In this document: in pieces, positions 1-64,000 of the stretch
Position numbering within the stretch: position 1 is the stretch's first letter
How the letters are laid out: every line of letters starts with the position of its first letter
Source: Candidatus Azotimanducaceae bacterium
GTDB lineage: Bacteria > Pseudomonadota > Gammaproteobacteria > Pseudomonadales > Azotimanducaceae
Reading direction: 5' to 3'
Assembly: GCA_965243175.1 (NCBI GenBank)
Contig: OZ251532.1
Coordinates: 2,041,464-2,105,463 of the forward strand
DNA length: 64,000 bases
Translations under genes and position numbers: made by a program
Notes under the pieces: model-generated
Database searches by the model: none
What the model was told of the DNA's origin: nothing
Seen by the model: only the letters and a program-made list of their open reading frames with translations

Positions 1-220
1 AGACGGCCTCGACGATGGCTTCCACCAGCGCTTGGTTGACCGGGTGGCCAGCGAAGGCGCCGTCCAAGTCGACCACGTGGAGGCGTCGGGCGCCCAAGTC
101 CTGCCAGTGGCGCGCCATCGCCGGCGGGTCGTCGGAATAGACGGCCGCGGAGGACATCACGCCTTGGCGCAGCCGTACGCAGCGCCCCTCCTTGAGGTCG
201 ATGGCGGGAATCAGCAGCAC
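1..220 (-). CDS. hisA: HisA (ProFAR isomerase), 5' part; the gene runs off the left edge
   Basis: Reverse-strand translation from GTG 218-220 gives [32 protein letters not shown]...[10 protein letters not shown], the canonical HisA N-terminus. It starts 14 nt after the hisB stop. Confidence 0.8.
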
Positions 221-234
221 GCGCTTGGCGGACG

Positions 235-843
235 CTACAGGGCGCCTTTCGTGGAGGGGGTGTCCTGGGTGCGGGGATCGCGTTCCGCGGCCATGCGCAG
301 GGCGCGTCCGAATGCCTTGAACACGGTTTCGGCCTGGTGGTGGGCGTTGACGCCCTTGAGGTTGTCGATGTGCAGCGTCGCCTGGGCGTGGTTGGCGAAT
401 CCCTGGAAGAACTCGCGGAGCAGGTCGACGTCGAAATCGCCGACTCTGGCTCTGGCGTAGGCGACGTCGTAGGAGAGGCCGGGGCGGCCGGAGAAATCCA
501 CCACCACTCTCGAAAGCGCTTCGTCGAGGGGCACATAGGCGTGGCCGTAGCGGTGGATGCCGCGCTTGTCGCCAAGCGCTTCGGCGATGGCTTGGCCGAG
601 CGTGATGCCCACGTCCTCCACGGTGTGGTGGGCGTCCACTTCCAGATCGCCCTTCGCTTGGATGCGCAGGTCGATGCGGCCGTGGCGGGCCACCTGTTCC
701 AGCATGTGCTCGAAGAAAGGCAGGCCGACAGCGATTTCGGCTTTGCCTTCGCCGTCCAGGTTCAGGGCGACAGCTACGCTCGTCTCCAAGGTTTTGCGCT
801 CGCGATTGGCCTTGCGCTGGGGCGTTGCGGAATCTTCGCTCAT
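235..843 (-). CDS. hisB: Imidazoleglycerol-phosphate dehydratase
   Basis: ORF 235-909; start moved to the internal ATG at 841-843 (MSEDSAT...). Motifs [32 protein letters not shown] and [17 protein letters not shown] are typical of HisB. Confidence 0.95.
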
Positions 844-1250
844 TGCGCGAGCCGGTCGGCGAGGCTGCCGTAGGGGAGAAAGCGGTTCTTGCTCACGGAC
901 TTGATCCACGGCGTCAGGTCCTCGGGATACGCGCCGCGTTCGCGCAGCAGGCGGGCGATCTGGATCACCGGCGACTTTGCGCCGGCATCGCAGCCGGCGA
1001 TGGCCTCTTCGGCGAGCGTCAGCACGCGCAGCCAGCGGACGAGGCGCGGCGAATCGATGGGTTGCAGCCAGTGCTGGCGAGCCGATGGTTCCGCTTGCAC
1101 GACGTCGCGCAGGTGGTTGGCGCGCTCGTCGCCGAGTTCGCGAAGGGCGGCGCTGGCGTCATCGAGCGCAAGCGCCGCGTCGTCCAAGGCGCTCGCGTGA
1201 ACCGGTCCGAGAGTAGCGGACGGGTTCCACGCGCCGACGGTCGCGCTCAT
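840..1250 (-). CDS. Hypothetical protein, translationally coupled to hisB (ATGA overlap)
   Basis: ORF 840-1364 with likely start MSATVGAW at 1250. The stop overlaps the hisB ATG. No family recognised. Confidence 0.45.
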
Positions 1251-1260
1251 ACTTGCCCCC

Positions 1261-2382
1261 GTGTCCATGCGCGACAAGTCTAACGCAGCGGCGGAGCGAA
1301 GCGGTCTCGCGCCGCCGTGCTTCGCGGAACGGCTGCTCGCTTGGTGGGACGTGCATGGGCGCAAGAATCTGCCTTGGCAGAAGCAGCGCTCGCCGTATCG
1401 GGCGTGGGTTGCGGAAGTGATGCTGCAACAGACCCAGGTGAGCGTGGTGATCCCCTACTTCGAGCGGTTCGTGGCGCGGTTCCCGACTGTCGGCGCGTTG
1501 GCGGATGCCGAACTCGACGACGTGCTGCATCTGTGGAGCGGCCTCGGCTACTACGCCCGTGCTCGCAATCTGCATCGTGCAGCGGGAGTCGTCGTTCGGG
1601 AACATGGCGGGGCGTTGCCGAGGTCGGCAGAGGGCATCGCGGCGTTGCCCGGAGTCGGTCGTTCCACCGCTGCGGCCATTGCCGCCCAAGCCTACGGCGA
1701 ACGCGCCGCCATTCTGGACGGCAACGCGAAGCGCGTCCTCGCTCGGTGTTGGCGGGTGGCCGGCGCAGCGTCTTCGGCGGCGACCAACAAGGCGCTGTGG
1801 GAACTCGCGGAAGCCTGCACGCCAGCGGACCGCGTGGCCGACTACACGCAGGCCATCATGGACTTGGGCGCGACGGTGTGCGCGCGACGCAATCCGCGTT
1901 GCGGCGAATGCCCCATGGAGGACGCCTGCGCCGGGCGGGCCGAGGGCGATGCCGAGCGGTTTCCGATGCCCGCGGTGCGCCGCTCGAGGCGTTTGGAGCG
2001 GCGGCGCTTTTTCGTCTTGATCGACGCCCGGGGCGACTGCTTTCTGGAACGTCGTCCGCCGCATGGGATCTGGGGCGGGCTGTGGTCGCCGCCGGAGCGT
2101 TCCGCGTCCACATCGGCGGTGGAGTTTCTAACGGGCCTTGGCGGCGATGAGCGACTGGTGCGCCGAACGCGGGTGGCACCGTCCTTCAAGCATGGCTTCA
2201 CCCACTACGACTTGGACGTGCGGCCGGTTTATGTGTGGCTGAAAGCGCGGCCGGGGCTTGTGGGCGATCGCGAGGGAGCGTGGATCGATCCCGCCGATCA
2301 TCGACTTGGCCTTTCCGCTGTTGCGGCTAGACTCTTGGCCGCGGCCGCCACCTTCCGACTGGAGCCGAACGATGGAACGTAG
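1261..2382 (+). CDS. mutY: A/G-specific adenine DNA glycosylase
   Basis: LLAWWDVHGRKNLPWQ, PYRAWVAEVMLQQTQV, GLGYYARARNLH, PGVGRSTAAAI, and an Fe-S cluster loop CxxRNPRCGECP. Confidence 0.93.
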   Translation: MSMRDKSNAAAERSGLAPPCFAERLLAWWDVHGRKNLPWQKQRSPYRAWVAEVMLQQTQVSVVIPYFERFVARFPTVGALADAELDDVLHLWSGLGYYARARNLHRAAGVVVREHGGALPRSAEGIAALPGVGRSTAAAIAAQAYGERAAILDGNAKRVLARCWRVAGAASSAATNKALWELAEACTPADRVADYTQAIMDLGATVCARRNPRCGECPMEDACAGRAEGDAERFPMPAVRRSRRLERRRFFVLIDARGDCFLERRPPHGIWGGLWSPPERSASTSAVEFLTGLGGDERLVRRTRVAPSFKHGFTHYDLDVRPVYVWLKARPGLVGDREGAWIDPADHRLGLSAVAARLLAAAATFRLEPNDGT

Positions 2383-2644
2383 CGTCTTCTGCAGAAAGTA
2401 CCAGCGGCAACTGCCCGGCCTCGACGCGCCGCCGCTGCCGGGTGCTGCTGGCCAGGACCTCTTCGAGAACGTCTCCGCCAAGGCATGGCGGGAGTGGCGG
2501 CACTTGCAGACCATGCTCATCAACGAACACCACCTCTCGATGGCCGACCGCAGCGCACGCGAATACTTGAGCGAGCAGATGCGGCTCTTTCTCGCCAACG
2601 AGGAGTACGAGAAGCCGGCCGGCTACGTGCCGGAGGGCGAATAG
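2372..2644 (+). CDS. yggX: Fe(2+)-trafficking protein YggX
   Basis: MERSVFCRKYQRQLPGLDAPPLPG...WREWRHLQTMLINEHHL. It sits in the classical position downstream of mutY, with an 11-nt overlap. Confidence 0.9.
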   Translation: MERSVFCRKYQRQLPGLDAPPLPGAAGQDLFENVSAKAWREWRHLQTMLINEHHLSMADRSAREYLSEQMRLFLANEEYEKPAGYVPEGE

Positions 2645-2780
2645 GGGTCTTCTCCTACATGCGAAAGCAGGGATTTCCTACATCCGGCCGGGCCAATCTC
2701 TCTAGAATCGGCGTTTCCGGCTGGCCAAGCTATGTGCCTCGCTACACTTCGCGGCTTGGCGGTCATGGTACGGTTGAAGC

Positions 2781-3617
2781 ATGAAAACGCAGCGCCAGTA
2801 CGAGATCAACGGCACCCGCGTTCGTCGTCCGGTTCGGCCCAGCGCCAAGGCCGACGACGGTCTGTATCGCTACGTGCCAGTGCCGCCCGTGGGCTACGAC
2901 GAAGACGGATACCCCGTTGAGGACGGCATGTCGCAGAACCGAGACCATCAGCGGCAGACCTCGCACTGGTGCAGCGCGCTCACGCTGCGCTACCCGAACG
3001 CGACGGTGTGTTCGGACCTGATCATGCCCTACGAACGCGGCGACAAGGAGAAGGTGGCGGTGCCGGACCTGTTGGTGGCGCTGAATGCGCCGCTGGATGT
3101 CCATCGGCGCTCCTACAAGCTCTGGGAGAACCCGACGCCGGACCTGGTGATGGAGATGATCTCGCCGGACAGCACTTGGAAGGACGATGTCGGATCGAAG
3201 TACCGCACCTACCAGATGCTCGGCATTCGCGAGTACTGGCTGTTCGATGCGACCGGCAAACGCCTAACCGCGCCGGTGGTCGGCTACCGGCTGTGCGGCA
3301 AGGTCTATCAGGAGATCTCGGAGACCGAAGGGCGGCTGGAGAGCGAAGTTCTGGGTCTCGACCTGTATGTGCGCAACGGCGAACTGCGATTCCACGACCC
3401 AGAGACGGGGAAGGATCTGACGACCCACGCAGAGTCCGAGGCCCAACGAGATACCGCTGAGCAACAAGCCCAAGACGCCAAACGAGAAGCCCAGAACGCC
3501 AGGCGAGAAGCCCAAGACGCCAGACGAGATGCCCAGTCCGCCGAACAACGAGCCCAGACCGCCGAAGACGAGGTGGAACGCCTGCGGGTGCTGCTCGAAC
3601 AGAAGGAATCCAAGTAG
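2781..3617 (+). CDS. Uma2-family (DUF820) PD-(D/E)XK endonuclease with a C-terminal coiled-coil tail
   Basis: PDLLVAL...PDLVMEMISP...K..Y...GIREYWLFD core, followed by LRFHDPETG and a heptad-repeat tail (AQDAKREAQNARREAQDARRDAQ). Confidence 0.8.
   Translation: MKTQRQYEINGTRVRRPVRPSAKADDGLYRYVPVPPVGYDEDGYPVEDGMSQNRDHQRQTSHWCSALTLRYPNATVCSDLIMPYERGDKEKVAVPDLLVALNAPLDVHRRSYKLWENPTPDLVMEMISPDSTWKDDVGSKYRTYQMLGIREYWLFDATGKRLTAPVVGYRLCGKVYQEISETEGRLESEVLGLDLYVRNGELRFHDPETGKDLTTHAESEAQRDTAEQQAQDAKREAQNARREAQDARRDAQSAEQRAQTAEDEVERLRVLLEQKESK
3466..3570 (+). repeat. About five imperfect 21-nt tandem repeats (unit like gaagcccaagacgccagacga) encoding the heptad tail of the Uma2 protein
   Basis: Direct reading of 3466-3570. 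Confidence 0.6.
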
Positions 3618-3705
3618 CGGCCCTGCGCTCTCGGTGCCGCTTCCACGCTGCGGCTGGCTTCCCACATGTCGCCAACCCCTCGGCAGCTGGGCCGGCGCAC
3701 TGCCC

Positions 3706-6069
3706 TCACCTTCCGACGACGCCGCTGCCCACGAGTTGCTCCACCTCGCCAGCCGGCAACTTCAGCAGGTCGTGAAGCACACCCTCGGTGTGTTCGCCCA
3801 GCAATGGCGAGCGGCGAACCGCCGGGCGTTCGCCTTCCACCAGCACCGGCAAGCCGGTGTAGCGCCGGGTGCCGGAGGTCGGATGCGCGAGCGCTGGGAA
3901 GAACGACGTCTCGCTCGTCGCCATGTCGTCGCCGGTCACCACGCGGGAGGCGTGTACGCCAGCAGCGCGCAGGGCGGCTTCGGCATCTTCGACGGCCAGT
4001 TGCCGCGCCCACTCGCCGAGGGCCTGATCAATCGCAGCCGCGTTCGCGATGCGTCCGGCCAAAGAGCGGAACGACGCGCCAGCCAAGCGCTCGTCGGCAA
4101 CCACTTCGGCAACCTCTTGCCACTGCGCGTCGTCCTCCACCGCCAAGGCGAGCCAGCGTTCGCGCCCTTCGCCATCGTCGGCGCAGCGATAGCAGCCGTG
4201 CGGCGCCATGTCGTGGCTGCCGTTGCCTAGCGGCACGACATCCTCCGCGGCGTAGAACTGCTGCACGTAGCGGTCGCCGATGAGAAACGCCGCGGCTTCC
4301 ACTTGCGTGGCGTCGATGAAGCAGCCTTGGCCGGTTCGATCACGACGCATCAATGCCGCCAGCAACGGCACCAGCGCCTGCTTGCCGGCGATGTGGTCCG
4401 GGTGGTTCAGCGTGGTGCCCACTGGGAAGGGATCGTCGGGGTGCGACCACTGGTGGGTCACGCCGGAGAAGGTTTGCAGGTTCGGGCCGTAGGTTTGGAA
4501 GCCGTCGTAGGGGCCGCTCCCCAGCCCTTGGCTGCCCAGGTAGACGACGTCCGGGCGGATCGCCTTGGCACCGCCGTAGTCCAACCCCCAGCGCGCGACC
4601 ACCGAGCCGCGCATGTTCTCCATCACGATGTCGCATTCGGCGGCGAGTCGCTGCACCACCGCCACGCCTGCCGGCTTCGACATGTCCACCGCCAGGCTGT
4701 GGACGCCGAGGTTGAGCTGGTTGAAGGTGGGGCTGTTGTTGACGTCCATCGCGCCGGCCATGCCGTTGCGCCGCAGGAAGTCCACGTGGACCAACGATTC
4801 CACCTTGACGACTTCGGCGCCGAACAGCGCCAGCAGCGAGGCCGCTTCCGGCACCACCGCGCCGACGCCGAGTTCCAACACGCGCACACCAGCCAGCGGC
4901 GCCTCGCTGACGGCGGGTGCGTCGCTCGATGGCGTTGGGCGGCTGGCGGCTTGGGCTCGCGCCGCTTCGGTGTCGGCGCCGAGCGCGGGCGCGGGAGCGG
5001 GTTCGGCTTCGAGTTCCTGCGGCAACAAGCGCAGCGGCGTGCGCACCCGTTCCATCGCGCCGAACTCCGGGTCGTCCACTTCGCGGATGATCTGCCGAGC
5101 GCGAACGTGCGGGTCCTTGCGAAACGCGCTCAACGTGTTCACCGGCGAAATGGTCAGGCCCAGCCGCTGCCCTTCCATGAACAGGTCTTCGGTGGAACGC
5201 TCGCGGATCAGCTCGGCGCACAGGAGCTTCAGCGCGTCGGCGTTCTCGACCCGGAACTGCGGATCGCTGAACGGGCCGTCGACGATTGCCTCCGGTTCGC
5301 CGAGCAGCTTCACGAAGGCGGCCCACTGCTTCGGAGTGCCGGCCAGAATGCGCGCGTAGCCGTTCTGGGTTTCGTAGATGGGGAAGCCGTTGGGACCCAG
5401 TCGAGCGGTCAGCGTACCCTGGCCAGCGGCCTGCATTTCGTAGGCATGCAAACAGCGCGTCCACGGCGTGATGGCCGACACGGCGGCCTCGTGGTACGGA
5501 ATCTCGAACCGCGCGGTGCGTCGCCTCTCGCCCGCCCGCTGCGCTGCGAAGAGGCCCATCGCCGCCATCACCGCGGCGTAGACGCCAGCCCCGTCGAGCG
5601 CCAACCACGACGGCGCGTTGCACGGCGGCTGCTCCGGCCAGCCGCTGGACGCCATGCCGCCACTCGCCGCGAAGCCGACGATGGACGAGACGCCAAGCCC
5701 CAGTTCATCGGTCACCGTCGCCGCCACCTTCGGCTGCGCGCTCGCAACGCAATCGTGAAACGGCGAACGTTCCGCATCGAAGACGACATCCGCCTGCGCG
5801 CAGAGACCAAGCAGCAGGCGCTGGTCGTCGCCGCTCGCAGGGTCCAGCACGACGCTCTTCTTGCCCGCGTTGCGGGCGAGGAAGGCGATGCTGCCGCGAG
5901 TGGATTCGCCAGCGTTCGGAACACGCGGCAAGCGCCTGCGTGTCGCTCCGCCGCCCGGCGGCTCGACCAGCCAGACATCGGCACCCAAGCCAGCGAAAAT
6001 CAAGCCAGCGTATTCAGTGTGCGGGTGCGCGATCTCAACGACCTGCACGCCATCAAGCAAACCAGCCAT
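3706..6069 (-). CDS. Family III CoA-transferase (CaiB/BaiF type), two tandem transferase modules in one 787-aa protein
   Basis: N-terminal LDGVQVVEIAHPHTEYAGLIFAGLGADVWLVEPPGG and an internal LAGVRVLELGVGAVVPEAASLLALFGAEVVKVES both match the CaiB N-terminal signature. Confidence 0.85.
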   Translation of the reverse strand: MAGLLDGVQVVEIAHPHTEYAGLIFAGLGADVWLVEPPGGGATRRRLPRVPNAGESTRGSIAFLARNAGKKSVVLDPASGDDQRLLLGLCAQADVVFDAERSPFHDCVASAQPKVAATVTDELGLGVSSIVGFAASGGMASSGWPEQPPCNAPSWLALDGAGVYAAVMAAMGLFAAQRAGERRRTARFEIPYHEAAVSAITPWTRCLHAYEMQAAGQGTLTARLGPNGFPIYETQNGYARILAGTPKQWAAFVKLLGEPEAIVDGPFSDPQFRVENADALKLLCAELIRERSTEDLFMEGQRLGLTISPVNTLSAFRKDPHVRARQIIREVDDPEFGAMERVRTPLRLLPQELEAEPAPAPALGADTEAARAQAASRPTPSSDAPAVSEAPLAGVRVLELGVGAVVPEAASLLALFGAEVVKVESLVHVDFLRRNGMAGAMDVNNSPTFNQLNLGVHSLAVDMSKPAGVAVVQRLAAECDIVMENMRGSVVARWGLDYGGAKAIRPDVVYLGSQGLGSGPYDGFQTYGPNLQTFSGVTHQWSHPDDPFPVGTTLNHPDHIAGKQALVPLLAALMRRDRTGQGCFIDATQVEAAAFLIGDRYVQQFYAAEDVVPLGNGSHDMAPHGCYRCADDGEGRERWLALAVEDDAQWQEVAEVVADERLAGASFRSLAGRIANAAAIDQALGEWARQLAVEDAEAALRAAGVHASRVVTGDDMATSETSFFPALAHPTSGTRRYTGLPVLVEGERPAVRRSPLLGEHTEGVLHDLLKLPAGEVEQLVGSGVVGR

Positions 6070-6163
6070 GCACCCTCCTTGAAGCCCGAGCCCATCCTAC
6101 ACCCGAAGCGATGCGCCCACGTGGCAGTTACTGTCAATCGACTACTAATCACTGTCAAATTCA

Positions 6164-6996
6164 CTAGGGCGTGTTGACACTACTGCAGGGCATCGACGAT
6201 GAGCGCCAGATAGACGAACGAAGCGAAGACGACGTCCAGCTTGTCGTAGCGCGTGAATATCCGCCGGAACCTCTTCAGTCTCCCGAAGAGGCGCTCCACT
6301 TCGTTGCGGCGCCTGTAGATCCCCTTGTCGTAGTCCCACGGCTTCTTGCGGTTCTCCTTCGGCGGAACCACCGGCATCGCGCCCATCTCCTCCACCAGCG
6401 CCCGCGTCTCGTCGCCCTCGTACGCCTTGTCCATCGCCACGTTCTCCGCGGTCAGCGGAGTCGCCGCCAGCAGCTTCCTGCCCTCCGGCCTGTCTCCCGC
6501 CTGCCCGCCCGACAGCGAGAAGTTCACCGCCGTGCAGGCGTCCGCCGCGATCGCGTGGATCTTCGTCGTCCATCCCCCGCGCGACTTGCCGATGCTTTGC
6601 GCACCGTTTTTTTTAACGCCCCGGTCCCATCCGGATGCACCTTCACCAGCGTGCTGTCCAGCGACACCGTGTCCCCTTGGCCGCCGACCACCCCGAGCTC
6701 GCGCAACTCCTTGAAAATCGCTGCCATGACGCCCTTCTTCGACCACCGCTCCCAACGCCGGTACACCGTGTTCCACGGCCCGTAGCGCTCCGGCAGCGCG
6801 CGCCACTTGCACCCGTTCTCCAGCACGTAGAGCATCCCGTTGAGCTGCGTCAGCGGGTCGTGCTTCACGTTCCCCCGCGGCCGCGGCAGCACATGCTTGA
6901 TCTTCTCGAACTGCGACTCCGTGATCTCCATGACGACCTCCTTGTCGTCTCAAATCTCCACGCCAATGTACCACGCGTTATGTCAACACGCCCTAG
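6164..6996 (-). mobile_element. IS5-family insertion sequence (IS427/IS1031-like), about 0.83 kb
   Basis: Perfect 16-bp terminal inverted repeat: ctagggcgtgttgaca (6164-6179) and tgtcaacacgccctag (6981-6996). The outer CTAG could instead be a 4-bp target duplication. It encloses a two-frame transposase. Confidence 0.85.
6180..6931 (-). CDS. IS5-family transposase OrfAB, needs a -1 frameshift on an A8 run
   Basis: OrfA (6524-6931) reads MEITESQFEKIKHVL...GCKWRALPERYGPWNTVYRRWERW. OrfB frame (to 6180) reads ...GGWTTKIHAIAD...MDKAYEGDETR...RNEVERLFGRLKRFRRI. The frames join at the T8/A8 run 6607-6614 (GALKK|NGAQS). Confidence 0.85.
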
Positions 6997-7082
6997 CAAC
7001 TGCCTTGCACGCTATCGCGATCCAAAGCCGACGGGGCCGTCCGCCTGCGGAACGCAAACCCCGTTGACGCGCCCGGCGCCGA

Positions 7083-7288
7083 AGGAAACCTGGGCGCTGA
7101 CGATGCGCTGGCACGATCCGGCGACGGCCACGGACATCCCGGACTACGACCAGTCGCGGGCCGAAGCGCAGGCGGAGCGCACCCGGGCGGACGCGGTGGA
7201 GCACGAAGCGCGAGCCCGCACGGGAGCGGACCAGCGCAGGATCGCCGAACTGGAAGGACAGCTTCGGCGGCTGCGCGAGGGGCGTTGA
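7083..7288 (+). pseudogene. C-terminal fragment of a second Uma2-family gene (N-terminal part missing)
   Basis: TWALTMRWHDPATATDIP...AEAQAERTRADAVEHEARAR...IAELEGQLRRL parallels the LRFHDPETG plus coiled-coil tail of 2781-3617. The PD-(D/E)XK core is absent and the IS lies immediately upstream. Confidence 0.5.
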
Positions 7289-7322
7289 GTCCTCTGCGTG
7301 GCCGTTCAGCACGGCTGGCTCT

Positions 7323-7366
7323 TGCGCTTGACAAGCGCGTTGGGAGAGAGCACTCTTTGCGCCGTT
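7323..7366 (+). promoter_or_regulatory. Conserved about 44-nt box (copy 1) with TTGACA at 7328-7333, upstream of precursor A1
   Basis: tgcgcttgacaagcgcgttgggagagagcactctttgcgccgtt aligns with 10667-10710. The flanks are not conserved. Confidence 0.4.
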
Positions 7367-7481
7367 CAACTCGGCGAGCCGAGTGGCGAGTGCGCCGTGA
7401 GGGATGCGGCGCGGTGGCTGTTTTGGCAGCTAGGCCAGCAGCTGGGAGCAGCTTTCCTTAAATCAACGCGAGGAGTACGCT

Positions 7482-7684
7482 ATGAATTCCCCCCCCCCCC
7501 CCCCCCTCAGAAAGCCGAGGACGACAGCGGCGACGTAGCGCCGCACGAAGCCGCTGCGGCAGAAACCAAGAAGAAGCCGTGGTCGAGGCCGACCTTCCGC
7601 GCCATCGACGAAGTGACGATGTCGGCGAGTGCGCCGGCTCCCGACCTCGCTGAGAACACCGCTTACTATCCACTGTCGAACTGA
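7482..7684 (+). CDS. Putative RiPP (lasso-like) precursor peptide A1; the ATG frame and the conserved peptide frame differ by -1 inside a C18 tract
   Basis: SD GAGGAG 6 nt before ATG 7482, then the C18 tract. The conserved frame reads ...PPPPPPQKAEDDSGDVAPHEAAAAETKKKPWSRPTFRAIDEVTMSASAPAPDLAENTAYYPLSN* and is paralogous to 10810-11027. Confidence 0.6.
7489..7506 (+). repeat. Homopolymeric C18 tract
   Basis: Counted directly. Confidence 1.
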
Positions 7685-7750
7685 GTGGTGCGGCTAGCGG
7701 CTTCGGCAGCGGCTGGACTCCAGCAGCAACGCGGCCAGAGGCGGTCTGAG

Positions 7751-8782
7751 ATGCCGGCTTTCTATCGCGCCTATGGGTTGCGCGTGCGCTCCGAGGTGCC
7801 GCTGCCGTTCGATTCATTGCCGGCGCCTGTCCAAGATGCGGACGTCACGGTGCGCCTTGGCGACATTCCCGCCGAGCTTCCCGGCAGCGACGTCGTCCGC
7901 AAGGTGCGGTGGCAGGCCCGGCCTGGCGTCTTCCTCATCAAAGTCGAGGGCGTCGCTCGCTACTTGGTGGAGGGCGGTCGGGACATTACCGTGGCACCGC
8001 TTGGCGGCGACGATGCCGACATCGCCGCCTTCTTCGCCAACGCGCCCTTCGCAGTCCTCCTTCAACAGCGCGGCGTGCTCACGCTGCACTCCAGCAGCGT
8101 GGCGACCGGGGCTGGCGCGGCGTTGCTGCTCGGCGAGAGCGGAGTCGGCAAGTCCTCGCTGGCAGCGGCGCTCGTCGAGCGCGGCTTTCCGCTGATCGCG
8201 GACGACGTGACCGGGCTGGTCGCGGACGCAGACGGTCGCGTGACGGCGCTGCCCGGGTTCGCGAGCCTGCGGCTGTGGGCGGATACCTTGGACGAGATGC
8301 GCTGGCGAGGTCGCGGCGAGTCGAAGATGCGGCAGAGCATGGACAAGTACTGGATGCCCGTCGAACGCGCCCGCGCCACGCCGCTGCCGGTGCATGCCGC
8401 CTTCGTGCTGAAGGCCAACGGATCGAACGTCGACATCGATCCGATGCCGGAGCGGGACGCTTTCTCGCTGCTGTGGAGAAACACCCATCGGGCGCGGGCG
8501 ATGGGCGCGATCGGCAAGACGCAAACACGGTTCCGCACGGTCGCCGCGATGGCGCAGCGCGTCCCGGTAGCGGTAGCGACGCGGCCACGCCATCCGTTTC
8601 TGCTCGATGCGCTGGCGGACCGGGTTGCGGCGCTGCTTCCCGCGGCTTCGTTCTCCCGGGCCAGCGTGGCGGGACCGTGGCGCGACGTCCTGACGAAAGC
8701 CCAGGAGCGAGCGTTGACCAGCGCTCACGGCGAGGTGATGGCGCGGTTCGGCTATCTGCCGGACGCCGAATCGCCGGCGTAG
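7751..8782 (+). CDS. HPr-kinase-like P-loop kinase (HprK C-terminal-domain family)
   Basis: LTLHSSSVATGAGAALLLGESGVGKSSLAAALVERGFPLIADD is the HprK-type Walker A region. ORF 7685-8782 with ATG at 7751 preferred. Confidence 0.8.
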   Translation: MPAFYRAYGLRVRSEVPLPFDSLPAPVQDADVTVRLGDIPAELPGSDVVRKVRWQARPGVFLIKVEGVARYLVEGGRDITVAPLGGDDADIAAFFANAPFAVLLQQRGVLTLHSSSVATGAGAALLLGESGVGKSSLAAALVERGFPLIADDVTGLVADADGRVTALPGFASLRLWADTLDEMRWRGRGESKMRQSMDKYWMPVERARATPLPVHAAFVLKANGSNVDIDPMPERDAFSLLWRNTHRARAMGAIGKTQTRFRTVAAMAQRVPVAVATRPRHPFLLDALADRVAALLPAASFSRASVAGPWRDVLTKAQERALTSAHGEVMARFGYLPDAESPA

Positions 8783-8816
8783 GCATTTTCGACGCTTCGT
8801 GTACGCCGCAGCGTCG

Positions 8817-10661
8817 ATGGCCGCGATCTGTGGAATCCGCACTGCGGGCCGGGGCGGCAAGGCGGCGCTCGAGGCCATGCTGGGAACGCTTGCGGGAGCT
8901 GGCCCCGCGCACTCGGCTTGGCCGCAAGCGGCCATCGGCCTTGGCTGCCGCGAGACGGCGCTAGGCGAACCCGCGCTGGTCGCGGACGATGCCGCCGGCT
9001 TGACGCTGGTGGCCGACGCCCGCCTCGACGACCGCGATGGCCTTTGCGACGCGCTGGGCGTTCCAGTTGCCGAGCGCCGAGGCGTTGCCGATGCGCAACT
9101 GATTCTCCGCGCCTGGTCGCGCTGGGGCCGGGAGTGCCCGAACCACCTGCTCGGCGACTACGCCTTCGCGCTGTGGGACGCGCGGCGCCATTTCATGTTC
9201 TGCGCTCGGGACCACGCCGGCGCCCGGCCTTTCTACTACGCCCTGCCCAAGGACGGCATCGTCTTCGCGAGCGCCGTCGAACCGGTCCTCCGTGCGCCGG
9301 ACGTCGGGGACGCCTTGGACGAAGCCGTGGTGGCGACGCATCTTGCCAGCCGGCATTGCAGCGACACGCGCACGTTCTTCGCTGCAGTGCGCAAGCTGCC
9401 GCCGGGCCATGCGCTCTGCGTCGAATGGGCGCCGTCCGCGAACGGCACCGTGCAGCGAAAAAAGAGCCTCGCGCGTTACTGGCGGCCCGAACTGGCACCC
9501 GTGGCGAGACCAGCCGCCGACGACGAGTACGCCGAGCAGTTCCGCCACCTGCTCGCCCAAGCGGTGCGCGACCGGCTGCGCGGGTGCGATCCCGGCGCCA
9601 TCGGAACCCATCTGAGCGGCGGCCTGGATTCCTCCAGCATCGCGGTCGTCGCGGCCCGCGAGTTGCGCAGCCAAGGCCGTTCGCCGCCGCTCGCCTTCAG
9701 TTGGCTGCCGCAGCTGGGGGATGCGCCGCCCAAGGCCGAGTACGAGCGGGAGTACGCGCTGGTCGACGCGGTGTGCGCCCAGGAAGGCATCGAGGTCGTC
9801 CACGGCACGCCTTCGGCTGCGGACACCCTCGGCGTACTCGGCACCGACGGGGCGCTGCCCGGCATCCACCTTCACATCAACGAGGAGATCGCGCAACGCC
9901 ATGCCGCGGCCAGAGGCGTGCGTGTGCTGCTCTCCGGCTGGGGCGGCGACGAGTGCGTCTCGTTCAATGGCCGCGGGCATTGGCAGGAACTGCTCTTGCG
10001 TGGCCGCTGGCGGAAGCTCGCCGCCGAGTGTCGGGCGCAGGACGCCACGGCGCTGCGTTTCCTGGCGCACGTCGTGCTGCCGCTCCTGCATCCCGCGCTC
10101 GTGCCAGCGCTCGCCGGAAGCCGTAGCTGGCCGACCGCGAAGCGCTGGCTTATCGACCCCGCGTTCTCTCGCCGCGTGAAGCCGTTGGCTGCACCGGGAT
10201 GGCGAGAGATCGGAGTGCGCAGCACGCAGCTTCGGCTGCTGCAGGCCGGGCATCTGGTCGACCGCATCGAAGGCTGGGCGGCCAGCGGCGCCCGTCGAGG
10301 TATCGAATACCGCTATCCGCTGCTGGATCGCCGACTGCTGGAGTTCGCCCTGGGGCTGCCGCCCGAACAGTTCCGGCGCGGGCGCTGGAGCCGCTGGCTG
10401 TTCCGCCACGGCTGCCGCACGCTGCTGCCGCCGGAGGTCCGCTGGAATCGGCTGAAGGCCGACCCGGCGCGCAGCGAGACCACGCAGGACGCCTTCGTCG
10501 AGGCGTTCCCCGCGATCCGGCAGCGCCTCGCCGCCCGCACTCCGTCCCGCGCCCGCTACGTGGACGTGCAGCGCCTGCTCGAACGCCTGGACGCGGCGCG
10601 GTTCCACACCAAGCCGCAACCGGGGCCGATGATCAGGGCGCTGCAACTCCTCGATTTCTGA
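8817..10661 (+). CDS. Asparagine-synthetase-like protein (lasso-cyclase-like; Cys not at position 2)
   Basis: MAAICGI, LLGDYAFALWD, RDHAGARPFYY, PP-loop THLSGGLDSSSIA, LLSGWGGDE. An alternative GTG start is at 8799. Confidence 0.85.
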   Translation: MAAICGIRTAGRGGKAALEAMLGTLAGAGPAHSAWPQAAIGLGCRETALGEPALVADDAAGLTLVADARLDDRDGLCDALGVPVAERRGVADAQLILRAWSRWGRECPNHLLGDYAFALWDARRHFMFCARDHAGARPFYYALPKDGIVFASAVEPVLRAPDVGDALDEAVVATHLASRHCSDTRTFFAAVRKLPPGHALCVEWAPSANGTVQRKKSLARYWRPELAPVARPAADDEYAEQFRHLLAQAVRDRLRGCDPGAIGTHLSGGLDSSSIAVVAARELRSQGRSPPLAFSWLPQLGDAPPKAEYEREYALVDAVCAQEGIEVVHGTPSAADTLGVLGTDGALPGIHLHINEEIAQRHAAARGVRVLLSGWGGDECVSFNGRGHWQELLLRGRWRKLAAECRAQDATALRFLAHVVLPLLHPALVPALAGSRSWPTAKRWLIDPAFSRRVKPLAAPGWREIGVRSTQLRLLQAGHLVDRIEGWAASGARRGIEYRYPLLDRRLLEFALGLPPEQFRRGRWSRWLFRHGCRTLLPPEVRWNRLKADPARSETTQDAFVEAFPAIRQRLAARTPSRARYVDVQRLLERLDAARFHTKPQPGPMIRALQLLDF

Positions 10662-10666
10662 CGCAC

Positions 10667-10710
10667 TGCGCTTGACAAGCCGCACTGGGAAAGAGCACTC
10701 TCGCGCCGTT
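10667..10710 (+). promoter_or_regulatory. Conserved box (copy 2) with TTGACA at 10672-10677, starting 6 nt after the cyclase stop
   Basis: tgcgcttgacaagccgcactgggaaagagcactctcgcgccgtt aligns with 7323-7366. Confidence 0.4.
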
Positions 10711-10809
10711 GGACGCAACTTGAACGGGACCGTCGGGTAGCCGCAAGGCCCCGAGAGCAAGATCGGTCGAGAGGCCGATCTGCACACCCAAGCCAGCAGA
10801 GGCCACTCT

Positions 10810-11027
10810 ATGAATTTCCCCAATTTCCCCCCCTCCCCCCCCCCCCCCCCCCCCCCCCTGAGGACGACAACGACGGCGTAGCGCCGCGCGAGCCGTTAGC
10901 GGCAGAAACGAAGAAGCCGTGGTCGAAACCCACCTTCCGCCGTCTCGACGATAGGACCATGTCGCGAGTCGCAAGCGGGCCGCAACCGGAAACGAACGAG
11001 ATCGGCGTTTACAACCCAAACTCGTAA
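10810..11027 (+). CDS. Putative RiPP precursor peptide A2; again -1 out of frame across a C24 tract
   Basis: SD AGAGG 7 nt before ATG 10810, then C4, C7 and C24 runs. The conserved frame reads ...EDDNDGVAPREPLAAETKKPWSKPTFRRLDDRTMSRVASGPQPETNEIGVYNPNS*. That frame has no ATG, GTG or TTG between 10662 and 10958. Confidence 0.55.
10835..10858 (+). repeat. Homopolymeric C24 tract, preceded by C7 at 10827-10833
   Basis: Counted directly. Confidence 1.
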
Positions 11028-11069
11028 GTCGCGAAGCATTCATTGACGGACACAGCTCGAAGCGTCCCC

Positions 11070-11135
11070 ATGCAGGCTGCCTACTGCGCCTGCGGGTTGC
11101 GGGTGCGCTCCGACGTGCTGCTGAACTGGCCGTAA
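11070..11135 (+). pseudogene. 21-codon relic of a second HprK-like kinase gene
   Basis: MQAAYCACGLRVRSDVLLNWP* compared with the kinase N-terminus MPAFYRAYGLRVRSEVPLPFD (12 of 21 identical). It holds the same position relative to A2 as the intact kinase does to A1. Confidence 0.6.
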
Positions 11136-11147
11136 GGCGGGCGTCGG

Positions 11148-13043
11148 TTAGGACTTGCGGGCAAACCGGAGCGCGCGCACCGCCAGCGCGAGGAGGGCCA
11201 GCGCAATTGCGTACCACATCAGGAAGCCCAGGGAGAGGGTGAGGGCGGATTCCATCTCCAAGGCCAGTACCGCGAGCATGTGCGTGCCAGCCGCCAACGT
11301 CGCAGGGCAGGCGTCTGGATGGTGCAGGAGTTCGTGCAGGGCGCGATAGAGCAGGCCGAGCGCGACCATGCCGAGGAGCACGCCGGCGAGGCCGAAGTTG
11401 ACGTAGAACTCGCCGAGCTGATGCACCTTGAAGGCGCGCATCGTGTCCGGCGCCGTGAAGCCGTACCGAATCCCCAAGTCGCGCACGTCGCCCGGTTTCT
11501 CGGCGAAGACGGCGCGGGGGACGAGCTTGTAGAGGATCGGCAGATAGGTCTCGCCGTGCAGGAAGGGCAGCGGGTCGGGGGAGCGCACGGTGAGCCAGGC
11601 GAGGGGCAGCAGGTAGTCGAGGCGCTTGGCGGTCAAGTCCTCGGTGCGCATCGCGCCGCCTTCGCCGTCGAACGCCGCCGCCATCGTCTTCGCGTACAGT
11701 CCCGCCTTCTCCGCTAGGGAATCGTGCGCCTGCGGCGCTCCCGGGTTGCTGGGAATAGCGGCACGGAAGGGCGCGTCCGCGTGTTCGGCTGCGGCGACTT
11801 CGTGCGGGACGACTTGCTTCAGCCGCGACAACTCGATGCGAACGGCCACTATCGGATAGTCCGGCAGACGGAGGCTGGCGACGCAGCGGCCGTCTTCGAC
11901 GAGGCCGTCGCCGAAGGAGGTTCCCAAGGACTGGAAACTGCGGCGCCATCTGAGTTCGGGCAGGTCGCGTACGTCCACCGGATCGACGAACGCGCCGATT
12001 CGGAACGCCGGTTGGGCGCAGACTTCCGGGTCGTTGTGGGCGACGGTGAGGGTTCGGCCGCGAAGCGTTGCTTCGTAGGCAGGCGTGGTCAACGTCTGTT
12101 TCTCGCCGTCCGCCAGCACGAACTGGTGGGCGGCGACCGGCGAGGTCGCGTTCGGGCCCACGCCATGCGTCCAGATCAGCTGCCGGTACTCCAAGCGCGT
12201 GGGAATCAGCACGAAGAGGAGCGCCGCGGCGGTCACTGCGCCGAAGGCGATGCCGCGCCAAGTCGGCCTCGGTGCGACCACCGCGTAGGCCACGAACAGA
12301 GCGAACACCGCCTTCGCGCCGTGGTTCACCATCCCGGTGCTGAACCCCAGAACCGTGTAGTACGCGACCAACGCCGCCAGATAGAGCCGCCCGGCAACGC
12401 CAAGCTGGCCGCGCAAGTGCAGGTGGAAGCACACCAGCGCCGCGAACAGCACGAACTGCCCGGCGAGCGTCACCGGGAACGCGACCGCATCGGGCAGCAG
12501 CGTCTCCCCGGCGTACCGGGCGGCAACCGCCGCCTTGTCCAGATAGAAGAACGGCGCTGCGGCGAGGCCCACCACCACCGCGACCGCCTTGGCGAGCTGC
12601 GGATCGTCGCTCGGCAATATGCGGACGGTCGGCAGCGCGGCCCACGGTTTCCCGCCGGCGAACGCGAAGTAGCCCGCCATCAGGGCGGCCCATCCGCCGA
12701 GAGCCAGCATGAGCGCGTAGTCGATGGCGTCCGCTTCGAGCAGCGGCCGCGGCAGCCAAGCGCCGAAGAAGTCGACGCGCACGAAGACCGGCGCCGCGAA
12801 GCAGGCGGCGTAGAGGACGCCGACGTAGGGCATCGCCGAGTGTCGCCAACGCCGCCGTGCAGCCCACATGAGCGAAGGCGCCGCGCACAGGGCGATGAGC
12901 AAGCTCGCGAGCAGGCGCTGCAAGCCGGTCGGCTCGGCTGGCGCGTGGAGATTGAGGGCGACGATGGCCAACGCCACCAGAACCGCGACCGCCGCGAACA
13001 TCCGCCGCCCGTCGTCGAGTGCGCTTGCTGGTTTCTCTTCCAT
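11148..13043 (-). CDS. Polytopic membrane protein of unknown function (Wzy/O-antigen-ligase-like topology with a large soluble insert)
   Basis: 631-aa ORF with many hydrophobic helices at both ends and an insert of about 200 aa. The family assignment is a guess. Confidence 0.65.
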   Translation of the reverse strand: MEEKPASALDDGRRMFAAVAVLVALAIVALNLHAPAEPTGLQRLLASLLIALCAAPSLMWAARRRWRHSAMPYVGVLYAACFAAPVFVRVDFFGAWLPRPLLEADAIDYALMLALGGWAALMAGYFAFAGGKPWAALPTVRILPSDDPQLAKAVAVVVGLAAAPFFYLDKAAVAARYAGETLLPDAVAFPVTLAGQFVLFAALVCFHLHLRGQLGVAGRLYLAALVAYYTVLGFSTGMVNHGAKAVFALFVAYAVVAPRPTWRGIAFGAVTAAALLFVLIPTRLEYRQLIWTHGVGPNATSPVAAHQFVLADGEKQTLTTPAYEATLRGRTLTVAHNDPEVCAQPAFRIGAFVDPVDVRDLPELRWRRSFQSLGTSFGDGLVEDGRCVASLRLPDYPIVAVRIELSRLKQVVPHEVAAAEHADAPFRAAIPSNPGAPQAHDSLAEKAGLYAKTMAAAFDGEGGAMRTEDLTAKRLDYLLPLAWLTVRSPDPLPFLHGETYLPILYKLVPRAVFAEKPGDVRDLGIRYGFTAPDTMRAFKVHQLGEFYVNFGLAGVLLGMVALGLLYRALHELLHHPDACPATLAAGTHMLAVLALEMESALTLSLGFLMWYAIALALLALAVRALRFARKS

Positions 13044-13138
13044 GCCGTGTACCGGTGCGCGACGAAGGACTGTAGCGGTACCGCGTTTCGTGGCCCATGA
13101 TAGTCCGCCGAAGGTCTCTCGCCCGCGAAGCGCCTCCC

Positions 13139-13612
13139 ATGCCCGATTCCGGCAAACGCCTGCTCGTCGTCTACCACACGCAGACCGGACGCACCCGCGC
13201 CTTGGCCGAGGCGGTGCGCGAAGGCGCGGCCGACCCGGCCATCGAAGGCGTGGAACTGCGCGTGGTCACGGCGCGGGAAGCCGATGCGGAGAGCCTGCTC
13301 TGGGCGCAGGGGTTGCTGCTCGGCACGCCGGAGAACTTCGGCTACATGTCCGGCGGCATGAAGGACTTTCTCGACCGTACCTTCTACGCCGTGGAAGGCA
13401 AGCTCCAGCCGCTGCCCTACGCCATCTTCATCAGCGCCGGCAACGACGGGCGCGGCGCACTGCGAGCGATTCGGCGCATCGCTGGCGGCTACCCCTTCGT
13501 GGAAGTGCAGGAGCCGGTCATCGCCCGCGGCGAAGTGCGGGACTGCCATCTGCAAGCCTGCCGCGAGCTCGGGATGGCGCTTGCGGCGGGGCTGGAAGCT
13601 GGCATCTACTGA
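13139..13612 (+). CDS. Flavodoxin-like fold protein
   Basis: KRLLVVYHTQTGRTRALAEAV...LLLGTPENFGYMSGGMKDFLDR. Confidence 0.7.
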   Translation: MPDSGKRLLVVYHTQTGRTRALAEAVREGAADPAIEGVELRVVTAREADAESLLWAQGLLLGTPENFGYMSGGMKDFLDRTFYAVEGKLQPLPYAIFISAGNDGRGALRAIRRIAGGYPFVEVQEPVIARGEVRDCHLQACRELGMALAAGLEAGIY

Positions 13613-13746
13613 CGCGCCCGGAGTCGCGGTGTCCGCAAGTCTTGGGTGACGGAGGCTGGGAAAGCGGGCGTCCCGCCGCCGGCAGACGAGACGCCTGCGC
13701 TCCCAGGTTCGCCCCACGGCGCGGCTGAGCGCGTAAACTGGCGTCC

Positions 13747-14979
13747 ATGCCCGGCTTCACCACGTCCATCGTCCACTCGGATCGGCTCGATCCCATCGAG
13801 CACGGCTCGCTGCACAAGCCCGTTCACGCCACCGTCGCCTACGGCTACGAGGACGTGCAGGGCCTTGCCGACGTGTTCCAAGGCAAGAGTTCGGGCTACT
13901 CCTACGGGCGGCAGGTCAATCCCACCGTCTCCGCGCTCGAAGCGAAGATCAGCCGCATGGAGCGCGGCATCGCCACGGTGTGCTTCGGCACCGGCATGGC
14001 GGCCATCGGCACGACGCTGTTCGCGCTGCTGCGCAGGGGCGATCACTTCGTTTCCAGTTCGTTTCTGTTCGGCAACACCAACAGCCTGTTCCAGAGCTTC
14101 GCCGCGCATGGGGTGGAGGTGACGTTCGTGGATGCCACGCGCACGGACGCCGTGGCCGATGCGCTGCAACCGAACACCAGGCTGGTGTTCGTGGAGACCA
14201 TCGCCAATCCGCGAACCCAGGTGAGCGACCTGGCCGGCATCGGCGCGCTGTGCAAGGAACGCGGGGTCGTCTATGTGGTGGACAACACCATGACCTCGCC
14301 GTATCTGTTCCAGCCCGTGGCGGTGGATGCATCGCTGATCGTCAACAGCCTCACCAAGTACATCGGCGGCCACGGCAACGCCTTGGGCGGCGCGGTGACG
14401 GAAACCGGGCTGTTCGACTGGCGCGCCTTCGACAACATCTACGACACCTACAAGAAGGGCGACGCGAAGCGCTGGGCGATCACGCAGATCCGCAAGAAGG
14501 GCCTGCGCGATTTCGGCGCCGCGCTTGGGGCGGAGGCGGCGCACCACCTGGGGATAGGCGCCGAGACCCTCGCCTTGCGGCAGGAAAGGCAGTGCGACAA
14601 CGCGCAGGCGTTGGCGGATTTCCTGGCGGCGCACCGCAACGTTCGGCGCGCCTACTATCCTGGGTTGGCCGAGCACCCGGAGTGCGAAAGGGCGAAGGCG
14701 CTGTTCCGGCGCCCGGGCGGGCTGTTCAGCTTCGAGCTGGTCGACGGCATGGATGCGTTCGCGTTTCTCAATCGGCTCAGGGTGGTCGTCAAGTCCAGCA
14801 ATCTCGGCGACAACCGTACGCTGGCCATTCCCGTGGCGGAGACCATCTACTACGAGATGGGGCCGGAACGCCGCGCCAGCATGGGCATCGCGGATTCGCT
14901 GGTGCGCATCTCCACCGGCATCGAGGAAACCGACGACCTGCTCGAGGACTTCGCGCAGGCACTGGCGTCTGCGAAGTAG
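13747..14979 (+). CDS. Cys/Met-metabolism PLP enzyme (O-succinyl/acetyl-homoserine sulfhydrylase or cystathionine gamma-synthase family)
   Basis: GYSYGRQVNPTV, VCFGTGMAAI, VVDNTMTSPYLF, NSLTKYIGGHGNALGG (PLP lysine), SLVRISTGIEE. Confidence 0.9.
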   Translation: MPGFTTSIVHSDRLDPIEHGSLHKPVHATVAYGYEDVQGLADVFQGKSSGYSYGRQVNPTVSALEAKISRMERGIATVCFGTGMAAIGTTLFALLRRGDHFVSSSFLFGNTNSLFQSFAAHGVEVTFVDATRTDAVADALQPNTRLVFVETIANPRTQVSDLAGIGALCKERGVVYVVDNTMTSPYLFQPVAVDASLIVNSLTKYIGGHGNALGGAVTETGLFDWRAFDNIYDTYKKGDAKRWAITQIRKKGLRDFGAALGAEAAHHLGIGAETLALRQERQCDNAQALADFLAAHRNVRRAYYPGLAEHPECERAKALFRRPGGLFSFELVDGMDAFAFLNRLRVVVKSSNLGDNRTLAIPVAETIYYEMGPERRASMGIADSLVRISTGIEETDDLLEDFAQALASAK

Positions 14980-14994
14980 AGCGGAGGGAGTAAG

Positions 14995-17022
14995 ATGGCG
15001 CGTCCGAATCCGCACGGCGAAGCCATGACCACCTCCCGGCCCGAACTGTTCGGCCATCCGGCCGGCCTCTACACGCTGTTCTTCGCGGAAATGTGGGAGC
15101 GCTTCTCCTTCTACGGCATGAGAGCGCTGCTGCTCTTCTACATGATCAAGGGCTTCCTAGGCTACGGCGACAGCGAAGCCTACGCGGTCTACGGCGCCTA
15201 CACGGCGCTGGTCTATCTGACGCCGTTCTTCGGGGGAATGTTGGCGGACCGCCTGCTCGGCGCGCGGCGAGCGGTGATTCTGGGCGGCCTGCTGATGGCG
15301 GCCGGGCACTTGATGATGACGGTCGAGAACGACTTGGCCTTCTTCGCGGCGTTGGCGCTGCTGATCTGCGGCAACGGCTTCTTCAAGCCGAACATCTCGA
15401 CGATGGTGGGCGGCCTCTATCCGGTTGGCAGCCCACGGCGCGACGCGGGCTTCACGCTGTTCTACATGGGCATCAATCTGGGCGCCGCCATGTCGCCGCT
15501 GCTCTGCGGCTACATCGGCGAAACCTACGGCTGGCACTACGGATTCGGCTTGGCGACCATCGGCATGCTCACCGGCCTGGCGGTCTTCGTGGCGCCGCGC
15601 CGCGTGACGCAGGTGCTGATTCTGACCGGCGCGGGGGCTGGCGCGTTCGGCTTGTTCGTGTTCACGCCGGACAGCGGCCTGCAAATCGCCATCAATCTGA
15701 TCGTCGGCGCGGCTTTGCTGGCGGCGGGTCTCATCGCCTGCACGGCGCTTTCCCGTGGCGGCTTGCCGGAGGATGCGGGCGCTGCGCCGAACGTCGAACG
15801 ATTGCGAAAGCGGGTCTTCGGCGTCGTTTCCCAGGAGTGGCTGGTGTACCTCTGCACCTTGCTGGCGGTGCCGGTGGTGGTGCTGTTCGTGTCCGGCTTC
15901 TCGCCGTTCACTGGCGGCGAAGCGGTCTCTCTTCTGCCGAGCGCCTGGCTGGCGAACCTGCAAGCCGGCGGGACGCTTTCGCAAGTCGTGGCCGTGGTGG
16001 CCACGGAAATGAGCCGGCCAGCGGGACTGGTGCTGATGGTTTCCGGGGCGGTCGCGCTCGGCTATCTGGTGACGCAGACGGCGAAGCTGCCGAAGGTGCC
16101 GAGGGAGCGGATGTTCGTGGTGCTCATCCTGACTTTCTTCTCGCTGCTGTTCTGGGCCTTCTTCGAGCAGGCCGGCAGTTCGTTGAACAACTTCGCGGAC
16201 CGCAACGTGGACCGCGTGGCGGAAGAACGTGTCATTGGGACGGCGGACGTGGGTGCCACGCTGCGCCTGCAGCCCACCCAGGAACAGCTGGGCTACCGCA
16301 ACGGCGACGCGCTGTTCACGCTGGACGACTTGAACGCGCTGCGCGAACAACACGACGAGGCGGACTTCGAAATCGACTGGCTGGTGGCGGAAGACAACGT
16401 CGGCATGGGCGTGGGCGCGAGGGCGACGGAAACTCCGGCCAGCGTCTTCCAGTCGTTCAATCCAATCTACATTCTGGCGTTCGGACTGGCCTTCACGGCG
16501 CTATGGGGCTTTCTCGGCAACCGTGGGCGGGAACCGCCGACCCCCTACAAGTTCGCGCTGGGGCTGTTGCAGCTGGGGCTGGGTTTCGGCGCGTTCTGGT
16601 ACGGAGCGCAGATGTCGGACGAGCGCGGCATGGTGGCGCTGCAATGGCTTGCCATCGGCTATCTGCTGCATACCAGCGGCGAGTTGTGTCTCTCGCCGGT
16701 GGGGCTGTCGATGGTCACCAAGCTGGCGCCGGCGCGGCTGGTGAGCACGGTGATGGGCGCTTGGTTCCTCGCCACCGCGTTCTCGCAGTTTCTGGCGGCG
16801 ATCATCGCGCAGTTCACGGGGGTGACCGGGCCGGCGGACTCGGGGCAGGGCGTGCCGGCGCCTATCGAGACGGTGAACGTCTACGGCGGCGTGTTCGGGG
16901 GCATTGCCGTGATGGCCTGCGTTGCCGCGGTCGTCTGCTTCGCGCTTTCGCCTCTGCTTTCGCGTTGGATGCATGCGGAAGCGGACGCCGAGGAACCGCA
17001 ACCGGAGCGCGAAGCGGCCTAG
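14995..17022 (+). CDS. Proton-dependent oligopeptide transporter (POT/PTR2, DtpT-like)
   Basis: [60 protein letters not shown]. An alternative start is at 15025. Confidence 0.9.
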
Positions 17023-17175
17023 CGGGAACTTGGCGCGTCCAGCGCCGGGGCGGATTCGGCGCCGGAGGCTGCAATGCGGTAGTCGGCGTCGGCAGACTCC
17101 GCAGGGACGACGAACCCGTTGCTGCGGCCGCGTTCGGCGCAGCGACTCGTCGGCATCCGCGAAGGCAAGTAGAAG

Positions 17176-18426
17176 ATGCGACAGTATTGGCGGTTCTACT
17201 GGCCGCTCGCCCTGACCGGCGTGGCCACGGTGCTGGCGATTCAATTCCAGAACGCGGCGCTGGCCCGCTATCCAAGCGCGGTCACGGAACTCGCCGTCTT
17301 CGCGCTGGCGACGAGCGTGTACGGGTTGTTCGCGTCCGGCCTCAATTTCGCCTCGCAGTTGGCCAACGTCTTCGCCCGAAGCGCCCACGGGCTGCGCCTG
17401 AGCCGCCATTTCGTCGCCGCGTGGAGCATCGCGCTCAGCCTGCCGTTGGCCGCCATCGCCGCGACCGATGCGGGCGCACTCGGCATCGAGCTGGTCTTCG
17501 GCATCGACGCCGACTTGGCGTTGCGCGTCCACGAATACCTGCTCTACATGCTGCCGCTGCTGTTCGTGACCGGGCAGCGGTTCTACTTGACGGGTCTGCT
17601 CGTCCAAGGACGGCATACGGGCTGGGTGACCGTCTTGAACGTCGCGTTTCTGGTCGCCGCGGGTGCCGCGCTGGTCGTCGGATTCGCGCTGCGACTGGCG
17701 CCCGTCGTCACGTTGGTGGGTGCGCAGGTCATCTCCGGCACGCTGCACTGGGGCTTGTCCGCGCTGGTCGTGCGACGTCGCTACCGTCTGCCGGAAACGG
17801 CGGAGCACGAAGGCGTGACGGTGCCGGACCTGGTGCGGTTCTTCCTGCCGATGACCGCCACCGGCTTGATGTTCGCCGTCAGCCGCCCGGTGCTGTTCGC
17901 CTTCGTCGCCCGTGCGCCCGACGGCGTGGCGACCATCGCCGCGCTGCGAGTGGCGTTCGACTTCAGCCACGTCTTCCAGCAAGCGGCGAACCAGTTCCGC
18001 CACTTCTTCGTCACCTTCGGCCTGGAACAGCTCGCCGCCAAGCGCCGCTTCATGGCCCTCGTGTGCGCCGGCATCACCGGCATCATGCTCGCCGTCGTCC
18101 TCACGCCGCTATCCGACTGGCTGCTCGGCCGCATGCTCGGTGTTCGCGGCGCGGTGCTGACCCACGCCGTCGAAGCGGTATTGGTGCTGTGCCTGATGCC
18201 AGCCGTCATCGTCGTCCGCAACTACTACCACGGCCTCCTGATGGTGCGCCGCCGCACCACCGGCATGGCCGTCGGCGGGGCGTTGCGGGTGCTCGCCATG
18301 GCCGCGCTGGCCCAGGCCGCCTACGCGCTCGGCGTCCTGAACCACACCGTCGCGGCGTTCATCCTGCTGCTGGGCTTCGCCACGGAGACTCTGGCCGTGC
18401 TTGCGAGCGCCCGCCGCGGCGACTGA
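17176..18426 (+). CDS. MATE/MOP-superfamily-like 12-TM membrane protein
   Basis: 416-aa hydrophobic ORF with a duplicated 6-TM pattern. Family assignment is tentative. Confidence 0.55.
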
Positions 18427-18497
18427 GGCCGTACAAGACGTTGCGCGGCGTTGCCGCGCGGCGTTACGATACCCGACCATTTTGCTCGGATTTGAGC

Positions 18498-19076
18498 ATG
18501 GTCGAGATTTCGGACGGTGCGCAGACGTACTTGCGCGAACTGCTCTCCAAGCAGGAAGAAGGCTGCGGCATCCGCATGTTCGTGGCGCAGCCCGGTACGC
18601 CCAACGCGGAGACGTGCATCGCCTACTGCCGCCCCGGCGAGCAGCAGGACGAAGACACGCCGAAGCAGTACGAGGGCTTCACCGCGTGGTTCGAGAAGCA
18701 CAGCGAGCCGTACCTGGTGGACGCCGTGGTGGACTACCAGGAAGACCGCATGGGCGGCCAGCTCACCATCAACGCGCCCAACGCCCGCGTACCGAGCGTG
18801 GACGAGAATTCACCCCTCGAAGACCGCATCAACTACGTGCTCTACAACGAGATCAACCCCGGCCTAGCGGCCCACGGCGGCCAAGTCACCCTCGAGGAAG
18901 TCGTGGAGGAGACCGTCGCCGTGCTGCAGTTCGGCGGCGGCTGCCAAGGCTGCGCAGCGGTGGACATCACGCTGAAGCAGAGCGTCGAATCGTCCCTGCT
19001 GGCGCAGATCCCCGATCTCACCGAAATCCGCGACGCCACCGACCACTCCTTCAGGGAACACGCCTACTACCGCTAG
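18498..19076 (+). CDS. nfuA: Fe-S cluster biogenesis protein NfuA
   Basis: [44 protein letters not shown]...[14 protein letters not shown]. It is the last 192 codons of the spurious 15093-19076 ORF. Confidence 0.93.
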
Positions 19077-19162
19077 CGCACGGTGCGCCGAAGGCGTTGT
19101 GTGGCGATGCGCGAGGGTGCCCCGTGTGTGGAGAACAAACTGTAGAGCCAACGGTGCAACCG

Positions 19163-19438
19163 ATGCTCAGCCAGACGCCCGGCGTGGTGAGCGGTGCCGT
19201 GGTGTTCACGGGTACGCGGGTTCCGGTGGAGATGTTGTTCGACCATCTGGCAGCCGGCGAACCGCTGGAGAGTTTCCTCTCTTCCTTCGACATCCCCCGA
19301 GAGCAGGCTGCCGCGGTGTTGCGGCTTGCCGGCGAGGTCCTGCGCGATGCGTCTCCTGAGCGGGCTGTTCTCAGGCGGCGTCGCCCGCCCGCAAGCCGCA
19401 GTCTACGAGACGTCCGCCAGTGCCACCCTGTCCAGTAG
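19163..19438 (+). CDS. DUF433-like small protein (antitoxin-like)
   Basis: GAVVFTGTRVPVEMLFDHLAAGEPLESFLSSFDIPREQAAAVLRLA matches the DUF433 pattern. The 3' end overlaps the convergent DAHP synthase gene by 36 nt. Confidence 0.55.
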   Translation: MLSQTPGVVSGAVVFTGTRVPVEMLFDHLAAGEPLESFLSSFDIPREQAAAVLRLAGEVLRDASPERAVLRRRRPPASRSLRDVRQCHPVQ

Positions 19439-20485
19439 CGGCTGGCGCAGTTTGTTCGCCAACCCTCGCAGGATCGCTTCCGTTTCCTCCCAGCCTACGC
19501 AGGCGTCCGTGATCGAGACGCCGTAGGCCAGGTCCTTTGCGGGGGCGAAGGGTTGGTTGCCGGGGCCGATGTTGCTCTCCACCATCAGGCCGACGATGGA
19601 GCGGTTGCCGGCGACGATTTGCTCCGCTACCGAGTCGGCGACGATGCCTTGGCGGCGGTGGTCCTTGTTGGCGTTGGCGTGGGAGCAGTCCACCATGACG
19701 TTGCTGTCGAGTCCGGCGTCCGTCAAGGCGTTTTCGCACCTTGCCACCGCTGCGGCGTCGTAGTTCGGGCCGCTGACGCCGCCGCGCAGCACGATGTGAG
19801 CGTTGCCGTTGCCGCGGGTGTGGATCATGGCGACCTGGCCTTTGCCGTTGATGCCGAGGAAGCGATGCGGGCTGGCGACGGACTTCATGGCGTTGACGGC
19901 GACGTCGAGGGCGCCGTCGGTGCCGTTCTTGAAGCCGACGATGGACGAAAGGCCGGACGCCATTTCGCGGTGGGTCTGCGATTCGGTGGTGCGGGCGCCG
20001 ATGGCGGACCAGGTGATGAGGTCTTGCAGGTACTGCGGCGTGATCGGGTCCAGCGCTTCGGTGGCGAGCGGCAGGCAGGATTCGGCGAGGTCGAGCAGGA
20101 GTTGGCGCGCCAAGCGGATGCCGCGTTCGATGTCGAAGGTGTCGTCGAGGGAGGGGTCGTTGATGAGGCCCTTCCAGCCCACCGTGGTGCGCGGCTTCTC
20201 GAAGTACGCCCGCATGACGATGTAGAGGGTCTCCGCGGTGTCGTCGGCGAGACGGCGCAGGCGGGTGGCGTAGTCCCGCGCCGCGTAGGGATCGTGGATG
20301 GAGCACGGGCCGATCACCACGAGCAGCCGATGGTCGCGGCGCGCCAGGATGTCCGTCACCTTGCGCCTGGACGCGGCGACGAACTTCAGCACGTCCTCGG
20401 AAGCGGGCAACGCGCCCTTCACCTCCGCTGGCGTCGGCAGCACGGCCTGCGCCGTCACGTTGAGATTCTCGGTCGCAGTGGCCAT
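19403..20485 (-). CDS. Class I (AroF/G/H-type) 3-deoxy-7-phosphoheptulonate synthase
   Basis: RLLVVIGPCSIHDP, YFEKPRTTVGWKGLINDP, ITPQY, GARTTESQTHREMASGLS, GFKNGTDG, SITDACVGWEETE. Confidence 0.95.
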   Translation of the reverse strand: MATATENLNVTAQAVLPTPAEVKGALPASEDVLKFVAASRRKVTDILARRDHRLLVVIGPCSIHDPYAARDYATRLRRLADDTAETLYIVMRAYFEKPRTTVGWKGLINDPSLDDTFDIERGIRLARQLLLDLAESCLPLATEALDPITPQYLQDLITWSAIGARTTESQTHREMASGLSSIVGFKNGTDGALDVAVNAMKSVASPHRFLGINGKGQVAMIHTRGNGNAHIVLRGGVSGPNYDAAAVARCENALTDAGLDSNVMVDCSHANANKDHRRQGIVADSVAEQIVAGNRSIVGLMVESNIGPGNQPFAPAKDLAYGVSITDACVGWEETEAILRGLANKLRQPLLDRVALADVS

Positions 20486-20898
20486 GTGTAGCTCCTTCGC
20501 TGCATGTTGGATTCCGATGGCTGGTCGCCATTCGGACTGAGCGAAGGGCGACCGTGGACGCCCTCGAAGCGAGTGCGCCGCTAGGTGCTAAACCAGTAGC
20601 GGAAGCGCGGCACGGGTGCCGCGGGGTTGACCGAACGCATCGCTTCGAACATGGCGGGGCATTGTCTACGGCGAGGGCGGAAAGTCAAGCGCTGGTTTCT
20701 CGTCCGACGAGAACGAGCCTGACGAACGGTGCCCGTGCGCGGCCGAGTTGGGAGCTGCCAGTTGAGACCAGACGATGGTTGCGCGAGTCGGGAGGTCGGG
20801 CAAGCATGATGGGGCGAGGAGCAGGGCGAGGATCCGGTGATGCAGATGCGCCCCTTGTGCTAGGATCGCGCTCACCCTAGTCGGAGCGGGGCCGGGAG

Positions 20899-21324
20899 AT
20901 GGGCTATGCCGCAGACTTTCCCAGTGCTCACGTCCGGCACTGGCAAGATGCCGAGCTGCTGGCACGGGTCGAACGCTGGGCCAACGCCGACCAGCTCTAC
21001 GGCTTCAGTGCGGAGTGTGGTCTCAAGGCGGTGATGGTGGCGAACGGCATGCCCGTTGCGCCTGGCAGCGGCTCCCCAACGAAACGGCGCCACAAGCAGC
21101 ATATACAGAATCTCTGGGGCACCTTCCGCTCGTTCGTCAGCGGCAGGCCTGCCGCGAGCCTGCTGCACCACCTGCCGCAGTCGAATCCGTTCACCCAGTG
21201 GACTCAGGACAACCGCTACGCGGCCAGCCGCCACTTCAACGCCGCAGCGGTCGCCCCGCACCGAGAGGCGGCGCAGCAGGTCCGGCGGTTCTACTTGCGC
21301 CTCAAAGTGAGCGGCTATGTCTAA
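20899..21324 (+). CDS. HEPN-like small protein (Rx5H motif)
   Basis: N-terminal helix AHVRHWQDAELL, LYGFSAECGLKAV, and NRYAASRH (R106-x5-H112). Its end overlaps the next gene by 8 nt. Confidence 0.55.
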   Translation: MGYAADFPSAHVRHWQDAELLARVERWANADQLYGFSAECGLKAVMVANGMPVAPGSGSPTKRRHKQHIQNLWGTFRSFVSGRPAASLLHHLPQSNPFTQWTQDNRYAASRHFNAAAVAPHREAAQQVRRFYLRLKVSGYV

Positions 21325-22591
21325 GGTATTCAACAGGTTCGAGTCCGTGTTGCCGATGGTGGAAGACACGCTTCGCGACCCGATGCACCCAGCGGTGCCA
21401 TGCGTCTATGTGGTACGGGACGTTTACGGCAAGGTGCGGCTGGCGGTCGCGGAATCCGTCGAGAATGACAACAGAGCCCACACGTGGCTGAAGGAAGAAG
21501 CGAAGACGCTTCAAGAACGGCTAGGCGCACGCGCCTTCCCGCCGGACGAGGCCATCTTGTTCCTGGACGACGACCTGCTGCAAGAACTCGATCGAGACAG
21601 CCGCGAGTTGCTGCCGAGCGTGCGCTTTGTCGACCGTCTGGTCACCGGCGCCGGCTGGTGGAACGTTGACGATACGGAGTCCGAGACGCCCATCTACACC
21701 CTCTATTCCGTGAAAGGAGGCGTCGGCCGCTCCACGACCGCGGCAGTGCTGGCTCGGCATCTGGCACGGCGCGGCGAGCATGTGCTGGTGGTGGACTTGG
21801 ACCTCGAGTCGCCCGGCATTTCGTCTGCGATGTTGCCGTCGGCGCTGCAACCGCGGTATGGCGTTGTCGATTGGTTTGCCGAAGACCTGGTTGACCAAGG
21901 AGACCATGTGGTCGAAGACATGATCGCCCGGCCGAGCTGGCACCAGAACTTTCGCGGCGACGTTGCCATCGTGCCGGCGCACGGCTTCGAGCCGCGGGAA
22001 TATCTGGCCAAGCTCGGTCGCGTCTATCTGGATGCGGACGTTCGGTGGACGCGACGATTGAAGCGAATGCTGCAACAGATCCGCGAGATCGCGCAGCCCA
22101 GCGTCGTGCTGCTGGAGAGCCGCAGCGGACTGCACGACATCGCCGCGGCCACCGTGACCGATCTGCAAGCGCATGTGCTCCTTTTCGGTACAGACTCGGC
22201 GACGAGCTGGCAAGACTACGAAATACTCTTTGGGCACTGGCGCGAACTTGGCCTCGCCGGCCGCATCAGGGAACGGCTGTCCATCGTCTCCAGCTTGACG
22301 CCAGACATCGACACCGAAGCATACGTCCAGAGCTTCCGCGAGCGGGCGTGGACGCTCTTCCAAGATCACTTGTACGATACGGTCGAGTCCACCGAGGCGC
22401 CTTACGGTTTCACCTTCGACATGCAGGGGGAGGGCGTACCCCACGATCCGCTGCCCATCCAATGGACGCGGGGGTTCGCCGCCGGCGCGTCGCTGCACGA
22501 CATTGAAGACAGCACGGTAGAGCAGGCATATGGTCGGTTCCTAAGGCGATTTGACGAGCTCCACGGCAACGGCGGCGGTGCGGGCCCGTGA
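21317..22591 (+). CDS. ParA/MinD-like ATPase with a deviant KGGVGR Walker A, plus an N-terminal extra domain of about 120 aa
   Basis: IYTLYSVKGGVGRSTTAAVLARHLARRGEHVLVVDLDLESPG, then VVLLESRSGLHD. Confidence 0.75.
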   Translation: MSKVFNRFESVLPMVEDTLRDPMHPAVPCVYVVRDVYGKVRLAVAESVENDNRAHTWLKEEAKTLQERLGARAFPPDEAILFLDDDLLQELDRDSRELLPSVRFVDRLVTGAGWWNVDDTESETPIYTLYSVKGGVGRSTTAAVLARHLARRGEHVLVVDLDLESPGISSAMLPSALQPRYGVVDWFAEDLVDQGDHVVEDMIARPSWHQNFRGDVAIVPAHGFEPREYLAKLGRVYLDADVRWTRRLKRMLQQIREIAQPSVVLLESRSGLHDIAAATVTDLQAHVLLFGTDSATSWQDYEILFGHWRELGLAGRIRERLSIVSSLTPDIDTEAYVQSFRERAWTLFQDHLYDTVESTEAPYGFTFDMQGEGVPHDPLPIQWTRGFAAGASLHDIEDSTVEQAYGRFLRRFDELHGNGGGAGP

Positions 22592-24042
22592 GCGATCACA
22601 AGGCCGCGATGCGCCAGGCGCTTGAGGGGTTGCCGGCCGAAACCAGCTACGGCGAGCCGCCGGCACCGGCGAGCGTCTACTTCCCGCAGTCGCACTTGAA
22701 AGCCATGCACCCGGATGTCGCCGTGGTCACGGGCATGCGCGGCGCCGGCAAGACGTTCTGGTCCGCCGCCTTGCAGGTAGCCACTATTCGTGAGTTGATC
22801 GGTACGCGCTACGAACGCACGGCGATCAACGACAAGACCGTGGTGCGAACCGGGTTCGGCGCTCGCCCTGCCATCGATGAGTATCCCAGCAAGGATGTGC
22901 TCGCCGACCTTCTGAACCAAAGAAGCGACGCACGGCTTACCTGGCGAACCGTTCAGGCCTGGCAGCTGGCACCGCAGGATCATCCGCTGCGACAAGAGGA
23001 GAGCTGGCGCAGGCGGACGACCTACGTTGAAGGAAATCCAGAACAAATTGATCGACTGTTCGCTGAGCGCGATGCGAAGCTGGCCCAGGAAGGCCGCCAT
23101 TTCGTCGTGATCTACGACGCCTTGGATAGAAGTGCGGACGACTGGCGAACGATGTACCAACTCGTCCGCGGTCTGTTGCAAACAGCGCTGGACATGCGCG
23201 GCTATCGGCGCATTCGCGCAAAGGTGTTTCTGCGTACCGATCAGTTCAATCCAGCGGCGATTGGCGACTTCCCGGACGCGTCCAAGGTGCTCGCATCCGC
23301 GGTGGAACTGAGCTGGCCGCGGCATGAACTGTATGGGCTGCTTTGGCACCTGCTCGGCAACGCGGAGCGGCCGCCAGCGGCGCTGAACGATCTGATCGGC
23401 GAAGTGCGCTCGAATCCGGCGGCGGCAAGCGGTTGTGGCACATGGCTGGTGCCGACCTCCTTCGTGTTCGACGAGGACCGCCAACGCAAGGCCTTCCACA
23501 CCGTCGCCGGCCAGTGGATGGGCACGGATCGTCGCCGAGGGTTTCCCTACACGTGGATTCCCAACCACCTCGGCGACACCGAGGGCAAGGTGAGCCCGAG
23601 ATCGTTCATAGCCGCCTTGAGAACCGCGGCGGTAGACAGCCGCCAGAGGCATCCCCAGCACGAGTACGCATTGCACTACGACAGCATCAAGCGAGGCGTG
23701 CAGAAGGCATCCGGCATCCGCGTTGCCGAACTTCGGGAAGACTACCCGTGGGTGGACCGACTGCTGAAGGACCTGCAAGGCGGCACTGTACCTTGCCCGT
23801 TCGGGGACATTCGGTCGCGCTGGACGGACAGACGGACCCTGACCCGTTTGCGCGACGAGATCGCGCAGCAGGAGGTGAAGCTGCCGCCAAGCCGCATCGA
23901 CGAGGGTGCCGAGGGCGTCCGCGCCGATCTTGAGTCGCTCAGCATCTTCCAGCGCGTACACGACGGCCGCGTGAACATCCCAGACGTATTTCGCGTCGGC
24001 TACGGGCTGGGGCGACGCGGCGGCGTTCCGCCAGTTCGCTAG
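22588..24042 (+). CDS. P-loop NTPase of unknown function (possibly the Sll1717-like family)
   Basis: Walker A VAVVTGMRGAGKTFW and Walker B HFVVIYDALDRS. GTGA start/stop overlap with the upstream gene. Confidence 0.7.
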   Translation: MSDHKAAMRQALEGLPAETSYGEPPAPASVYFPQSHLKAMHPDVAVVTGMRGAGKTFWSAALQVATIRELIGTRYERTAINDKTVVRTGFGARPAIDEYPSKDVLADLLNQRSDARLTWRTVQAWQLAPQDHPLRQEESWRRRTTYVEGNPEQIDRLFAERDAKLAQEGRHFVVIYDALDRSADDWRTMYQLVRGLLQTALDMRGYRRIRAKVFLRTDQFNPAAIGDFPDASKVLASAVELSWPRHELYGLLWHLLGNAERPPAALNDLIGEVRSNPAAASGCGTWLVPTSFVFDEDRQRKAFHTVAGQWMGTDRRRGFPYTWIPNHLGDTEGKVSPRSFIAALRTAAVDSRQRHPQHEYALHYDSIKRGVQKASGIRVAELREDYPWVDRLLKDLQGGTVPCPFGDIRSRWTDRRTLTRLRDEIAQQEVKLPPSRIDEGAEGVRADLESLSIFQRVHDGRVNIPDVFRVGYGLGRRGGVPPVR

Positions 24043-24106
24043 CCGATCCACCGCGATCGACGACGCGGAGAACTTGCGGCCCTACGTTGAGAAGCGCATG
24101 GGCGGA

Positions 24107-25966
24107 CTATGGCATTCGCTCAACCTTATCGATGGCCTCCGCGCCGACCAGTTCCCAGCCTCGGAACACCAGCGCGATCCCCGTGAATTGGACTGACGGG
24201 TGCTGCTGGGCCAGCCGCTCGTCGGCCAGATAGCCGCGCAGCTGGGCCTTGGCGGCTTCCAATGCGGATTGCGTCGCCGCATCGTCATCGTCGCCGCGCT
24301 TGAGGTACTTGAGTTCCACCACGTAGCCGTGGCGCAGCGTCGGGTAGCGAGCCACGAGCGGCGTGAGCACCATGTCCGCGTAGCCTTTTTCGAGTTCCTG
24401 CTCGGTGTGGAACACGAAGCAGCTGGCCGCGCCCAGATACGCCGCCAAGAAGCCTTGCAGCAGCCGCTCGCCCTGTATGTAGTCGCGCACGCTGGTTTGC
24501 TGGCGCAAGGCGTTGGCCAGGTAGTCCACCGCCGGGCGCCAAGCGCCGTCCCGGGCCATCGCCCACGTCAGCGCCTCGAACTGGAGGTGGTCCACGGAGA
24601 ACACGCCAACGTCGCGGTAGGCGTCGCGCAGGTAGCCGTACATCAGCCGCCGCACGGTCTGGTTCGGAACGCGCAGGCGCTGCCGGCCGTCCGCCACGCC
24701 TTGGATGGAGAGCAGCCCGAAGCAGTGCAGCAGCGTGACGAAGTTCTCGCGCTGGCCAAGTTGCTCCACCGGGAAACTGGGGTTCAAGTCCGAGTCCACC
24801 TGGCCCTCGGCGATCACTTGGCGCAGCACGTCGAAGTTGCCGTTGAGCGCCAGCGCCTGCGCGTCGTGCAGTTCCGCCTTGTTCGAGACCCGGCGCGGCA
24901 CCTCGGCTGCGGCCTCGCGCTCGGCCGTGAGCGTCAAGTCGCGGTTCACCACCACCAGATGCCGCAGCTTGCCGTAGTCCACGCGCACGTTGACGTCGAT
25001 GAGGTCGTGCGGGCCTTCTTCGTTGGGAATGCTGTGCGCCAGGTAGTACAGCACCATGTCGGTGTTGTAGACGTCTTCGGCGGCGTCCTTGGCGAAGCGG
25101 TAGCCGTTGTACCACTCGCGCATCACTTCCATGGCGGCGTCCGCTTCTTCGTCGAACACGCCCGCTTCCCTATACGAGTCCACCAAACCCCGCACTTCAC
25201 TCTCCGTGAAGCCCACCATGTCGTTGTACTTCTTGCGGAAGCTGATGTTCGTGCCGATGTTGAAGCCGCTGGTGACGTCGTCCAAGGTCACGGGCGAAAC
25301 GCCGGTGACGAACAGCCGTTCCAGATTGCCGGACTCCGTGCCCGCCTTCAGCGTGGCGAAGAAGTCGCGGAAGAAGCCGCTGCCGTGGGTTACCGAGTGG
25401 TAGGCGGCAACGCCCTCGCCGGCAAGGATCGTGTTGGCGAAGTTGTCGTACTCGTCGATCAAGAGGTAGAGCCGAACGCCCAGGTCCTCCGCCTGCAGGA
25501 ACAGCTCGTCCAAGCGGCCGTCCATTGCAGGCGGCGACAGGATGCGCTGCCTCGCCTCTTCGGGGAACAGGTCGGCGTTGGCCTCGAGCATCCTCCGCAG
25601 CCGCCGGTAGCAATGATCTTCGAAGCGTTCCTCCAAAGTGGAGAGGCGCTTGCTGAAGGCCGAGAAGTTGAGTCGCAGCACCGCGTACTGGCTGCGATTG
25701 GCGGTGGGTTCGCGGTCGATGTCCAAATCCGCGAACAGCGCCTGGACGCGATCCTTGCGGGTACGGTCGTAGTAGTGCTGCAGAATCGACACCCAGCACG
25801 ACTTGCCGAATCGCCGCGGGCGCAGGAAGAACACGTGGCGCTCTCCCTCCAGATCGTGCAGGAAGCGCGTCTTGTCCACGTACAGATAGCCCTCGCGGCG
25901 GATCATGCTGAAGTCCGCCATGCCGTAGGGGATGGGCCGATAGGGTTTGCCGACGGCGGTGGCCAT
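24107..25966 (-). CDS. AAA-ATPase-like domain protein with a C-terminal PD-(D/E)XK nuclease domain
   Basis: YGMADFSMIRREGYLYVDKTRFL...FFLRPRRFGKSCWVS at the N-terminus. C-terminus EKGYADMVLTP...HGYVVELKYLK. Confidence 0.8.
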   Translation of the reverse strand: MATAVGKPYRPIPYGMADFSMIRREGYLYVDKTRFLHDLEGERHVFFLRPRRFGKSCWVSILQHYYDRTRKDRVQALFADLDIDREPTANRSQYAVLRLNFSAFSKRLSTLEERFEDHCYRRLRRMLEANADLFPEEARQRILSPPAMDGRLDELFLQAEDLGVRLYLLIDEYDNFANTILAGEGVAAYHSVTHGSGFFRDFFATLKAGTESGNLERLFVTGVSPVTLDDVTSGFNIGTNISFRKKYNDMVGFTESEVRGLVDSYREAGVFDEEADAAMEVMREWYNGYRFAKDAAEDVYNTDMVLYYLAHSIPNEEGPHDLIDVNVRVDYGKLRHLVVVNRDLTLTAEREAAAEVPRRVSNKAELHDAQALALNGNFDVLRQVIAEGQVDSDLNPSFPVEQLGQRENFVTLLHCFGLLSIQGVADGRQRLRVPNQTVRRLMYGYLRDAYRDVGVFSVDHLQFEALTWAMARDGAWRPAVDYLANALRQQTSVRDYIQGERLLQGFLAAYLGAASCFVFHTEQELEKGYADMVLTPLVARYPTLRHGYVVELKYLKRGDDDDAATQSALEAAKAQLRGYLADERLAQQHPSVQFTGIALVFRGWELVGAEAIDKVERMP

Positions 25967-26077
25967 ATTTGCAGGCTTCGCGAAGCTGCGGAAGACGATT
26001 GGATTCTCACACCGAGGCGCCGTGCTGTCCAGCCGAGATGCGCCAACGGCAGGCGAAGCCGCTACCGAAGCGGCGGT

Positions 26078-27148
26078 TCAGGCGGTCTGCAAGTTGACGA
26101 TTTCGCCGCCCTCCTTGGCGTCGTCGGTCGCGGTGGCGCGGCGTGGGTCCAAGGCGTCGCGCACGCCTTCGCCGACGAAGATCAGCAGGGTCAGCAGCAT
26201 GGCGAGGGTGACGAAGACCGAGATGCCGAGCCAAGGGGCGTGCAGGTTGGCTTTGGCGGCGGAGAGCAGGCGGCCGAACGACGGCGCGTCCAAGGGCAGG
26301 CCGAAGCCTAGGAAGTCGAGGGCGGTCAAGGACGTGATGGAGCCGTTGAGGATGAAGGGCAGGTAGGTGAGGGTGGCCACCATCGCGTTCGGCAGCACGT
26401 GGCGGCGCAGTATCGTCCAGTCGGAAACGCCCAGCGCCTTGGCGGCGCGCACGAACTCGAAGTTGCGGGCGCGCAGGAACTCGGCGCGCACCACGCCCAC
26501 CAGCGCCATCCAGCTGAACAGCGCGAGGATCAGCAGCAGCCAGAACACGTTCGGTTCAACGATGCTGGCGAGGATGATGAGCACGAACAGGATCGGCAGG
26601 CCGGTCTGGATTTCCACCAGGCGCTGGCCGATGAGGTCCACCAGGCCGCCGAAGTAGCCCTGCGTCGCCCCGACCGTGATGCCGATGGCGGAACTGATGA
26701 GGGTGAGCGCCAAGCCGAACAGCACGGAAAGGCGGAACGAATAGAGCAGCCTGGCGAACAGGTCGGAACCGCCGGAGTCCGTGCCGAGAAAATGGTTCTC
26801 ATCCGGCGACGAGGGGGTGATGGCGTAGTCGTAGTCGATGGTGTCGTGGGAGAAGCGCAGCGGTGGCCAGAGCGCCCAGCCGTTCGCTTCGATCAACGCC
26901 TGCACGAACGGGTCGCGGTACTCCGCCTCGGTTTCCAGAACGCCGCCGAGTTCCGCTTCCGAATAGGCGAAGAGAATCGGGAAGTGCAGGTCGTCCTTGT
27001 AGGAGAACATGATCGGCTTGTCGTTGGCGATCAGTTCCGCGCCGAGCGAGAGGACGAACAGTGCGCAGAAAATCCAGAACGAGTAGTAGCCGCGCCGGTT
27101 CGCCTTGAACAGCTCCCAGCGGCGCTGGTTGATGGGGCTCAGGCGCAT
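26078..27148 (-). CDS. yejE: ABC peptide-importer permease, YejE-like
   Basis: MRLSPINQRRWELFKANRRGYYSFWIF...NDKPI; the permease core is EFVRAAKALGVSDWTILRRHVLPNA. Confidence 0.85.
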   Translation of the reverse strand: MRLSPINQRRWELFKANRRGYYSFWIFCALFVLSLGAELIANDKPIMFSYKDDLHFPILFAYSEAELGGVLETEAEYRDPFVQALIEANGWALWPPLRFSHDTIDYDYAITPSSPDENHFLGTDSGGSDLFARLLYSFRLSVLFGLALTLISSAIGITVGATQGYFGGLVDLIGQRLVEIQTGLPILFVLIILASIVEPNVFWLLLILALFSWMALVGVVRAEFLRARNFEFVRAAKALGVSDWTILRRHVLPNAMVATLTYLPFILNGSITSLTALDFLGFGLPLDAPSFGRLLSAAKANLHAPWLGISVFVTLAMLLTLLIFVGEGVRDALDPRRATATDDAKEGGEIVNLQTA

Positions 27149-27191
27149 CAGTCCATCGCCCGAAATGCCGAAACGCCCACGCTGCCCGCGG

Positions 27192-28265
27192 TCACGAGCG
27201 CTTCTCGAAGTCGATGCGCGGGTCGACGAAGGTGTACACCATGTCGCCGATCAGCTGCATCACGAGGCCGATCAGCGTGAAGCAGAACAGCGTACCGAAG
27301 AACACCGGATAGTCGCGCTTCACCACCGCTTCGTAGCCGAGCCGCCCGATGCCATCCAAGGAGAAGATCACCTCGATGAGCAGCGCCGCGGTGAACAGCA
27401 AGCCGACGAACGCCGCCGGAAAGCCAGCGATCACGATCAGCATCGCGTTGCGGAACACGTGGCCGAACAGAACGCGCCTCTCGGTGAGTCCCTTGGCGCG
27501 GGCGGTGAGCACGAACTGCTTGTTGATCTCTTCGAGAAAGCTATTCTTCGTCAGCATCGTCAGCGTGGCGAAGCCGCCGATGGTCATGGCCGTGAGCGGC
27601 AGCGCCAAGTGCCAAAGGTAGTCGCCGATCTTGCCGAACAGCGAGAGGTCGTCGAAGTTCTCCGAAAACAGGCCACGCATCGGAAACCAGTCGAAATACG
27701 ATCCGCCGGCGAAGAAGACGATCAGCAGCACCGCGAACAGAAAGCCGGGAATCGCGTAGGCGGTGAACACGAGGGCGGACGTCCACACGTCGAAGCGTTC
27801 GCCGTCGCGCACCGCCTTGGCGACGCCGAGCGGAATGGAAATGCTGTAGATGAGGAACAAGGACCACAGCCCCAGCGAAACGGAAACCGGCAGCGCGTCG
27901 AGCACGAGTTCCATCACCGCCCGGTCCTGGAAGTAGCTGTCGCCGAAGTCCAGCCGAAGGTAGTTCCAGATCATCAATGCGAAGCGTTCGTGCGCTGGCC
28001 TGTCGAATCCGAATTCCTTTTCCAAGCGGGCGACGAACTCCGGATCCAATCCCTCGCTGCCGGTGTAGCCGGTCTGCGTGGTCGGCCCCATCGTCGCCGC
28101 GGAGGAAATCGACGCGGTGGTGGAAACGCCCAAGCCCGACGCCTGGATGATCGCCTGTTCCACCGGCCCGCCCGGCGCGAACTGCACGATGACGAAGTTG
28201 ATGACCATGATGCCGAACAACGTCGGCACGATCAGGAACAAGCGGCGAAGAAGGTAGCGTCCCAT
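27192..28265 (-). CDS. yejB: ABC peptide-importer permease, YejB-like
   Basis: [37 protein letters not shown]...[25 protein letters not shown]...VDPRIDFE is collinear with E. coli YejB. Confidence 0.88.
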
Positions 28266-28268
28266 GTT

Positions 28269-30161
28269 TCAGCTGTCGTGGCTGTCGCGCCCGCGGTAGG
28301 CGGCGACTCGGCGGGCGCGCTCTTCGTCGTACCACCACGTGTCCCAGTACACTTCGCGCTTCAGCGGCTCGCCGTTGGGAAGTTCCGGCCGCCCGAACCG
28401 ATCCCAGAACACCGCGCCGATGCGCGTCTTGGTCATGCCGGGAACGTAGTAGAAGTTCCACAGCAACACGCGATCCAAGGCGCGGATGGCAGCGGTGTAG
28501 TCTTCGTAGGTGGTCGCCGCGGCCATGGCGGCGATCAGATGATCCACCGCCGGGTCGCGCATGTTCGGCCAATTCAGGCTGTACGCCTGGTCCGCCATGA
28601 CGCTGTGGAAGCTCTGGAAGATCAGCAGCGTCGGCGTATAGCTCGGGCGAAACCAATTCGCCCCGGCATCGAAATCGCCGGAACGCGAGCGGTACAGCCA
28701 GTTGGAAATTTCCGGCGACTTGATGGACGACGTGATGCCCAAGCGTTCGAGATTTCGCGTGAAGGGAATGAACGAACCGCCGAGCGCCGGGGAAACCGCG
28801 ATGAAGCGGATGTGGAACGGTTCGCCGGTTTCTTCGCGGACGAGGCGGTAGTCGCGCACGACCCAGCCGGCTTCCCGCAGCAGTTCGGCGGCGCGCACGA
28901 GATTCTCCCGATGCCAGCCGCCACCGCCGTTGGGCGGCGGGCGGTAGGGTTCGGAGAAGACGCGTGGCGGAACGTGGTCGCGCACCGGTTCCAGCAGCGC
29001 CAGTTCCCGTTCGCTGGGCAGGCCGCTGGCGGCAAGCTCGGAACCGTGGAAGTAGCTCGTCGCCAAGCCGAAGAAGTCGTAGCCCTTGCGGTTCAACCAC
29101 ACGAAATCGGACACCAGCCACAACGCTTCGCGCACGCGGATGTCCTGAAAGCGCGGCTGGTCGAGGTTCCAGAAGACCGGCCACCACAGCCCCCACGGCT
29201 GCTTCACCGGCAGCCATTCGTGTTTGAAGACGCCCGCTTCGTAGGCCGGCATCACGGTGTAGTCGCGCTCCCAGTATTGCGGCACGTTCTCGATGTGGAA
29301 GTCGATCACGTCGCCCTTCACCGCCTCGGTCTTCACGCGGTCGTCGGCGAAGTAGTCGAACTTCAGGATGTCGAAGTTGAACCTGCCTTTCATCACCGGC
29401 AGGTCCTGGCCCCAGTAGTCCCGCACCCGTTCCCAGCGGATCCAGCGGCCCACTTGGAAGTCCTTCACCCGGTACGGGCCGGAACCGAGCGGCGGCTGCA
29501 CGGTCGTCTTGGTGATGTCGCGGTCTTCCCAGTAGTGCTTGGGGATGATCGGCACCTGGCCGATGCGGATGGGGAGCAGGGCGTCGTTGCGGGAATCTTC
29601 GGCGATGCGAAAGAGGATCTCGTTCTCGCTCAACACTTCGATGGCCTCGATGGGCTGCAACGGCGTACTGACTGTGGCGGTGGCTTCGTCGCGGTAGACG
29701 CGGTAGGTATAGGCCACGTCGTCGATGGTGAGCGGCTGCCCGTCGTGCCAGCGGGCGCCGTCGCGGATCTTGAAGGCGATCCAGGCGCCATCTTCGGCCA
29801 CCGCCACGCCTTCCGCCAACCGCCCATACCACGCGGCGGGTTCGTCGGCCGCCTCAGTGAGCAGCGAGTCGTGCAGATAGTTGGCGTGCGGCGCCGCCAT
29901 GCTCAGCCCGGCCACCACTTGCGCGGCGCGCAGCGCGGCGGGATTGAACGAATCCCAGCTGCCGGTGCCGTGGCGACGCATCGCGCCGCCCTTCGGCGCA
30001 TCTGGATTCACATAGTCGAAGTGCGGAAAGTCTGGCGGATAGCGGGGCTCAGCCAAGAAGGCGTAGCCGTGCTTGTACGCTATCGCCCCGGCATCTGGTT
30101 GGGTCTCGGCATGGCTGGCGACGACCGCAAGGGCCGCCGCCAAGCCAAGCGCCAAGCGCAT
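28269..30161 (-). CDS. Extracellular solute-binding protein (family 5, YejA-like)
   Basis: 630 aa with a signal peptide MRLALGLAAALAVVASHA; sits in operon position before yejB/yejE. Confidence 0.82.
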   Translation of the reverse strand: MRLALGLAAALAVVASHAETQPDAGAIAYKHGYAFLAEPRYPPDFPHFDYVNPDAPKGGAMRRHGTGSWDSFNPAALRAAQVVAGLSMAAPHANYLHDSLLTEAADEPAAWYGRLAEGVAVAEDGAWIAFKIRDGARWHDGQPLTIDDVAYTYRVYRDEATATVSTPLQPIEAIEVLSENEILFRIAEDSRNDALLPIRIGQVPIIPKHYWEDRDITKTTVQPPLGSGPYRVKDFQVGRWIRWERVRDYWGQDLPVMKGRFNFDILKFDYFADDRVKTEAVKGDVIDFHIENVPQYWERDYTVMPAYEAGVFKHEWLPVKQPWGLWWPVFWNLDQPRFQDIRVREALWLVSDFVWLNRKGYDFFGLATSYFHGSELAASGLPSERELALLEPVRDHVPPRVFSEPYRPPPNGGGGWHRENLVRAAELLREAGWVVRDYRLVREETGEPFHIRFIAVSPALGGSFIPFTRNLERLGITSSIKSPEISNWLYRSRSGDFDAGANWFRPSYTPTLLIFQSFHSVMADQAYSLNWPNMRDPAVDHLIAAMAAATTYEDYTAAIRALDRVLLWNFYYVPGMTKTRIGAVFWDRFGRPELPNGEPLKREVYWDTWWYDEERARRVAAYRGRDSHDS

Positions 30162-30183
30162 TGCAGCGCCGGATTGTTGGGGC

Positions 30184-32751
30184 CTAGTCGAAGTCCCAGA
30201 TGGCCCGCAGGTAGTAGAAGGCGCCGCCGAAGCCGTAGGGCGAGTTCTCCGGATAGAGCATGCCCACGCCGTCCTGCGAAGGCTGCGACGTCTCCTCCGG
30301 GTACTCGTCGAGCAGGTTCTGCCCGCCGACCACGAAGGTCAAGCCGTTGTCCATCTCGTAGGCGGCTTCGCCGTCCAGGAACCAGCGGGCGTCGTAGGTG
30401 CTGCCCCACGGCTGCACGTTCGCCGGCGCGCCGTAGAACTCGCCGTAGCGACGATACCTGCCCATGAAGCGCCAAGGCCCTTGCGTGTGGTTCACGGTCA
30501 ACGACACGCGGTTGTTCGGCAGCGTGTTCTTCAGCTGTTCGACCCGCAGATCGTCGATGATGTCCGGGTTGCGCTTGTCCACCACCGTGTCGTTGCGATT
30601 GGCGACGAACACCAGGTCCGTGTCGCCAGCCATCAGCTCCAAGGGCATCGTCACCACCAGATCGACGCCCTTCGTGGTGGTGTCGAAGTCGTTGGTGAAG
30701 AACAGGACGCCGGCGAAACTGCTGGCGTCTGCCACGCCCAATGCCATCAGCGCCTCGATGTCCGCATCGGTCAGCGCCAGGAAGGACGTGCGCGCGATGC
30801 GTCCTTCGACGACGATCTGGTAGTAGTCGAGCGTAACGCTTGCCGGCCCGACATCGAACACGGCGCCAAGCGTGCTGTTCACGGACTCTTCCGGTTCCAG
30901 CGGGGCCGCGCCCTTCTGCATCGAGATCGGATGCGTCGGCGGCAGCGTTGCTTCGTCCGCCAACATGCCGTTGTTGAACGCAGTCGTCACGTTGCGCACG
31001 TTGGACTGGCCCACCGTGGGTGCGCGGAAGCCGGTGCTGACGGCGCCGCGCAACGCGAAGTTTTCCGCAACCTGCAAGCGCGCCGTGAGCTTGCCGTCCA
31101 ACGTGGTGCCGAAGTCCTCGTAGTCCTCGTAGCGCAACGCGCCGCCGACGAGCAGGTTGTCGGCGAGGTCGGTTTCCACGTCCACATAGGCCGCGTAGCT
31201 GCCACGGGTGGTCTCGCCAGCGTGGCGTGGCGCAAGCCCTGGGAAGCCGTTGGAGCCGATGCCGAAGCCTTGGTCGGCGAAGCCCCCCGGGCGCTCGTCG
31301 ATGAACCAAGAGTTCCTGTCGCCGGCTTCGCGCTCGAAGGTTTCGTCGCGCCACTCGAAGCCGAGCGCCAGATGCACCGGCGCATCGTTGCGTCCGAGCC
31401 CGTCGAGCGCCTTGGAGAGATTCACGTCGAAGGTGCGATCCGTCTCGGTGTAGGTGCCGGGGAAGTAGGTGGTGGGGATGCCCACGCCTTGGCCGGCCAG
31501 CTGCGGATTGATCGTGTTGTGCATGAAGTGCTCGACCGTGTTGGTGCCCCACACGCCGCTCACGTCGTAGAACCAGTCGTTCGCCATCTGGCCGCGTAGC
31601 CCCACGGCGAAGCTCAAGTCCTCCACGTCGCCGCCGAACTGCGGGGTGAAGCCGCCGGGGAAGCGTTCGATGAAGGAGAAGCAGTTGGGATCCGCTGCGA
31701 CAGCGGCAATGGCGGACGCATCGGCAACGTCGTTCATGACCGGAATGACTGGGCAGTCGCCTTCGCCGCTCAGGTTGGCCACCTTCACGGTCGGCACGCC
31801 ATCGACCACCGGGCCTCTGAAGACGCCGCCACGGGTGTGCGGGTTGCGGAAGAAGAAGCCGCCCTCGACGGTGCGCTGCGCCCAGTTGCCGTAGGCGTAG
31901 AGTTCGCTGTTCTCGCCGACCTCGAAGCCGAGATTGGCGAACAGCTTGAGGTCGTCGCGGATTTCGGGAGCGCCCCAGATCTGCGCTGCCGGCTGGCGCA
32001 CGCGCGAGTTGCCAGCGGCGATCAGACCAGCGGCGTCCGCGCGTTGAACGCTGCGGCTGGTGGGGTCGGCCTGCTTGTACTCCATGCTCAGGTTGATGAA
32101 GCCGCTGTCCATCAACGGCAGGCCGAGATTCGCGGCCAGCGTGGTGGCTTCGCCGTCGCCTTCCGCGCTGCGGCCCCACTTCGCCTCCACGGAGCCGCCG
32201 CTGGAATCCTCGCGCAGCACCAGATTCAGAACACCGGCGATGGCGTCCGAACCGTATTGGGCGGATGCGCCGTCGCGCAGCACTTCCACGCGGTCGAGCG
32301 CCACGGCGGGGATGGCCGACAAGTCCGGCCCATGGGCGCCGTCGCTGATGCCGCCGCCGAGGAAGCTGATGACGGCGCCGCGATGACGGCGCTTGCCGTT
32401 CACGAGCACCAGGGTGGCGTCCGAAGGCAGGCCGCGCAGGCTGGCTGGCCGAATGACCGTGCCAGCGTCGCTGATCGGCTGCTGGTCGACGTTGTACGAG
32501 GGCACCAGCGCCGCCAGCAGGGAGTCCATGTCGGTGTCCCCCTGGTTGCGGAAGTCCTCGCCGCCGATCACGTCCACCGGCACCGGCGAATCCGCCGCCG
32601 AGCGGTCCCGCCGCCGCGAACCGACGACCACGAGTTCTTCGACCAGCTGTTCTTCGTCCTGCGCCAAAGCGGGCGTCGCCAGCGGCAGGGCGACGCCGAA
32701 AAGCGCACCGGCGGCAAGGCCCCGGCACACGGTGTTCAAGGTGAGTTTCAT
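30184..32751 (-). CDS. TonB-dependent receptor
   Basis: Signal peptide, plug region EELVVVGSRRRDRSAADSPVPVDVI, and a C-terminal beta-barrel ending in ...YYLRAIWDFD. The start is taken at MKLTLNTV with SD gagggg. Confidence 0.9.
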   Translation of the reverse strand: MKLTLNTVCRGLAAGALFGVALPLATPALAQDEEQLVEELVVVGSRRRDRSAADSPVPVDVIGGEDFRNQGDTDMDSLLAALVPSYNVDQQPISDAGTVIRPASLRGLPSDATLVLVNGKRRHRGAVISFLGGGISDGAHGPDLSAIPAVALDRVEVLRDGASAQYGSDAIAGVLNLVLREDSSGGSVEAKWGRSAEGDGEATTLAANLGLPLMDSGFINLSMEYKQADPTSRSVQRADAAGLIAAGNSRVRQPAAQIWGAPEIRDDLKLFANLGFEVGENSELYAYGNWAQRTVEGGFFFRNPHTRGGVFRGPVVDGVPTVKVANLSGEGDCPVIPVMNDVADASAIAAVAADPNCFSFIERFPGGFTPQFGGDVEDLSFAVGLRGQMANDWFYDVSGVWGTNTVEHFMHNTINPQLAGQGVGIPTTYFPGTYTETDRTFDVNLSKALDGLGRNDAPVHLALGFEWRDETFEREAGDRNSWFIDERPGGFADQGFGIGSNGFPGLAPRHAGETTRGSYAAYVDVETDLADNLLVGGALRYEDYEDFGTTLDGKLTARLQVAENFALRGAVSTGFRAPTVGQSNVRNVTTAFNNGMLADEATLPPTHPISMQKGAAPLEPEESVNSTLGAVFDVGPASVTLDYYQIVVEGRIARTSFLALTDADIEALMALGVADASSFAGVLFFTNDFDTTTKGVDLVVTMPLELMAGDTDLVFVANRNDTVVDKRNPDIIDDLRVEQLKNTLPNNRVSLTVNHTQGPWRFMGRYRRYGEFYGAPANVQPWGSTYDARWFLDGEAAYEMDNGLTFVVGGQNLLDEYPEETSQPSQDGVGMLYPENSPYGFGGAFYYLRAIWDFD

Positions 32752-33005
32752 ATTCCCCTCGGCGATGTTGGCAAACGACGTTCGCAGCACGACACGGGCG
32801 CTGCGTCTCTCCTCACAGGCGACAGCCCGCCGACGGGCGACAGACCCGCCAGCGTCGTCCGGCTGCGGGCGCGCACTCTACCAGATTCGCCCGCGGGATG
32901 AACGGCGTTTTCCTAAGCTGCCTCGCCCTCGCGCCGTGCTACGCTTCGCAGCCTCTCGTCGCCGGCCTCGGCGACCCCATCGTCGCAAGCGCGGAGCCGG
33001 AAACC

Positions 33006-33125
33006 ATGTGGCACCTCATTGAGGATTTCTTCGAGCAGGGGCTGATCGTCAAGCTCTTTCTGGGCGTCGGCTGGCTGGCGGTCGTCATCATGCTGGCGAG
33101 CTTCGTGACGCTGCTCTTGCCCTAG
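33006..33125 (+). CDS. Possible 39-aa single-TM peptide upstream of the TerB-like gene
   Basis: MWHLIEDFFEQGLIVKLFLGVGWLAVVIMLASFVTLLLP with a GGAG-like SD. Weak evidence. Confidence 0.3.
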   Translation: MWHLIEDFFEQGLIVKLFLGVGWLAVVIMLASFVTLLLP

Positions 33126-33137
33126 TAGGCCCGCGCC

Positions 33138-33533
33138 ATGTGGCTCTCGTCCCTCACGGAACAGCAGCGCGACGCCCTGCTGGGCCTGGCGCACAACGTC
33201 GTCGTTTCGGACGGCCTCCTCGACCCCAACGAGGAGGACATGATGGACCAGTTCAAGCGCGAGATGGCGGTGAAGCCGGACGTCGTCTCGGACTACCTGG
33301 AACTGGACGGCATCGGCGCCGTCTTCGACTCCCGCAAGTCGCGCATTGTCGCCATCCTGAACCTCCTGCACCTCTCCTACGCGGACGGCGCCTTCGAGAT
33401 CGAGGAGGAATGCCTGCTGAAGGAAGTGGCCCGCTCCTTCGGCTTCGACGACGACGACTTCCGCGGCATGGACAGCTGGGTGAAGCGCCTAGTGGCGCTG
33501 GAACAGGAGGCGCGACGGCTGATGGCGTCTTGA
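33138..33533 (+). CDS. TerB-like (tellurite-resistance TerB / DjlA-N fold) protein
   Basis: Two copies of the x-DG-x..x-EE pattern: LAHNVVVSDGLLDPNEEDMM and LLHLSYADGAFEIEEECLL. Confidence 0.6.
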   Translation: MWLSSLTEQQRDALLGLAHNVVVSDGLLDPNEEDMMDQFKREMAVKPDVVSDYLELDGIGAVFDSRKSRIVAILNLLHLSYADGAFEIEEECLLKEVARSFGFDDDDFRGMDSWVKRLVALEQEARRLMAS

Positions 33534-33617
33534 GAGTTCGCGGGTGGTTTGACACTCGCGGGAGCGAGCGCGCTACGGTGACATGGCCCAAACAAGGAAG
33601 CCCAAGGGAGGGAACCA

Positions 33618-33830
33618 GTGAGCCGGGAAGGGGCGATAATCCAAAAGATTCGCGCCGCCGTTAAAGCGGGACGGTTGAAGGAGCCGTTTTCGTCGAAAGA
33701 CGTGATCCAAGCGGGAATCCGGTATGCAGCCATTAGTTCGGGGACGTTCCTCCCAAAGCACCGAGTCGGCAATGGCAGCACCACGGAACACTTCGTTCAG
33801 GTCGCACGGGGTCTGTACAGATTGGCTTAA
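33618..33830 (+). CDS. Small hypothetical protein (70 aa)
   Basis: GTG start with SD gggaggg; ...GTFLPKHRVGNGSTTEHFVQVARGLYRL. Confidence 0.45.
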   Translation: MSREGAIIQKIRAAVKAGRLKEPFSSKDVIQAGIRYAAISSGTFLPKHRVGNGSTTEHFVQVARGLYRLA

Positions 33831-33856
33831 TGTTCTGAGGCTCCCTCGGCGACGGA

Positions 33857-33890
33857 CTCGTACATATGTGTACGAGGTTGATTTATTTCA
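33857..33890 (+). terminator. Hairpin (8-bp stem ctcgtaca/tgtacgag, loop tatg) followed by a T-rich stretch
   Basis: Read directly. It lies in an unusually A+T-rich spacer. Confidence 0.45.
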
Positions 33891-33933
33891 CAAAATTCTT
33901 GCCAGCTAGCGGAATGTCGTCTACGCTTGCGGC

Positions 33934-34953
33934 ATGACTGAAGTACGCGCCAGATACATCACCGCCCGCGATCGCCCGCAGCTGGCGCCGGGGCGGCGAG
34001 TCAACAACATGCGGCCAGCGAAGCGCGCACCGCACCGTTTGCTCTCGGCCGTGGAAGCGGGCTTCCCAGGCTGCGAAACCGTGCCGATGAACGCCCGGCA
34101 GTTCGAGCACTGCGATCGGCACGTCGAGTATTGGGACGCGCGCAAGGGCGTCGCGTGGATGGTGCGCGAGGTCAGCATCGAGCACGAACGGCCGCTCTCG
34201 CGCCTAGCCGTGCTGGTACACCGCATCGCCGAGGAACGGGGCGCCGCGATGCTCTGCTGCGGAACCACCTCGCTGCACGACCGCGATGCCAAGGGTGATG
34301 TGCGCGTGATGGAGGCGGACCAAGCCATCTACTTGAACGGCAAGAGCGCACAGGCGCTGCGTTCGCCGATCCTCGTCCGCGAGGGGCAGGCGCCCGATGT
34401 CGTTCTGGAGGTGGACCACACCACCGATGCGCGCCGGCGGAAGCTCGGCGTGTACGAAGAGTGGGGTGTGCCGGAGGTCTGGGTGGAAGTGCCGGACGCG
34501 CCCGCTCGAAGCCGCCCGAAGAGCCGCCGGTCCGGGCTCACGATCCATGTGCTGGACGAGGAAACCAGCTGCTACCGCGAGGCGCAGGCAAGCGAAGCGC
34601 TGCCCGGCTGGACGGCCGCGGAGATTCACTCGGCGTTGAACGAGGGCGTCATCTCGGAACGCACTAGGGCGGCGATAGCGCGGGTCGGCAAGGCGATGCG
34701 CACGAACGAAGGCACCGTGCCGTGCTCGTCGAGCCTCCTTGAAGCAAATGCGAGCAACTCTCCGCAAACCGCCATCGCCGTACGCACGGCAGCGATGGTG
34801 TGCGCGATCCTCGCCGGACGCGGCATCGGCGTCGCGCCGGAGTTCCTAGCCGACCCCAGCGCCATAGCTGCCCACGACGCCAAGCAAATCGTCGAAGCGG
34901 CCTTGGCGTGCGACAGCGCAGAGCACTTTCTCGCGTTGATGGCGGCGTCCTAG
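33934..34953 (+). CDS. Uma2-family-like PD-(D/E)XK protein (third family member in the window); start uncertain
   Basis: APDVVLEVDHTTDARRRKLGVYEEWGVPEVWVEV fits the D..E.K...Y...G..E.W signature. Internal ATGs at 34009 and 34087 are alternative starts. Confidence 0.6.
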   Translation: MTEVRARYITARDRPQLAPGRRVNNMRPAKRAPHRLLSAVEAGFPGCETVPMNARQFEHCDRHVEYWDARKGVAWMVREVSIEHERPLSRLAVLVHRIAEERGAAMLCCGTTSLHDRDAKGDVRVMEADQAIYLNGKSAQALRSPILVREGQAPDVVLEVDHTTDARRRKLGVYEEWGVPEVWVEVPDAPARSRPKSRRSGLTIHVLDEETSCYREAQASEALPGWTAAEIHSALNEGVISERTRAAIARVGKAMRTNEGTVPCSSSLLEANASNSPQTAIAVRTAAMVCAILAGRGIGVAPEFLADPSAIAAHDAKQIVEAALACDSAEHFLALMAAS

Positions 34954-35726
34954 GAGCGCTCACCCCCTCTGCCGCGGGCGAGCAGCACGTCCTTGGCCTT
35001 GTTGAGCGTCGCCGCCAAGTAGTCCGTGCCGCCGCGGTCCGGGTGCAGCTTCTGCATGAGGCGGCGGTGGGCGGCCAATATGTCGTCCTTGGACGCCGCA
35101 TCGTCTAGGCCCAGCACCGCGAGGGCCTGGCCTTCGTCCATGTCGCGCGTGCCTCCGGCGCGGTCCGCCCGCGAATCCGGCGTCCAGCCTGGGAAACGCC
35201 GTTCCATGTAAGCGGCGAGCAGCTGTAGAGAGTCGGCGGATTCCAGTGCCGCGTACAGTTCCTCCAACTCCGTTTGGCCGAGGTCCGCGAGCCGGCGGCT
35301 GGCGAACTGGCCACGCAGCACCTCACCGTCCATTTCGCCGGATTCGTGCTCCAAGGTCATGCGCAGATCCGCGGTGGCCACGGTGGACACGCTCGGCGCT
35401 TGGCCGCTCGGCTGTCCAAGGCCTTGCTTGAACCCTCCGAAACGCGCAAACGGATTGAAGCCGGTACCGGAGCGGAGGAAGTGGCTGAGGAGAGGCGCGG
35501 CGAACATGCTCAAACCCCAGCGCAGGAACGGCAATGCGCCGGCAGCGACCGCCGCCAGCCAAGGCAGGCGGCCGGTGGCGGTGAGCAGGAGCAGCGCCGC
35601 CAGCAACGCGACCGCCGCGGCGCCGGCCACTTTGGAGAGCTTCTTCGGGCGGTTCTTGACGCTCAGTTCCTTCCACAGCAGCCAGAACGCGACGAGGCCG
35701 ACGACGGCCGGAATGACCGCCATCAT
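34950..35726 (-). CDS. Membrane protein with a C-terminal J-domain (DnaJ-like)
   Basis: N-terminal TM helices, then ALAVLGLDDAASKDDILAAHRRLMQKLHPDRGGTDYLAATLNKAKDVLL (HPD motif). Confidence 0.8.
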   Translation of the reverse strand: MMAVIPAVVGLVAFWLLWKELSVKNRPKKLSKVAGAAAVALLAALLLLTATGRLPWLAAVAAGALPFLRWGLSMFAAPLLSHFLRSGTGFNPFARFGGFKQGLGQPSGQAPSVSTVATADLRMTLEHESGEMDGEVLRGQFASRRLADLGQTELEELYAALESADSLQLLAAYMERRFPGWTPDSRADRAGGTRDMDEGQALAVLGLDDAASKDDILAAHRRLMQKLHPDRGGTDYLAATLNKAKDVLLARGRGGERS

Positions 35727-36406
35727 GGCAGTTGCGCCAGCAGATGCCGGGCGGCGGCATGTTCGATGGCGGCCAAGCCGTCGCGGCCTTGCGCAGCGTA
35801 GGCCGCCACCGCGCCGAACAACTCGCGCAGCGTCTCCGCGCTCCCTGGCGCGAACGGCACGTGGGCGCCGCGAGTGACCGCGGCGATGTCGCGGAAGACT
35901 CTGCTGGCCACCGGATCGCCGCCTTCCTGGAAGACGAAACACGGCAGGTTGAATACCCCAAGTTGTCCGGCGCGACCGGCAATCGCATCGTGGTCTTCCT
36001 CGCAAGCGTCGCCGACGAAGACCACGGCCTTGATGCGCTGCTTCCTCGATTCGTCCAAGGCGTGTTGCAGCACGCGACCGATCTGGGTCAAGCCGCCGCG
36101 GCAGCGAACGCCCGTCATCCGCGCGAGCAGTTCGGCTGGCGACGTCGACCAAGGCGATGCGTGGAACTCGTTGAATCCGCGATAGTAGGCGAGCTGCACC
36201 GCAACGCCGCTGCCGGAAGCGGCGGAGAACAGCTCCGCGTGCAGGTTCATCGCCATGTCCCAGGTCGGTTCTCGGCTGGCGGTGGCGTCCAAGGCGAACA
36301 GAATCCGCGCCTCCGGGGCACCATGCGCGCCCCGACGGACGGGCAGCGTTCGCGCCTCGGCGAGGAACCGTGCGACATCGGTGCGCGGCACAGGGGTCTT
36401 GGCCAT
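35723..36406 (-). CDS. VWA-domain protein
   Basis: ILFALDATASR (MIDAS-like DxTxS), VVFVGDACEED. ATGA overlap with the J-domain gene. Confidence 0.7.
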   Translation of the reverse strand: MAKTPVPRTDVARFLAEARTLPVRRGAHGAPEARILFALDATASREPTWDMAMNLHAELFSAASGSGVAVQLAYYRGFNEFHASPWSTSPAELLARMTGVRCRGGLTQIGRVLQHALDESRKQRIKAVVFVGDACEEDHDAIAGRAGQLGVFNLPCFVFQEGGDPVASRVFRDIAAVTRGAHVPFAPGSAETLRELFGAVAAYAAQGRDGLAAIEHAAARHLLAQLP

Positions 36407-36477
36407 TGGTTCGCCCCCTCGCTAGCTCGGCTCCACTCTGCGCGGACAGGGCCCTTCGCTGCTCGTTCGCAGAGCGG

Positions 36478-37497
36478 CTAGTCGCGCAGCGACACCAAGC
36501 CGCGGCCGACCATTTCGCCCGCCAGAATGCGGTCGATGGCGGGGGAGAGGGTGTCGAGGCCAAGAGGAGTCACGAGGTCCTCCAAGCCGTCGAGCTGCCA
36601 CGGGCCGGCCAGCTTCCGCCAGATCTCCGCCTTCTGCGGCAGCGGCAGTTCCACGGAGTCGATGCCGAGCAGGTTGACGTGGCGAAGGATGAACGGCAGC
36701 ACCGTGGCGGGGATTTCCGGCGAGGCGACGAGACCGCAGGCGGCGAGGCTCTGCCCGTAGCGCAAGGACTTCACCGCGTTCACCAGAATCTGGCCGCCCA
36801 CGGTGTCCACGGCGCCGCCCCAGGTCGGCCTGCCGAGAGGCCGTTCGGCGCCGGCAAGAGCGTCCTCGCGGCTGAGAATCTCGGCGGCACCGAGGCTGCG
36901 CAGGAAATCGTGCTGCGAAGCCTTGCCGGTGACGGCGTGGACTTCGTAGCCGAGCTTGGCCAAGAGCTTGACGGCGACCGATCCCACGCCGCCGGTTGCG
37001 CCGGTGACCAGCACCGGGCCGCCGTCCGGCGCCATGCCGACAGCTTCGAGCTTGTGGACGCTGAGCGCCGCGGTGAAGCCGGCGGTGCCGAGAATCATCG
37101 CCGAGCGCGGATTCAGCCCGGCCGGCATCGGGACCGCCCAGCCAGCCGGTACGCGGATCTTCTGGCCGAAGCCGCCCGGCGTGCCCATGCCCAAATCGAA
37201 GCCGATGACGATCACCTCGTCGCCGACCGCGAACTCGGCGCTGGCCGACTCCGCCACGGTGCCCGCCGCATCGATGCCCGGCGTGTGCGGGAAATTGCGC
37301 GTGACGCCCGGATTGCCGGTGGCCGAGAGCGCGTCCTTGTAGTTGAGCGACGAATACGCGACGTCGATCAGCAATTCACCCGAAAGCGCACCGCCCGGTG
37401 GCAGTTCCGCGGTGGCGAGTTCAACGACGCTGCGCGTGAACGTCCTGTCTTCGGACTTTTCGACGCGGAAGGCGCGGTAGGCGGCGGAATCGGTCAT
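36478..37497 (-). CDS. acuI: YhdH/AcuI-type MDR oxidoreductase (acrylyl-CoA reductase-like)
   Basis: VAYSSLNYKDALS, FPHTPGIDAAGTV, VLVTGATGGVGSVAV, GRGLVSL. Confidence 0.82.
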   Translation of the reverse strand: MTDSAAYRAFRVEKSEDRTFTRSVVELATAELPPGGALSGELLIDVAYSSLNYKDALSATGNPGVTRNFPHTPGIDAAGTVAESASAEFAVGDEVIVIGFDLGMGTPGGFGQKIRVPAGWAVPMPAGLNPRSAMILGTAGFTAALSVHKLEAVGMAPDGGPVLVTGATGGVGSVAVKLLAKLGYEVHAVTGKASQHDFLRSLGAAEILSREDALAGAERPLGRPTWGGAVDTVGGQILVNAVKSLRYGQSLAACGLVASPEIPATVLPFILRHVNLLGIDSVELPLPQKAEIWRKLAGPWQLDGLEDLVTPLGLDTLSPAIDRILAGEMVGRGLVSLRD

Positions 37498-38714
37498 CGA
37501 AGTCCTCCTGTGGTGGTTCTGTCCAGCAAGCCCTCGAGAGCGCGCGACGCGCCCTTGCCGAGGGCCGTCCCGAGCGCACTTGCGAACTGGCCGGCGAGTC
37601 TCTCCAAGGGGGGCTTCGGCACCACCCAGGAGACCTCGAAGACGTCGGCGTCCTGGCAGGCGCGGGACAGGTACTCGTCGCTGGTCACGAGTTCGTCCAC
37701 CAGCGCCCGATCCAACGCCCGCTGGCCGTACCAGTGCTCGCCGGTGGAGACGGCATCCAGATCGATTCCAGGCCGCCAGTTCGCAACGTACTCCTGGAAC
37801 AACGCATGCACGTCTTCCAGTTCCTCGCGCAGCTTCGCGCGCCCTTGTTCGGTGTTCTCGCCGAGGAAATCCAGTGTGCGCTTGAAGCGGCCGGCGGTGT
37901 GGACCTCGACGTCCACGTCGTGCTTCTTCAGCAGGCGGTGGACATTGGGAATCTGCGCCACGACGCCAATCGAGCCGACCACCGCGAACGGCGCCGCCAG
38001 AATCCGATCCGCCACCGCCGCCATCAGATAGCCGCCGCTGGCCGCCACCTTGTCCACCGCGACGGTGAGCGTCGCCCCGTGGCTGCGAATGCGCGCCAGT
38101 TGCGATGCCGCCAAGCCATAGGCGTGGACGGCGCCGCCAAAGCTCTCCACGCGCACCACCACTTCGTCCCCGACAGCCGCCGCGCCAAGCACCGCCGACA
38201 CCTCCTGCCGCAGCGACTCCACCCCGCTCGCCGCCATGTCGCCCTCGAAGTTCAGCACGAAGACGCGGCGCGTGGCCTTTTCCGAGGACTGCGCCGGTTC
38301 GACGGCCTTGGCCGAGTCGACATCGCTGGCACCGGGTGCCTGTTCTTCGGCTTGAGCGGTCTGTGCTTCCGGAGCATCGTCCGACGGTGCCTCCGGCGCA
38401 GTCTCGGCCACGGGGCCCGAGGCGCCTCTAGTCTTCTCGCGGCGCGCTTCCTCCTTCAAGTGCTGCTTGCGCGCCTTGGCGTCCGCCTTCCGGCGCCGCT
38501 TGACCACCGCCGCAGGCAGCGCCGCTTCTTCCACAGCGCGATGCATGCTTTGCAGCCGCTCGTTCAGCTGCATGACCTCGACATGGCCGGTGGGCGGCGA
38601 ACGCAGCGCCCGGTGGGCCGCCGCGGACGCGACCGCGGAAAGGATGACCATCACCGCCACGACCACGGTGACCGTCTTGGCGAGGAATCCAAGGTAGTCG
38701 AACAGGAGTTCCAT
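37494..38714 (-). CDS. sohB: S49-family periplasmic serine protease SohB, with an acidic Ala/Glu/Pro-rich linker
   Basis: MELLFDYLGFLAKTVTVVVAV, VESFGGAVHAYGLAASQL, VDKVAASGGYLMA, GEHWYGQRAL. Confidence 0.85.
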   Translation of the reverse strand: MELLFDYLGFLAKTVTVVVAVMVILSAVASAAAHRALRSPPTGHVEVMQLNERLQSMHRAVEEAALPAAVVKRRRKADAKARKQHLKEEARREKTRGASGPVAETAPEAPSDDAPEAQTAQAEEQAPGASDVDSAKAVEPAQSSEKATRRVFVLNFEGDMAASGVESLRQEVSAVLGAAAVGDEVVVRVESFGGAVHAYGLAASQLARIRSHGATLTVAVDKVAASGGYLMAAVADRILAAPFAVVGSIGVVAQIPNVHRLLKKHDVDVEVHTAGRFKRTLDFLGENTEQGRAKLREELEDVHALFQEYVANWRPGIDLDAVSTGEHWYGQRALDRALVDELVTSDEYLSRACQDADVFEVSWVVPKPPLERLAGQFASALGTALGKGASRALEGLLDRTTTGGLR

Positions 38715-38821
38715 GCACTTCGCTTGGGTTGGCAAGGGTGCCTGAACGCACGATTGTAGCCTCAACACGCCTTGTTGCAGAATCGCGCAAAGCTGATCGG
38801 CTGCGGTTAGAGGAGAAGGCC

Positions 38822-39286
38822 ATGAGTGCTGCGTTGAAGAGGACAGGAGCGAATGACCCAGTCGACGTCTTTACTTCGACTGTCGACGCCTCGCTCAAGC
38901 GCCTTCTGCTTACACTGGCGCAAGGTTCGCGGGGAGTTCTGCTCGTTGCGAGCCTCTGGTACACCCGGCGTATGCTCGGTCGGTCGAGGGACGCAATCTC
39001 GGCCGCCGACGTGACCAGCGAAGTCGACAGAGATCTGATGCACTGGGTGGCCGCCCGCCATCAGAGCTTCGCCGACGTGTTGGAGGGGATCCACGGCCAG
39101 TTGGCCGACGAGCTCCTACGACTTCGACTCGCCCCGTTCAGGTTCGCGGCCGTGCGCCTGTTGGAGACTCTCGTCATCGAGGCTGAAGATGCAGCGGAGA
39201 CAGCCGCCTTGGGCGCAAGTGCGGAGTTCGCCAAGCTGGTCAGGGAGGACTTGAGAAACCACCGCGTCGCCTATGTCAATGGCTGA
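38822..39286 (+). CDS. Hypothetical protein
   Basis: ORF with SD gaggagaagg before ATG 38822. No family recognised. Confidence 0.45.
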   Translation: MSAALKRTGANDPVDVFTSTVDASLKRLLLTLAQGSRGVLLVASLWYTRRMLGRSRDAISAADVTSEVDRDLMHWVAARHQSFADVLEGIHGQLADELLRLRLAPFRFAAVRLLETLVIEAEDAAETAALGASAEFAKLVREDLRNHRVAYVNG

Positions 39287-39623
39287 GTACGGCGATTTCG
39301 AGGCCGCGCTTGAAGCGCGGTTTCAGGCGGAGGCGGGGCGGGATGTGGATTTCGCCTTGGCGTTGGCGGTCGATGGCGATCCGGCGGAGCAGCTTGCGGC
39401 GTTCTCGGTTCAAGCGGGCGTGTTGCGGTTTCAGCCGGATTGCCGGCTCGATGCCACCTTCTACTTCGCCGATGCGCAAGCGGCGTTGGCGGTTCTGGAT
39501 GGCGAGGAGGACCCGTTCGACGCTTTCGCGGCCGGGCGCTTTCGTGCCGATGGCAACCTGCCGCTTGCGTTCGTGCTGCTGGGGCTGTTCCGGCCTGGCA
39601 CCGGGGTGGACGTGCCGGAGTAG
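39273..39623 (+). CDS. SCP2 sterol-carrier-like domain protein
   Basis: ...ATFYFADAQAALAVLDGEEDPFDAFAAGRFRADGNLPLAFVL is typical of the SCP2 C-terminal pattern. Confidence 0.6.
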   Translation: MSMAEYGDFEAALEARFQAEAGRDVDFALALAVDGDPAEQLAAFSVQAGVLRFQPDCRLDATFYFADAQAALAVLDGEEDPFDAFAAGRFRADGNLPLAFVLLGLFRPGTGVDVPE

Positions 39624-39630
39624 GTTCTCG

Positions 39631-40488
39631 CTACGCTGGCGGGGTGTTCTTCTCGGCGGCGGTCATCTCGTCAATGAAGGCGTTGATGAGCCAGCGCGAG
39701 ATGGCCGTGCCGCCTGGCACGTTCGGCAGTTCGCGGTAGTGGAACCAGCGCGCTTCGGCGATTTCGCCGTCGTGGAAGACGAACTCGCCGCTCGCGTAGT
39801 CGGCGTGGAAGCCGAGCATCAGCGAGTTCGGGAACGGCCACGACTGGCTGCCGAGATAACGCAGATTCGTCACCTCGATGCCCACTTCCTCGGCGACTTC
39901 GCGATGCACCGTCTGCTCGATGGACTCGCCGGGCTCCACGAATCCGGCCAGCGTGGAGAACATCGTCGTCGGCCAGGCGACGTTGCGCGCCAGCAGCATG
40001 TCTTCGCCTTTGCGCACCAGCACGATGATGCTCGGCGACAAGCGCGGATAGATCGTCAGCCCGCAGTCCGGGCAGTGCTTGGCGCGGTCCGTCGCGTGGT
40101 CCTCGGTGGCGGTTCCGCAGCGGCCGCAGAACCGGTGCTGCCGATGCCATTCCACGATCTGCTTGGCGCGCCCGGCCAAGTAGAAGAAGTCCGGCTCGAC
40201 GCGCCCCAGCCAAGCGCGCAGCCCGGTGGACGCGAAGCCTTCCGGCGGCCTGCCCGTGGCGGCCAGCGCGAAGCAGGCGCGGCTTTCCCAGCGGCCCAGG
40301 TAGTGCTTGTAGTCCACGGCGAGATCCACCCAGCGGAACTCGTCGGCGGTGACCGGGCGCGGCACCCCCTGCTCGCTGATGGAGAGCATCTCGTCGCCAA
40401 GGCAGACGAAGTACAGCGCTTCGCCGAGGTCGAGGCCATCGGGCGGCGCCACTTCGGAAACGAAGCGCGACGGAGACGTCTGGAACAT
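39631..40488 (-). CDS. nudC: NAD(+) diphosphatase (NADH pyrophosphatase)
   Basis: Zn-ribbon FCGRCG...HCPDCG, and the Nudix box GFVEPGESIEQTVHREVAEEVG followed by SQSWPFPNSLMLGF. Confidence 0.9.
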   Translation of the reverse strand: MFQTSPSRFVSEVAPPDGLDLGEALYFVCLGDEMLSISEQGVPRPVTADEFRWVDLAVDYKHYLGRWESRACFALAATGRPPEGFASTGLRAWLGRVEPDFFYLAGRAKQIVEWHRQHRFCGRCGTATEDHATDRAKHCPDCGLTIYPRLSPSIIVLVRKGEDMLLARNVAWPTTMFSTLAGFVEPGESIEQTVHREVAEEVGIEVTNLRYLGSQSWPFPNSLMLGFHADYASGEFVFHDGEIAEARWFHYRELPNVPGGTAISRWLINAFIDEMTAAEKNTPPA

Positions 40489-40730
40489 AGGCAGAACCCG
40501 CTTGCCAAGGGCATTGGTGGCCGCTCAAGCGCACAACGCCAAGCCGCCACCAAGCCATGCTAGCGAATTTCGGCGCGTGGTTGCAGCGGCGCTTTGTGCC
40601 TCGGTGCCTGCGTTGCTATGCTGCGCCCGAATCCCGTCCTGCGTCGGATGGGCGGCGTCACCCTCGGCGTCGTGGCGTCGGCTGCGCGGTGGCGTGGCGG
40701 CGGATTCGCGTTGGATTAGGAGTCGTTTTG

Positions 40731-42242
40731 GTGCAAGCACAAGCAGCGCATAGCCTCGGGCGGTCGTTCTGGGAGAACTTTCTCGGCAGCGCACCGACCT
40801 GGTACAAGCAGGCCATCGTGGCCTTTCTGGTCGCCAACCCGTTGCTCTACTGGGCGTTCGGCGGCTTCATCGCCGGCTGGATTCTGGTGCTGCAGTTCAT
40901 CTTCACGCTGGCGATGGCGCTGCGCTGCTATCCGCTGCAACCGGGCGGGCTGCTGGCCATCGAAGCGCTGCTCATCGGCATGACGAGCCCCGGCCACGTC
41001 TTCGAGGAGGTGGAGACCAACCTCTCCGTGATCCTGCTGCTGGTGTTCATGGTGGCGGGCATCTACTTCATGAAGGAGCTGCTGCTCTTCACCTTCACGA
41101 AGATTCTCATCCACGTTCGCAACAAGATTCTGCTCTCGTTCCTGTTCTGCTTCGTCGCCGCGTTTCTCTCCGCCTTTCTGGATGCGCTGACCGTCACCGC
41201 AGTGGTCATCAGCGTGGCCGTCGGCTTCTACGAGGTCTATCGCCGGTTCCTCGTCGAACAGTCGATCGAGCGCCTCGACGAAGCCGGCGACGAGGACATC
41301 CCCGAACTCGGCACCGAAGAGATGCTGCAGTTCCGCGCCTTCCTGCGCAGTCTGGTGATGCACGCGGCCGTTGGCACCGCGCTTGGCGGCGTCACCACCA
41401 TCGTCGGCGAACCGCAGAACGTGCTGATCGCCGAGCGCATGGGGTGGGTGTTCATGGAGTTCTTTCTACGCATGTCGCCGGTGACCTTGCCGGTGCTGGT
41501 GGTGGGGCTGACGACGTGCGTGCTGCTCGAAAAGCTCAAGATCGCCGGCTATGGCCCGCTGCTGCCGCCCACGGTGATGAAGGTGCTGGCGGACTACGAC
41601 CGCAAGCAGACCTCCGAACTCACCCGCGCGGACAAGGCTCGGCTGATCGTGCAGGCCGCGGTGGCAGTGGTGCTCATTCTGGCGCTGGCCTTCCACGTGG
41701 CCGAGATCGGCTTGATCGGCCTCTCGATCATCGTCTTGCAGACGGCCTTCAACGGCATCATCCAAGAGCACCGCATCGGCCCCGCTTTCGAGGAAGCGCT
41801 GCCGTTCACCGCGCTGCTGTGCGTCTTCTTCGGCATCGTCGCGGTGATCGCCGATCAGGGCCTGTTCCAGCCGGTGATCGACTACGTGCTGACGCTGCCG
41901 AAGGAGCAGCAGCCCGGCGTCTTCTACATCGCCAACGGGGTGCTCTCGATGATCAGCGACAACGTCTTCGTGGCGACGGTCTACATCGGCCAGGTGGCGG
42001 AAGCGTTCAACGCCGGCACCATCGACCGTACGCAGTTCGAGTTGCTGGCGGTGGCCATCAACACCGGCACCAACATCCCCAGCGTGGCCACGCCGAACGG
42101 CCAGGCGGCGTTCCTGTTCCTGCTTACGTCGTCCTTGGCGCCGCTCATCAACCTCTCCTACGGGCGCATGGTGCTGATGGCGCTGCCGTACACGGTGACC
42201 ATCGGCATCACCGGCTGGCTCGGCGTCCACTTTCTCTTGTAG
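40731..42242 (+). CDS. nhaB: Na+/H+ antiporter NhaB
   Basis: [34 protein letters not shown] is collinear with the E. coli NhaB N-terminus. GTG 40731 (or TTG 40728) follows SD taggag. Confidence 0.9.
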
Positions 42243-42270
42243 GAGCTCTTGTAGGAGAGAAGGCGCAACT

Positions 42271-42291
42271 CCCGGCGCAAGTCGCGCCGGG
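42271..42291. terminator. GC-rich hairpin between the convergent nhaB and large membrane-protein genes
   Basis: cccggcg-caagt-cgccggg read directly. Confidence 0.4.
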
Positions 42292-42296
42292 CACGT

Positions 42297-45200
42297 TCAG
42301 GCTGGCCAGGCGCTTGCGTCTTCCTCTCCGCCTTTCCGGTCTTTGCCATCTTTCCCGTCTTTTCCGCCGCTCTTGTCGGCTGGCGCTTTCGGCAGCCACA
42401 GCCCGCCTTCCGCGAAGCAGCGCCATACCCACGGCAGCCAACGCATCAGCGCGAAGCTGAGCCACAGCGCCCAGGCGAGGATGAGCGCCTTGTAGGCCCA
42501 CATCGGCAGCGAGTAGACGGCCGCCTGGGGCATCGCGCCGTCGGTCTTGTCGGCGAACCAGCTGAGCTGCTTGCCGGACGACTCGAAGCCGGTCACGCTC
42601 ATGTCCGGGCTGCCGAGAAGGCCGCTCTGGATGCCGACGAGAATGGCCGCGAAGGCGATCAGCGTCAGCAGTCCGAAGCCGATCTGCAATGCGTTGTAGA
42701 GTGTGCGCTCCAAGTCCGCGCCCCAACTCTTGCGCGTGCCGTGCGCGAGCAGCCAGGCCGCGACGACCGCGAACGCGATCCAGGACGACGTGCTGAAGCC
42801 CAGCCCCAGCAGCAGCCAGTGCTGCCAGCGCAGCGGCGTGACCCGGAACCGCCCCAGCAGGATGCTGGCGGCGATCAGCGCGATCAGTTCGGACCAGTAG
42901 AGGATGGCCGGGCCCAGCGTCGGCCCGGTGGCGAACAGCAGCCAACGCGCCGGCATTTCGATGCGCGTGGTCAGGTTGCTGGCCGGCGCGCCGAGTTCGA
43001 CCGCTGGCGTGGCCACGCGCAAGCCGGCGGGGTTCGGCGCCTGCCAGGCAATCGACACCGTGTGCTCGCCCGGATCGATTGGAACGTCGAGTTCGCCAGC
43101 CGCCATTGCCAGCGGCACCGAGGCGCCGTCGATGGAGACTTCGGCAAGGCTCGCGTCCTCCGGCAGGCGCACGACGTGGCTCGCGCCCCGCGTGCTCCGA
43201 TAGGCCAGTTCAAGCCGCGAGTTGCGCCAACGTTCGCCGGCCGTGGTTTCAAGCTCCACGGCGTCGATGGCGAGGGTGGGACCGTCCACCGCCTGCGGCT
43301 TGGCGATGGTCAACGCAAGCGTCTCGCCGGGGCGTGGATGGAACGTCAAATGGCCGCCGGGCGTGTCCGCGTCCGGCTGGCTCGCCGGCACGCCCTCGGA
43401 CGTCACGCGCCATGTGCTTCCCACAGCCAGCCGCCACACTTCCCGCCAAGGCCGGTCCGCAAGTACGCGCAGCGACATCGACGAACGCTGGGGCAGCGTG
43501 GAGCGCCACTCGAAGCTCCGTTGCGTTGGATGCATCGCCACCGCGATGTGGCCATCCTGCGAGGGCTCGCCGGAGACCACGGCTTCGCCGTCGAGAAGCG
43601 GCACTCGGAGTTCCACCGCGCCAGTGCTCGGCGCTTCGCGGTACACGCGGGTTCTCACGCCCCAGTCGATGCGCCCCAGATCGATCGACCGTTCGATGTG
43701 CACGAACGGCGGCAGCCGACTGGCCTCCCATGCGGCGTCCGGCAGTTCGGCTTGTCCTTCCCGAAGTCGCCTCAGGGAGAGCGATCCGGCGGAGAGCGAT
43801 CCATCGCGGATGCCCGTCACCAACCAATGGTCGGACGTCGCGGCAATGGTGCGGGGGTTCGCCGGGAACGGAATCTCCATCGCCTCGTCGCTCGGCAGCG
43901 GGCCGCGCACCGTCACGACGTGGCGGCCGCGATCGAGTCGCGTCCAGAGCGTGTCGGCGCGGCGTTCCACGGCCAGCGGCGTCTGGCCGATTACTGCTTC
44001 CGCCGGCAACCAGCCGTTCGGCGCGCCCGGCAGCGGCACGGCAACCGCTTCGAAAGCATGGACATGCAACTCGATAGCGAGAGCGTCTTCGCCGACTTCC
44101 ACGCGGGCATGGACGACGTCCGCGCAGTCGGGTACGCAGTCCGGTGGCGCGAGCAAACGCTCTTCCAGCTGGTCGAGCAGCGCTTGCGGCGGTGTCTCGG
44201 CGCTTGCCGAAGGGCTGGGCGCGAGCAACGCGGCCATGGCGACGATCGCGGTCACCGAGCCGGATGCGCCGCGCTTCCAGACCGGCCAACGCCAAGCACG
44301 GCCGAGCAGATCGAATGCGAAGATCGCGGCAAGCAGCCCCAACGCGGCCACCGTCAGCACACGCAGCAGGCCCGTCAGCCAAGGCGGCGCCACGACCAAG
44401 CGCATCGTCCGCGTCTCGTCCACCGGGCCGCTCCAGAAAAGGGCGTGCGGCGACCACTTCCATGCCGGCCGGCCCGGCCCGGTCTGGGTCAGCGCGTCCG
44501 TCTCGTAAAGAAACGCGCCGCTGACGACTGCCTCCTCAATGTCCGCATCGCCAAGCGAGGCAGCGAGACCCTCCATTTCGGCTTCGGTCGGCTCGGCAGG
44601 CAGGTCGAACTCGGCGCGTCGGATGTAGGAACCCACCACGTCCGCACGCCGCTCGGTTCCCGCGAGCATTTCGAACAAGCCAATCGTCTCGGCGCGGCGA
44701 TAGGACGACGGTTCAAGCTGCGGATAGGCGGCCATGCGGATCTGCGCGATCAGGAACGGCACTAGAAAGAGCAGCAGCAGCGCGAACGAGACCAGCCGAT
44801 ACCTCTGCGTCACGCGCTGCAACCGTCCACTCGGCGCAACGCGCGCCAAGGCCGCGGCGGCGAGCAGGTTGAGCCAAGTCCACACCGGCGCACCGGATTC
44901 GTGGAAACTCAGCGCCAAGGCCAGCAGCGCCACCACGCCCGCCGCTCGCCCGTACAGCCGCGCCGTCGCGGTGGCGACCACCAGCAGCACGAAGAAGTCG
45001 AGCAGACGCCAGCGCCCCATCCAGCTGCTCGGCGCATCGTCCACGCCGAACGCCGCCAGCAGCTTGTTGCCAGGCGGCAAGTGCAGAGTCGTCGCCGCCG
45101 TCATGTTGGTACGCCAGCCGGACACCGGCATTTCGCCACCCTCGTCCACGCGACCGAGCGCCTGCACGTCCACATCGCGACGCCGAACCTCGATGCCGCC

Positions 45201-46433
45201 ACCGTCCTCGGCTTCGCCGCTGGCCGCGTTCTCGCCGCGCGTCACGGGCAGCGCGCTGCCGCCTTCCTTGGCGGCGAGCAGAACGTAGGGGCGCACGGTT
45301 TCCAAACGCCACTGCGTACGCATCGTGCCGGTGACGTGGTCGAGGAACGTGAAGCCGCGCCGATCGAAGTCCAGCCACAGGTCGCGCGTGAAGGCGAGTT
45401 CGTTCTCGGCGTCCGTCGCGCCGCGGCTGCGCTCCACGATGGTCAACGCGTCGCCGGGGGACAGCCGAAAGGTCGGCAGGTCCGACCAAGGCGCGCCGAC
45501 CAGCAGCGGATCGACCGGACGCGGCGCCTCCGCCGACGTGATGCGCAGCCTCGGCGCCGATTCGTAGCCCCAGACCTCGGTCGCCGGCATGTTCCGCTCA
45601 GACCCCGGTACGGCTGCCCCCGCCAACACGCCGTCCGCGCGGGCCGCCACGGCCACCTGCCAGGAGCCCGGCCGCACCTGCAAACGCAGCGCGCCGTTCT
45701 CCAACCGCGCCGGCAGGTCGCTTCGCAAGGTCATGGGGACGAAGCCAAGCGGCAGGACCGGGCGCAGCAGTTCCTCGCGAACGCGGCCGGAGACGTCGAG
45801 GTGGAGATGCGTGACGAGGCGCGTCGGCACGTCGTCGATCAAGCGGCGGAAGACTTTCACGGCGAGCGCGTCCTCCGCCCGCGGCTCGGCACTGGCAGCG
45901 CCCAGCCACAAGCCATCGTCGCGTCTCGGCAAGGCGATGGGAACGCCATCCACGGCCAAGGCGATCAAGCCGGTTTCGGGAGGAACTGCGAGCTTGGGCG
46001 GGCGCTCCCGCCAGGCGAAGCGCCCGGCGACGCGGTGTTCCCCAGGCGCAAGGCGAAGCGCCGGCCGTTCGTCGCGCAAGACCAGAGACGCTGGCTGCCC
46101 GTCCCGGGTCACGTCTCGCGGCCAGTGCTCGGCGTCCCCGGGCAGCGGCACCCACTGCTCGGCGCCGTGGATCGTCCAGCGCTGCTCGAACCGCCCGCCC
46201 TCGGCATCGACTTCGATGCCAAGGCGTCCTGGCCAAGCGCAGACGAAATCGCTCCGGGCCGCCGCCTCGCTGTCGTGAAGGAAGGGGCAGCCACGGTATT
46301 CGAAGCCGTGCAGCACCCACTCGCGCCAGTCTTCCAGCGCCTCCGGCACGGCAACGCTCTGCGCACCTTGAACGCCCAAGGCCGCAAGCACCGCACCGGC
46401 CAGCCAAGCCCGCCCCAGGAACCGCGTCCGCAT
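42297..46433 (-). CDS. 1378-aa secreted/membrane protein of unknown function
   Basis: Signal peptide MRTRFLGRAWLAGAVLAALGVQGAQS, three hydrophobic TM blocks, and a GKDGKDGKD tail. No family recognised. Confidence 0.75.
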   Translation of the reverse strand: MRTRFLGRAWLAGAVLAALGVQGAQSVAVPEALEDWREWVLHGFEYRGCPFLHDSEAAARSDFVCAWPGRLGIEVDAEGGRFEQRWTIHGAEQWVPLPGDAEHWPRDVTRDGQPASLVLRDERPALRLAPGEHRVAGRFAWRERPPKLAVPPETGLIALAVDGVPIALPRRDDGLWLGAASAEPRAEDALAVKVFRRLIDDVPTRLVTHLHLDVSGRVREELLRPVLPLGFVPMTLRSDLPARLENGALRLQVRPGSWQVAVAARADGVLAGAAVPGSERNMPATEVWGYESAPRLRITSAEAPRPVDPLLVGAPWSDLPTFRLSPGDALTIVERSRGATDAENELAFTRDLWLDFDRRGFTFLDHVTGTMRTQWRLETVRPYVLLAAKEGGSALPVTRGENAASGEAEDGGGIEVRRRDVDVQALGRVDEGGEMPVSGWRTNMTAATTLHLPPGNKLLAAFGVDDAPSSWMGRWRLLDFFVLLVVATATARLYGRAAGVVALLALALSFHESGAPVWTWLNLLAAAALARVAPSGRLQRVTQRYRLVSFALLLLFLVPFLIAQIRMAAYPQLEPSSYRRAETIGLFEMLAGTERRADVVGSYIRRAEFDLPAEPTEAEMEGLAASLGDADIEEAVVSGAFLYETDALTQTGPGRPAWKWSPHALFWSGPVDETRTMRLVVAPPWLTGLLRVLTVAALGLLAAIFAFDLLGRAWRWPVWKRGASGSVTAIVAMAALLAPSPSASAETPPQALLDQLEERLLAPPDCVPDCADVVHARVEVGEDALAIELHVHAFEAVAVPLPGAPNGWLPAEAVIGQTPLAVERRADTLWTRLDRGRHVVTVRGPLPSDEAMEIPFPANPRTIAATSDHWLVTGIRDGSLSAGSLSLRRLREGQAELPDAAWEASRLPPFVHIERSIDLGRIDWGVRTRVYREAPSTGAVELRVPLLDGEAVVSGEPSQDGHIAVAMHPTQRSFEWRSTLPQRSSMSLRVLADRPWREVWRLAVGSTWRVTSEGVPASQPDADTPGGHLTFHPRPGETLALTIAKPQAVDGPTLAIDAVELETTAGERWRNSRLELAYRSTRGASHVVRLPEDASLAEVSIDGASVPLAMAAGELDVPIDPGEHTVSIAWQAPNPAGLRVATPAVELGAPASNLTTRIEMPARWLLFATGPTLGPAILYWSELIALIAASILLGRFRVTPLRWQHWLLLGLGFSTSSWIAFAVVAAWLLAHGTRKSWGADLERTLYNALQIGFGLLTLIAFAAILVGIQSGLLGSPDMSVTGFESSGKQLSWFADKTDGAMPQAAVYSLPMWAYKALILAWALWLSFALMRWLPWVWRCFAEGGLWLPKAPADKSGGKDGKDGKDRKGGEEDASAWPA

Positions 46434-46843
46434 GGCAAGTCCTTACAGTCCGCCTGCTCGATCGCCAGTGTGCCAAATTCGTAGACAGCACGAACGAGCT
46501 TGCGTTCCATCTGGGCCGCACACGCCGGGGCGATTGCGATTGCACTTGCCCATCACCAGCCAACGCGCCATGTTCCGATGCGTCCGCAGCAAGGTGGAAC
46601 CGGGACGGAAACGATGCGCGACCTCTTCAGCGCCTCGATGTGCCCGCGGCTGTCACCGTGCGTTTCGGCGCCGTTCCCCGCACTCTTCCCTGCGCTGGTC
46701 GCCTGATCCGCGCCGGCACGGCCGGACAATGGCGCAGCGAACTCGCGCCCGAACAGGTGCAGGGCGATCGTCGCGCCGGCGAGTCCGCAAACGCAGCGCT
46801 CGCTGCCGGAAGTCCCACCAGCCTGAAGCGCAACGCCGCTCGC

Positions 46844-47812
46844 TCAGCCGGGGATGCGGGCGAACTTCTGCAGGGCGTGGCAATCGAGCGGCACGAGCCC
46901 TCGGTTGCCACCGCCGCTGTAGACCACTTCGGAGACGTAGAGATCGCCCTTCGAGTCGCACCAGATGCCGTGCGGCGCGAAGAAGTTGCCGGGGCGGACC
47001 GGGTCGGAACCGCCGAAGCGGGTGACCACCTGGCCGTCCAAGTCCATCACCGTGACGCGGGCATGAGGCGTGTGCGGGAGGATTTCGACATCCGGCGAAC
47101 GACCGGCGATTTCCCCAAGTTCCGCGACATAGAGGAAGTCGTCCTCGTCAATGTAGAGATCGTCGGGGCGGACGACGTGACTCCACTCCTTCACGTACTC
47201 GCCGTTCGGCTTGAACACCTGGATGCGCGAGTTCTCCCGGTCCGCCACGTACACGGTGTCGTCCTTGTCCACGGCGATGGCGTGCGGCAGGCGGAACTCC
47301 CCCGGCCCACGGCCCGGCTCGCCCCATGAGAACTGGTGCTCCCCGCTGGCGGAGAACTTGTGGACCCGAGCGTTGCCGTAGCCGTCCGCCACGTACAGTT
47401 CGCCGGTGGTGGAGAGCGCCACGTTGGTGACGCGGTTGAAGGGATCGCCCCCGAACTGCACCGGCGCCTTGCCGGGCACGAAGCCGGTGTCCGCCGGCTT
47501 GTCCTTCTCGCCCAGCGTTTGCAGCAACTCGCCGCCCGGCGTGAAGATGCGCACCGTGTGGTCGAAGTTGTCCGCCGCGAAGACGCGGTCGTCGGAACCG
47601 ATGTAGAGCCCGTGGGCGTTGGTGAACACCCCTTCGCCCCAAGCGTCCAGAAAGTTCCCGTCCGCATCGAAGACGATCATGGGATGCTCGCCGCGATTGA
47701 ACGCGTAGACCCGATCCTTCGAGTCCGTCGCCACGCCAGCAACCTCCACGAAGCTCCACCCTTCTGGCAGCTTCTCCCAGCCTTCCACCACCTCGTACTC
47801 GATCTTCGCCAC
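46844..47812 (-). CDS. NHL-repeat six-bladed beta-propeller protein (peptidyl-alpha-hydroxyglycine lyase-like)
   Basis: Repeated ...D..G.(L/V)YVAD..N.R(V/I)..F motifs (VFAADNFDHTVRIF, LYVADGYGNARVHKF, VYVADRENSRIQVF). Confidence 0.78.
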   Translation of the reverse strand: MAKIEYEVVEGWEKLPEGWSFVEVAGVATDSKDRVYAFNRGEHPMIVFDADGNFLDAWGEGVFTNAHGLYIGSDDRVFAADNFDHTVRIFTPGGELLQTLGEKDKPADTGFVPGKAPVQFGGDPFNRVTNVALSTTGELYVADGYGNARVHKFSASGEHQFSWGEPGRGPGEFRLPHAIAVDKDDTVYVADRENSRIQVFKPNGEYVKEWSHVVRPDDLYIDEDDFLYVAELGEIAGRSPDVEILPHTPHARVTVMDLDGQVVTRFGGSDPVRPGNFFAPHGIWCDSKGDLYVSEVVYSGGGNRGLVPLDCHALQKFARIPG

Positions 47813-47867
47813 GGCACGCCCCTTGTCTCTTCCCTCGCTGCATCATAGCCACGGCTGCGGTCAATGG

Positions 47868-48368
47868 TCAGAACTTGAGAAGGCTCGTTTCGAGGTCGGC
47901 GAGGTCCACGACGCCGACGGCGTTGTAGCCCTTCATATGGCCAGCGCACTCGCCTGGATTGAAGATGAGGCGCTCGCCGTCGCGTTCGCAACGATGGAAG
48001 TGCGTGTGGCCGTGCAGCGCCAGATCGTAGCCGTCGTCCAGATCGTCGAGGTCGCCGGGATCGTGAACGACGACGATGCGCCGCTCCGCCCAGTCGAGAA
48101 GCAGAGGCGGATCGCAGAGCGTGAAGCCATGCTCGGTCGCGCTTCGCTCCAAGGTCTCGCGCTCGACGTCGTTGTTGCCGTAGACGCCGTAGAGCGGCAC
48201 CTGCAGATCCTTGAACAGGTCCAGCGTCTTCGCTTGGGTGATGTCGCCGGTGTGGACAACTCTCGCCACGCCAGCGGCGTTGAACAGCGCGACAATCTGG
48301 CGCACGTTGGCGAGATTATTGTGGGTGTCGCTAACGACACCGACTCGCAAGTTGGCCGGCGAAATCAC
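47868..48368 (-). CDS. YfcE/MJ0936-family metallophosphoesterase
   Basis: VGVVSDTHNN, VHTGDI, GNND, HGHTH, NPGE. Confidence 0.85.
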   Translation of the reverse strand: MISPANLRVGVVSDTHNNLANVRQIVALFNAAGVARVVHTGDITQAKTLDLFKDLQVPLYGVYGNNDVERETLERSATEHGFTLCDPPLLLDWAERRIVVVHDPGDLDDLDDGYDLALHGHTHFHRCERDGERLIFNPGECAGHMKGYNAVGVVDLADLETSLLKF

Positions 48369-48390
48369 TGAAGCGTGATTGCCCGAATCG

Positions 48391-49197
48391 TCACTTCAGT
48401 GCCAGCGCATTGCTAATCTGCTTAGCAGCCCGCTCTTGCTTGCGCTTCTCGACCTCAGGCACCTGGGAATAGCGAGGTCCGAGGTGATCGCCTCCCTTGT
48501 CGTTAAACGGCGGCGACAAGATTTTGATCAGTATTGTCTCCATCGCCTTAATCGCTTCATCCATGTCCAAGCTATCCCGGTTGGACACGAGCTCTTGGTT
48601 CGTATCGACGGAGTGGAGACCGAACCAAGAGAACCTGTCGAACCATTTTCGCCGCTCGTGTCTCGTGTGGTCGTACAGCCTATCGTACAAGCCAGAGTCC
48701 GTCGTACGCCCCACATAGATGACGTTGGGCCATTCGTACAAGACGTACACGCCGATTTGGTCCGCAAAGTTGACTTCGATGTTGTTGTCGCCGTACCTTC
48801 CCGGGCTGCCAAGCAACTCACGTTCGCCCCACACAACTTGATCGCGATGCCAGCTCATTCCGTAACAAGGAATCAGCAGGTCACCGGCGGCAGACGGTCG
48901 AGTTACACGGTCTTTGTTTGGTATATCTGTGCGGTGCCAAAGACCTGCTTCATTGAAGACCTCTTTGTCTTTCAAATACTGAAGAGCGCTGTTAATTTGG
49001 TCCCGGTCGAGTGACCGATGGTCGCTGCTGCGACCGAGCCACTCGCGGATTTGCTTCTGCGACAAGGCCCCTTCAGAGAGGGCTTCTAGGACGAGCTCTG
49101 TGTTCTTCAATGATCTTGGCCTCGGGTTCTCTAGCTCAGCGTCATACGCAGGACTTGGGACTGGATCGCCCGAGTCGCGGTGCCTAGACAGTGGCAA
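48391..49197 (-). CDS. GIY-YIG-like nuclease domain protein with an N-terminal wHTH-like region, on a low-G+C segment
   Basis: IGVYVLYEWPNVIYVGRTTDSGLYDRLYDH (GIY..YIG spacing), a later R, and E in AMETILIKIL..FN. Confidence 0.6.
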   Translation of the reverse strand: MPLSRHRDSGDPVPSPAYDAELENPRPRSLKNTELVLEALSEGALSQKQIREWLGRSSDHRSLDRDQINSALQYLKDKEVFNEAGLWHRTDIPNKDRVTRPSAAGDLLIPCYGMSWHRDQVVWGERELLGSPGRYGDNNIEVNFADQIGVYVLYEWPNVIYVGRTTDSGLYDRLYDHTRHERRKWFDRFSWFGLHSVDTNQELVSNRDSLDMDEAIKAMETILIKILSPPFNDKGGDHLGPRYSQVPEVEKRKQERAAKQISNALALK

Positions 49198-49236
49198 CTC
49201 GGGAGATCCAACGGGTCGGCAATAGCTAGACCATCG

Positions 49237-50382
49237 CTAAGCCGCCCTCTCCAAAACGTGGATCCCGCAGGCGCTGCCGAGGCCGATCACGTGGGTGAGG
49301 CCGATGCGGGCGCCGTCCACCTGGCGCTTGCCGGCTTCGCCGCGCAGGTGGGTGGAGACTTCGTAGATGTTGGCGATGCCCGTGGCGCCCAAGGGGTGGC
49401 CCTTGGAGAGCAGGCCGCCGGAGACGTTCACCGGCACGCGGCCGCCCAGGGCCACTTCGCCATCGTCGATGAGTCGGCCGGCTTCGCCGTCCTTGCACAG
49501 GCCGAGGTTTTCGTAGTGCAGGATTTCCGCGGTGGCGAAGCAGTCGTGCAGTTCCACGAGGTCGATGTCGTCGGGGCCGACGCCAGCCATCTCGTAGGCG
49601 GCTGCCGCTGCTCGGCGGGTGCAGGTGTTGACATCCGGCATCACCAGATCGCGCTCCTGCCACGGGTCGGAAGTGAGCACCGAAGCGCGCACCTTGACGG
49701 CGCGATCCATCAGGCCGAGCTCGCGGGCCTTCTTCTCCGAGGCGATCACCGCGGCCGCGGAGCCATCCACGTTCACCGAACACATCAGCTTGGTGTTCGG
49801 GTAGGAGATCATCTCGGCGTTCATCACCGTCTCCAAAGGCGTCTCGATCTGGTACATCGCCTTGGGGTTCATCGTCGAGTGGTGGTGGTTCTTCACGGAG
49901 ACCTTGGCGAACTGCTCGAACGTGGTGCCGTGCTCCCGAGCGTGCTCCATGCCGGCTTCGGCGAACACCGAAGGCATGGTGCCGGAGCCGAGCAGCCCTT
50001 CCTTGGAGATGCCCTTGCCGCCGCCCCCGCCACCGAGCAGGCCCTTGCCCATCTGCTCGACGCCCACCGCCAGCACGACGTCGTAGAGTTCGGCCTTCAC
50101 CGCCGTCCACGCTTCGCGGAACGCGGTGGCGCCGGTGGCGCAGGCGTTGGAGACGTTCACCACCGGGATGCCGGTCTGCCCGATCTCCTGCAGAATGCGC
50201 TGGCCGACCATGCCGCTGGCCTGGCCGAGATTGCCGCAGTACAGCGCCTGCATGTCGTGAATGGTCAGCCCGCAGTCGTCGAGCGCCAAAAGCGCCGCTT
50301 CCGAGCCGATTTGCGGGACGGTCTTCTCCGGGAACCGCCCGAACTTGATCATGTCTACGCCAACGACGTATGCGTCCGTCAT
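49237..50382 (-). CDS. Thiolase-fold protein (SCP-x/lipid-transfer type)
   Basis: AYVVGVDMIKFGRF, VNVSNACATGATAF, ELHDCFA, GGLLSKGHPLGATG. Confidence 0.85.
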   Translation of the reverse strand: MTDAYVVGVDMIKFGRFPEKTVPQIGSEAALLALDDCGLTIHDMQALYCGNLGQASGMVGQRILQEIGQTGIPVVNVSNACATGATAFREAWTAVKAELYDVVLAVGVEQMGKGLLGGGGGGKGISKEGLLGSGTMPSVFAEAGMEHAREHGTTFEQFAKVSVKNHHHSTMNPKAMYQIETPLETVMNAEMISYPNTKLMCSVNVDGSAAAVIASEKKARELGLMDRAVKVRASVLTSDPWQERDLVMPDVNTCTRRAAAAAYEMAGVGPDDIDLVELHDCFATAEILHYENLGLCKDGEAGRLIDDGEVALGGRVPVNVSGGLLSKGHPLGATGIANIYEVSTHLRGEAGKRQVDGARIGLTHVIGLGSACGIHVLERAA

Positions 50383-50412
50383 GCTGGTGCTCCTACCCGG
50401 TGTGGGTTTTCC

Positions 50413-50832
50413 TTAGGGTTGAAGAGGCCGAAAGAAGTAAGCGAGGTAGGCGTTGCCGTCGCTGTCCTTGCGCCCAAGGGCGTCGTCGTAGACCACCTCG
50501 ACGGGCATGCCGAATGCGATCTTCGCCGGGTCCGGCTCGACGCCGATCAGATTGCCCTTCACCGTGCCCCCGCCTTCGAGATCGACGATGGCCGAGACGT
50601 ACGGCACCTCGATGCCAGGGAACGACCGATGGACGATGCTGTAGGCGTACAGCTCGCCCCGGTTGGACAGCCGCACGGCGCTCATCTCGCCACGCGCCCC
50701 GCACTTCGAGCAGATGGCGCGTTCGCCGAGGAACGTCGCCCCGCAGCAGTTGCAGCGAGACCCCTCCAGATACGGCTCGCCATCGTCTGGAATCTTCAGA
50801 TAGGCCACTGCCGGCAACGGTTTGCTCGCCAT
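50413..50832 (-). CDS. DUF35 Zn-ribbon/OB-fold protein (thiolase partner)
   Basis: CNCCGATFLGERAICSKCG, then an OB-fold. It holds the standard position upstream of the thiolase. Confidence 0.85.
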   Translation of the reverse strand: MASKPLPAVAYLKIPDDGEPYLEGSRCNCCGATFLGERAICSKCGARGEMSAVRLSNRGELYAYSIVHRSFPGIEVPYVSAIVDLEGGGTVKGNLIGVEPDPAKIAFGMPVEVVYDDALGRKDSDGNAYLAYFFRPLQP

Positions 50833-51050
50833 CGTCCCTCCGTTCGACGTTGAAGCGCCCTACTTCGGCTCACGGTTCGGGGGCCAAGCAAGGCGTACTG
50901 CACCGTGCCGATCCCCGAACCCTGACGCCACTTTACGGGCTGGCCGGCCACTGTCAAGCCGGATTCTCCGCCGGCCTATGCCGCGACACCACGCACAAGA
51001 CAAACCCGATGGTAGAGTACGCCCTGCTGGACAACCAAGGCGACCGCGAC

Positions 51051-51266
51051 ATGTCGACGTTAACCATCACGCTTGACGAGAGGCTCGAGGCCGACCTGCG
51101 CGAGGTCGTGGCCAGCACCGGGTCGCGTCGCACGGATTTCGCCCGAGAGGCGCTGCGACGGCAGCTTGCGCTGGCGAAGCTGAAGCTGCTGCGCAAGGAG
51201 ATGGCGCCCTATGTGCGAGCCTACGGTTGGTCGACGGAAGAGGATGTCTTCCGGGACGTCTCTTGA
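51051..51266 (+). CDS. Ribbon-helix-helix (CopG/VapB-like) antitoxin-type protein
   Basis: MSTLTITLDERLEADLREVVASTGSRRTDFAREALRRQL... Confidence 0.6.
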   Translation: MSTLTITLDERLEADLREVVASTGSRRTDFAREALRRQLALAKLKLLRKEMAPYVRAYGWSTEEDVFRDVS

Positions 51267-51349
51267 CCACGCCGATTGCTGGTCTTCCATCCGCATGAGT
51301 CCTCGGCGTTCATCGGCCCCGAAGCAGATCTAGGAGCTCCCCTTGGGGC

Positions 51350-52577
51350 CAGGGCAATCGCATATGGATTTGCCGCCTACTCGCGCCTGCGGATGCCTCG
51401 GATCATGGCGAGCAGGACGTCGTCGTTGCGCTGGGCGCGGGCGAACTTGCGCCGGACGGACCGCTTGTCGGGATCCATCCGGGCGATGTTCAGCGCCAGC
51501 CGGCGGACGACGCCGAGGCAGGCGGCGCCGTTGCCCTTGCGGTTGCGCGCCTGGTCTTCGTCCATCGACACGTCGAGCACCCAGTGCAGGCCGTTCTCGA
51601 TGGTCCAGTGGGAGCGGACGATGCGGCCGAAACGCTCGGCCGAAGGCTTGCCGCTGAGCAGGAAGTAGCGGGCGTCGGCGCTCTCCGACCCGTCGGCCAG
51701 GCGCCGCTCCCCGACCACCTTGCCGATGGCCGACAGGCCGGGCCAGTCGTGGCGCTCCTGCAGCCAGCCGACGTCGTGGCAGACCGTCGCGGTGCGCGTC
51801 TCGACGCGCCCGTGCCCCTTGTCAACCTGTTGATGCGACAGGAGTTCCGCCGACTTCGGGGGATTGTCCAGATACTCGACCACGTCCTCGTGCAGACCGC
51901 CCTGGTTGCGCTTCAACTGCAGCGCGTAGTCGCCGCCCTTGGCCACGATCGCCGCCGCGGACCCGCGCTGCGCGTGCATTGCGTCCGCGGTCACCGTGCG
52001 CCCCTTCACGTCCAGCAGCTCCAGCAGTTCCGGCAGCGCCGGGATCTCGTTCGACTTGCCGTCCACCTTCACCTGCGCCAGCGTCAGCTTCGCCTCCGCC
52101 GCGAACGCCTGCAGCAGGTGCGTCGGCGACCGCTCCGAGGCCGTCTCGAACGACCGCCGCAGCGCCTTGCCGTCCACCGCCACCACGTCGCCGAGTTCGT
52201 CCGCCCAGTCCTGCGCCAGGCGCAGCAGCGCCTTTTGCAGACCCGCCGGGTCCAGCTTCCGGAACAGCCGCGAGAACGTGTCGTGGCTCGGAATGCCGTT
52301 CTCGAGCGTCAGGTACCGCCGCAGCCATTCCTCCCGCTCGCGCCCGAAGTCCTCCATGTCGACGCAGGTGCGCCCGCTGGTGAGCATCGCCAGCAGGGCG
52401 AGCACCAGCATCTCGTGCAGGTCGTGGCGCTTGGCGTTCCCCCGCCTCGGGTCCTCAACGTCTTGAAAGACAAAGAGAAGTTCCCGCATGTCGTCTCTCC
52501 TTCCTTGGATCGAGACGTCAATCCTGCACCATCCCCCTCTCGCCACGCCACATCGCAATCCATATGCGATTGCCCTG
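51350..52577 (-). mobile_element. ISAs1-family insertion sequence (1228 bp) with a 10-bp target duplication
   Basis: Inverted repeats cagggcaatcgcatatggatt (51350-51370) and aatccatatgcgattgccctg (52557-52577). Direct repeats cccttggggc at 51340-51349 and 52578-52587. Confidence 0.88.
51377..52489 (-). CDS. ISAs1-family (H-repeat-associated) transposase
   Basis: FQDVEDPRRGNAKRHDLHEMLVLALLAMLTSG, VAVDGKALRRSF, VTADAMHAQR, SHWTIENGLHWVLDVSMDEDQ. Confidence 0.9.
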   Translation of the reverse strand: MRELLFVFQDVEDPRRGNAKRHDLHEMLVLALLAMLTSGRTCVDMEDFGREREEWLRRYLTLENGIPSHDTFSRLFRKLDPAGLQKALLRLAQDWADELGDVVAVDGKALRRSFETASERSPTHLLQAFAAEAKLTLAQVKVDGKSNEIPALPELLELLDVKGRTVTADAMHAQRGSAAAIVAKGGDYALQLKRNQGGLHEDVVEYLDNPPKSAELLSHQQVDKGHGRVETRTATVCHDVGWLQERHDWPGLSAIGKVVGERRLADGSESADARYFLLSGKPSAERFGRIVRSHWTIENGLHWVLDVSMDEDQARNRKGNGAACLGVVRRLALNIARMDPDKRSVRRKFARAQRNDDVLLAMIRGIRRRE

Positions 52578-52949
52578 CCCTTGGGGCCGGATGGCCTTGA
52601 GCTCGGTCTGTGGTTCTTCCAAGATGTCTCCGTCCCCGGTGACGAGCATGTCGACGCCATGCTCCAGCGCGGCACCGACGATCAAACGGTCATCGGGGTC
52701 TCGTTGGGGCCATGCGGCTGGTCTGACCGCTTGAACCACTGCCGCATGGTCGCTGACGAACGCGACGTACCCGCGAGCCCGGTGCGCCGTCATCGCCAAC
52801 TTGTCGACCAGCACACGTTCGAGCTCCGTGAGCGTCTCGCGGGCCACGAAGAGGTCATGCTCCGCAAGCACGGCATCGAGAACCTCGGCGCAAACGCCGC
52901 CAAACCCGAAGGCGGAGACCAGAATGTTGGTGTCCAACATGACCCTCAT
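52518..52949 (-). CDS. PIN-domain toxin-like protein; its native last 9 codons are displaced by the ISAs1 insertion
   Basis: MRVMLDTNILVSAF...DPDDRLIVGAALEHGVDMLVTGDGD. The reading frame runs into the IS right end. The original tail (ELLDLLRGR*) is recoverable at 51310-51339. Confidence 0.7.
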   Translation of the reverse strand: MRVMLDTNILVSAFGFGGVCAEVLDAVLAEHDLFVARETLTELERVLVDKLAMTAHRARGYVAFVSDHAAVVQAVRPAAWPQRDPDDRLIVGAALEHGVDMLVTGDGDILEEPQTELKAIRPQGQGNRIWIAMWRGERGMVQD

Positions 52950-53031
52950 GGGCCGGCCGTGCGCAGCGCGTGGGCAGCGCCCCAAGCCTCACGCACCGGC
53001 CATCCCGCAGCAGCTATGGACTTCCTTATCC

Positions 53032-54051
53032 TCAGACCCCGAGGCGTTGGTGCATGATGGGGCTGGTGGTGGTGTATTGGAGGTGAACTTTTTCGTCTGG
53101 GTTCAGGCGGGCCTTGATGGCGAAGGCGGCGAGGGCGGCTTCGTGGAAGCCGGAGAGGATGAGCTTCTTCTTGCCGGGGTAGGTGGCGATGTCGCCTACC
53201 GCGTAGATGCCGGGGATGTTCGTCTCGAAGCGTTCGGTGTCGGTGGGGATCTGGTTCTTGTCGAGGTTCAGGCCCCACTCGGCGATGGGGCCGAGTTTCG
53301 GGGAGAGGCCGAAGAAGACCAAGGCGTGGTCGATGTCGAGTCGCGTGGTGGAGCGGTCCGGGTGGCGGATTTCCACGCTCTGAAGCGCGCCGTCGCTTGC
53401 CTCGAAGCTAACGCAGTTGCCGATCATGAAGGTCAGGTGCCCTTCGGCTTCGAGTGCGCGCATCTTGGAAACCGTTGCGGGGGCGGCGCGGAATTTGTCG
53501 CTGCGGTGTACCAGGGTGAGGGATTGCGCGGCGGGGGCGAGTTCCACGGTCCAGTCGAAGGCGGAGTCGCCGCCGCCTAGCACGAGCAGGCGCTTGCCGT
53601 GGTGGTCTTGGGGGTTGCGCACGCGGTAGAAGACCTGGCTGTCCACGAAGGCGTCGATGCCCTCCACGCGCAGCGGCATCGCTTGGAAGGCGCCCACGCC
53701 GCCCGCGATCACGACTGCGCCAGCGTCGAACGTTTCGCCCTTGCTCGTCGCCACGTGGAAGCGGCCGCCGTCCATGGGCGCCACTTCCGTCACCTGGCTC
53801 TCCAAGTGGAAGACCGGCGCGAAGGGTTCGATCTGCTTCATCAAGCGATCCACGAGTTCCTGCGCATCGCAGACCGGGATGGCCGGAATGTCGTAGATGG
53901 GCTTGTCTGGATAGAGTTCGGCGCACTGTCCGCCGGGCGCGACCATCGCGTCCACGACGTGCGCTTCGATGCCCAGCAGGCCGAGTTCGAATACTTGGAA
54001 CAGCCCGCACGGGCCGCCGCCGACAATGACGACATCCGTGTGAATGGTCAA
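53032..54051 (-). CDS. Thioredoxin-reductase-type ferredoxin-NADP(+) reductase
   Basis: DVVIVGGGPCGLF, GGQCAELYPDKPIYDIP, LVLGGGDSAFDW, YAVGDIATYPGK. Confidence 0.88.
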   Translation of the reverse strand: MTIHTDVVIVGGGPCGLFQVFELGLLGIEAHVVDAMVAPGGQCAELYPDKPIYDIPAIPVCDAQELVDRLMKQIEPFAPVFHLESQVTEVAPMDGGRFHVATSKGETFDAGAVVIAGGVGAFQAMPLRVEGIDAFVDSQVFYRVRNPQDHHGKRLLVLGGGDSAFDWTVELAPAAQSLTLVHRSDKFRAAPATVSKMRALEAEGHLTFMIGNCVSFEASDGALQSVEIRHPDRSTTRLDIDHALVFFGLSPKLGPIAEWGLNLDKNQIPTDTERFETNIPGIYAVGDIATYPGKKKLILSGFHEAALAAFAIKARLNPDEKVHLQYTTTSPIMHQRLGV

Positions 54052-54128
54052 TGCGATCTCCTTACGTTCTTGCGTTCATTCGCTTGCGGTTGGGTTCTTG
54101 TCGAAACAGAACTGCGAAGAGCGGATCT

Positions 54129-56096
54129 TCAGTCGATGTAGCCGCGCTTTCTCAGCAGTTCGACGATGCGTTCGGCGCAGCCTTCCACGTCCAGCGTGTT
54201 CGTCGCCAACACCAAGTCCGGCGATGGCGGCGCCTCGAACTCCGCGTTCACGCCGGGCAGGTTCGCTTCGCCCCGGTCCGCCGCGGCGTAGAGGCCGTCC
54301 GAGTCGCGTTCGCGCAGAACGGCCATCGGCGCGGTGAGGAACACTTCCAGAAAACGCGGTTCGCCGATGGCAAGCCGGGCGCGTTCGCGGACGGATTCTT
54401 CCGGCGCCACGAAAGCCGTGAGGCAGATGAGCCCGGCGTCGTTCATCAGTCGCGCCGTTTCCGAGGCGCGCCTGATGTTCTCCGAGCGTTCGCGGGGCGA
54501 GAAGCCGAGGTCGCGGCTGATGCCTAGGCGGAAGCTCTGGCCGTCGAGCACGGTGGCGAGGCGGCCGAGGTCGAAGAGCTTGCGCTCCACGGCATGGGCG
54601 ATGGCCGTCTTGCCGACCTTGGCCAAGCCGGTCAGCAGCACCGTTGCCGGGCGCTGGCCCAGCCGCGCTTCCCGTTCGTGGCTCGCGACGCGGCTGGTCG
54701 CGGCGCGCAGCTGGCCGTGCGGCGCTTCGTCCCAGGCCGCGGTGACGGAACCGTGCGGCGGCAACGCCATGCCAGCGCCCACCGTGGCGTTCGTCAGCCG
54801 GTCGATGAGGATGAGGCTGCCGAGGCCGCGGTTCTCCTGGTACGGGTCGAAGGCCACCGGCTCGGTGAGCTTCAGTTCGCCGCGGCCGATTTCGTTCAGC
54901 GCCAACTGCGTCGCCGTTTCGTGGCGCAGCGTGTCCACGGCCACCCGGTAGCGAATCGCCGAGACCGTTCCCGGCACCTGTCGCGCGCCTTGCTTGACGA
55001 GATATTCCCGGCCCGGCAGGAGCGGAGTTTCGGACATCCACACCAGCATGGCGTCGAAGCGGTCGGCCACGAAGGGCAGTTCGTCGGGCGCCGCCAGCAC
55101 GTCGCCACGGCTCACGTCGATGTCGTCGGCCAAGGTGAGGGTGACGGCCATCGGCGCGAAGGCGGCTTCGCGGTCGCCGTCGAAGGTGGCGATGCGTTCC
55201 ACCGTGGTGGTCTTCCCCGAAGGAAGCGCGGTCACCGCATCCCCTGGCCGCACCACGCCGCCCGCCACCGAACCGCTGTAGCCGCGGAACTCGGCGTTCG
55301 GGCGGTTCACCATCTGCACCGGAAAGCGGAAATGGTCGCTGGCGCGGTCGGTCTGAACGTGGATGTTCTCCAGCAGATGCATCAGCGTCGCGCCCTGGTA
55401 CCACGGCATGTTGGCGGATTTATCCACCACGTTGTCGCCGCGCAGGGCCGAGATCGGCACGAAGTGCAGATCGTGTACGGAAAGCTGGGAGGCGAACGCC
55501 GCGTAGTCCGAACGAATGGCGTCGAAGACCTCCTCCGAGTAGCCGACGGCATCGAGCTTGTTCACCGCCGCGATCAAGTGGCGAATGCCGAGCAGGTTGG
55601 CGATGAAGGTGTGGCGACGGGTCTGCGGCAGCACACCGTTGGTGGAGTCGATCAGAATCACGGCCACGTCGCACGTGGAGGCGCCGGTGGCCATGTTGCG
55701 CGTGTACTGTTCGTGGCCGGGGGTGTCGGCGATGATGAACTTGCGCTTGGCGGTGGAGAAGTAGCGGTAGGCCACGTCGATGGTGATGCCCTGTTCGCGT
55801 TCGGCCTGCAGGCCGTCCACGAGCAACGCCAGATCGACGCCGCCGCGTTGCGTTCCGGTGGTCTTGCTGTCGCGGCGCACGGCGGCGAGCTGATCTTCGT
55901 AGATCATCTTGGAATCGTGCAGCAGGCGCCCGATCAACGTGCTCTTGCCGTCGTCGACGCTGCCGCAGGTGAGAAAGCGCAGGATTTCCTTGCGCTCGTG
56001 CCGCGCCAGGTAGGCGTGGATGTCCAGCGCTTCCGCGACACCCGGCGAAGAACCGCTCGCCGGCGCTGGGTCCGCAATCACCCGCATCGAGCACAT
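54129..56096 (-). CDS. cysNC: Bifunctional sulfate adenylyltransferase subunit 1 / adenylyl-sulfate kinase (CysN-CysC fusion)
   Basis: GTPase motifs [28 protein letters not shown]-terminal APS kinase P-loop [18 protein letters not shown] overlap with cysD. Confidence 0.92.
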
Positions 56097-57004
56097 CAGA
56101 AGTAGCCCTCGCGCTTCTTGCGTTCCATCGACCCGCTCACGTCGTGGTCGATCAGGCGCCCTTGGCGCTCCGAATGCCGCGCCACCAGCATTTCCTGGAT
56201 GATCTCGGGCAGCGTCGCCGCGGTGGATTCGATGGCGCCGGAGAGCGGATAGCAGCCGAGGGTGCGAAAGCGGACGCTGCGCTGCATCGGCTTCTCCCCA
56301 TCCCGAAGCGGCATGCGGTCGTCGTCCACCATGATGAGCATGCCGTCGCGTTCCACCACCGGGCGCTGCGCAGCGAAGTAGAGCGGCACGATTTCGATGT
56401 TCTCCAAGTAGACGTACTGCCAGACGTCCAGTTCGGTCCAGTTGGAGAGCGGAAAGACGCGCACTTCCTCGCCAGCGTCGATGTTGCCGTTGTAGAGGTT
56501 CCAGAGTTCCGGGCGCTGGCTCTTCGGTTCCCAGCGATGGTTGCCGTCGCGCACCGAGTAGACGCGCTCCTTCGCCCGCGACGCTTCTTCGTCGCGCCGC
56601 GCCCCGCCGAAGCAGGCGTCGAAGCGGTGGATGTCCAAGGCGTCCTTCAACGCCTGGGTCTTCATGATGTCCGTGTACTTGCGGCTGCCGTGGGTGAACG
56701 GCGTCACGTTCGCCTCGCGCCCGGCTTCGTTGGTGTGGACGATCAGGTTCAAGCCGAACTCGCGGGCGATGCGGTCGCGGAACGCGATCATGTCGCGGAA
56801 CTTCCACGTCGTGTCCACGTGCAGCAGCGGAAACGGCAGCGGGCCGGGGAAGAACGCCTTGCGGGCGAGATGCAGCAGCACCGACGAATCCTTGCCGATC
56901 GAATAGAGCAGCACCGGCCGCTCGAACTCCGCCGCCACCTCGCGGATGACGTGGATGCTCTCGGCCTCGAGTTGCTTCAGATGCGTGAGCGCGTAGCCGG
57001 ACAT
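56096..57004 (-). CDS. cysD: Sulfate adenylyltransferase subunit 2
   Basis: [64 protein letters not shown]. Confidence 0.95.
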
Positions 57005-57114
57005 GGGTCGGTGAAGGCGGCGTTCCTAGGGGCGCGTATCGTAGCAACCGCCGGCGCGACTTCTTATTGCGATGTCGCTATATGCTTAGGGCGCTACTGA
57101 TAGGAATGACGCCG

Positions 57115-57330
57115 ATGAGCAACACCTTTACGGCGATCTTGGAGCGGGATGGCGACTGGTACGTCGCCTATAGCCCCGAAGTGCCGGGCGCGAACGGCCA
57201 AGGCCGATCGAAGCAGGAGGCGCGGGCGAGCTTGGCCGAAGCCATCGAGCTGATCTTTCTGGATCGCCGGGAAGATGCCCTGCGCGGCCTCCCTGACGAT
57301 GCGGAACGCGACACGGTAGCCGTTGGATGA
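57115..57330 (+). CDS. hicB: HicB-family antitoxin (short, UPF0150-like)
   Basis: MSNTFTAILERDGDWYVAYSPEVPGANGQGRSKQEARASLAEAIELIF. Confidence 0.72.
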   Translation: MSNTFTAILERDGDWYVAYSPEVPGANGQGRSKQEARASLAEAIELIFLDRREDALRGLPDDAERDTVAVG

Positions 57331-57375
57331 GCGCCGAGATAGCCAGGTGATGCTGATTGAAGGTTGAATGAAGAG
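57289..57375 (+). repeat. Direct repeat copy 1 (hicB 3' end, spacer and hicA start)
   Basis: Aligns with 59399-59484 at roughly 80% identity by eye. The first 37 nt differ at 2 positions. Confidence 0.75.
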
Positions 57376-57476
57376 AAACGCTTCTGCTGCGTCATCTCCG
57401 GCGTCACGGCTGCTATCTCAAGCGCGAGGGTTCGGCGCACTCCCTCTCCGTACGCCTGCGGCAGGCCAAGACGACA
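57368..57476 (+). pseudogene. hicA: hicA toxin relic (frameshifted after about 5 codons and 3'-truncated)
   Basis: ATG AAG AGA AAC, then the HicA-like sequence LLLRHLRRHGCYLKREGSAHS continues one frame over. That HicA frame is closed by the tga at 57369-57371, which overlaps the ATG. No HicA C-terminal half follows before the terminator. Confidence 0.5.
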
Positions 57477-57509
57477 GAAGGCCCGGCGCCTTTCGGGGGC
57501 CGGGCCTTC
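57477..57509. terminator. Strong GC hairpin between the convergent hicBA relic and the secreted-protein gene
   Basis: gaaggcccggc (57477-57487) pairs with gccgggccttc (57499-57509), followed by ttggttg. Confidence 0.6.
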
Positions 57510-57558
57510 TTGGTTGTAGTCGGAGGGTTGGCGCCGTCGTGCGAATCGCCGCTTGGGC

Positions 57559-59172
57559 CTAGTTGTCCACGTAGGTGTTGTTCACCAGCACGCCCGCGGT
57601 GCTGCGAGTGAGTTGCTGGACGGAGATGTCGCGGGTCGAGTGGATGGTGCAGGACATCCGGCCGCTCTCCCAGACGCCTTCCCCGAGGTCCAGCGCGTCG
57701 CTCAGATCCTCGGCGGTCAGCACCAGGGTGGAGCGCCCCTGCACCGGTTCCGCCACCTGCTTGAAGTAGGACATGCCGTCCTGGTCGTCGCACTCCAGGT
57801 ACAGCGTGCAGGGCGTGGAGCCCTTGCAGTTGACGCGCACCGTGCCGGAGTCGCCAGCGCGCTGCGGCGGAATCGCGTAGGCGATCTGCATGTCCTCGGT
57901 CAGCGTGTAGCGCGTCGTGTGCCTGTTCTCGAACGGAAAGCGCGCACCTTGGTACTCGAAGTCGACCTTGTCCGCAACCGTCGCGCTATCGGTCGTCAGC
58001 GTGAGGGTGGTGCGGTACTCCCCTGGGCGCAAGGCGTCCGTGCCGTTCGGAAGGTAGTAGAGACTTCTGGTGGCCACGCCTTCCTCGCGGTCCAGCTCGC
58101 CCGCTTCGCCGTCCAGCGCGTTGGGGTTGCCGGCCACGTAGTCGAGGCGGAACGACTCCTGCATCGAGCCGTCGGCCTGCAAGTCCAAGTCCTCGCCGGC
58201 GCCCGGCATTCGGTCGCCGTCGAGGTCGAGGAACACCACGTCGCCGTCGCGGAAGTCGCCCGTCACGGTGACGTTCAGGTCGCCGCGACCATCGCCCCGC
58301 CGGCCAAGACTGAACGGCCTGCCGTCGCGCTGCAGAATACAGGAGACTCCACCATAGGGAGCGGTTCGGCTAGTACACAGGTTGGCACCCGACCTGCCCA
58401 CCCGGACTATGGCCAAGTGGGCTCGGCCTGGTGCGGTGAAGCCGGTGCGGCCGGCCGCCAAGTCGATTTCCGAGCTCGTCGCGTTCACGAAGCGGCCGTT
58501 CTGAGTGCCGGCGCCGAGTACTTCGACACGCAACGCCTCTAAGTATTCGACGAGGTTTCCTTGCTCATTGCCTGAGGGATCTCGAACGATCGTGGTGATT
58601 TCCTCGCCCGCACTCAAGGTCGGCCAGCCGCTGCCAGCCGGTGCATCCACCGCCAGTTTCGCCAGTACCGGCTTGGTGTTGTCCAAACCCGTGAGCGCCG
58701 GCAATGCGAGAGTGAAGCCGGCACGGCGCGTGACCGGCTGCGGCGACACGGCGCAGTCGCCGCTGTCGCCGGAGGAACGAGGGACGGTTTCGACAGTGAA
58801 CGTCGCGCTGGCGGTGCCAGCTTCGCTGTCGACGCTCCTCACGCGCGTGTCGCATTGAGCGACTCCCGGAAAAGTCAGCGCCAGAGCGCTGCCGCGGACG
58901 GCTCGGGCAAACTTCGCGTTGACCAACGTGAACGTCAGGTCGATGGTGTCGTTCCGATCGATCAAGTCGACTTCGTCGTCCGTCAGAACAACGCCGGCCC
59001 CCACCTGTGGTCGCACGCCTTGGAAGTCGATCACGACATCCCCCGACGTGACGGACTCCGTCGCAAAGGTTTTCGGACTCACAGCGCCCACGCTCCACTC
59101 CGCGGCCGACGCAACGGGCGCGAACGCCAGCAAGGCCGCGGCGAAGGCCGCCCAAATGGAACTTCTAGCCAT
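57559..59172 (-). CDS. Secreted protein of unknown function (537 aa)
   Basis: Signal peptide MARSSIWAAFAAALLAFAPVASAAEW. No family recognised. Confidence 0.7.
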   Translation of the reverse strand: MARSSIWAAFAAALLAFAPVASAAEWSVGAVSPKTFATESVTSGDVVIDFQGVRPQVGAGVVLTDDEVDLIDRNDTIDLTFTLVNAKFARAVRGSALALTFPGVAQCDTRVRSVDSEAGTASATFTVETVPRSSGDSGDCAVSPQPVTRRAGFTLALPALTGLDNTKPVLAKLAVDAPAGSGWPTLSAGEEITTIVRDPSGNEQGNLVEYLEALRVEVLGAGTQNGRFVNATSSEIDLAAGRTGFTAPGRAHLAIVRVGRSGANLCTSRTAPYGGVSCILQRDGRPFSLGRRGDGRGDLNVTVTGDFRDGDVVFLDLDGDRMPGAGEDLDLQADGSMQESFRLDYVAGNPNALDGEAGELDREEGVATRSLYYLPNGTDALRPGEYRTTLTLTTDSATVADKVDFEYQGARFPFENRHTTRYTLTEDMQIAYAIPPQRAGDSGTVRVNCKGSTPCTLYLECDDQDGMSYFKQVAEPVQGRSTLVLTAEDLSDALDLGEGVWESGRMSCTIHSTRDISVQQLTRSTAGVLVNNTYVDN

Positions 59173-59398
59173 GACTCGACTCCTCCAAAACGCAGTGCGT
59201 CAAGCATACTTGAAACCGAATCGGCCTTGGCGACCGCCGCGCACTTTGTTGCTGGTCGTAGAGTAGGCAAGGGCGCGGAGAGCCGCCGCCGACATCTCCT
59301 GCCGAACCGCCGACGCCAGGGTGCGCGACAAAACGCAGGTCAGCCGCCATGCGCTGGCCCGATCGGCACGGTGCTTGATGCCTACCAGCCGTCGTACG

Positions 59399-59484
59399 CT
59401 CCCTGACGACGCGGAACGCGACACGGTAGCTGTTGAGTGAGCGGACGAGAGCCACTTGCGGCTGATCGAAGGTTCAACGAAGGG
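59399..59484 (+). repeat. Direct repeat copy 2: relic of a hicB 3' end (LPDDAERDTVAVE*) and a hicA start mutated ATG to ACG
   Basis: ctccctgacgacgcggaacgcgacacggtagctgttgagtga... aligns with copy 1. It abuts the gatB stop. Confidence 0.75.
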
Positions 59485-60918
59485 CTACTCCAAAGCCGCC
59501 CGAAGCAACTCGTTCACTTGGCGCGGGTTGGCTTTGCCGCCGGTCGCCTTCATCACCTGGCCGACGAAGAAGCCGAGCAGCTTGGTCTTGCCGGCTCGGT
59601 AGTCGGCCGCTTGGGCCGGGTGCGCCGCGACGGTTTCCGCGACCAGCCGCGAGAGTTCGTCGGCGTCGTTCATCTGCTTCAGGCCGCGGCTCTCGATGAG
59701 CGCGTCGACGTCCTCGCCTTCGCCGCGCCACAGCAGTTCGAACAGCGACTTGGCGATCTTGCCGGTGATGGTCTGGTCGGCGATGCGGCGCAGCAGCGCG
59801 CCAAGCTGCTCCGGCGTCACCGGGATGTCCGCGATGTCCTTCTCGTCGCGGTGCAGGGCCGCGGCGACATCGCCCATCATCCAATGCGCCGCCGCCTTGG
59901 GTTCGGCGCTCGTTTCGGCAAGCGCCTCGAAATAGGCGGCGGTCTTCGGGTCTCCGGCCAGATGGCCGGCTTCGTAGTCCGTCAGTCCGAACTCCGCGCC
60001 GTAGCGTTCGCGTTTCGCGTCCGGCAACTCCGGCAGCGCCTCCCGGGCCGCTTGCAGCATCGCTTCGTCCACCGCCACCGGCAGCAGGTCGGGGTCGGGG
60101 AAGTAGCGGTAGTCGTCCGAAAGCTCCTTGCCGCGCATGGGCCGCGTCTCGTCGCGCGCCGCATCGTAGAGCAGCGTCTCCCGGCGCACTTCGCCGCCGG
60201 ACTCCAGCAGCTCGATCTGCCGGTCGATCTCGAAGCGCAGCGCCCGCTCCAGAAAGCGGAACGAGTTCAGGTTCTTGATCTCGGTGCGCTCGCCCAGGGC
60301 GGCACCGGGCCGCCGCACGGAGACGTTGGCGTCGCAGCGCATGGAGCCTTCGTTGAGGTTGCCGTCGCAGATGCCGAGATAGAGCACCAGCGTGCGCAGA
60401 GCGCGGAAGTAGGCGACGGCTTCCTCCGGCTTGCGCAACTGCGGCTCGCTGACCACTTCGAGCAGCGGCGTACCGGCGCGGTTGAGGTCGATGGCCGTGC
60501 GTCCGGGGTAGTCCTCGTGCAGCGACTTGCCGGCGTCTTCTTCCAAATGCGCCCGGGTCAGCGCGATGCGGCGGACGCCCTCCCCGGCGTCGATGGAGAC
60601 GCTGCCGCCAGCGACGATGGGTTCGTCGAACTGGCTGATCTGATAGCCCTTCGGCAGGTCGGGATAGAAGTAGCTTTTGCGGTCGAAGCGGCAGCGCTCG
60701 GCGACTTCGCCGCCCACCGCAAGGCCGAACAGCACGGCGTGGCGCACCGCTTCCTCGTTCAGCACCGGCAACACCCCGGGCAGCGCCAGGTCGACCGCGC
60801 ACGCCTGGGCGTTCGGCGCCGCGCCGAAGTCGGTGGCGGCGCCGGAGAACAGCTTCGAGCGCGTGCGCAGCTGCACATGCACTTCCAAGCCGATGACGCT
60901 CTCCCAATCGCCGTTCAC
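59485..60918 (-). CDS. gatB: Asp/Glu-tRNA amidotransferase subunit B
   Basis: WESVIGLEVHVQL, FDRKSYFYPDLPKGYQISQ, NLNSFRF, KTKLLGFFVGQVMKATGGKANP. GTG start after SD ggagga. Confidence 0.93.
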   Translation of the reverse strand: MNGDWESVIGLEVHVQLRTRSKLFSGAATDFGAAPNAQACAVDLALPGVLPVLNEEAVRHAVLFGLAVGGEVAERCRFDRKSYFYPDLPKGYQISQFDEPIVAGGSVSIDAGEGVRRIALTRAHLEEDAGKSLHEDYPGRTAIDLNRAGTPLLEVVSEPQLRKPEEAVAYFRALRTLVLYLGICDGNLNEGSMRCDANVSVRRPGAALGERTEIKNLNSFRFLERALRFEIDRQIELLESGGEVRRETLLYDAARDETRPMRGKELSDDYRYFPDPDLLPVAVDEAMLQAAREALPELPDAKRERYGAEFGLTDYEAGHLAGDPKTAAYFEALAETSAEPKAAAHWMMGDVAAALHRDEKDIADIPVTPEQLGALLRRIADQTITGKIAKSLFELLWRGEGEDVDALIESRGLKQMNDADELSRLVAETVAAHPAQAADYRAGKTKLLGFFVGQVMKATGGKANPRQVNELLRAALE

Positions 60919-62372
60919 GATGTTTCCTCCGGCGGCAGTCGAAGATGCCAGTCGGTCTCGCGTTGGAACGCTTCCGCCAAGTCGAGCAGCACCCCCTCGC
61001 CGAAATGCGGCGCGATGAGCTGCATCCCAACCGGCAGACCGGCTTCGAAGCCGCACGGTACGCTGAGCGCTGGCAGGCCAGCCAAGCTCGCCGGCACGGT
61101 GAACACGTCCTGCTTGTACATCGCCGTCGGGTCCTGCGTCGCGTCCTCCGCATCGGCGCGAGCAAACGCGGTGGTCGGCGTCGTCGGCGCGAGTATCGCG
61201 TCCACCTCGCGGAACACGTCGAGGAAGTCCTGGCGCACCAGTCGGCGCAGCCGCTGCGCCTTGCGGTAGTAGGCGTCGAAATAGCCGACCGACAACGTGT
61301 AGGCGCCGGTGAGGATGCGCCGCTTCACTTCGGTGCCGAAGCCTTCGCTGCGCGAACGGCAGAAGAGATCGTCCAAGTCGGCTGCGTCGGACGCCCGGTG
61401 GCCGTAGCGCACGCCGTCGTAGCGGGAGAGATTGGTGGAGGCTTCCGCGCCCGCGATCACGTAGTACGCGGGCGCAGCGTAGGCGGAGTGCGGCAGCGAA
61501 ACGTCGCGCAGCTCGTGGCCCATGCCTTCGAGCACCTTCGCCGCGTCTTGCAGAACGCCGCCAAGGGAAGCGTCCAGCGCCCGCTGATACTCGCTCGGGA
61601 TGCCGATAAGTCGCGGCTGTGAAGGCGTGGCGGCGGGTGTCGGCGGTTCGTTCGCGCAAGTGGAATCGCGCCGGTCGTGCCCTTCCATGAAACGCAGCAG
61701 CGTTCGCAAGTCGGCAGCGCTCCGCGCCATCGGCCCGCCCTGGTCGAGGCTCGACGCGAACGCCACCATGCCGTAGCGCGAAACGCGCCCGTAGGTCGGC
61801 TTCAGGCCGGAGATGCCGCAGAAGGCGGCTGGTTGGCGTATCGAACCGCCGGTATCCGTACCGGTCGCTGCCACGGCCAGCCCGGCCGCCACCGCCGCCG
61901 CGGAACCGCCCGAAGAACCGCCAGGCACCCGCTCGGCGTTCCACGGGTTGGCGACCGGCCCGAAATGGCTGGTTTCGTTGGACGACCCCATCGCGAACTC
62001 GTCCATGTTGGTCTTGCCGAGGGTCACGGCGCCGGCCGCCGCAAGGCGTTCCACCACTGTGGCGTCGTAGGGCGAGACGTATTCGGCGAGCATTCTCGAA
62101 CCGCAGGTGGTGGCGATGCCGGCGGTGCAGAACACGTCCTTGTGCGCGATCGGCACGCCGAGCAGGTCGCGGAAACCCTCCTTCGCGATTGCCGCATCCG
62201 CTTGCCGCGCCGCGGCCAAGGCTTCTTCTTCGCAGACGGTGATGAAGCTGTTGGTGCGGTCGTCGCGAATGCGCCGCAGATAGTCGCGCGCGAGTTCCTC
62301 CGCGCCCACCGCCTTGTCGCGCAGGGCGGCGCAGACATCGTGCAAAGTGGCGAACGGCGGCGGTTCGTTCAC
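60915..62372 (-). CDS. gatA: Asp/Glu-tRNA amidotransferase subunit A
   Basis: Amidase signature [17 protein letters not shown]...[26 protein letters not shown]. Confidence 0.93.
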
Positions 62373-62686
62373 TCGACCACCCGCGGCACCAGATAGAGAC
62401 CGTCGCGGGCGTCGGGCGCCAAGCGCTGGAACCGCTCGCGGTCCACCGCCTCGGTCACGGCGTCGGAACGCAGCGGCTGGGTCGCGGCGACCGGGTGCGC
62501 TTGGTCCGCGGCCAGCACGCCGTCCAAGGGATGCGCCAACGGCGCCACGCCGTCCGTGTTCGCCGCCTGCATAGCATCGACGAAGCCGACGATGCGTTCG
62601 AGGTCGGCTTCGAGCCGAGCGCGTTCGGGCGGCGGAAGCGTCAACGCCGAAAGGCGCAGCAGCTTGTCGATGGTGCGGGCGTCCAA
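62369..62686 (-). CDS. gatC: Asp/Glu-tRNA amidotransferase subunit C
   Basis: [42 protein letters not shown] start 6 nt after AAGGAG. Overlaps the gatA start. Confidence 0.85.
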
Positions 62687-62842
62687 TCGGTTCTCCTTCG
62701 CTCCGGCGCAACCGGCGGACGCCCACACAGGGGTTCTTCGCACGGGAAGAATCGGCGCAAGTCGAACGCTTTCGCGCGAGCGTTGCGGCCAACAACCATG
62801 TTATGGTTGAACGACAGTGCGCTGTCAATAACAAAGCACGGC

Positions 62843-63889
62843 ATGTTCAAAAATCTGCGAGGGATGTGGTCGCGCGATCTGGCCATCGACCTCGGTACCG
62901 CCAACACCCTCGTCTATGCGCGTGGCCGGGGCATCATCCTGGACGAACCGTCCGTGGTCGCGTATCGGGAGGAAGGCCATCGCCATCGCGTGGTCGCGGT
63001 CGGCATCGACGCCAAGGTCATGCTCGGCCGCACGCCGACGAACATCAAGGCCGTCCGCCCGTTGAAGGACGGCGTCATCGCCGACTTCGACGTCACCGAG
63101 CAGATGCTCAAGCACTTCATCAACAAGGTGCATGGCATCCTGCGCAAGAACTCCCTCTTCCGCCCCAGCCCCCGCGTGCTGGTGAGCGTTCCCTGCAAGT
63201 CCACGCCGGTGGAACGCCGCGCCATCCGCGAATCCGCGCAGTCCGCCGGCGCCAGGGACGTGCGCCTCATCGAAGAACCAATGGCCGCGGCGCTCGGCGC
63301 CGGGCTGCCGGTGAGCAAGGCCGTCGGCACGCTGGTGGTGGACATCGGCGGCGGCACCACGGAGATCGCCGTCATTTCGCTCGGCGGCGTCGTCTATTCG
63401 GACACCGTGCGCGTCGGCGGCGACCGCTTCGACGAAACCATCGTCAACTACGTCCGGCGCACCAAGGGCATTCTCATCGGCGAAGACATGGCCGAGCGCA
63501 TCAAGAAGGACATCGGCGTCGCCTACGAGCAGAAGGAAACCCGAGAGGTCAAGGTGCGCGGCCACAATCTGGCGCTCGGCGTTCCCAGAGCCTTCACGCT
63601 GGACGAAGGCGACATCCTCACCGCGCTGCGCGACCCGCTGACGATGATCGAACAGGGCGTCAAGAACGCCTTGGAAGCGACTCCGCCGGAGCTCTCGGCC
63701 GACATCGCCGAGACCGGCATGGTGCTCACCGGCGGCGGCGCCCTGCTTTCCGACCTGGACCGGCTGCTGGCCGAATCGACCGGCCTGCCGGTCATCGTCG
63801 CCGAAGACCCGCTCACCTGCGTTGCCCGCGGCGGCGGCAAGGCACTCGAAGACTTCGATGCCTATTCCGGCCTGCTGCGGGTCGATTGA
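62843..63889 (+). CDS. mreB: Rod-shape-determining actin homologue MreB
   Basis: [58 protein letters not shown]. Confidence 0.95.
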
Positions 63890-63927
63890 CGAGGCCGCGC
63901 CCGCTTCCGCCAAGCGCCGCCAAGGCC

Positions 63928-64000
63928 ATGCTTTCGCAAAGAAGCGCCCCAATGCCGAAGCCGCACGGCTCGGCCATTTGGCGCAGCCCCGCCGTCCTTG
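63928..64000 (+). CDS. Possible 5' end of mreC; runs off the right edge
   Basis: Based on position after mreB only; MLSQRSAPMPKPHGSAIWRSPAVL is not diagnostic. Confidence 0.3.
   Translation, partial: MLSQRSAPMPKPHGSAIWRSPAVL

Follow-up and report, generated by a model that had tools for sequence, protein, structure and literature searches.

The precursor, kinase and cyclase genes described here probably constitute one half (A-K-C) of a split, paeninodin-like lasso-peptide pathway that is completed in trans. The window, that is the whole 64-kb stretch of DNA analysed, holds two paralogous precursor genes, a gene for an HPr-kinase-like kinase, a lasso-type cyclase gene and a 21-codon relic of a second kinase gene (Table 1), all of which were reported in a preliminary description of the locus and are real. 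That description offered three readings: a decayed cluster, a cluster completed in trans, and a kinase/cyclase system independent of the B proteins. Completion in trans is favoured because linked, partly linked and orphan B modules are found among relatives of the locus, and because the leader–core junction of one linked cluster is the same as that of loci without B genes. Decay in the window genome retains some probability, and independence from B is the least supported of the three.

In the proposed pathway B1, a PqqD-type RRE protein encoded elsewhere, would bind each precursor via the WxxPxF motif of its leader, and the HprK-like kinase would phosphorylate the still linear precursor on a Ser in last or penultimate position. 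The B2 protease, also encoded elsewhere, would cleave the conserved junction between a small residue and Gly (or Ala), predicted as SAS↓A in copy 1 and VAS↓G in copy 2 (arrows mark the putative cleavage site), and the cyclase would join the new N-terminus to the conserved Glu8 to give a lasso of 16-17 residues with Tyr12 as the likely plug. The product may then be exported by the ABC pump (D) of an unlinked B1-N-B2-D operon. Translation of the precursors would be gated by a hypermutable poly-C tract right after the ATG, both copies being in the OFF frame as assembled here.

Table 1. Features of the locus and its left flank (positions in the window).
Feature	Position	Strand	Details
IS5-family insertion sequence (left flank, context only)	6168..6992	-	DDE_Tnp_1; 12-bp inverted repeats; CTAG duplication
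Promoter-like element, copy 1	7323..7360	+	CTTGACAAGCGC...GAGCACTCT; TTGACA 7328-7333; ~150 nt upstream of precursor ATG
Precursor copy 1, frameshifted as assembled	7482..7684	+	ATG 7482, SD GAGGAG; peptide frame 7507-7684 = ...KKKPWSRPTFRAIDEVTMSAS↓APAPDLAENTAYYPLSN
Poly-C tract C18 (poly-Pro codons), sets copy 1 reading frame	7489..7506	+	C15 in sister haplotype L055
HprK-like peptide kinase, 343 aa	7751..8782	+	Pfam PF07475; weak match to TIGR04352
Lasso-type macrolactam cyclase (Asn-synthetase homologue), 614 aa	8817..10661	+	NF033535 = best family; PP-loop SGGLDS
Promoter-like element, copy 2	10667..10700	+	TTGACA 10672-10677
Precursor copy 2, frameshifted as assembled	10810..11027	+	peptide frame = ...KKPWSKPTFRRLDDRTMSRVAS↓GPQPETNEIGVYNPNS
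Poly-C tract C7-T-C24 of copy 2	10827..10858	+	L055 has C16 there, in frame
Relic of second kinase gene, 21 codons	11070..11135	+	MQAAYCACGLRVRSDVLLNWP, then stop

The kinase, the cyclase and the repeated unit

The description of the first large gene as encoding an HPr-kinase-like P-loop protein is borne out by its score against Pfam Hpr_kinase_C (34.3 bits, cut-off 33.3) and by the P-loop GESGVGKS. The His113-Lys134-Asp151-Asp152 motif (PMC9266682) is conserved in the window kinase, an AF2 model of which (pLDDT 90) has the PEPCK/HPrK fold, and 116 homologues were collected. The second large gene had been said to encode an Asn-synthetase-like protein with an intact PP-loop and, at its N-terminus (MAAICGI), no Cys at position 2, and this was confirmed. 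The N-terminal Cys nucleophile is absent, and the Cys within MAAICGI is replaced by Phe in one relative (L010). This protein matches the lasso cyclases, as had been proposed, better than AsnB: it scores 342 bits (E 7e-102) against NF033535 versus 165 bits against the AsnB family TIGR01536 (cut-off 267), and the cyclase of a canonical B1+B2 cluster (L014) reaches a lower NF033535 score of 272 bits. Both ORFs are intact with all catalytic motifs present. The interpretation of the locus as a lasso-type, kinase-tailored RiPP holds on each of the three points on which it might have failed: the cyclase family, the conserved neighbourhoods and the lack of a nearby B1/B2 pair.

At the DNA level the kinase relic matches the opening 21 codons of the intact gene with 74% identity, in agreement with its earlier identification. 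In the peptide-coding part the two copies of the repeated unit are 67% identical, and the best-conserved piece of the repeat is a promoter-like CTTGACAAGC...CACTCT element, 89% identical between copies, that also occurs in L001. A sigma-70 consensus scan does not pick up this element, because it has no TATAAT-like -10. The insertion sequence reported on the left flank is genuine, spans 825 bp and is absent from the sister haplotype L055. The truncated Uma2 gene said to follow it, at about 6993-7290, did not hold up in the same way; the stretch resembles the C-terminal tail of Uma2 by eye and gave no significant match by tblastn.

The precursor peptides

Precursors of this type are conserved beside kinase and cyclase homologues in many other genomes, as the preliminary description would lead one to expect. 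Their leaders carry the lasso RRE motif WxxPx[F/I/L], within an invariant [KR]PW[ST][KR]Px[IFL] that fits the general form [Y/W]xxPx[LVIAFY], in which W is typical of paeninodin-like leaders (PMC13381572). No part of the precursors is better conserved than the RRE-binding WxxP, and constraint is stronger on the leader than on the core. The [ST]↓G junction is conserved in the family as well, mostly followed 8-9 residues later by a Glu, and so are an E-x-x-x-Y spacing and a Ser among the last three residues; the cores fit a ring from Gly/Ala1 to Glu8/9 together with a Tyr and a C-terminal Ser. Copy 1 has the WxxPxF motif with W at -17, a predicted A1-E8 core and a penultimate Ser; its C-terminal residue is Asn and not Ser, which counts against the split-lasso reading. 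The inferred ring sizes across the family, 8 to 11, also count against it. Known lassos have rings of 7-9.

Rings of up to 10-11 in some members would be easier to accommodate if the products were not lassos at all, being instead linear phosphorylated peptides (sulfated or glycosylated in relatives) on which the Asn-synthetase homologue performs a reaction such as amidation or side-chain lactam formation. Precursor and kinase units with no cyclase within 10 kb are found in three loci (L001, L006 and L009), and the linear polyphosphorylated peptides, whose synthesis involves an HprK-like kinase, offer a precedent (PMC13381572). This explanation is nevertheless very improbable given that the best family of the window cyclase is the lasso cyclase, that both window cores are compatible with a 1-8 ring and that the canonical B1/B2/C clusters L014 and L062 have precursors of the same design.

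B1, B2 and the exporter in the window and in its relatives

The absence of a leader peptidase, RRE and exporter from the locus, noted previously, extends to the whole window. Iterated HMMs built from 25 B1 and 16 B2 relatives and run on all six frames, with Pfam searches of 40 window ORFs, found no PqqD/B1, Transglut_core3/B2 or ABC exporter in the 64 kb; the B1 HMM had no match to the kinase or cyclase ORFs, and the kinase model contains no RRE-like domain. It had been suggested that an ordinary B1/B2 pair might prove to lie adjacent once the assembly was corrected, and none is nearby in two independent assemblies.

The precursor–kinase(–cyclase) module was found in ~18 close loci, from uncultured Gammaproteobacteria and Binatia. 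Common to these are only the kinase (13/13 of the first 13) and the cyclase (10/13), with sulfotransferase, GT8 and hydroxylase genes as extras. Of 17 distant loci of at least 5 kb, 15 have B1 and/or B2 no more than 10 kb from the kinase, versus two of 16 close loci, and each of these two holds one of the pair only (B1 in L007, an N-B2 fusion in L012). Linked B1 and B2 occur in the relatives L014, L056/57 and L062, while orphan PqqD-NTP_transf_5-B2-ABC operons, with kinase, cyclase and precursor all absent within 10 kb, occur in L058-L061; a further orphan, the N-B2 pair L063, was in the sample that also yielded a window-like contig. The protease and chaperone genes missing from the window locus sit elsewhere in related bacteria. 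In the linked cluster L062 the precursor ends in Ser, has W at -17 and combines a TES↓G junction with a predicted G1-E8 ring; its Ser↓Gly junction matches that of the loci lacking B genes. Counting against a split pathway, no one genome was seen with the A-K-C half and the B half far apart. Among the B2 homologues listed (120 of 2336 and 120 of 810), which do not include L012's own N-B2 fusion, none belongs to the window-like contig of 1,515,368 bp or to other large contigs with a kinase gene.

The 14 of 16 close loci with neither B1 nor B2 within 10 kb could also be read as B-independent systems, in which another protease cuts the leader at [ST]↓G and the cyclase is active without B1 or B2. 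Thr at -2 is not conserved, which would agree with this, and the pseudomycoidin cyclase is able to work without leader or leader peptidase (PMC6993621). Such independence is improbable in view of the strong conservation of an RRE-binding motif in precursors whose kinase has no RRE-like domain, the identical junction in L062, which does have B2 and B1, the need of the orphan B1-N-B2-D operons for partners elsewhere and the lack of any alternative protease conserved in the loci.

Comparison with known systems

The paeninodin/pseudomycoidin-type clusters of Bacillota comprise A, C, B1, B2, D, an HprK-like kinase (K) and a nucleotidyltransferase (N) (PMC8498205, PMC9266682, PMC13381572). The window locus shares with them the WxxP leader motif, the Asn-synthetase-like cyclase, the kinase with His-Lys-Asp-Asp and a C-terminal Ser on the precursor, and its relatives share an NTP-transferase, adjacent to B2 or joined to it in one protein, and an ABC exporter. 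It differs in that A-K-C stands alone with B1-N-B2-D unlinked, in its gammaproteobacterial and binatial hosts, in a [ST]↓G rather than Thr(-2)-x↓ junction, in precursors that begin with poly-C/poly-Pro tracts and in the sulfotransferase, GT8 and Asp/Asn hydroxylase genes added in relatives. Kinase-bearing lasso clusters are also known from the same phylum as the window genome, as with SyanK of Sphingobium yanoikuyae and the polyphosphorylated lassos, where the kinase modifies the linear precursor at its C-terminal Ser (PMC8498205, PMC9266682). The distant relatives L022 and L030 have the classic leader KKPYxxPxLxxYG...T-x↓G. Kinases that accompany classic YxxP-type leaders, however, share just 24-46% identity with the window kinase, and in these distant loci, unlike the window locus, B1 and/or B2 usually lies a few kb away. 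The loci for linear polyphosphorylated peptides (LPP) of Bacillota resemble the window locus in that an HprK-like kinase goes with a leader motif of the RRE type, in a unit apart from lasso genes (PMC13381572). Unlike it, they encode a SipW-like peptidase and an RRE of their own, contain a YxxP motif and lack a cyclase.

Poly-C tracts and the reading frame

The two small genes had been taken for paralogous ORFs. They are paralogous precursors but not ORFs, as their lengths of 203 nt and 218 nt are not divisible by 3. The ATG that follows the SD lies, in each gene, in a different frame from the conserved peptide, and the ATG frame stops after 18 and 23 codons, respectively; joining ATG and peptide in either copy needs one extra C, or a -1 shift, within the poly-C tract. 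C/G runs in the window number 44 of length 5, two of 6 and one of 7, followed only by those of 18 and 24, which is more than expected by chance. Thirteen precursor genes start with a poly-C tract. The close loci, 378 kb in all, contain 17 homopolymers of 9 nt or longer, and 13 of these are C tracts (C12-C24) that directly follow a precursor-type ATG, in 12 cases that of a clear precursor; the figure for 379 kb of distant loci is two. The usual Pro codon is CCG (61%, CCC 24%). Apart from 2 SNPs, the window and L055 agree over a 6-kb block in which both tracts differ in length, by 3 nt and 17 nt, and the L055 version of copy 2 is an intact in-frame ORF of 66 aa. Such length variation between otherwise almost identical haplotypes, with one of the sister's copies in frame, suggests a phase switch.

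It is quite possible, though less likely than not, that the frameshifts are artefacts of assembly, long-read consensus having dropped one base from long C homopolymers whose true length keeps the frame. All seven out-of-frame long tracts (six if the copy 1 haplotypes are counted once) need exactly +1 and none -1, seven other long tracts are in frame, and the contig names resemble those of metaMDBG or hifiasm-meta long-read assemblies, which would make such an origin plausible. The differences between the window and L055 are, however, not of 1 nt, and a tract of only C7 in L003c also needs +1.

Decay would make of the locus a non-producing relic of a lasso cluster that has lost B1, B2 and D, with the frameshifted precursors as pseudogenes. 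With frameshifts in both precursors, a mere stub of the second kinase and an insertion sequence (plus a possible Uma2 relic) next door, this reading keeps some probability for the window genome; the lack of kinase-bearing contigs among the B2 matches listed would fit it, as would degeneration in related loci, where L054 and L007 have only pieces of the cyclase, the L006 precursor is degenerate and L003c has the C7 frameshift. It is unlikely all the same, as the kinase and cyclase are undamaged, copy 2 is whole in the sister haplotype, the frame defects are confined to hypermutable tracts and always take the same +1 correction, and the leader motif and promoter-like element are kept between old paralogues 65-89% identical.

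Homopolymer-tract contingency loci are phase-variable genes known from Neisseria, Haemophilus and Bordetella. The tracts described here are like them in being long mononucleotide runs just inside a coding region, with lengths that differ between near-identical genomes and with in-frame and out-of-frame states, and unlike them in lying in RiPP precursor genes, where switching within a population is putative. A literature search found no report of homopolymer contingency tracts in RiPP precursor genes. The poly-C tracts and the frame problem had been overlooked in the preliminary description.

Organisation of the locus

The genes reported in the preliminary description are real, apart from a frame problem in the two small ORFs among them. 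Two paralogous precursor genes (copy 1 and copy 2) bracket a HprK-like kinase gene and an asparagine synthetase-like cyclase gene, in a window with a G+C content of about 67% (see Table). The repeat copies are 89% identical in the promoter-like element, 67% in the peptide-coding frame and 74% at the start of the kinase, and because these identities reach only 67-89% the duplication of the precursor-kinase unit is old. The precursor genes had been described as open, which as assembled they are not: they span 203 and 218 nt and the frames set by their ATGs stop after 18 and 23 codons. In both copies the conserved peptide frame has no start codon of its own near the poly-C tract, and a single additional C, or else a shift of -1, would connect the ATG with this frame.

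A conserved CTTGACAAG(C) element was observed 130-170 nt 5' of many precursor ATGs, giving a long 5' leader. A search of Rfam for a known RNA element in these leaders gave no match. The element has no TATAAT-like -10 and may combine a -35 box with a site for a regulator.

Table. Features of the locus, its surroundings and the related loci (L numbers); coordinates are those of the window unless a related locus is named
Feature	Position	Strand	Remarks
IS5-family element	6168-6992		825 bp, left flank; 12-bp terminal inverted repeats (GGCGTGTTGACA), CTAG target duplication
Promoter-like CTTGACAAG(C) element, copy 1	7323-7360		CTTGACAAGCGC...GAGCACTCT
Copy 1 precursor start	ATG at 7482		SD-preceded
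Copy 1 poly-C	7489-7506		C18, directly behind ATG
Copy 1 peptide-coding frame	end at 7684
Kinase gene	7751-8782		343 aa
Cyclase gene	8817-10661		614 aa
Promoter-like CTTGACAAG(C) element, copy 2	10667-10700
Copy 2 precursor start	ATG at 10810
Copy 2 poly-C	10827-10858		C7-T-C24, behind ATG
Copy 2 peptide-coding frame	end at 11027
Kinase stub	11070-11135		21 codons; aligns with start of 343-aa gene
Second transposase gene	51377-52675	-	DDE_Tnp_1 plus DDE_Tnp_1_assoc
CTTGACAAG(C) element, related loci	L001 ~9607-9645; L052 ~16295; L009 ~8931 and ~10983
Uma2-family genes	2781-3617, 33934-34953; L052 14920-15681; L054 13072-14127		window genes are full copies
AAA-ATPase_like + PDDEXK_9 gene, window	24107-25966	-
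AAA-ATPase_like + PDDEXK_9 gene, related loci	L007 2272-3885; L062 7310-9229
Secreted-looking protein	42297-46433	-	1378 aa, no Pfam match
ABC_tran genes	L001 5747-9605		two genes, 666 and 623 aa
Cyclase gene and fragments	L007 1-9639		PqqD gene at 6246-6623
Degenerate precursor with poly-C tract	L006 9209-9300		C18 behind ATGAATAGAATAT

The cyclase and the kinase

Both an Asn_synthase and a GATase domain were recognised in the 614-aa protein, and the PP-loop is present. Among NCBIfam families NF033535, the lasso isopeptide cyclase, matches it best (342 bits, E 7e-102), with a score that lies below the narrow cut-off of 525 bits for this family. This is no argument against membership, since the cyclase of L014, a relative with a canonical cluster containing B1 (PqqD/RRE) and B2 (leader peptidase), reaches only 272 bits. 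Against the AsnB model TIGR01536 the window protein scores 165 bits, the cut-off being 267. Its N-terminus reads MAAICGI, and like its homologues it starts with M-x-A-[IL]-C-G, so the Cys, which is a Phe in L010, is not N-terminal. On the family scores and the missing N-terminal Cys nucleophile a bona fide glutamine-dependent AsnB was rejected, and the lasso-cyclase reading put forward at the outset is upheld.

The kinase is a weak match to the HprK-related kinase A family and scores 34.3 bits against Pfam Hpr_kinase_C (PF07475), just over the cut-off of 33.3. An AlphaFold (AF2) model built on 98 homologues (mean pLDDT 90.3) predicts an all-beta N-terminal domain (residues 1-85), then a long helix and then a P-loop domain, and was matched by Foldseek to PEP carboxykinases (PEPCK; 6e-9) and HPrK/P (2e-6). 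The Pfam match and the model together give the protein the C-terminal P-loop domain of HPr kinases, with a PEPCK/HPrK fold. Across the 98 aligned sequences K134 and D151 do not vary, and conservation of H113 and D152 is at least 90%. Lasso-tailoring kinases share a catalytic motif, the conserved His-Lys-Asp-Asp (PMC9266682), onto which we would map H113-K134-D151-D152. The possibility of an RRE concealed in the kinase was rejected, as the model contains no winged-helix RRE and Foldseek matched nothing RRE-like.

Related loci and the design of the precursors

The kinase has 116 homologues, almost all of them without a protein name and from metagenome assemblies. The syntenic precursor-kinase-cyclase loci that the preliminary description proposed to look for do occur in related genomes: about 18 close loci (kinase 45-72% identical) were collected from MAGs built from long reads, which belong to uncultured members of the Gammaproteobacteria, Pseudomonadales and Binatia, and some relatives have B1 and B2 linked. 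When the ORFs of the first 13 loci were clustered all against all, no more than two families proved to be widely shared, that of the kinase (13 of 13) and that of the cyclase (10 of 13). Accessory genes of the close loci encode GT8-sulfotransferase fusions, kinase-sulfotransferase fusions, Asp/Asn beta-hydroxylases and 2OG oxygenases.

The precursors of the close loci are of one design and are often present in multiple copies per locus; none was found in L002 or L056. Behind Met and a few residues come a stretch of Pro and an acidic linker; these lead to [KR]PW[ST][KR]Px[IFL], which is invariant, then to 8-12 further residues and a [ST]/G-P junction (the slash marking the predicted cleavage point). 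Within the core a Glu stands 8-9 residues past the junction Gly in most members and 10-11 in five, and the order is completed by E-x-x-x-Y and a Ser among the last three residues. The RRE-type leader motif reads WSRPTF and WSKPTF in the two window copies, and WxxPx[IFL] is invariant across the family. Discrete lasso RREs bind the leader motif [Y/W]xxPx[LVIAFY], the Trp variant of which is typical of paeninodin-like leaders (PMC13381572). Leaders are under tighter evolutionary constraint than cores. Linear polyphosphorylated peptide (LPP) clusters differ in having a SipW-like peptidase, their own RRE, an NTP-transferase plus a pump of the MsbA type, none of which is encoded in the window, and in their leader, YxxPxVLxHQxIxFETxxS (PMC13381572), whereas the window leader has WxxP and lacks the LPP motif.

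An alternative cleavage site would be T-M/S. This site, with the Thr of lasso leaders at the penultimate leader position and Trp at -14 (a paeninodin-like spacing), exists in both window copies, but it is not conserved in the family, and cleavage there would give S1-D8 in copy 1 and leave copy 2 without an acceptor at positions 7-9. The aligned family junction, [ST]/G(A) with a variable residue at -2 (T in L007, L008 and L012), is the predicted cleavage site. From it copy 1 is predicted to yield the core APAPDLAENTAYYPLSN with an A1-E8 ring and Trp at -17, and copy 2 the core GPQPETNEIGVYNPNS with a G1-E8 ring and Trp at -19. Both cores agree with the lasso rule of a Gly/Ala/Ser/Cys start and an Asp/Glu at 7-9 (10-11 in some relatives), and a threaded lasso is the predicted product of the locus, with Tyr12 as a candidate plug in both peptides. 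A linear, non-lasso product is possible but less supported and, set beside this ring spacing and the cyclase scores, seems very improbable. PadeK-type kinases phosphorylate a Ser on the linear precursor (PMC9266682); by analogy the residues modified would be the last Ser of copy 2, which ends ...NPNS, and the penultimate Ser of copy 1, which ends ...PLSN.

Location of B1, B2 and the exporter

The reported absence of a leader peptidase, an RRE and an exporter holds throughout the 64-kb window. In six frames no B2 (Transglut_core3) was detected by an HMM iterated from 16 relatives that finds B2 in 16 other loci, and no B1 (PqqD) by an HMM iterated from 25 relatives that finds B1 in 24 loci. Pfam likewise identified no PqqD, Transglut_core3 or ABC exporter among the 40 window ORFs. 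An RRE or B2 concealed in ORFs of the window that are small or lie in an odd frame was rejected on the negative six-frame searches.

Among the more distant kinase relatives (24-46% identical) B1 and/or B2 is present in 15 of 17 loci of at least 5 kb. L014 has a canonical cluster of precursor, cyclase, GT2, B2, B1 and a kinase fusion. Within the closer family the arrangement is variable: in L056/57 and L062 both B2 and B1 lie a few kb from the cyclase and kinase, L007 has B1 only, in L012 the sole B gene, 7 kb off, is an NTP-transferase-B2 fusion, and the other 14 close loci have neither B1 nor B2 within 10 kb. B2 proteins 69-76% identical to that of L012 are encoded in L058 and L059-61 in PqqD-NTP_transf_5-B2-ABC-exporter operons, and within 10 kb of these there is neither a kinase nor a cyclase, nor any precursor that could be recognised. 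An orphan NTP_transf_5-B2 pair (L063) comes from a sample shared with a large contig (1,515,368 bp) resembling the window; no B2 of that 1.5-Mb contig was among the matches listed in two profile searches, which likewise did not list the real B2 of L012.

Since linked, partly linked and orphan B genes all occur among these relatives, the lineage is one of dispersed modules, often splitting the paeninodin-type gene set of A, C, K, B1, N, B2 and D (PMC8498205) into an A-K-C module (precursor, kinase and cyclase) and a B1-N-B2-D module, in which N is a nucleotidyltransferase and D an ABC exporter. From evidence gathered locus by locus we infer that the two modules may lie far apart in one genome. 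The locus is a kinase-tailored member of the lasso family in a new, dispersed arrangement. Its B-less look most likely reflects gene dispersal rather than new enzymology, and a B1-N-B2-D module acting in trans is, somewhat above even chances, the explanation. Local decay of the locus is the main rival, and we allow it a minor but appreciable chance. A mechanism independent of B, which the preliminary description had entertained, is quite unlikely. The unusual [ST]/G junction is no mark of such a route, because the fully linked L062 precursor (..WTES/GETLGTFEHPPNYDLPLS) shares this junction; in it G1 and E8 are spaced likewise, Trp stands at -17 and the last residue is Ser. The L014 precursor (..SL/GPTPGSLENFTFSYKSL) is also of the window design, and B1 and B2 occur both linked and as orphans in relatives.

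Lasso genome mining by RODEO- or antiSMASH-style rules expects the B and C genes to be adjacent. Such rules would miss a lineage that habitually separates A-K-C from B1-N-B2-D, and with the lineage its lasso chemistry of phosphorylation, sulfation and glycosylation.

Two related loci deserve separate mention. In L001, a locus that has no cyclase within 10 kb, two ABC_tran genes lie directly 5' of an in-frame poly-C precursor and its kinase and may be a dedicated exporter of that module. L007 holds a main cyclase gene and three more cyclase-like fragments, with a PqqD gene directly upstream, and looks like a patchwork of duplicated, decayed lasso genes.

Poly-C tracts in the precursor genes

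The poly-C tracts are the most original element of the locus. The 378 kb of DNA from the close family contain 17 homopolymers that are 9 nt or longer, and 13 of these are C12-C24 tracts on the coding strand directly behind a precursor-type ATG, 12 in clear precursors and one in a degenerate one (L006). The distant loci (379 kb) contain two homopolymers of this size, 9 and 10 nt long. The C/G runs of the window reach 7 nt, and the next lengths are 18 and 24. Pro codons of window genes are CCG in 61% and CCC in 24% of cases, which means that DNA-level slippage, and not selection for poly-Pro alone, accounts for the pure CCC runs. Relatives without long tracts retain PPP alone or nothing. In L006 no WxxP peptide is encoded past the C18, where a degenerate ..DKRP.. 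remnant is all that the frames show; here the precursor has therefore probably decayed while its tract survived.

Seven long tracts are in frame (L001, L009b, L009c, L011, L052a, L052b and copy 2 of L055, the letters denoting precursor copies within a locus), seven need one additional nucleotide (both window copies, L055 copy 1, L003a, L009a, L010a and L010b) and none needs the loss of one. Possible causes of this one-sided bias are slippage that favours deletion, rescue through -1 frameshifting or slippage during transcription, and long homopolymers that were called too short in long-read consensus. The near-identical sister haplotype L055 (ENA ERZ26050812, ctg28254) matches the window throughout a block from about 6 to 12 kb save for the IS, two SNPs and both tracts. 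For copy 1 the window has C18 where L055 has C15, a difference of 3 nt that leaves the tract out of frame in both. The copy 2 tracts differ by 17 nt, and L055 copy 2 is an intact 66-aa ORF, in the ON state. A 5' coding homopolymer that sets the frame, varies in length between close genomes and is found in ON and OFF states is what is seen in contingency loci, and the pattern looks like such a phase-variable locus, for which we propose switching. No report of homopolymer-switched RiPP precursors was found in the literature. If the switching is real, RiPP precursors would here be seen under contingency-type control for the first time, as far as we could find, and a single enzyme set could serve a changing peptide menu. 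A far broader reading is that a clade of uncultured marine-type Gammaproteobacteria uses dispersed A-K-C modules to make lasso-like peptides that are phosphorylated (and in relatives modified by sulfation, glycosylation or hydroxylation), with ON/OFF switched poly-C precursors as a phase-variable RiPP repertoire, and that B-less genomes mature them without B1 or B2; this we regard as a long shot.

Flanking regions and strain mosaic

Insertion of the IS5-family element was recent, since it is present in the window and absent from L055. Across window positions 1-19000, blocks with about 4% mismatch to L055 (1-2000, 5250-6000, 12000-13750 and 15750-17500) alternate with blocks of 0%, a mosaic that suggests frequent homologous recombination between co-occurring strains. 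The kinase and cyclase are 100% identical between the two haplotypes. A recent horizontal transfer specific to the locus, which that identity might have indicated, was ruled out, the whole region being a 0%/~4% recombination mosaic. Also excluded from the system was the neighbouring 631-aa convergent membrane protein of the right flank; it is not conserved among the related loci, and no more than a weak resemblance to Wzy was seen, in its tail.

Uma2-family genes were seen near lasso modules in the window, L052 and L054. The window also encodes a 1378-aa secreted-looking protein; comparison with a 1372-aa Pfam-less ORF beside the L054 kinase showed the two to be unrelated. Genes combining AAA-ATPase_like and PDDEXK_9 domains occur in the window and inside or beside related lasso loci, in L062 between the kinase and B2. 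These genes may be mobile or selfish and may help to break up clusters.

Follow-up and report, generated by a model that had tools for sequence, protein, structure and literature searches.

Introduction

SSR contingency loci typically act on surface antigen or restriction-modification genes of pathogens, and almost all known cases of homopolymer-driven phase variation affect restriction-modification systems or surface structures in pathogens adapted to a host. Genes for RiPP precursors are usually assumed to be under conventional control. In lasso clusters, homologues of HPr kinase phosphorylate the C-terminal Ser of the precursor (reviewed in PMC8498205). We describe here a lasso-type locus in a 64-kb window (the whole stretch of DNA that was analysed), in which two precursor genes, A1 and A2, each carry a long run of C between the start codon and the conserved peptide. 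We consider it somewhat better than even, at a probability of roughly 0.55, that this hypermutable leader tract is a frame switch and that the precursors are phase variable through slipped-strand mispairing.

Organization of the locus

A1 and A2 flank the genes for a kinase homologue and a cyclase homologue (Table 1). The best specific match of the cyclase homologue is the lasso cyclase NF033535, at 342 bits, which is below the curated cut-off of 525; for the kinase homologue, 116 homologue clusters were found. A leader motif, WxxPx[ILVF], is common to about 80 peptides of the family and resembles the YxxPxL recognition motif of lasso leaders. At the sequence level, the features of a lasso precursor are all found in A1, namely the leader motif, a Thr near position -2, a small residue at the start of the core and an Asp or Glu at positions 7 to 9: the putative junction reads ...PWSRPTFRAIDEVTM / SASAPAPD..., which would place Thr at -2 and give a core running from Ser1 to Asp8. 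In A2, the Glu would be at position 10, a poorer fit to the usual Asp/Glu at 7 to 9. Most peptides of the family end in Ser, and A1 ends in Ser-Asn.

A tblastn search of the 64-kb window returned no homologue of B1 (PqqD-type) or B2 (transglutaminase-type); these may be encoded elsewhere in the source genome. Many related loci contain them, for instance L038 and L005 (PqqD) and L039 (Transglut_core3), and many also contain sulfotransferases, GT8 glycosyltransferases and hydroxylases. Because B1 and B2 are absent, full membership of a lasso cluster is not established for the window locus, and we read it, from its gene content, as a putative satellite of a kinase-type lasso system that consists of a precursor, a kinase, a cyclase and a second precursor. 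Single genomes (OY282353, OY282455 and OZ241358) hold five or six separate kinase loci; some loci have a precursor and a kinase with no cyclase within 10 kb (L081), and some have kinase-sulfotransferase fusions (L080). These arrangements suggest a dispersed lasso system whose enzymes are shared in trans.

Erosion at the window locus is local and takes two forms, a truncated second kinase gene and an IS5-type element. L082 has an A2-like peptide with an intact 312-aa kinase behind it; since the window retains no more than a 21-codon remnant of such a gene, it has lost a second precursor-kinase unit. About 330 nt upstream of the promoter-like block of A1 lies the IS5-family element (6164-6996), bounded by perfect 16-nt terminal inverted repeats at 6164-6179 and 6981-6996. 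Its transposase is encoded by two minus-strand ORFs, 6524-6931 and 6145-6573, and the sister strain L079 does not have the element.

Table 1. Coordinates of the features of the precursor locus within the window
Feature	Positions	Strand	Remarks
Promoter-like block 5' of A1	7323-7366	+	From the A1/A2 upstream alignment; TTGACA at 7328-7333; putative role
Shine-Dalgarno site, 6-nt spacer and start codon of A1	7470-7484	+	GAGGAG 7470-7475, ATG 7482-7484, followed by AAT T; same ATGAATT start in L079, L085 and L086
A1 C18 homopolymer	7489-7506	+	Exactly 18 C, read directly; poly-Pro in every frame; length hypervariable among alleles
A1 conserved peptide frame	7508-7684	+	QKAEDD...KKKPWSRPTFRAIDEVTMSASAPAPDLAENTAYYPLSN (QKAEDD...YYPLSN), 58 codons, TGA 7682-7684; leader remainder KKKPWSRPTFRAIDEVTM and putative core SASAPAPDLAENTAYYPLSN; one base out of the ATG register
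HPr-kinase homologue (tailoring kinase of lasso clusters)	7751-8782	+	Pfam Hpr_kinase_C, TIGR04352/04355-like; all below curated cut-offs
Asn-synthase-type lasso cyclase homologue (C protein)	8817-10661	+	Pfam Asn_synthase and GATase_7
Promoter-like block 5' of A2	10667-10710	+	Homologous to the A1 block
A2 start codon, C/T-rich stretch and C24	10810-10858	+	ATG 10810-10812, AATTTCCCCAATTTCCCCCCCT, C24 10835-10858
A2 conserved peptide frame	10860-11027	+	EDDNDG...KKPWSKPTFRRLDDRTM / SRVASGPQPETNEIGVYNPNS*; no in-frame start upstream
21-codon remnant of a second kinase gene	11070-11135	+	MQAAYCACGLRVRSDVLLNWP*; directly downstream of A2

Upstream of both precursors lies a common block of about 44 nt (TGCGCTTGACAAGC...GAGCACTCT..GCGCCGTT), roughly 100-115 nt before the ATG, which contains TTGACA and lacks a consensus -10 element. 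A simple scan found no full sigma-70 consensus promoter, and terminator-like matches were at background level.

Reading frames of the two precursors

The ATG frame of A1 reads MNSPPPPPLRKPRTTAAT and terminates at TAG (7536-7538). The peptide frame begins 26 nucleotides after the start codon (7508-7482), and one extra nucleotide or a -1 shift would join the two frames. In A2, the corresponding offset is 50 (10860-10810), which is 2 mod 3, as in A1. An earlier note on this DNA had described the A1 start and C18 with the peptide one base out of register, the end of its ATG frame, the offset of 26 and an equal offset in the second copy, and on re-reading the sequence is exactly as it described. 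C18 starts two codons after the ATG and C24 eight codons after it. The 64-kb window contains runs of at least 10 C only at these two tracts, and overlapping C 10-mer matches number 24, where shuffled sequence gives 0.17 on average.

Alternative start codons in the two peptide frames were considered and rejected. The A2 frame has no start codon of any kind upstream, and the A1 frame has solely GTG and TTG codons, which fall within the promoter-like region and have no Shine-Dalgarno site. With the offset as it stands in the assembled sequence, standard decoding can make neither peptide.

The variable region of A2 is not a pure homopolymer. Relative to L079 (ATGAATTTCCCCAATT followed by C16), the window has an extra AATTTCCCC-like duplication and T interruptions (10813-10834) before its C24, and the region is 17 nt longer.

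The tract in related loci

For comparison, 78 loci were collected via the kinase from species-representative genomes and nine more from assemblies, giving 87 loci which, together with the window, make up 1.10 Mb. G/C runs of at least nine occur 77 times in this set, and 57 of them are poly-C on the sense strand directly 5' of a precursor leader that can be recognised; among the remaining 20, several stand before peptides not caught by the leader motif. The layout is constant, with a Shine-Dalgarno site, an ATG, zero to eight codons, a run of C9 to C27 and the remainder of the leader. It is found in MAGs labelled Gammaproteobacteria/Pseudomonadales, Alphaproteobacteria and Binatia, and its occurrence extends from long-read chromosomes to assemblies built from short reads (k141 contigs in the MEGAHIT style, gapped scaffolds). 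Judging by the taxa and by how the records are styled, the bacteria probably belong to sponge-associated communities.

That the tract is a general trait of high-GC genomes, or of all kinase-type lasso loci, was considered and rejected: closely related loci hold 72 runs in 663 kb, and 441 kb of distant JGI metagenome kinase loci with a GC content of 63.5% hold a single C9, which confines the tract to one clade. This metagenome scan yielded distant relatives only (at most 36% identity) and no further alleles of the window locus. The tract is likewise absent from the locus of a cultured Sphingomonas (L052). Homologues that lack the tract start in frame in the ordinary way; where the tract would be, they have a short PPP or nothing (MSKSTSPPPVADTH..., MPMPKPPPETETH... 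and MTDKNDIAAP...). Since these homologues start normally, the ATG is the genuine start codon and the tract a run of Pro codons that has expanded.

Several further observations concern C runs outside the standard layout. In L033, a C20 run (4083-4102, minus strand) lies inside the cyclase gene, whose two halves, aa 1-452 and aa 465-614, do not share a frame across the run, and a biosynthetic enzyme may thus carry the same kind of switch there. Small ORFs without a lasso leader motif are also preceded by SD-ATG-polyC or by conserved runs of C14 to C18 (L004 5221-5238; L031 5155-5169, MKAEMPPPPPDDDGWMMDDDVASIVDASCVIPSHR; and L038 12338-12352, L040 12786-12800 and L043 12000-12013). In one orthologous precursor, DDSACRKLSWKAPRIR..., the short A/T-rich sequence that separates the ATG from the C run also varies among related MAGs (ATGCCTATAAAT, ATGCCTTGAAAT, ATGCCTTTAA and ATGCCTTAA), and in-frame stops arise in some of the variants; approximate positions at its start are L034 4598-4625, L035 4608-4633, L038 4596-4619, L040 4617-4639 and L043 4661-4686.

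Variation of the tract and conservation of the peptide

The earlier note had suggested comparing tract lengths in sister strains, and near-identical strains do differ in the tract. L079 has an overall identity of 98.3% with the window and, except in the tract, matches it fully across about 400 nt at A1 and again at A2. On identical flanks, the A1 tract is C18 in the window, C15 in L079 and C12 in L086, all three in the same -1 register. More diverged A1 alleles have C15 (L085), C14 (L087 and L084) and C16 (L083). L085, which has a different 3' flank, is in frame, and a 65-aa gene is called there; L087, L084 and L083 all need -1 nt, and L083 has ATA where the other alleles have ATG. One of seven A1 alleles is thus in frame, and together the alleles occupy all three registers. 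At A2, L079 is in frame and has a called 66-aa gene, and the window, with its C24 complex, is out of frame. Paralogues also vary, with C19, C13 and C17 in three otherwise identical copies in L032, and C16 and C13 in the L039/L041 pair, and orthologous tracts in related short-read MAGs range from C9 to C23.

Across about 45 tract-bearing precursors, approximately 17 are in frame, 10 need -1 nt and 19 need +1 nt, a distribution indistinguishable from uniform. Registers were assigned by the nearest open ATG, the choice of which is ambiguous at some distant loci, and the counts are descriptive only, as the alleles are phylogenetically non-independent. A hand tally of the short-read-only subset gives about six in frame, four needing -1 nt and five needing +1 nt; OFF registers are thus not an artefact of long reads. 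Two short-read scaffolds end at or near a tract: that of L082 starts with 17 C (1-17), and that of L083 (1-38) ends 22 nt upstream of its C16. Either heterogeneous tract lengths or poor read-through would fit such ends.

Downstream of the tract, the reading frame is well preserved. It is unbroken in almost all of the roughly 60 cases, the sole internal disruption being a frameshift in the L040 precursor at 5845. The A1 frame is intact in every orthologue, with pairwise dN/dS of 0.2-0.7, and conservation across precursors extends to the leader motif and the C-terminal Ser. Intact frames, a conserved motif and Ser, and dN/dS below 1 together argue against simple decay into pseudogenes.

A proposed frame switch in the leader

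We propose the following mechanism as the best explanation. With a run of the right length, the gene would read M-N-S-(Pro)n-leader-core, and the poly-Pro segment would form the extreme N-terminal part of the leader, ahead of the recognition motif K-K-P-W-S-K/R-P-T-F/I-R. Because maturation removes the leader, the product should be the same whatever the number of prolines. Slipped-strand mispairing during replication would alter the length of the run and bring the peptide into or out of register with the only usable start, so that each precursor gene would be toggled on and off independently and heritably, as a contingency locus. Both A1 and A2 would be OFF in the window as assembled, each being one nucleotide short.

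The data on which this rests are as follows: the tract is specifically associated with precursor starts at many loci, the repeat lies inside the ORF, its length is polymorphic on otherwise identical alleles, the length shifts the gene between ON and OFF registers, and the peptide frame stays intact. The differences observed are between strains or between paralogues, and slippage at high frequency within a population, controlling peptide output, would be the process behind them. The ON or OFF call for any single gene, including those in the window, is uncertain, as runs of 15 to 27 may be assembled about one base off.

Three further observations speak against a switch. First of all, the C18, C15 and C12 alleles of A1 differ by multiples of three and keep the OFF register, which would happen by chance in about one case in nine. 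Second, the peptide is conserved even though a single one of the seven A1 alleles is ON. Third, a purely DNA-level switch does not need the strict orientation of the tract as poly-C on the sense strand; this orientation can be rationalised, since poly-G in the mRNA would be structured and would resemble a Shine-Dalgarno site.

Alternative explanations

The earlier note had listed four mechanisms for the tract. Slipped-strand variation was among them and is the one that we favour; the note's lean towards recoding or a systematic undercall is not upheld. The note had reasoned that the equal offsets of A1 and A2 favour recoding or such an undercall, an argument that fails once other alleles are considered, because L079 A2 and L085 A1 are in frame and all three registers occur across loci. 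It had also named tract-free homologues with ordinary in-frame starts as evidence against recoding, and such homologues exist. What survives of its undercall and recoding idea is the common -1 register of the three A1 alleles on identical flanks and the uncertainty of about one base in the lengths of long homopolymers in long-read assemblies. An obligatory programmed -1 frameshift, in particular, is rejected by the existence of in-frame alleles and orthologues.

Decoding at the RNA level is unlikely and, among the alternatives, the least so. RNA polymerase, the ribosome on poly-Pro codons, or both would slip on the tract and yield in-frame peptide from any DNA register, and the -1 register would then be a productive low-output state, possibly dependent on EF-P, and not OFF. 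Slippage of RNA polymerase on long homopolymers and slippage of tRNA-Pro on CCC-C, countered by EF-P, are both documented. Such decoding would account for a near-uniform distribution of registers, as if the DNA frame were under little selection, for the -1 register that window A2 has in common with the three A1 alleles, for the conservation of the peptide with six of seven A1 alleles out of frame, and for a tract that is always poly-C in the sense of the mRNA. On the other hand, the offset is not fixed across orthologues, as the conserved offset expected of recoding would require, and falls instead into the three groups of about 17, 10 and 19. No conserved downstream stimulatory structure accompanies the tracts either: folds at and after them contain no frameshift-stimulating structure common to A1 and A2 (z of -2.2 and -0.5), the tract itself is unpaired in the predicted folds, and an Rfam scan of 6900-11300 at E <= 1 returned no match. 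Moreover, slippage during elongation in bacteria is documented mostly on A/T runs.

A stronger version of the same idea, which we regard as quite improbable, makes the poly-C itself a decoding device, such that on 12 to 27 C the combined slippage of RNA polymerase and an EF-P-sensitive ribosome would render expression largely independent of register. The conserved -1 register of the C12, C15 and C18 alleles of A1 would then be the functional state, and each cell would have a low and stochastic output of several precursors that compete for one set of maturation enzymes.

Another possibility, of low probability, is that the tracts in the window are miscalled, with actual lengths of C19 and C25 (or C16 and C22) that would make both genes ordinary in-frame genes with a poly-Pro N-terminus. 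Homopolymers of at least 15 bases are the main residual class of error in HiFi-type data. The closest relatives lie on contigs with names in the HiFi/metaMDBG style, and sponge MAG projects use this pipeline (PMC12648040). Short-read contigs break at the tract, that of L082 starting inside it, which would also suit a miscall. In addition, registers that are one base short (about 19) outnumber those that are one long (about 10), an excess that is not significant among non-independent alleles. The differences between alleles, at 3, 6, 8 and 17 nt, are however not of the ±1 kind that miscalling would produce; out-of-frame registers occur in short tracts too (e.g. C9, L045 2803) and in about two thirds of the hand-tallied short-read assemblies; and a uniform undercall of one base would put L085, L079 A2 and about 15 others out of frame.

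Finally, neutral runaway expansion in decaying precursors, at least in those of the window locus, with the C runs as mutational remains of Pro codons where GC content is high and repair weak, would fit the lack of B1 and B2 at the window locus, its truncated second kinase and the IS5-type insertion just upstream, as well as the ATA of L083 and the frameshift of L040, but is very unlikely given the nearly universal intactness of the frames, the conserved motif and Ser and the dN/dS below 1, and runs that are pure, strand-specific, position-specific and virtually absent both from other parts of these loci and from their distant homologues.

Implications of a possible switch

If the frame switch that we favour operates, natural-product output would vary stochastically between individual cells, and a locus with as many as six precursors would add combinatorial diversity. 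Software for genome mining and gene calling would systematically miss such precursors or place them in the wrong frame; at A1 of L079, no gene is called. Heterologous expression of these clusters would fail unless the tract length were set correctly. The tracts are also natural material for studies of how very long runs of C and of Pro codons are transcribed and translated.

Comparison with known systems

Literature searches for RiPP or lasso precursors controlled by homopolymers, phase variation or slippage found nothing relevant; the single match to 'homopolymer' concerned the filtering of 16S reads. Both components of the present case are known, the phase variation of G/C tracts and the kinase-type lasso cluster, and it is their combination, the lengths of the tracts and the conservation across a clade that are new to us.

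With respect to the biosynthetic genes, the locus resembles the phosphorylated lasso clusters of paeninodin and of Sphingobium yanoikuyae, which combine a precursor, an Asn-synthase-type cyclase and an HPr-kinase homologue, the counterparts here being the precursors, the cyclase homologue and the kinase homologue. Most precursors of the present family end in Ser, the target of the kinase in those clusters (PMC8498205), and related loci include a PqqD-type B1 and a transglutaminase-type B2, as those clusters do. The described kinase-type clusters, in contrast, have ordinary precursor starts, and the window locus differs from them further in having neither B1 nor B2 and in an A1 that ends in Ser-Asn.

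With respect to decoding, there is a likeness to dnaX, to IS transposases and to mxiE of Shigella, in which the productive frame also differs from the initiating frame near a homopolymer. Those systems have a conserved and fixed offset, often together with a stimulatory structure, whereas here the offset varies and no structure is conserved.

With respect to the repeat, the arrangement is that of the SSR contingency loci with G/C tracts in Campylobacter, Neisseria and Helicobacter, where the repeat follows just after the start and its length sets the frame. In contrast to those loci, the target here is a RiPP precursor, apparently in uncultured, sponge-associated bacteria of high GC content; the tracts are much longer than is typical (up to C27) and are always poly-C on the sense strand, and reversible switching is a prediction here. 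The closest analogy for the precursor tracts would be the opa family of Neisseria, whose CTCTT repeats lie in the region of the signal peptide, and thus, as in the leader here, in an N-terminal part that the mature product no longer contains; as in opa, paralogues with independent tracts would make combinatorial expression possible.

Follow-up and report, generated by a model that had tools for sequence, protein, structure and literature searches.

The two paralogous small genes A1 and A2 encode members of an unnamed family of precursor peptides, which are probably kinase-associated lasso-type RiPPs of uncultured Gammaproteobacteria (Candidatus Azotimanducaceae and relatives). Both genes lie in a 64,000-nucleotide stretch of DNA (the window) from contig OZ251532.1 of a Candidatus Azotimanducaceae bacterium, the genome of which is a single contig of 4.94 Mb with 67% G+C. 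Their peptide frame is under amino-acid constraint and is found intact and linked to an ATG in orthologues. The order of genes is A1, an HPr-kinase-like gene, an Asn-synthetase-like gene, A2, and the relic of a kinase gene start, with the following features:

7323-7366, forward strand: conserved upstream box with TTGACA, with a second copy at 10667-10710; the A1 and A2 regions align here and the flanking 5' leader does not
7470-7488, forward strand: A1 ribosome-binding site GAGGAG (7470-7475) and start ATG AAT T (7482-7488), read from the sequence
7489-7506, forward strand: A1 C18 homopolymer, a Pro run if translated, the length of which sets the frame
7508-7684, forward strand: A1 peptide frame of 58 codons plus TGA (7682-7684), comprising an acidic N-terminal leader part, the recognition motif and the core
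7568-7597, forward strand: A1 leader recognition motif KKKPWSRPTF, conserved over 59 sequences with synonymous codon variation
7631-7681, forward strand: proposed A1 core APAPDLAENTAYYPLSN, predicted from alignment columns and the comparison of registers
7751-8782, forward strand: HPr-kinase-like tailoring kinase of 343 aa, with Pfam Hpr_kinase_C above its cut-off and partial matches to TIGR04352/TIGR04355
8799-10661, forward strand: Asn-synthetase-like macrolactam synthetase (lasso C protein), matching NF033535 and Pfam Asn_synthase
10810-11027, forward strand: A2 precursor gene, with ATG at 10810, a C24 tract at 10835-10858 and the peptide frame at 10860-11027
from 10977, forward strand: proposed A2 core GPQPETNEIGVYNPNS, in which 10998-11000 encodes the invariant Glu and 11022-11024 the terminal Ser
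11070-11135, forward strand: relic of another kinase gene, preserving its 5' end, which aligns with the start of the kinase gene

The box at 7323-7366 is a likely promoter or operator of A1, and the relic at 11070-11135 is a remnant of a duplication. A scan of positions 7000-11300 against Rfam matched no family. There is no B1, B2 or exporter gene at the A1/A2 locus, and no B2 gene in the whole window. The source genome has six cyclase paralogues with 43-100% identity (the window's own copy counted), two additional distant Asn-synthetase-like matches (31-35%), nine kinase-like genes and at least 17 precursor genes.

The first-pass annotation had proposed, from a codon-by-codon comparison of A1 with A2, that the frame shifted relative to the start codon is truly coding. 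Its list of synonymous (gaa/gag, acc/acg, ccg/ccc, acg/acc) and conservative changes (R/K by agg/aaa, I/L by atc/ctc, E/D by gaa/gat) was reproduced. Of the single clean 3-nt indel that it reported, the aag indel is present, but a second in-frame indel of 6 nt had been overlooked (CGAGTC, encoding Arg-Val in A2), located immediately 3' of ATG TCG; therefore Asp8 of A1 and Glu10 of A2, counted from the Ser after Thr-Met, are homologous positions. The beginning of the shared peptide skeleton, given as EDD..GVAP, is correct for A2, but A1 reads EDDSGDVAP. The A1/A2 pair has a dN/dS of 0.56, as compared with 0.90 and 1.72 in the other frames (binomial p=0.14), and taken alone it constitutes weak evidence for coding.

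The conclusion that this frame is coding is carried by orthologues and by the wider family. The peptide frame of A1 is open and translates as QKAEDDSGDVAPHEAAAAETKKKPWSRPTFRAIDEVTMSASAPAPDLAENTAYYPLSN*, and its orthologue P0016 on the public metagenome contig L113 is ATG-linked, in frame and 81% identical to A1 (sequence MNSPPPPQKAEDDSDDVASREAVAAETKKKPWSKPTFRAIDEVTMSASSPKPDLHEDNVYYPLSN, opening MNSPPPPQKAEDD...). These two genes differ at 24 of 174 nt and have no indels, and their dN/dS is 0.33 versus 0.79 and 1.48 in the other frames (p about 0.01-0.03). Among paralogues dN/dS is 0.35-0.57, with 0.8-1.7 in the other frames, and wherever A1, A2 or their paralogue at genome position 4625558 differ by an indel, its length is a multiple of three. 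GC3 is 0.77 and 0.76 in the peptide frame as compared with 0.52-0.61 in the others. In strain L114, which is 98.3% identical, the A2 copy is in frame as P0003. In-frame, ATG-linked versions include P0016, P0003, P0010 and P0015, and the N-termini of these orthologues read MNS... in P0016 and P0010 and MNF... in P0003 and P0015. At the DNA level, the leader motif was compared in 50 different versions: the Trp is constant throughout, whereas the invariant Pro is encoded by CCG in 34 of them, CCC in 12, CCA in three and CCT in one.

Six-frame profile searches and locus fetches provided 59 non-redundant relatives from at least 12 genomes, including the source genome, several genomes of the same family and public MAG chromosomes; nine long 'TDVIESHG' paralogues of the source genome, which misfit a ring from Gly1 to Glu7-9, were left out of this set. 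The family signature that the alignment of these predicted peptides shows is KKPW-x-K-P-T-(I/F), followed by 10-14 residues, (S/T)-Gly, 8-9 residues to an invariant Glu, x3-Tyr and a C-terminal Ser. Its columns are conserved as follows (W, Trp of the leader motif):

Lys/Arg at W-3: 58 of 59
Lys/Arg at W-2: 59 of 59
Trp of the leader motif: 59 of 59
Lys/Arg at W+2: 56 of 59
Pro at W+3: 59 of 59
Thr at W+4: 42 of 59
Ile/Val/Phe/Leu at W+5: 57 of 59
Gly column: Gly in 51 and Ala in four of 59 (A1 has Ala)
Ser/Thr directly before the Gly column: 46 of 59
Glu column: Glu in 58 and Asp in one of 59
Tyr four residues past the Glu: 57 of 59
Ser as the last residue: 46 of 59
Ser among the last three residues: 57 of 59

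The WxxPxF-like motif noticed earlier in A1 thus coincides with the RRE-type motif of the family (PWSRPTF, with its Trp, Pro and hydrophobic positions all in the columns above), and KKKPWSRPTF appears, by its conserved positions, to be a variant of the lasso YxxPxL motif. The Ser at or near the C-terminus, also pointed out earlier, is likewise a family trait; A2 ends in Ser and A1 in Ser-Asn. The Gly-to-Glu span is 8 residues in 26 of the 59 relatives, 9 in 15, and 10-11 in 18, the last group including the closest paralogue (4625558, GPIPFPAQPE); the tail beyond the Glu is most commonly exactly 8 residues long (31/59). A profile search of the protein database returned 82 proteins, none of which has a name or a Pfam domain, and Pfam and NCBIfam scans of six precursors matched no family. 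This precursor family is thus named by no curated library or source, and it is presented here with a testable signature and concrete predicted cores for A1 and A2.

In lasso peptides, residue 1 of the core is Gly, Ala, Ser or Cys, the ring acceptor is an Asp or Glu at position 7-9, and Thr (rarely Ile or Val) occupies position -2 of the leader. The YxxPxL leader motif is located at -17 to -12 (PMC10368454). We scored four registers on the 59 sequences by the type of residue 1 and the position of the invariant Glu:

earlier register, starting 9 residues past the hydrophobic residue of the motif: residue 1 fits in 22 of 59, Glu at 7-9 in 5 of 59
canonical -12 rule (PMC10368454): residue 1 fits in 35 of 59, Glu at 7-9 in 32 of 59
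conserved Gly column as residue 1: residue 1 fits in 57 of 59, Glu at 7-9 in 41 of 59
Ser/Thr before the Gly as residue 1: residue 1 fits in 44 of 59, Glu at 7-9 in 26 of 59

By these scores, therefore, the best-supported cores are APAPDLAENTAYYPLSN for A1 (Ala1-Glu8) and GPQPETNEIGVYNPNS for A2 (Gly1-Glu8); the Gly column is the better register, and both the cleavage site and the ring that it implies are predictions from the alignment. The strict -12 spacing rule for cleavage was rejected as a worse fit than the Gly column on both counts. In the predicted A1 core, Ala1 stands in the Gly column of the family, the invariant Glu (position 8), the proposed ring acceptor, is encoded at 7652-7654, and it is followed by Tyr-Tyr and then the penultimate Ser. 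The distance from the hydrophobic residue of the motif to the conserved Gly ranges from -10 to -14 in the family, being -14 in A2 and exactly -12 for the Phe of A1, so that the spacing earlier described as three residues too short is no longer anomalous for A1. Position -2 in this register is Arg, Gly, Ala or Glu and not Thr, Ile or Val.

The last point is where a core starting one residue earlier, at the Ser/Thr, has its appeal. Such cores (SAPAPDLAE... for A1 and SGPQPETNE... for A2) would form a 9-residue ring with the same Glu, Ser is acceptable as residue 1, and position -2 would be Val in 23 of the 59 relatives and Thr in another 21, in line with the Ile/Val(-2) leaders documented for kinase-associated lasso peptides (PMC10368454). 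However, 10 relatives would then have Thr and three Leu as residue 1, fewer relatives than in the Gly register would keep the Glu at 7-9, and the -2 residue of A1 itself would be Ser; we consider this start unlikely, though still a serious alternative. The cut after Thr-Met proposed in the first-pass annotation, giving SASAPAPD... closed by Ser1-Asp8 in A1 and SRVASGPQPE... with Glu10 in A2, or a cut one residue later, accounts for the Thr-x-Ser common to A1, A2, the 4625558 paralogue and close orthologues and for the Asp8 retained in P0016, but is very improbable, as the supposed Thr(-2) column is Thr in only 6 and the Asp8 column acidic in only 14 of the 59 relatives, this register scores lowest in both columns of the comparison above, A2 would need a 10-residue ring (or, with the later cut, Arg as residue 1), the motif would lie three residues too near the cleavage site, and the 4625558 paralogue would have no acidic residue before position 15.

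The earlier observation that a lasso-type precursor adjoins an HPr-kinase-like gene and an Asn-synthetase-like cyclase gene is substantiated by profile matches to both enzymes. Residues His113, Lys134, Asp151 and Asp152 of the window kinase are invariant in an alignment that covers its four closest paralogues only, and the catalytic motif of lasso kinases is His-Lys-Asp-Asp (PMC9266682). Residues 298-340 match the C-terminus of 633-aa kinase-sulfotransferase fusions, which still exist in paralogous clusters; of the sulfotransferase domain, the window kinase retains a remnant of ~45 residues at its end. Among NCBIfam models, the cyclase matches the lasso cyclase model NF033535 best, at E 7e-102; the score of 342 bits does not reach the curated cut-off of 525.

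The source genome has exactly one B2 gene, which stands alone at 2907140-2907604 (NF033537, 60 bits versus a cut-off of 33). It also has a stand-alone B1-like gene of the PqqD type at 4343325-4343636; the latter is closest to the lasso chaperone model NF033536, with 70 bits for a cut-off of 80, and it also matches the solved RRE TbiB1 (5v1u) with an E-value of 4e-11. Co-occurrence was analyzed in one fixed set of 301 genomes of the host family, 10 of which have strong precursor matches. B2 is present in 10 of these 10 genomes versus 17 of the 291 others, and a close B1 orthologue in 10 of 10 versus one of 291. The corresponding Fisher values (6e-12 and 8e-18) overstate independence, because the precursor genomes come from only three genera. 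In genome G010, the B1 orthologue is located immediately upstream of a precursor and a kinase gene. Together, the co-occurrence and the linkage in G010 support a pathway of the lasso type whose B1 and B2 serve many scattered modules in trans.

The same evidence bears on the question of whether the products are lasso peptides at all. If the Asn-synthetase-like enzyme carried out some other ATP-dependent amidation, the products would be linear or differently cyclised phospho- or sulfo-peptides, and the missing B1, B2 and exporter genes at the locus, the sub-threshold cyclase score, the 31% of relatives that misfit a 7-9 ring and the lack of a match to any curated precursor family would all be in accord with this. 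We nevertheless judge it improbable, given that the cyclase matches the lasso cyclase model far better than any other, that lasso-type B1 and B2 occur in all precursor-bearing genomes searched and are almost absent from the rest, and that B1 adjoins the precursor in G010.

For the lasso-type reading, we propose the following pathway. Translation of the precursor would require a poly-C tract of the right length. The leader block K-K-P-W-x-K/R-P-T-(F/I) would be bound by the PqqD-type RRE (B1) encoded elsewhere in the genome, and the HPr-kinase-like enzyme would phosphorylate the C-terminal Ser (the penultimate residue in A1) on the linear precursor. The B2 protease, also encoded elsewhere, would then cut between the conserved Ser/Thr and Gly (Ala in A1), whereupon the adjacent Asn-synthetase-like enzyme would link the new N-terminus to the invariant Glu, forming the 8-residue rings APAPDLAE in A1 and GPQPETNE in A2. 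A tail of 8-9 residues would remain, with the invariant Tyr as the likely plug. The modifications of the A1 and A2 products are likewise predictions. Several findings count against this pathway: 18 of the 59 relatives fall outside the known 7-9 ring range, there is no Thr, Ile or Val at -2 and the spacing from motif to core varies, the cyclase scores below its curated lasso cut-off, B1 and B2 are unlinked to the A1/A2 locus, and the assembled tracts put both A1 and A2 out of frame, A1 likewise in L114.

In known lasso clusters, HPr-kinase homologues act on the linear precursor and phosphorylate its C-terminal Ser (PMC8498205, PMC9266682), which fits A2 and most of the family, the Ser of A1 being penultimate. 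As in the systems of paeninodin (PadeA/PadeK), ThcoA/ThcoK and SyanA/SyanK from Sphingobium yanoikuyae, the HPr-kinase-like gene adjoins an Asn-synthetase-like cyclase gene, the precursor ends in Ser, and B1 and B2 are split; sulfotransferase genes, present in some clusters of that type, are a further shared trait. The differences from these systems are: i) an invariant Trp in place of Tyr, within the K-K-P-W-x-K-P-T-(I/F) block; ii) Ser/Thr at -1 ahead of a conserved Gly and no Thr(-2), although kinase-associated lasso leaders that lack Thr(-2) are documented (PMC10368454); iii) a core with an invariant Glu-x3-Tyr module; iv) single-copy B1 and B2 genes that are unlinked to most precursor/kinase/cyclase modules; v) precursor genes that number up to about 20 in one genome; and vi) a G:C homopolymer after the start codon and the kinase-sulfotransferase fusion in paralogues.

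The BsfA/BsfK/BsfB1/BsfB2 system of Bradymonas sediminis (PMC10368454) is also proteobacterial and kinase-associated with a non-Thr penultimate leader residue, and its core was assigned via a conserved motif and a conserved Gly1, by the same reasoning as applied here to A1 and A2. In this system, B1 serves the kinase and the protease alike (PMC10368454). In contrast to A1 and A2, BsfK phosphorylates the ring residue Ser3 and BsfA ends in Asp (PMC10368454); furthermore, BsfA has Ile(-2) and its YxxPxL is fixed at -17 to -12, whereas the A1/A2 family has a spacing of -10 to -14 and a conserved C-terminal Ser. What appears to be new in the present family is the leader block with its Trp, the junction of Ser/Thr(-1) with Gly1 and the invariant Glu-x3-Tyr...Ser module, along with a single, unlinked B1/B2 pair, dispersal in multiple copies and the homopolymer after the start codon. 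The junction and the Trp-for-Tyr motif, if the predicted register holds, would broaden the recognition rules of lasso RREs and peptidases. Lasso-type pathways may thus use one unlinked B1/B2 pair for many scattered precursor/kinase/cyclase modules, and cluster-based genome mining would miss such modules or misjudge them as incomplete clusters.

As assembled, both A1 and A2 are one C off: the ATG of A1 is out of frame with its peptide, and the addition of one C or removal of two would join them. The A1 tract is C18 in the window, C15 in strain L114 (out of frame) and C15 in the L113 orthologue (in frame), and the A2 tract is C24 in the window as compared with C16 in L114; the exact tract lengths are uncertain because the genomes are long-read metagenome assemblies. 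There are 37 C or G runs of at least 9 nt in the source genome, mostly 16-35 nt long, 16 of which lie just past the start codon of precursor genes. The 16 tract-bearing precursors of this genome comprise six in frame, six that need +1 and four that need -1, and a hand tally puts about 17-19 of about 46 homologues from other genomes in frame. Most precursor genes are skipped by gene callers because the homopolymer splits them.

Such a pattern raises the question of whether A1 and A2 are simply decaying, frameshifted pseudogenes, with a poly-C length that reflects a fixed lesion or an assembly error and not a switch. Both genes are out of frame as assembled, A1 also in the sister strain, the sulfotransferase domain has been lost from the kinase and only a relic of the second kinase is left, and homopolymer lengths are unreliable in long-read metagenome assemblies. 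On the other hand, neither stops nor out-of-frame indels are found downstream of the tract, dN/dS against orthologues stays below 1, the tract length varies between 98.3%-identical strains in one of which A2 is in frame, the spread of frames in the source genome is that expected at random, and a comparable share of the homologues tallied elsewhere is in frame. Decay therefore has, in our view, only a small chance of being the correct explanation.

Homopolymer phase variation is well known from the simple-sequence contingency loci of Neisseria, Haemophilus and Campylobacter. As in these loci, a long homopolymer in the 5' coding region sets the frame of the A1/A2-type genes, and the tract lengths of paralogues are spread at random over the three frames; its length may also differ between close strains, as it does in the long-read assemblies, where length errors may contribute. 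The tracts described here differ in being much longer (10-35 nt), in a 67% G+C genome, and in belonging to RiPP precursor genes and not to surface or restriction genes. It is tempting, if speculative, to picture up to about 20 dispersed lasso-type precursor genes, each switched independently by its own G:C homopolymer, with one trans-acting B1/B2 pair and several kinase(-sulfotransferase)/cyclase modules serving them all. The lasso peptides displayed by a clonal population, phosphorylated and perhaps Tyr-sulfated, would in that case form an ever-changing mixture, some of them with rings of 10-11 members, which to our knowledge would be bigger than any known lasso ring. The family also offers a natural test of phase-variable natural-product output.

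Two other explanations of the tract were considered. Programmed frameshifting or slippage in one fixed direction is ruled out by the 6/6/4 spread of frames in the source genome, with a similar spread among homologues elsewhere. A functional role of the poly-Pro run as a peptide element is unlikely, as the tract is poly-G in genome G021, where it encodes a Gly run, so the Pro run is not the point, and the tract is absent in several relatives. These tract-less precursors run plainly from ATG to stop, as does one paralogue in the source genome (1072340-1072477).

C or G homopolymers of at least 9 nt occur 37 times in the genome, the majority of them 16-35 nt long, and, as well as in the lasso-type precursor genes, are carried 5'-terminally in genes of several signal-peptide protein families:

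Genome 86452, 92854, 3168624, 3324567, 3496331, 4029740, 4251249, 3570259, 4571988 and 4275351: example homopolymers outside the window
Genome 4275351: DNA methyltransferase-like gene (motif DLIYLDPPF) with C12 at its 5' end

The placement of these tracts at the 5' ends of precursor, signal-peptide protein and DNA methyltransferase-like genes suggests genome-wide contingency loci, possibly including a phasevarion.

Among the precursors, a second, longer subfamily (...KKPWSRPTFYVLTDVIESHGAP...YRPATA) is present in nine copies, all of which start with AATT followed by poly-C, and most of which are not adjoined by a kinase or cyclase gene. Both an acidic residue 7-9 residues past the conserved Gly and the C-terminal Ser are absent from the nine copies. 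Two precursor genes of G021 carry poly-G, and a further paralogue of this genome lacks a tract. The positions of the subfamily and of these three genes are:

Genome 2949990, 3204709, 3420777, 4045616, 4047184, 4051743, 4140779, 4290405 and 4470495: longer precursor subfamily
L006 (G021:C1:1684579-1688487), minus strand: a tandem pair of precursor genes with poly-G tracts G20 and G21
Genome 1072340-1072477, minus strand: extra precursor paralogue MPVEKGADEKKSTPSEQGKKPWSRPTLRRIEDGIVVVKSGPNQASWVLVETPSYTRIS, a plain ATG-to-stop frame

The poly-G tracts of the tandem pair encode a Gly run rather than a Pro run, and one of the two genes is in frame while the other is out of frame. The extra paralogue has no homopolymer; relative to the precursor at 1072915, which bears a tract, it is divergent.

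Paralogous clusters of the genome encode fusions of an HPr-kinase-like and a sulfotransferase domain, the latter with a WPKSGSTW motif:

Genome 528754-530655, 2247041-2248951 and 1073749-1075635: kinase-sulfotransferase fusions

A candidate site for sulfation is the Tyr that is invariant among the precursors. The fusion proteins are ~633 aa long; the window kinase (7751-8782) has 343 aa and keeps just the last ~45 residues of the sulfotransferase domain, and thus appears to have undergone an internal deletion.

In four related genomes the match to the leader peptidase B2 lies within an open frame of 600-700 aa, which suggests a B2 fusion protein:

G084:C1:3426194-3426616
G222:C1:826139-826564
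G118:C1:1477897-1478322
G248:C1:2223251-2223694

Nucleotidyltransferase-B2 fusions have been reported (PMC8498205).

Another, distinct cluster is of the HPr-rel-A kind; it contains a PqqD, two HprK-related kinases, an Asn-synthetase-like gene, sulfotransferases and 2OG-oxygenase-like genes, and is interrupted by transposase-like sequence:

Genome 1186000-1203000, and locus L013 of G010: HPr-rel-A kind cluster

In G010, a C24 tract precedes its putative precursor (…RRPWTPPKLEKGSEVLDDVRTFKGPANEPAG…).

In L113, a public metagenome contig from a related genome with an in-frame A1 orthologue, a transposase-like gene flanked by the genes for the cyclase and a 631-aa membrane protein lies in the position of the precursor gene A2:

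L113 9228-10502: helix-turn-helix transposase-like gene at the place of A2

Follow-up and report, generated by a model that had tools for sequence, protein, structure and literature searches.

Long poly-C tracts as candidate contingency switches in lasso-like RiPP precursor genes of uncultured Pseudomonadales and Alphaproteobacteria

Introduction

Homopolymer phase variation is textbook knowledge for the surface structures of pathogens, and the homopolymer tracts of contingency loci are typically 7-13 nt long. The opa genes of Neisseria form a multigene family with CTCTT repeats in the region encoding the signal peptide, and cells express random subsets of this family. Poly-G/C tracts in 5' coding regions are a classical phase-variation device (PMC5084427, PMC8355987, PMC10330708). 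In the contingency loci of Neisseria, Haemophilus, Campylobacter, GAS (mga), and M. tuberculosis, the C/G run is located just inside the open reading frame (ORF), its length varies among close strains, and the frame defines the ON and OFF states (PMC5084427, PMC8355987, PMC10330708, PMC10334774). In Neisseria gonorrhoeae, the bacteriocin-like peptide genes napR and napC carry poly-G (6-12) or poly-T in their 5' part, and the authors inferred phase variation from the allele lengths (PMC11798529).

In lasso peptide clusters, HPr-kinase homologues modify the linear precursor by phosphorylating its C-terminal Ser (PMC8498205). The kinase-lasso clusters of paeninodin and Sphingobium yanoikuyae combine such a homologue with an Asn-synthase-like cyclase, and their precursors end in Ser and possess a leader Thr, a Ser/Gly at position 1, and a Glu at ring position 8-9 (PMC8498205). 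We found no paper reporting a poly-C tract in the known kinase-lasso clusters. Prolyl-tRNA slippage has been described on CCC-C, where tRNAPro, given a run of C, can shift its pairing to the +1 or +2 frame, above all when the ribosome stalls; these events are errors held low by m1G37 and EF-P (PMC4519876, PMC7577736).

This study analyzed the precursor locus A2 in a 64,000-nt stretch of DNA from a Candidatus Azotimanducaceae bacterium (hereafter the window). The A2 tract shares with the contingency loci its place just within the ORF, its variable length among close strains, and a frame that would define ON and OFF. However, the tracts described here are 14-24 nt long and occur in uncultured Pseudomonadales and Alphaproteobacteria of environmental or symbiotic origin, not in pathogens; their target is a RiPP precursor and neither a surface structure nor a restriction-modification gene. 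The locus resembles napR and napC in being a small secreted-peptide gene in which a 5' homopolymer alters the leader or peptide; in contrast to the unmodified nap peptides with their double-glycine leader, the products are predicted to be cyclase/kinase-modified (lasso-like) RiPP precursors. A cluster often has several of these genes, and each carries a separate and much longer tract. As in opa, every paralogue has a repeat in a protein part that is removed and that would affect expression only, with mononucleotide runs in RiPP leaders in place of pentamer repeats in outer-membrane adhesins. The cluster shares the cyclase, the HPr-kinase homologue, and the precursor features of the kinase-lasso clusters but lacks an adjoining PqqD-like RRE, transglutaminase-like peptidase, or ABC exporter. 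The C run would also allow the re-pairing described for tRNAPro.

Results

Cluster organization and precursor family

The gene order in the window is precursor A1, an HPr-kinase-like gene, an asparagine-synthase-like gene, precursor A2, and a remnant, 21 codons long, of the 5' end of the kinase gene (Table 1). The presence of the kinase remnant after A2 therefore indicates that A2 arose as a duplicate of the A1-kinase unit. The best NCBIfam match of the predicted cyclase was NF033535 (lasso peptide isopeptide bond-forming cyclase; E = 7e-102), with 342 bits against a curated cut-off of 525, and its Pfam domains were Asn_synthase and GATase. Because HPr-kinase homologues have this role in paeninodin-type clusters (PMC8498205), the HPr-kinase-like protein is presumably the kinase that acts on the C-terminal Ser of the precursors.

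Table 1. Features of the A1/A2 cluster (window positions).
Feature	Position	Strand	Details
Promoter-like box, A1	7328-7356	+	TTGACA-N17/18-CACTCT; aligns with the A2 box and that of relative L137 (7613-7641)
Precursor A1	7482-7684	+	ATG 7482; C18 7489-7506; conserved frame 7508-7684; TGA 7684
HPr-kinase-like protein	7751-8782	+	Pfam PF07475 and NCBIfam HprK-related matches
Asparagine-synthase-like macrolactam (lasso) cyclase, predicted	8817-10661	+	NCBIfam and Pfam
Promoter-like box, A2	10672-10701	+	TTGACA-N18-CACTCT
Shine-Dalgarno (SD) sequence and start of A2	10798-10812	+	AGAGG 10798-10802; 7-nt spacer; ATG 10810-10812
A2 stub, ATG to main tract	10813-10834	+	AATTTCCCC AATTTCCCCCCC T; C4 10819-10822; C7 10827-10833; T 10834
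C24 homopolymer, proposed slippage-prone switch	10835-10858	+	Poly-Pro whatever the frame; followed by T 10859
23-codon ATG-frame ORF of A2 as assembled (putative OFF-phase product)	10810-10881	+	MNFPNFPPSPPPPPPPLRTTTTA, then stop (TAG 10879-10881)
A2 conserved leader and core frame	10860-11027	+	EDDNDGVAPREPLAAETKKPWSKPTFRRLDDRTMSRVASGPQPETNEIGVYNPNS, then stop (TAA)
A2 leader motif	10911-10946	+	KKPWSKPTFRRL
A2 predicted core		+	Start S/G 10974-10979; invariant Glu 10998-11000; C-terminal Ser before TAA
Kinase 5' end remnant, 21 codons	11071-11136	+	MQAAYCACGLRVRSDVLLNWP, then stop; homologous to the first kinase codons (A1/A2 locus alignment)

An alignment of 26 precursors displayed the pattern K-K/R-P-W-x-x-P-T/S-I/V-R ... 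T-x-S-G ... E ... Y-x-P-x-S followed by the stop codon, in which W, P, and E were invariant and the Glu lay 8-9 residues beyond the Ser/Gly of T-x-S-G. As judged from this alignment, the layout is that of a lasso precursor, with a leader Thr near the cleavage site, S/G at position 1, and Glu at 8-9. The C-terminal Ser was present in A2 and most relatives. Searches of Pfam and NCBIfam, including the curated precursor models, yielded no model matching the precursors.

Gene calling and Pfam searches detected no PqqD-like RRE or transglutaminase-like leader peptidase among the genes approximately 6 kb on either side, and the related clusters L009, L010, L139, L140, and L141 were likewise without a PqqD-like or transglutaminase-like gene; no neighboring exporter was identified at the window cluster or at these five relatives. 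An uncatalogued precursor family and a type of lasso-cyclase cluster without a neighboring leader peptidase are now defined. The clusters of relatives additionally contain genes for a sulfotransferase (sometimes fused to the kinase), a GT8 glycosyltransferase, and an Asp/Asn beta-hydroxylase. These gene contents hint at C-terminally phosphorylated, sulfated, or glycosylated peptides. In OZ244921.1 (loci L009 and L038, approximately 556-582 kb), a span of about 26 kb contains seven tract-bearing precursors, two kinase genes, two sulfotransferase genes, a cyclase, and a GT8.

A TTGACA-N17/18-CACTCT box is located 110-125 nt ahead of the precursor ATG in A1, A2, and L137 and probably serves as a promoter whose -10 element is atypical. 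Each OZ244921.1 precursor has its own TATGAT/TATCAT -10-like box. A scan with the sigma-70 consensus called no promoter, the conserved TTGACA box included, and a terminator scan returned three terminator-like matches, all within the cyclase gene and equal in number to the chance expectation.

The A2 start, tract, and reading frames

The AGAGG-N7-ATG start of A2 and its C4, C7, and C24 runs, first described in a sequence-only reading of this DNA, proved exact in position when the sequence was re-read. The ATG is followed by AATTTCCCCAATTTCCCCCCCT and then by the unbroken C24, which begins 25 nt past the ATG, whereas the C18 of A1 begins 7 nt past its ATG. The longer A2 stub is an internal duplication of an AATT+Cn unit, comprising C4, C7, and one interrupting T; the near-identical strain L001 carries AATTTCCCCAATT+C16 in place of the window version. 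The ATGAATT stub of A2 is also found in A1 and in L001, L143, and L145. In the 64-kb window, the A1 and A2 tracts were the only C/G runs of at least 9, and runs of at least 12 C were expected zero times in 100 shuffles of the window.

The conserved A2 frame runs without interruption from the cyclase stop (10659-10661) and contains no ATG, GTG, or TTG before ATG 10959; this absence and the termination of the ATG frame at the TAG had both been claimed before and were confirmed. The offset between the two frames (10860-10810 = 50) is such that adding one C or removing two would unite them, and A1 is out of phase by one base in the same manner. That reading had also drawn attention to the TAG as homologous in the two copies. 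The homology is real but trivial: in both copies, the conserved GGC GTA GCG CCG is read one base out of phase.

When the 5' UTR and tract were folded as RNA, the z scores were -0.66 and -0.45 for A1 and A2, not beyond those of shuffled sequences, and the tract was unpaired. A riboswitch, a frameshift stimulator, and SD sequestration were dropped as candidates on these folding results. An Rfam scan of positions 7000-11200 at E <= 1 found nothing.

Evidence that the post-tract frame is coding

In L001, the A2 gene contains C16 and forms an uninterrupted ORF of 66 codons, and the sequence downstream of the tract is identical to that of A2 in the window. Other in-frame alleles were also identified. 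L140 (C8) is in frame (MDNAPPDENSEE..., MDNAPPDEN), as is its orthologue L141 at C17 (M-T-P5-DENGEE...); gene calling returned in-frame ORFs in L137 (C20), L141 (C23), and L143 A1 (C15); and a profile search of the protein database retrieved about 30 in-frame precursors with 3-11 consecutive Pro residues after a short N-terminal stub. Relatives without a tract, such as L005/L006 (MINAPSSARSKANEAAAASAPKRPWTKPAIR) and L013 (MRCPPDQSETGAKRPWSRP), use an ordinary in-frame ATG approximately 20 codons ahead of the K-R-P-W motif and have no Pro run (MINAPSS...).

The frame from the tract to the core stop was open in 29 of 29 genes, and indels occurred in threes. A codon-position test on the leader before the W revealed only a weak third-position excess (130/182/200), so the coding status of the post-tract region is based on the open frame, the triplet indels, and the in-frame alleles. 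Because of these alleles, L001 A2 among them, and the tract-less relatives, the true gene is, on comparative grounds, ATG-stub-Pro(n)-leader-core, and the post-tract frame is coding. This comparative evidence agrees with the earlier proposal that the full leader can be reached only from the upstream ATG combined with a change in frame or tract length.

The Pro run is encoded by CCC alone, whereas Pro codons in the neighboring genes are 64% CCG and 23% CCC. This difference indicates that the run is maintained at the level of the nucleic acid and not of the protein; selection would therefore appear to favor the DNA run and not poly-Pro. The lack of a Pro run in tract-less relatives and the contrast between C8 in L140 and C17 in its orthologue L141 point the same way.

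Distribution of the poly-C tract among relatives

Related loci were anchored on kinase homologues and collected from species-representative genomes, ENA metagenome assemblies, and JGI metagenomes. Tract runs of C8-C24 recurred on 15 contigs, on which 29 tract-bearing precursors were scored. These contigs comprised several of ENA sample ERZ26050812, contigs from two other metagenome assemblies, the Pseudomonadales MAGs OY282519, JAJEGU01, and JAJDYJ01, Ca. Azophilus OZ244921 (seven tracts), and the alphaproteobacterial MAG OZ241868, and they were derived from HiFi as well as short-read assemblies. The tract was C on the sense strand in every case and was situated between the SD sequence with its ATG stub (4-43 nt) and the conserved leader. 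In both the Pseudomonadales and the Alphaproteobacteria MAGs, the tract precursors adjoin HPr-kinase-like and lasso-cyclase-like genes.

The histogram of C/G run lengths over 1.2 Mb of related loci was bimodal, falling to near nothing by 10-12 and rising to a second mode at 14-24; the tract lengths themselves had their mode at 15-16. A precursor leader followed 29 of the approximately 31 runs of at least 12 in these loci. JGI loci with distant kinases (<=38% identity, 393 kb), which served as the negative control, contained no long C runs. As far as these comparisons reach, the poly-C tract is a conserved feature of one sub-clade of kinase-plus-cyclase clusters. Neither this sub-clade-wide distribution nor the strain-to-strain differences in tract length described below had been part of the sequence-only reading.

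Several loci deviated from the common layout. In L002, ATA is present where all relatives show the ATG start, and a TAA occurs in the conserved frame just before the tract. A C15 run in L008 (5155-5169) is without a clean precursor and is followed by low-complexity sequence (GATGATGATGGATGG). In L012, a C12 run (5845-5856) precedes a precursor with an extra internal 1-nt frameshift relative to L010, and a C15 run at the locus end (12786-12800) is without a clean precursor.

Length variation and reading-frame phase

The segment 6000-12000 of the window and its counterpart in L001 (ENA ERZ26050812) differ by two SNPs and an IS insertion in the window. Within the same 6 kb, the tracts differ: A1 has C18 in the window and C15 in L001, and A2 has AATTT+C7+T+C24 in the window and AATT+C16 in L001, all these lengths being assembly-level counts in which long homopolymers are poorly called and any single one, C24 included, may be off by at least one. 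ON and OFF alleles of one precursor thus occur, A2 being OFF in the window and ON in L001. The A1 orthologues have C12 (L145), C14 (L144), C15 (L143, in frame), C15 (L001), C18 (window), and C20 (L137, in frame). Precursors that lie out of frame in L038, L009, and L010 exist as in-frame versions in P0143, P0130, and P0150.

Phase was scored relative to the start nearest the SD sequence or to the one that database proteins use. For L010 C15 and L012 C14, distal in-frame starts were accepted, as the database proteins P0147 and P0138 use them; the distal in-frame ATGs of two L009 paralogues were rejected as starts, as the ATG sits inside the TATGAT -10-like box. The results revealed that 10 of the 29 precursors were in frame, 11 needed one additional nucleotide, and 8 needed one fewer, a distribution indistinguishable from uniform. 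The offset shared by A1 and A2, to which the earlier reading had attached importance, is correct, but these mixed phases do not support a meaning for it. Out-of-frame alleles occurred also among short runs (C10-C14) and in short-read as in HiFi assemblies.

Some phases were shared. A1 alleles with identical flanks and C12, C15, or C18 have one common phase, two L009 paralogues are kept in the same phase by a compensating 1-nt indel, and all seven precursors of the Ca. Azophilus genome are out of frame. A free-running switch predicts the A1 sharing with P ~1/9 and that of the L009 pair with P ~1/3. These three cases may be due to chance (P ~0.1-0.3 each), or phase may matter somehow.

Discussion

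A contingency switch in the leader

The interpretation we lean towards, with some reserve, is that C24 is a hypermutable contingency tract in a dispensable N-terminal part of the leader and switches individual precursors on and off. The intended product would be M-x(1-13)-Pro(n)-leader-core. Slipped-strand mispairing in replication would alter the number of Cs and thereby decide whether the conserved leader and core are read in the frame set by the SD-ATG start. Each precursor gene would thus be toggled stochastically and heritably, with the mature peptide untouched; the tract would lie in a leader part that is discarded and unneeded for recognition. The window copies A1 (C18) and A2 (C7-T-C24) would both have been recorded one C short of ON. 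The locus displays the sequence hallmarks of SSR phase variation, namely a repeat in the 5' coding region, length polymorphism, and frame toggling. We further infer that switching is reversible in the population, that OFF alleles give little or no precursor, and that selection maintains the tracts. Runs of C15-C24 could, however, slip too often in replication, transcription, or decoding for discrete ON and OFF states.

More tentatively, and as a possibility that we would not yet favor, every precursor in the sub-clade may have its own poly-C tract, and cells may express random heritable subsets of peptides through the shared machinery. The sub-clade concerned encodes the kinase and cyclase with or without the sulfotransferase, GT8, and hydroxylase, has no co-located leader peptidase, and is found in uncultured Pseudomonadales and Alphaproteobacteria, with up to seven tract genes in one genome.

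Alternative explanations

The uniform phases, with intact downstream ORFs in all OFF alleles, would fit recoding equally well. RNA polymerase stutter, or a prolyl-tRNA slip at an EF-P-dependent poly-Pro stall, would enable every DNA length to yield some precursor; we regard this reading, under which the DNA phase would be irrelevant and the tract would serve as an expression damper or rheostat, as unlikely. All frames of the run read CCC, which makes tRNA re-pairing perfect, and the C24 run exceeds the homopolymer length of at least 9 that forms part of the definition of a programmed transcriptional slippage site. Slippage of RNA polymerase at high efficiency has been documented chiefly on A/T runs. 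In vitro, native tRNAPro(UGG) on CCC-C moves into both the +1 and the +2 frame (PMC4519876); the +2 shift is the change that A1 and A2 need, and the +1 shift would rescue the alleles that need one nucleotide fewer. Nevertheless, such shifts are normally suppressed by m1G37 and the ribosome (PMC4519876), and the loci display no downstream stimulatory structure and no conserved shift direction. Recoding is also compatible with DNA-level switching, which is physically expected for C15-C24.

A somewhat smaller chance is given to the explanation that the tracts were miscounted and have expanded neutrally, with the genes truly in frame (A2 = C25, A1 = C19) and the Pro run no more than a slippage-expanded stretch that an unimportant leader region tolerates. 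Consensus sequences from HiFi and nanopore reads are error-prone in homopolymers longer than 10; short-read contigs break at the tract, stopping inside or beside it in L002 (1-40) and L138 (1-17); five of seven tracts are in frame in the higher-coverage contigs of one sample; and in-frame alleles are numerous in the protein database. A miscount is plausible for any single locus, the C24 of the window included. Two-thirds of the genes being out of frame would, however, require near-random calls even at C10, C12, C13, and C14 and in MEGAHIT assemblies (L010, L012), and no consistent error direction is apparent (11 vs 8). A systematic HiFi undercount by one was rejected for the same reason, as the errors would need to occur in both directions. 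Tolerated expansion is in addition argued against by the CCC-only coding, the mode at 15-16, and the recurrence in about 30 genes.

It is very improbable that only the short ORF from ATG 10959 (MSRVASGPQPETNEIGVYNPNS) is translated, as a near-leaderless peptide cyclized like pseudomycoidin, with the tract in a 5' UTR or uORF. Pseudomycoidin is reported to be made without a leader and leader peptidase (Zyubko 2019, cited in PMC8498205); the surroundings of the cluster contain no B1/B2 genes, and an equivalent ATG is common to A1 and A2. Against this, the Met is not conserved (T-x-S-G, where x is F, R, E, G, A, or M), AGGA ends only 2 nt upstream, the upstream K-K/R-P-W-x-x-P-T/S-I/V-R segment (K-K/R-P-W-x-x-P-T-I/V-R in its narrower form) is conserved at the protein level with a frame open back to the tract, and the gene-called in-frame alleles contain this leader motif.

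Scarcely any credence is left for a dedicated, programmed -1 ribosomal frameshift site kept in both copies, the directed shift implied by the sequence-only reading: the equal offset of A1 and A2 and its retention at A1 C12, C15, and C18 would suit it, but relatives need +1, -1, or no nucleotide in near-equal numbers, which leaves no common direction of shift, the L001 version of this A2 gene is in frame, and folding found no RNA structure past the tract.

Implications of a switchable precursor

We found no report in the literature of homopolymer phase variation in RiPP or lasso precursors. The nearest precedent, which is partial, is the poly-G tract in the gonococcal bacteriocin-like napR (PMC11798529). 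As judged from these comparisons, the tracts are best classed as putative homopolymer contingency loci in lasso-like RiPP precursor genes. If the tracts switch as contingency loci, these bacteria would produce secondary metabolites stochastically, as a bet-hedged trait that is set for each peptide separately, and the leader would be a safe site for a mutational switch because it is discarded. If the reading of random subsets is true as well, the sub-clade would possess a phase-variable, combinatorial natural-product repertoire.

The tract also has practical consequences. Out-of-frame precursors are invisible to ORF-based genome mining, and gene callers and RiPP miners miss the precursor system because two-thirds of its genes look frameshifted. 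Assemblies break or miscount at the poly-C tract, and heterologous expression would need the tract to be fixed in frame.

Other differences between the window and L001

Over positions 900-14800, divergence between the window and L001 is patchy, with 88 SNPs in 12000-14000 and 32 in 1000-2000; this pattern suggests recombination between strains. The IS element that is absent in L001 is 825 bp long (6168-6992) and lies approximately 330 bp upstream of the A1 promoter-like box. Its ends are inverted (GGCGTGTTGACA/TGTCAACACGCC), and it is flanked by a target duplication of 4 bp, CTAG. The minus strand of the element encodes a DDE transposase (6180-6974), and within this ORF there is an A8 run, which reads as T8 on the plus strand (6607-6614).
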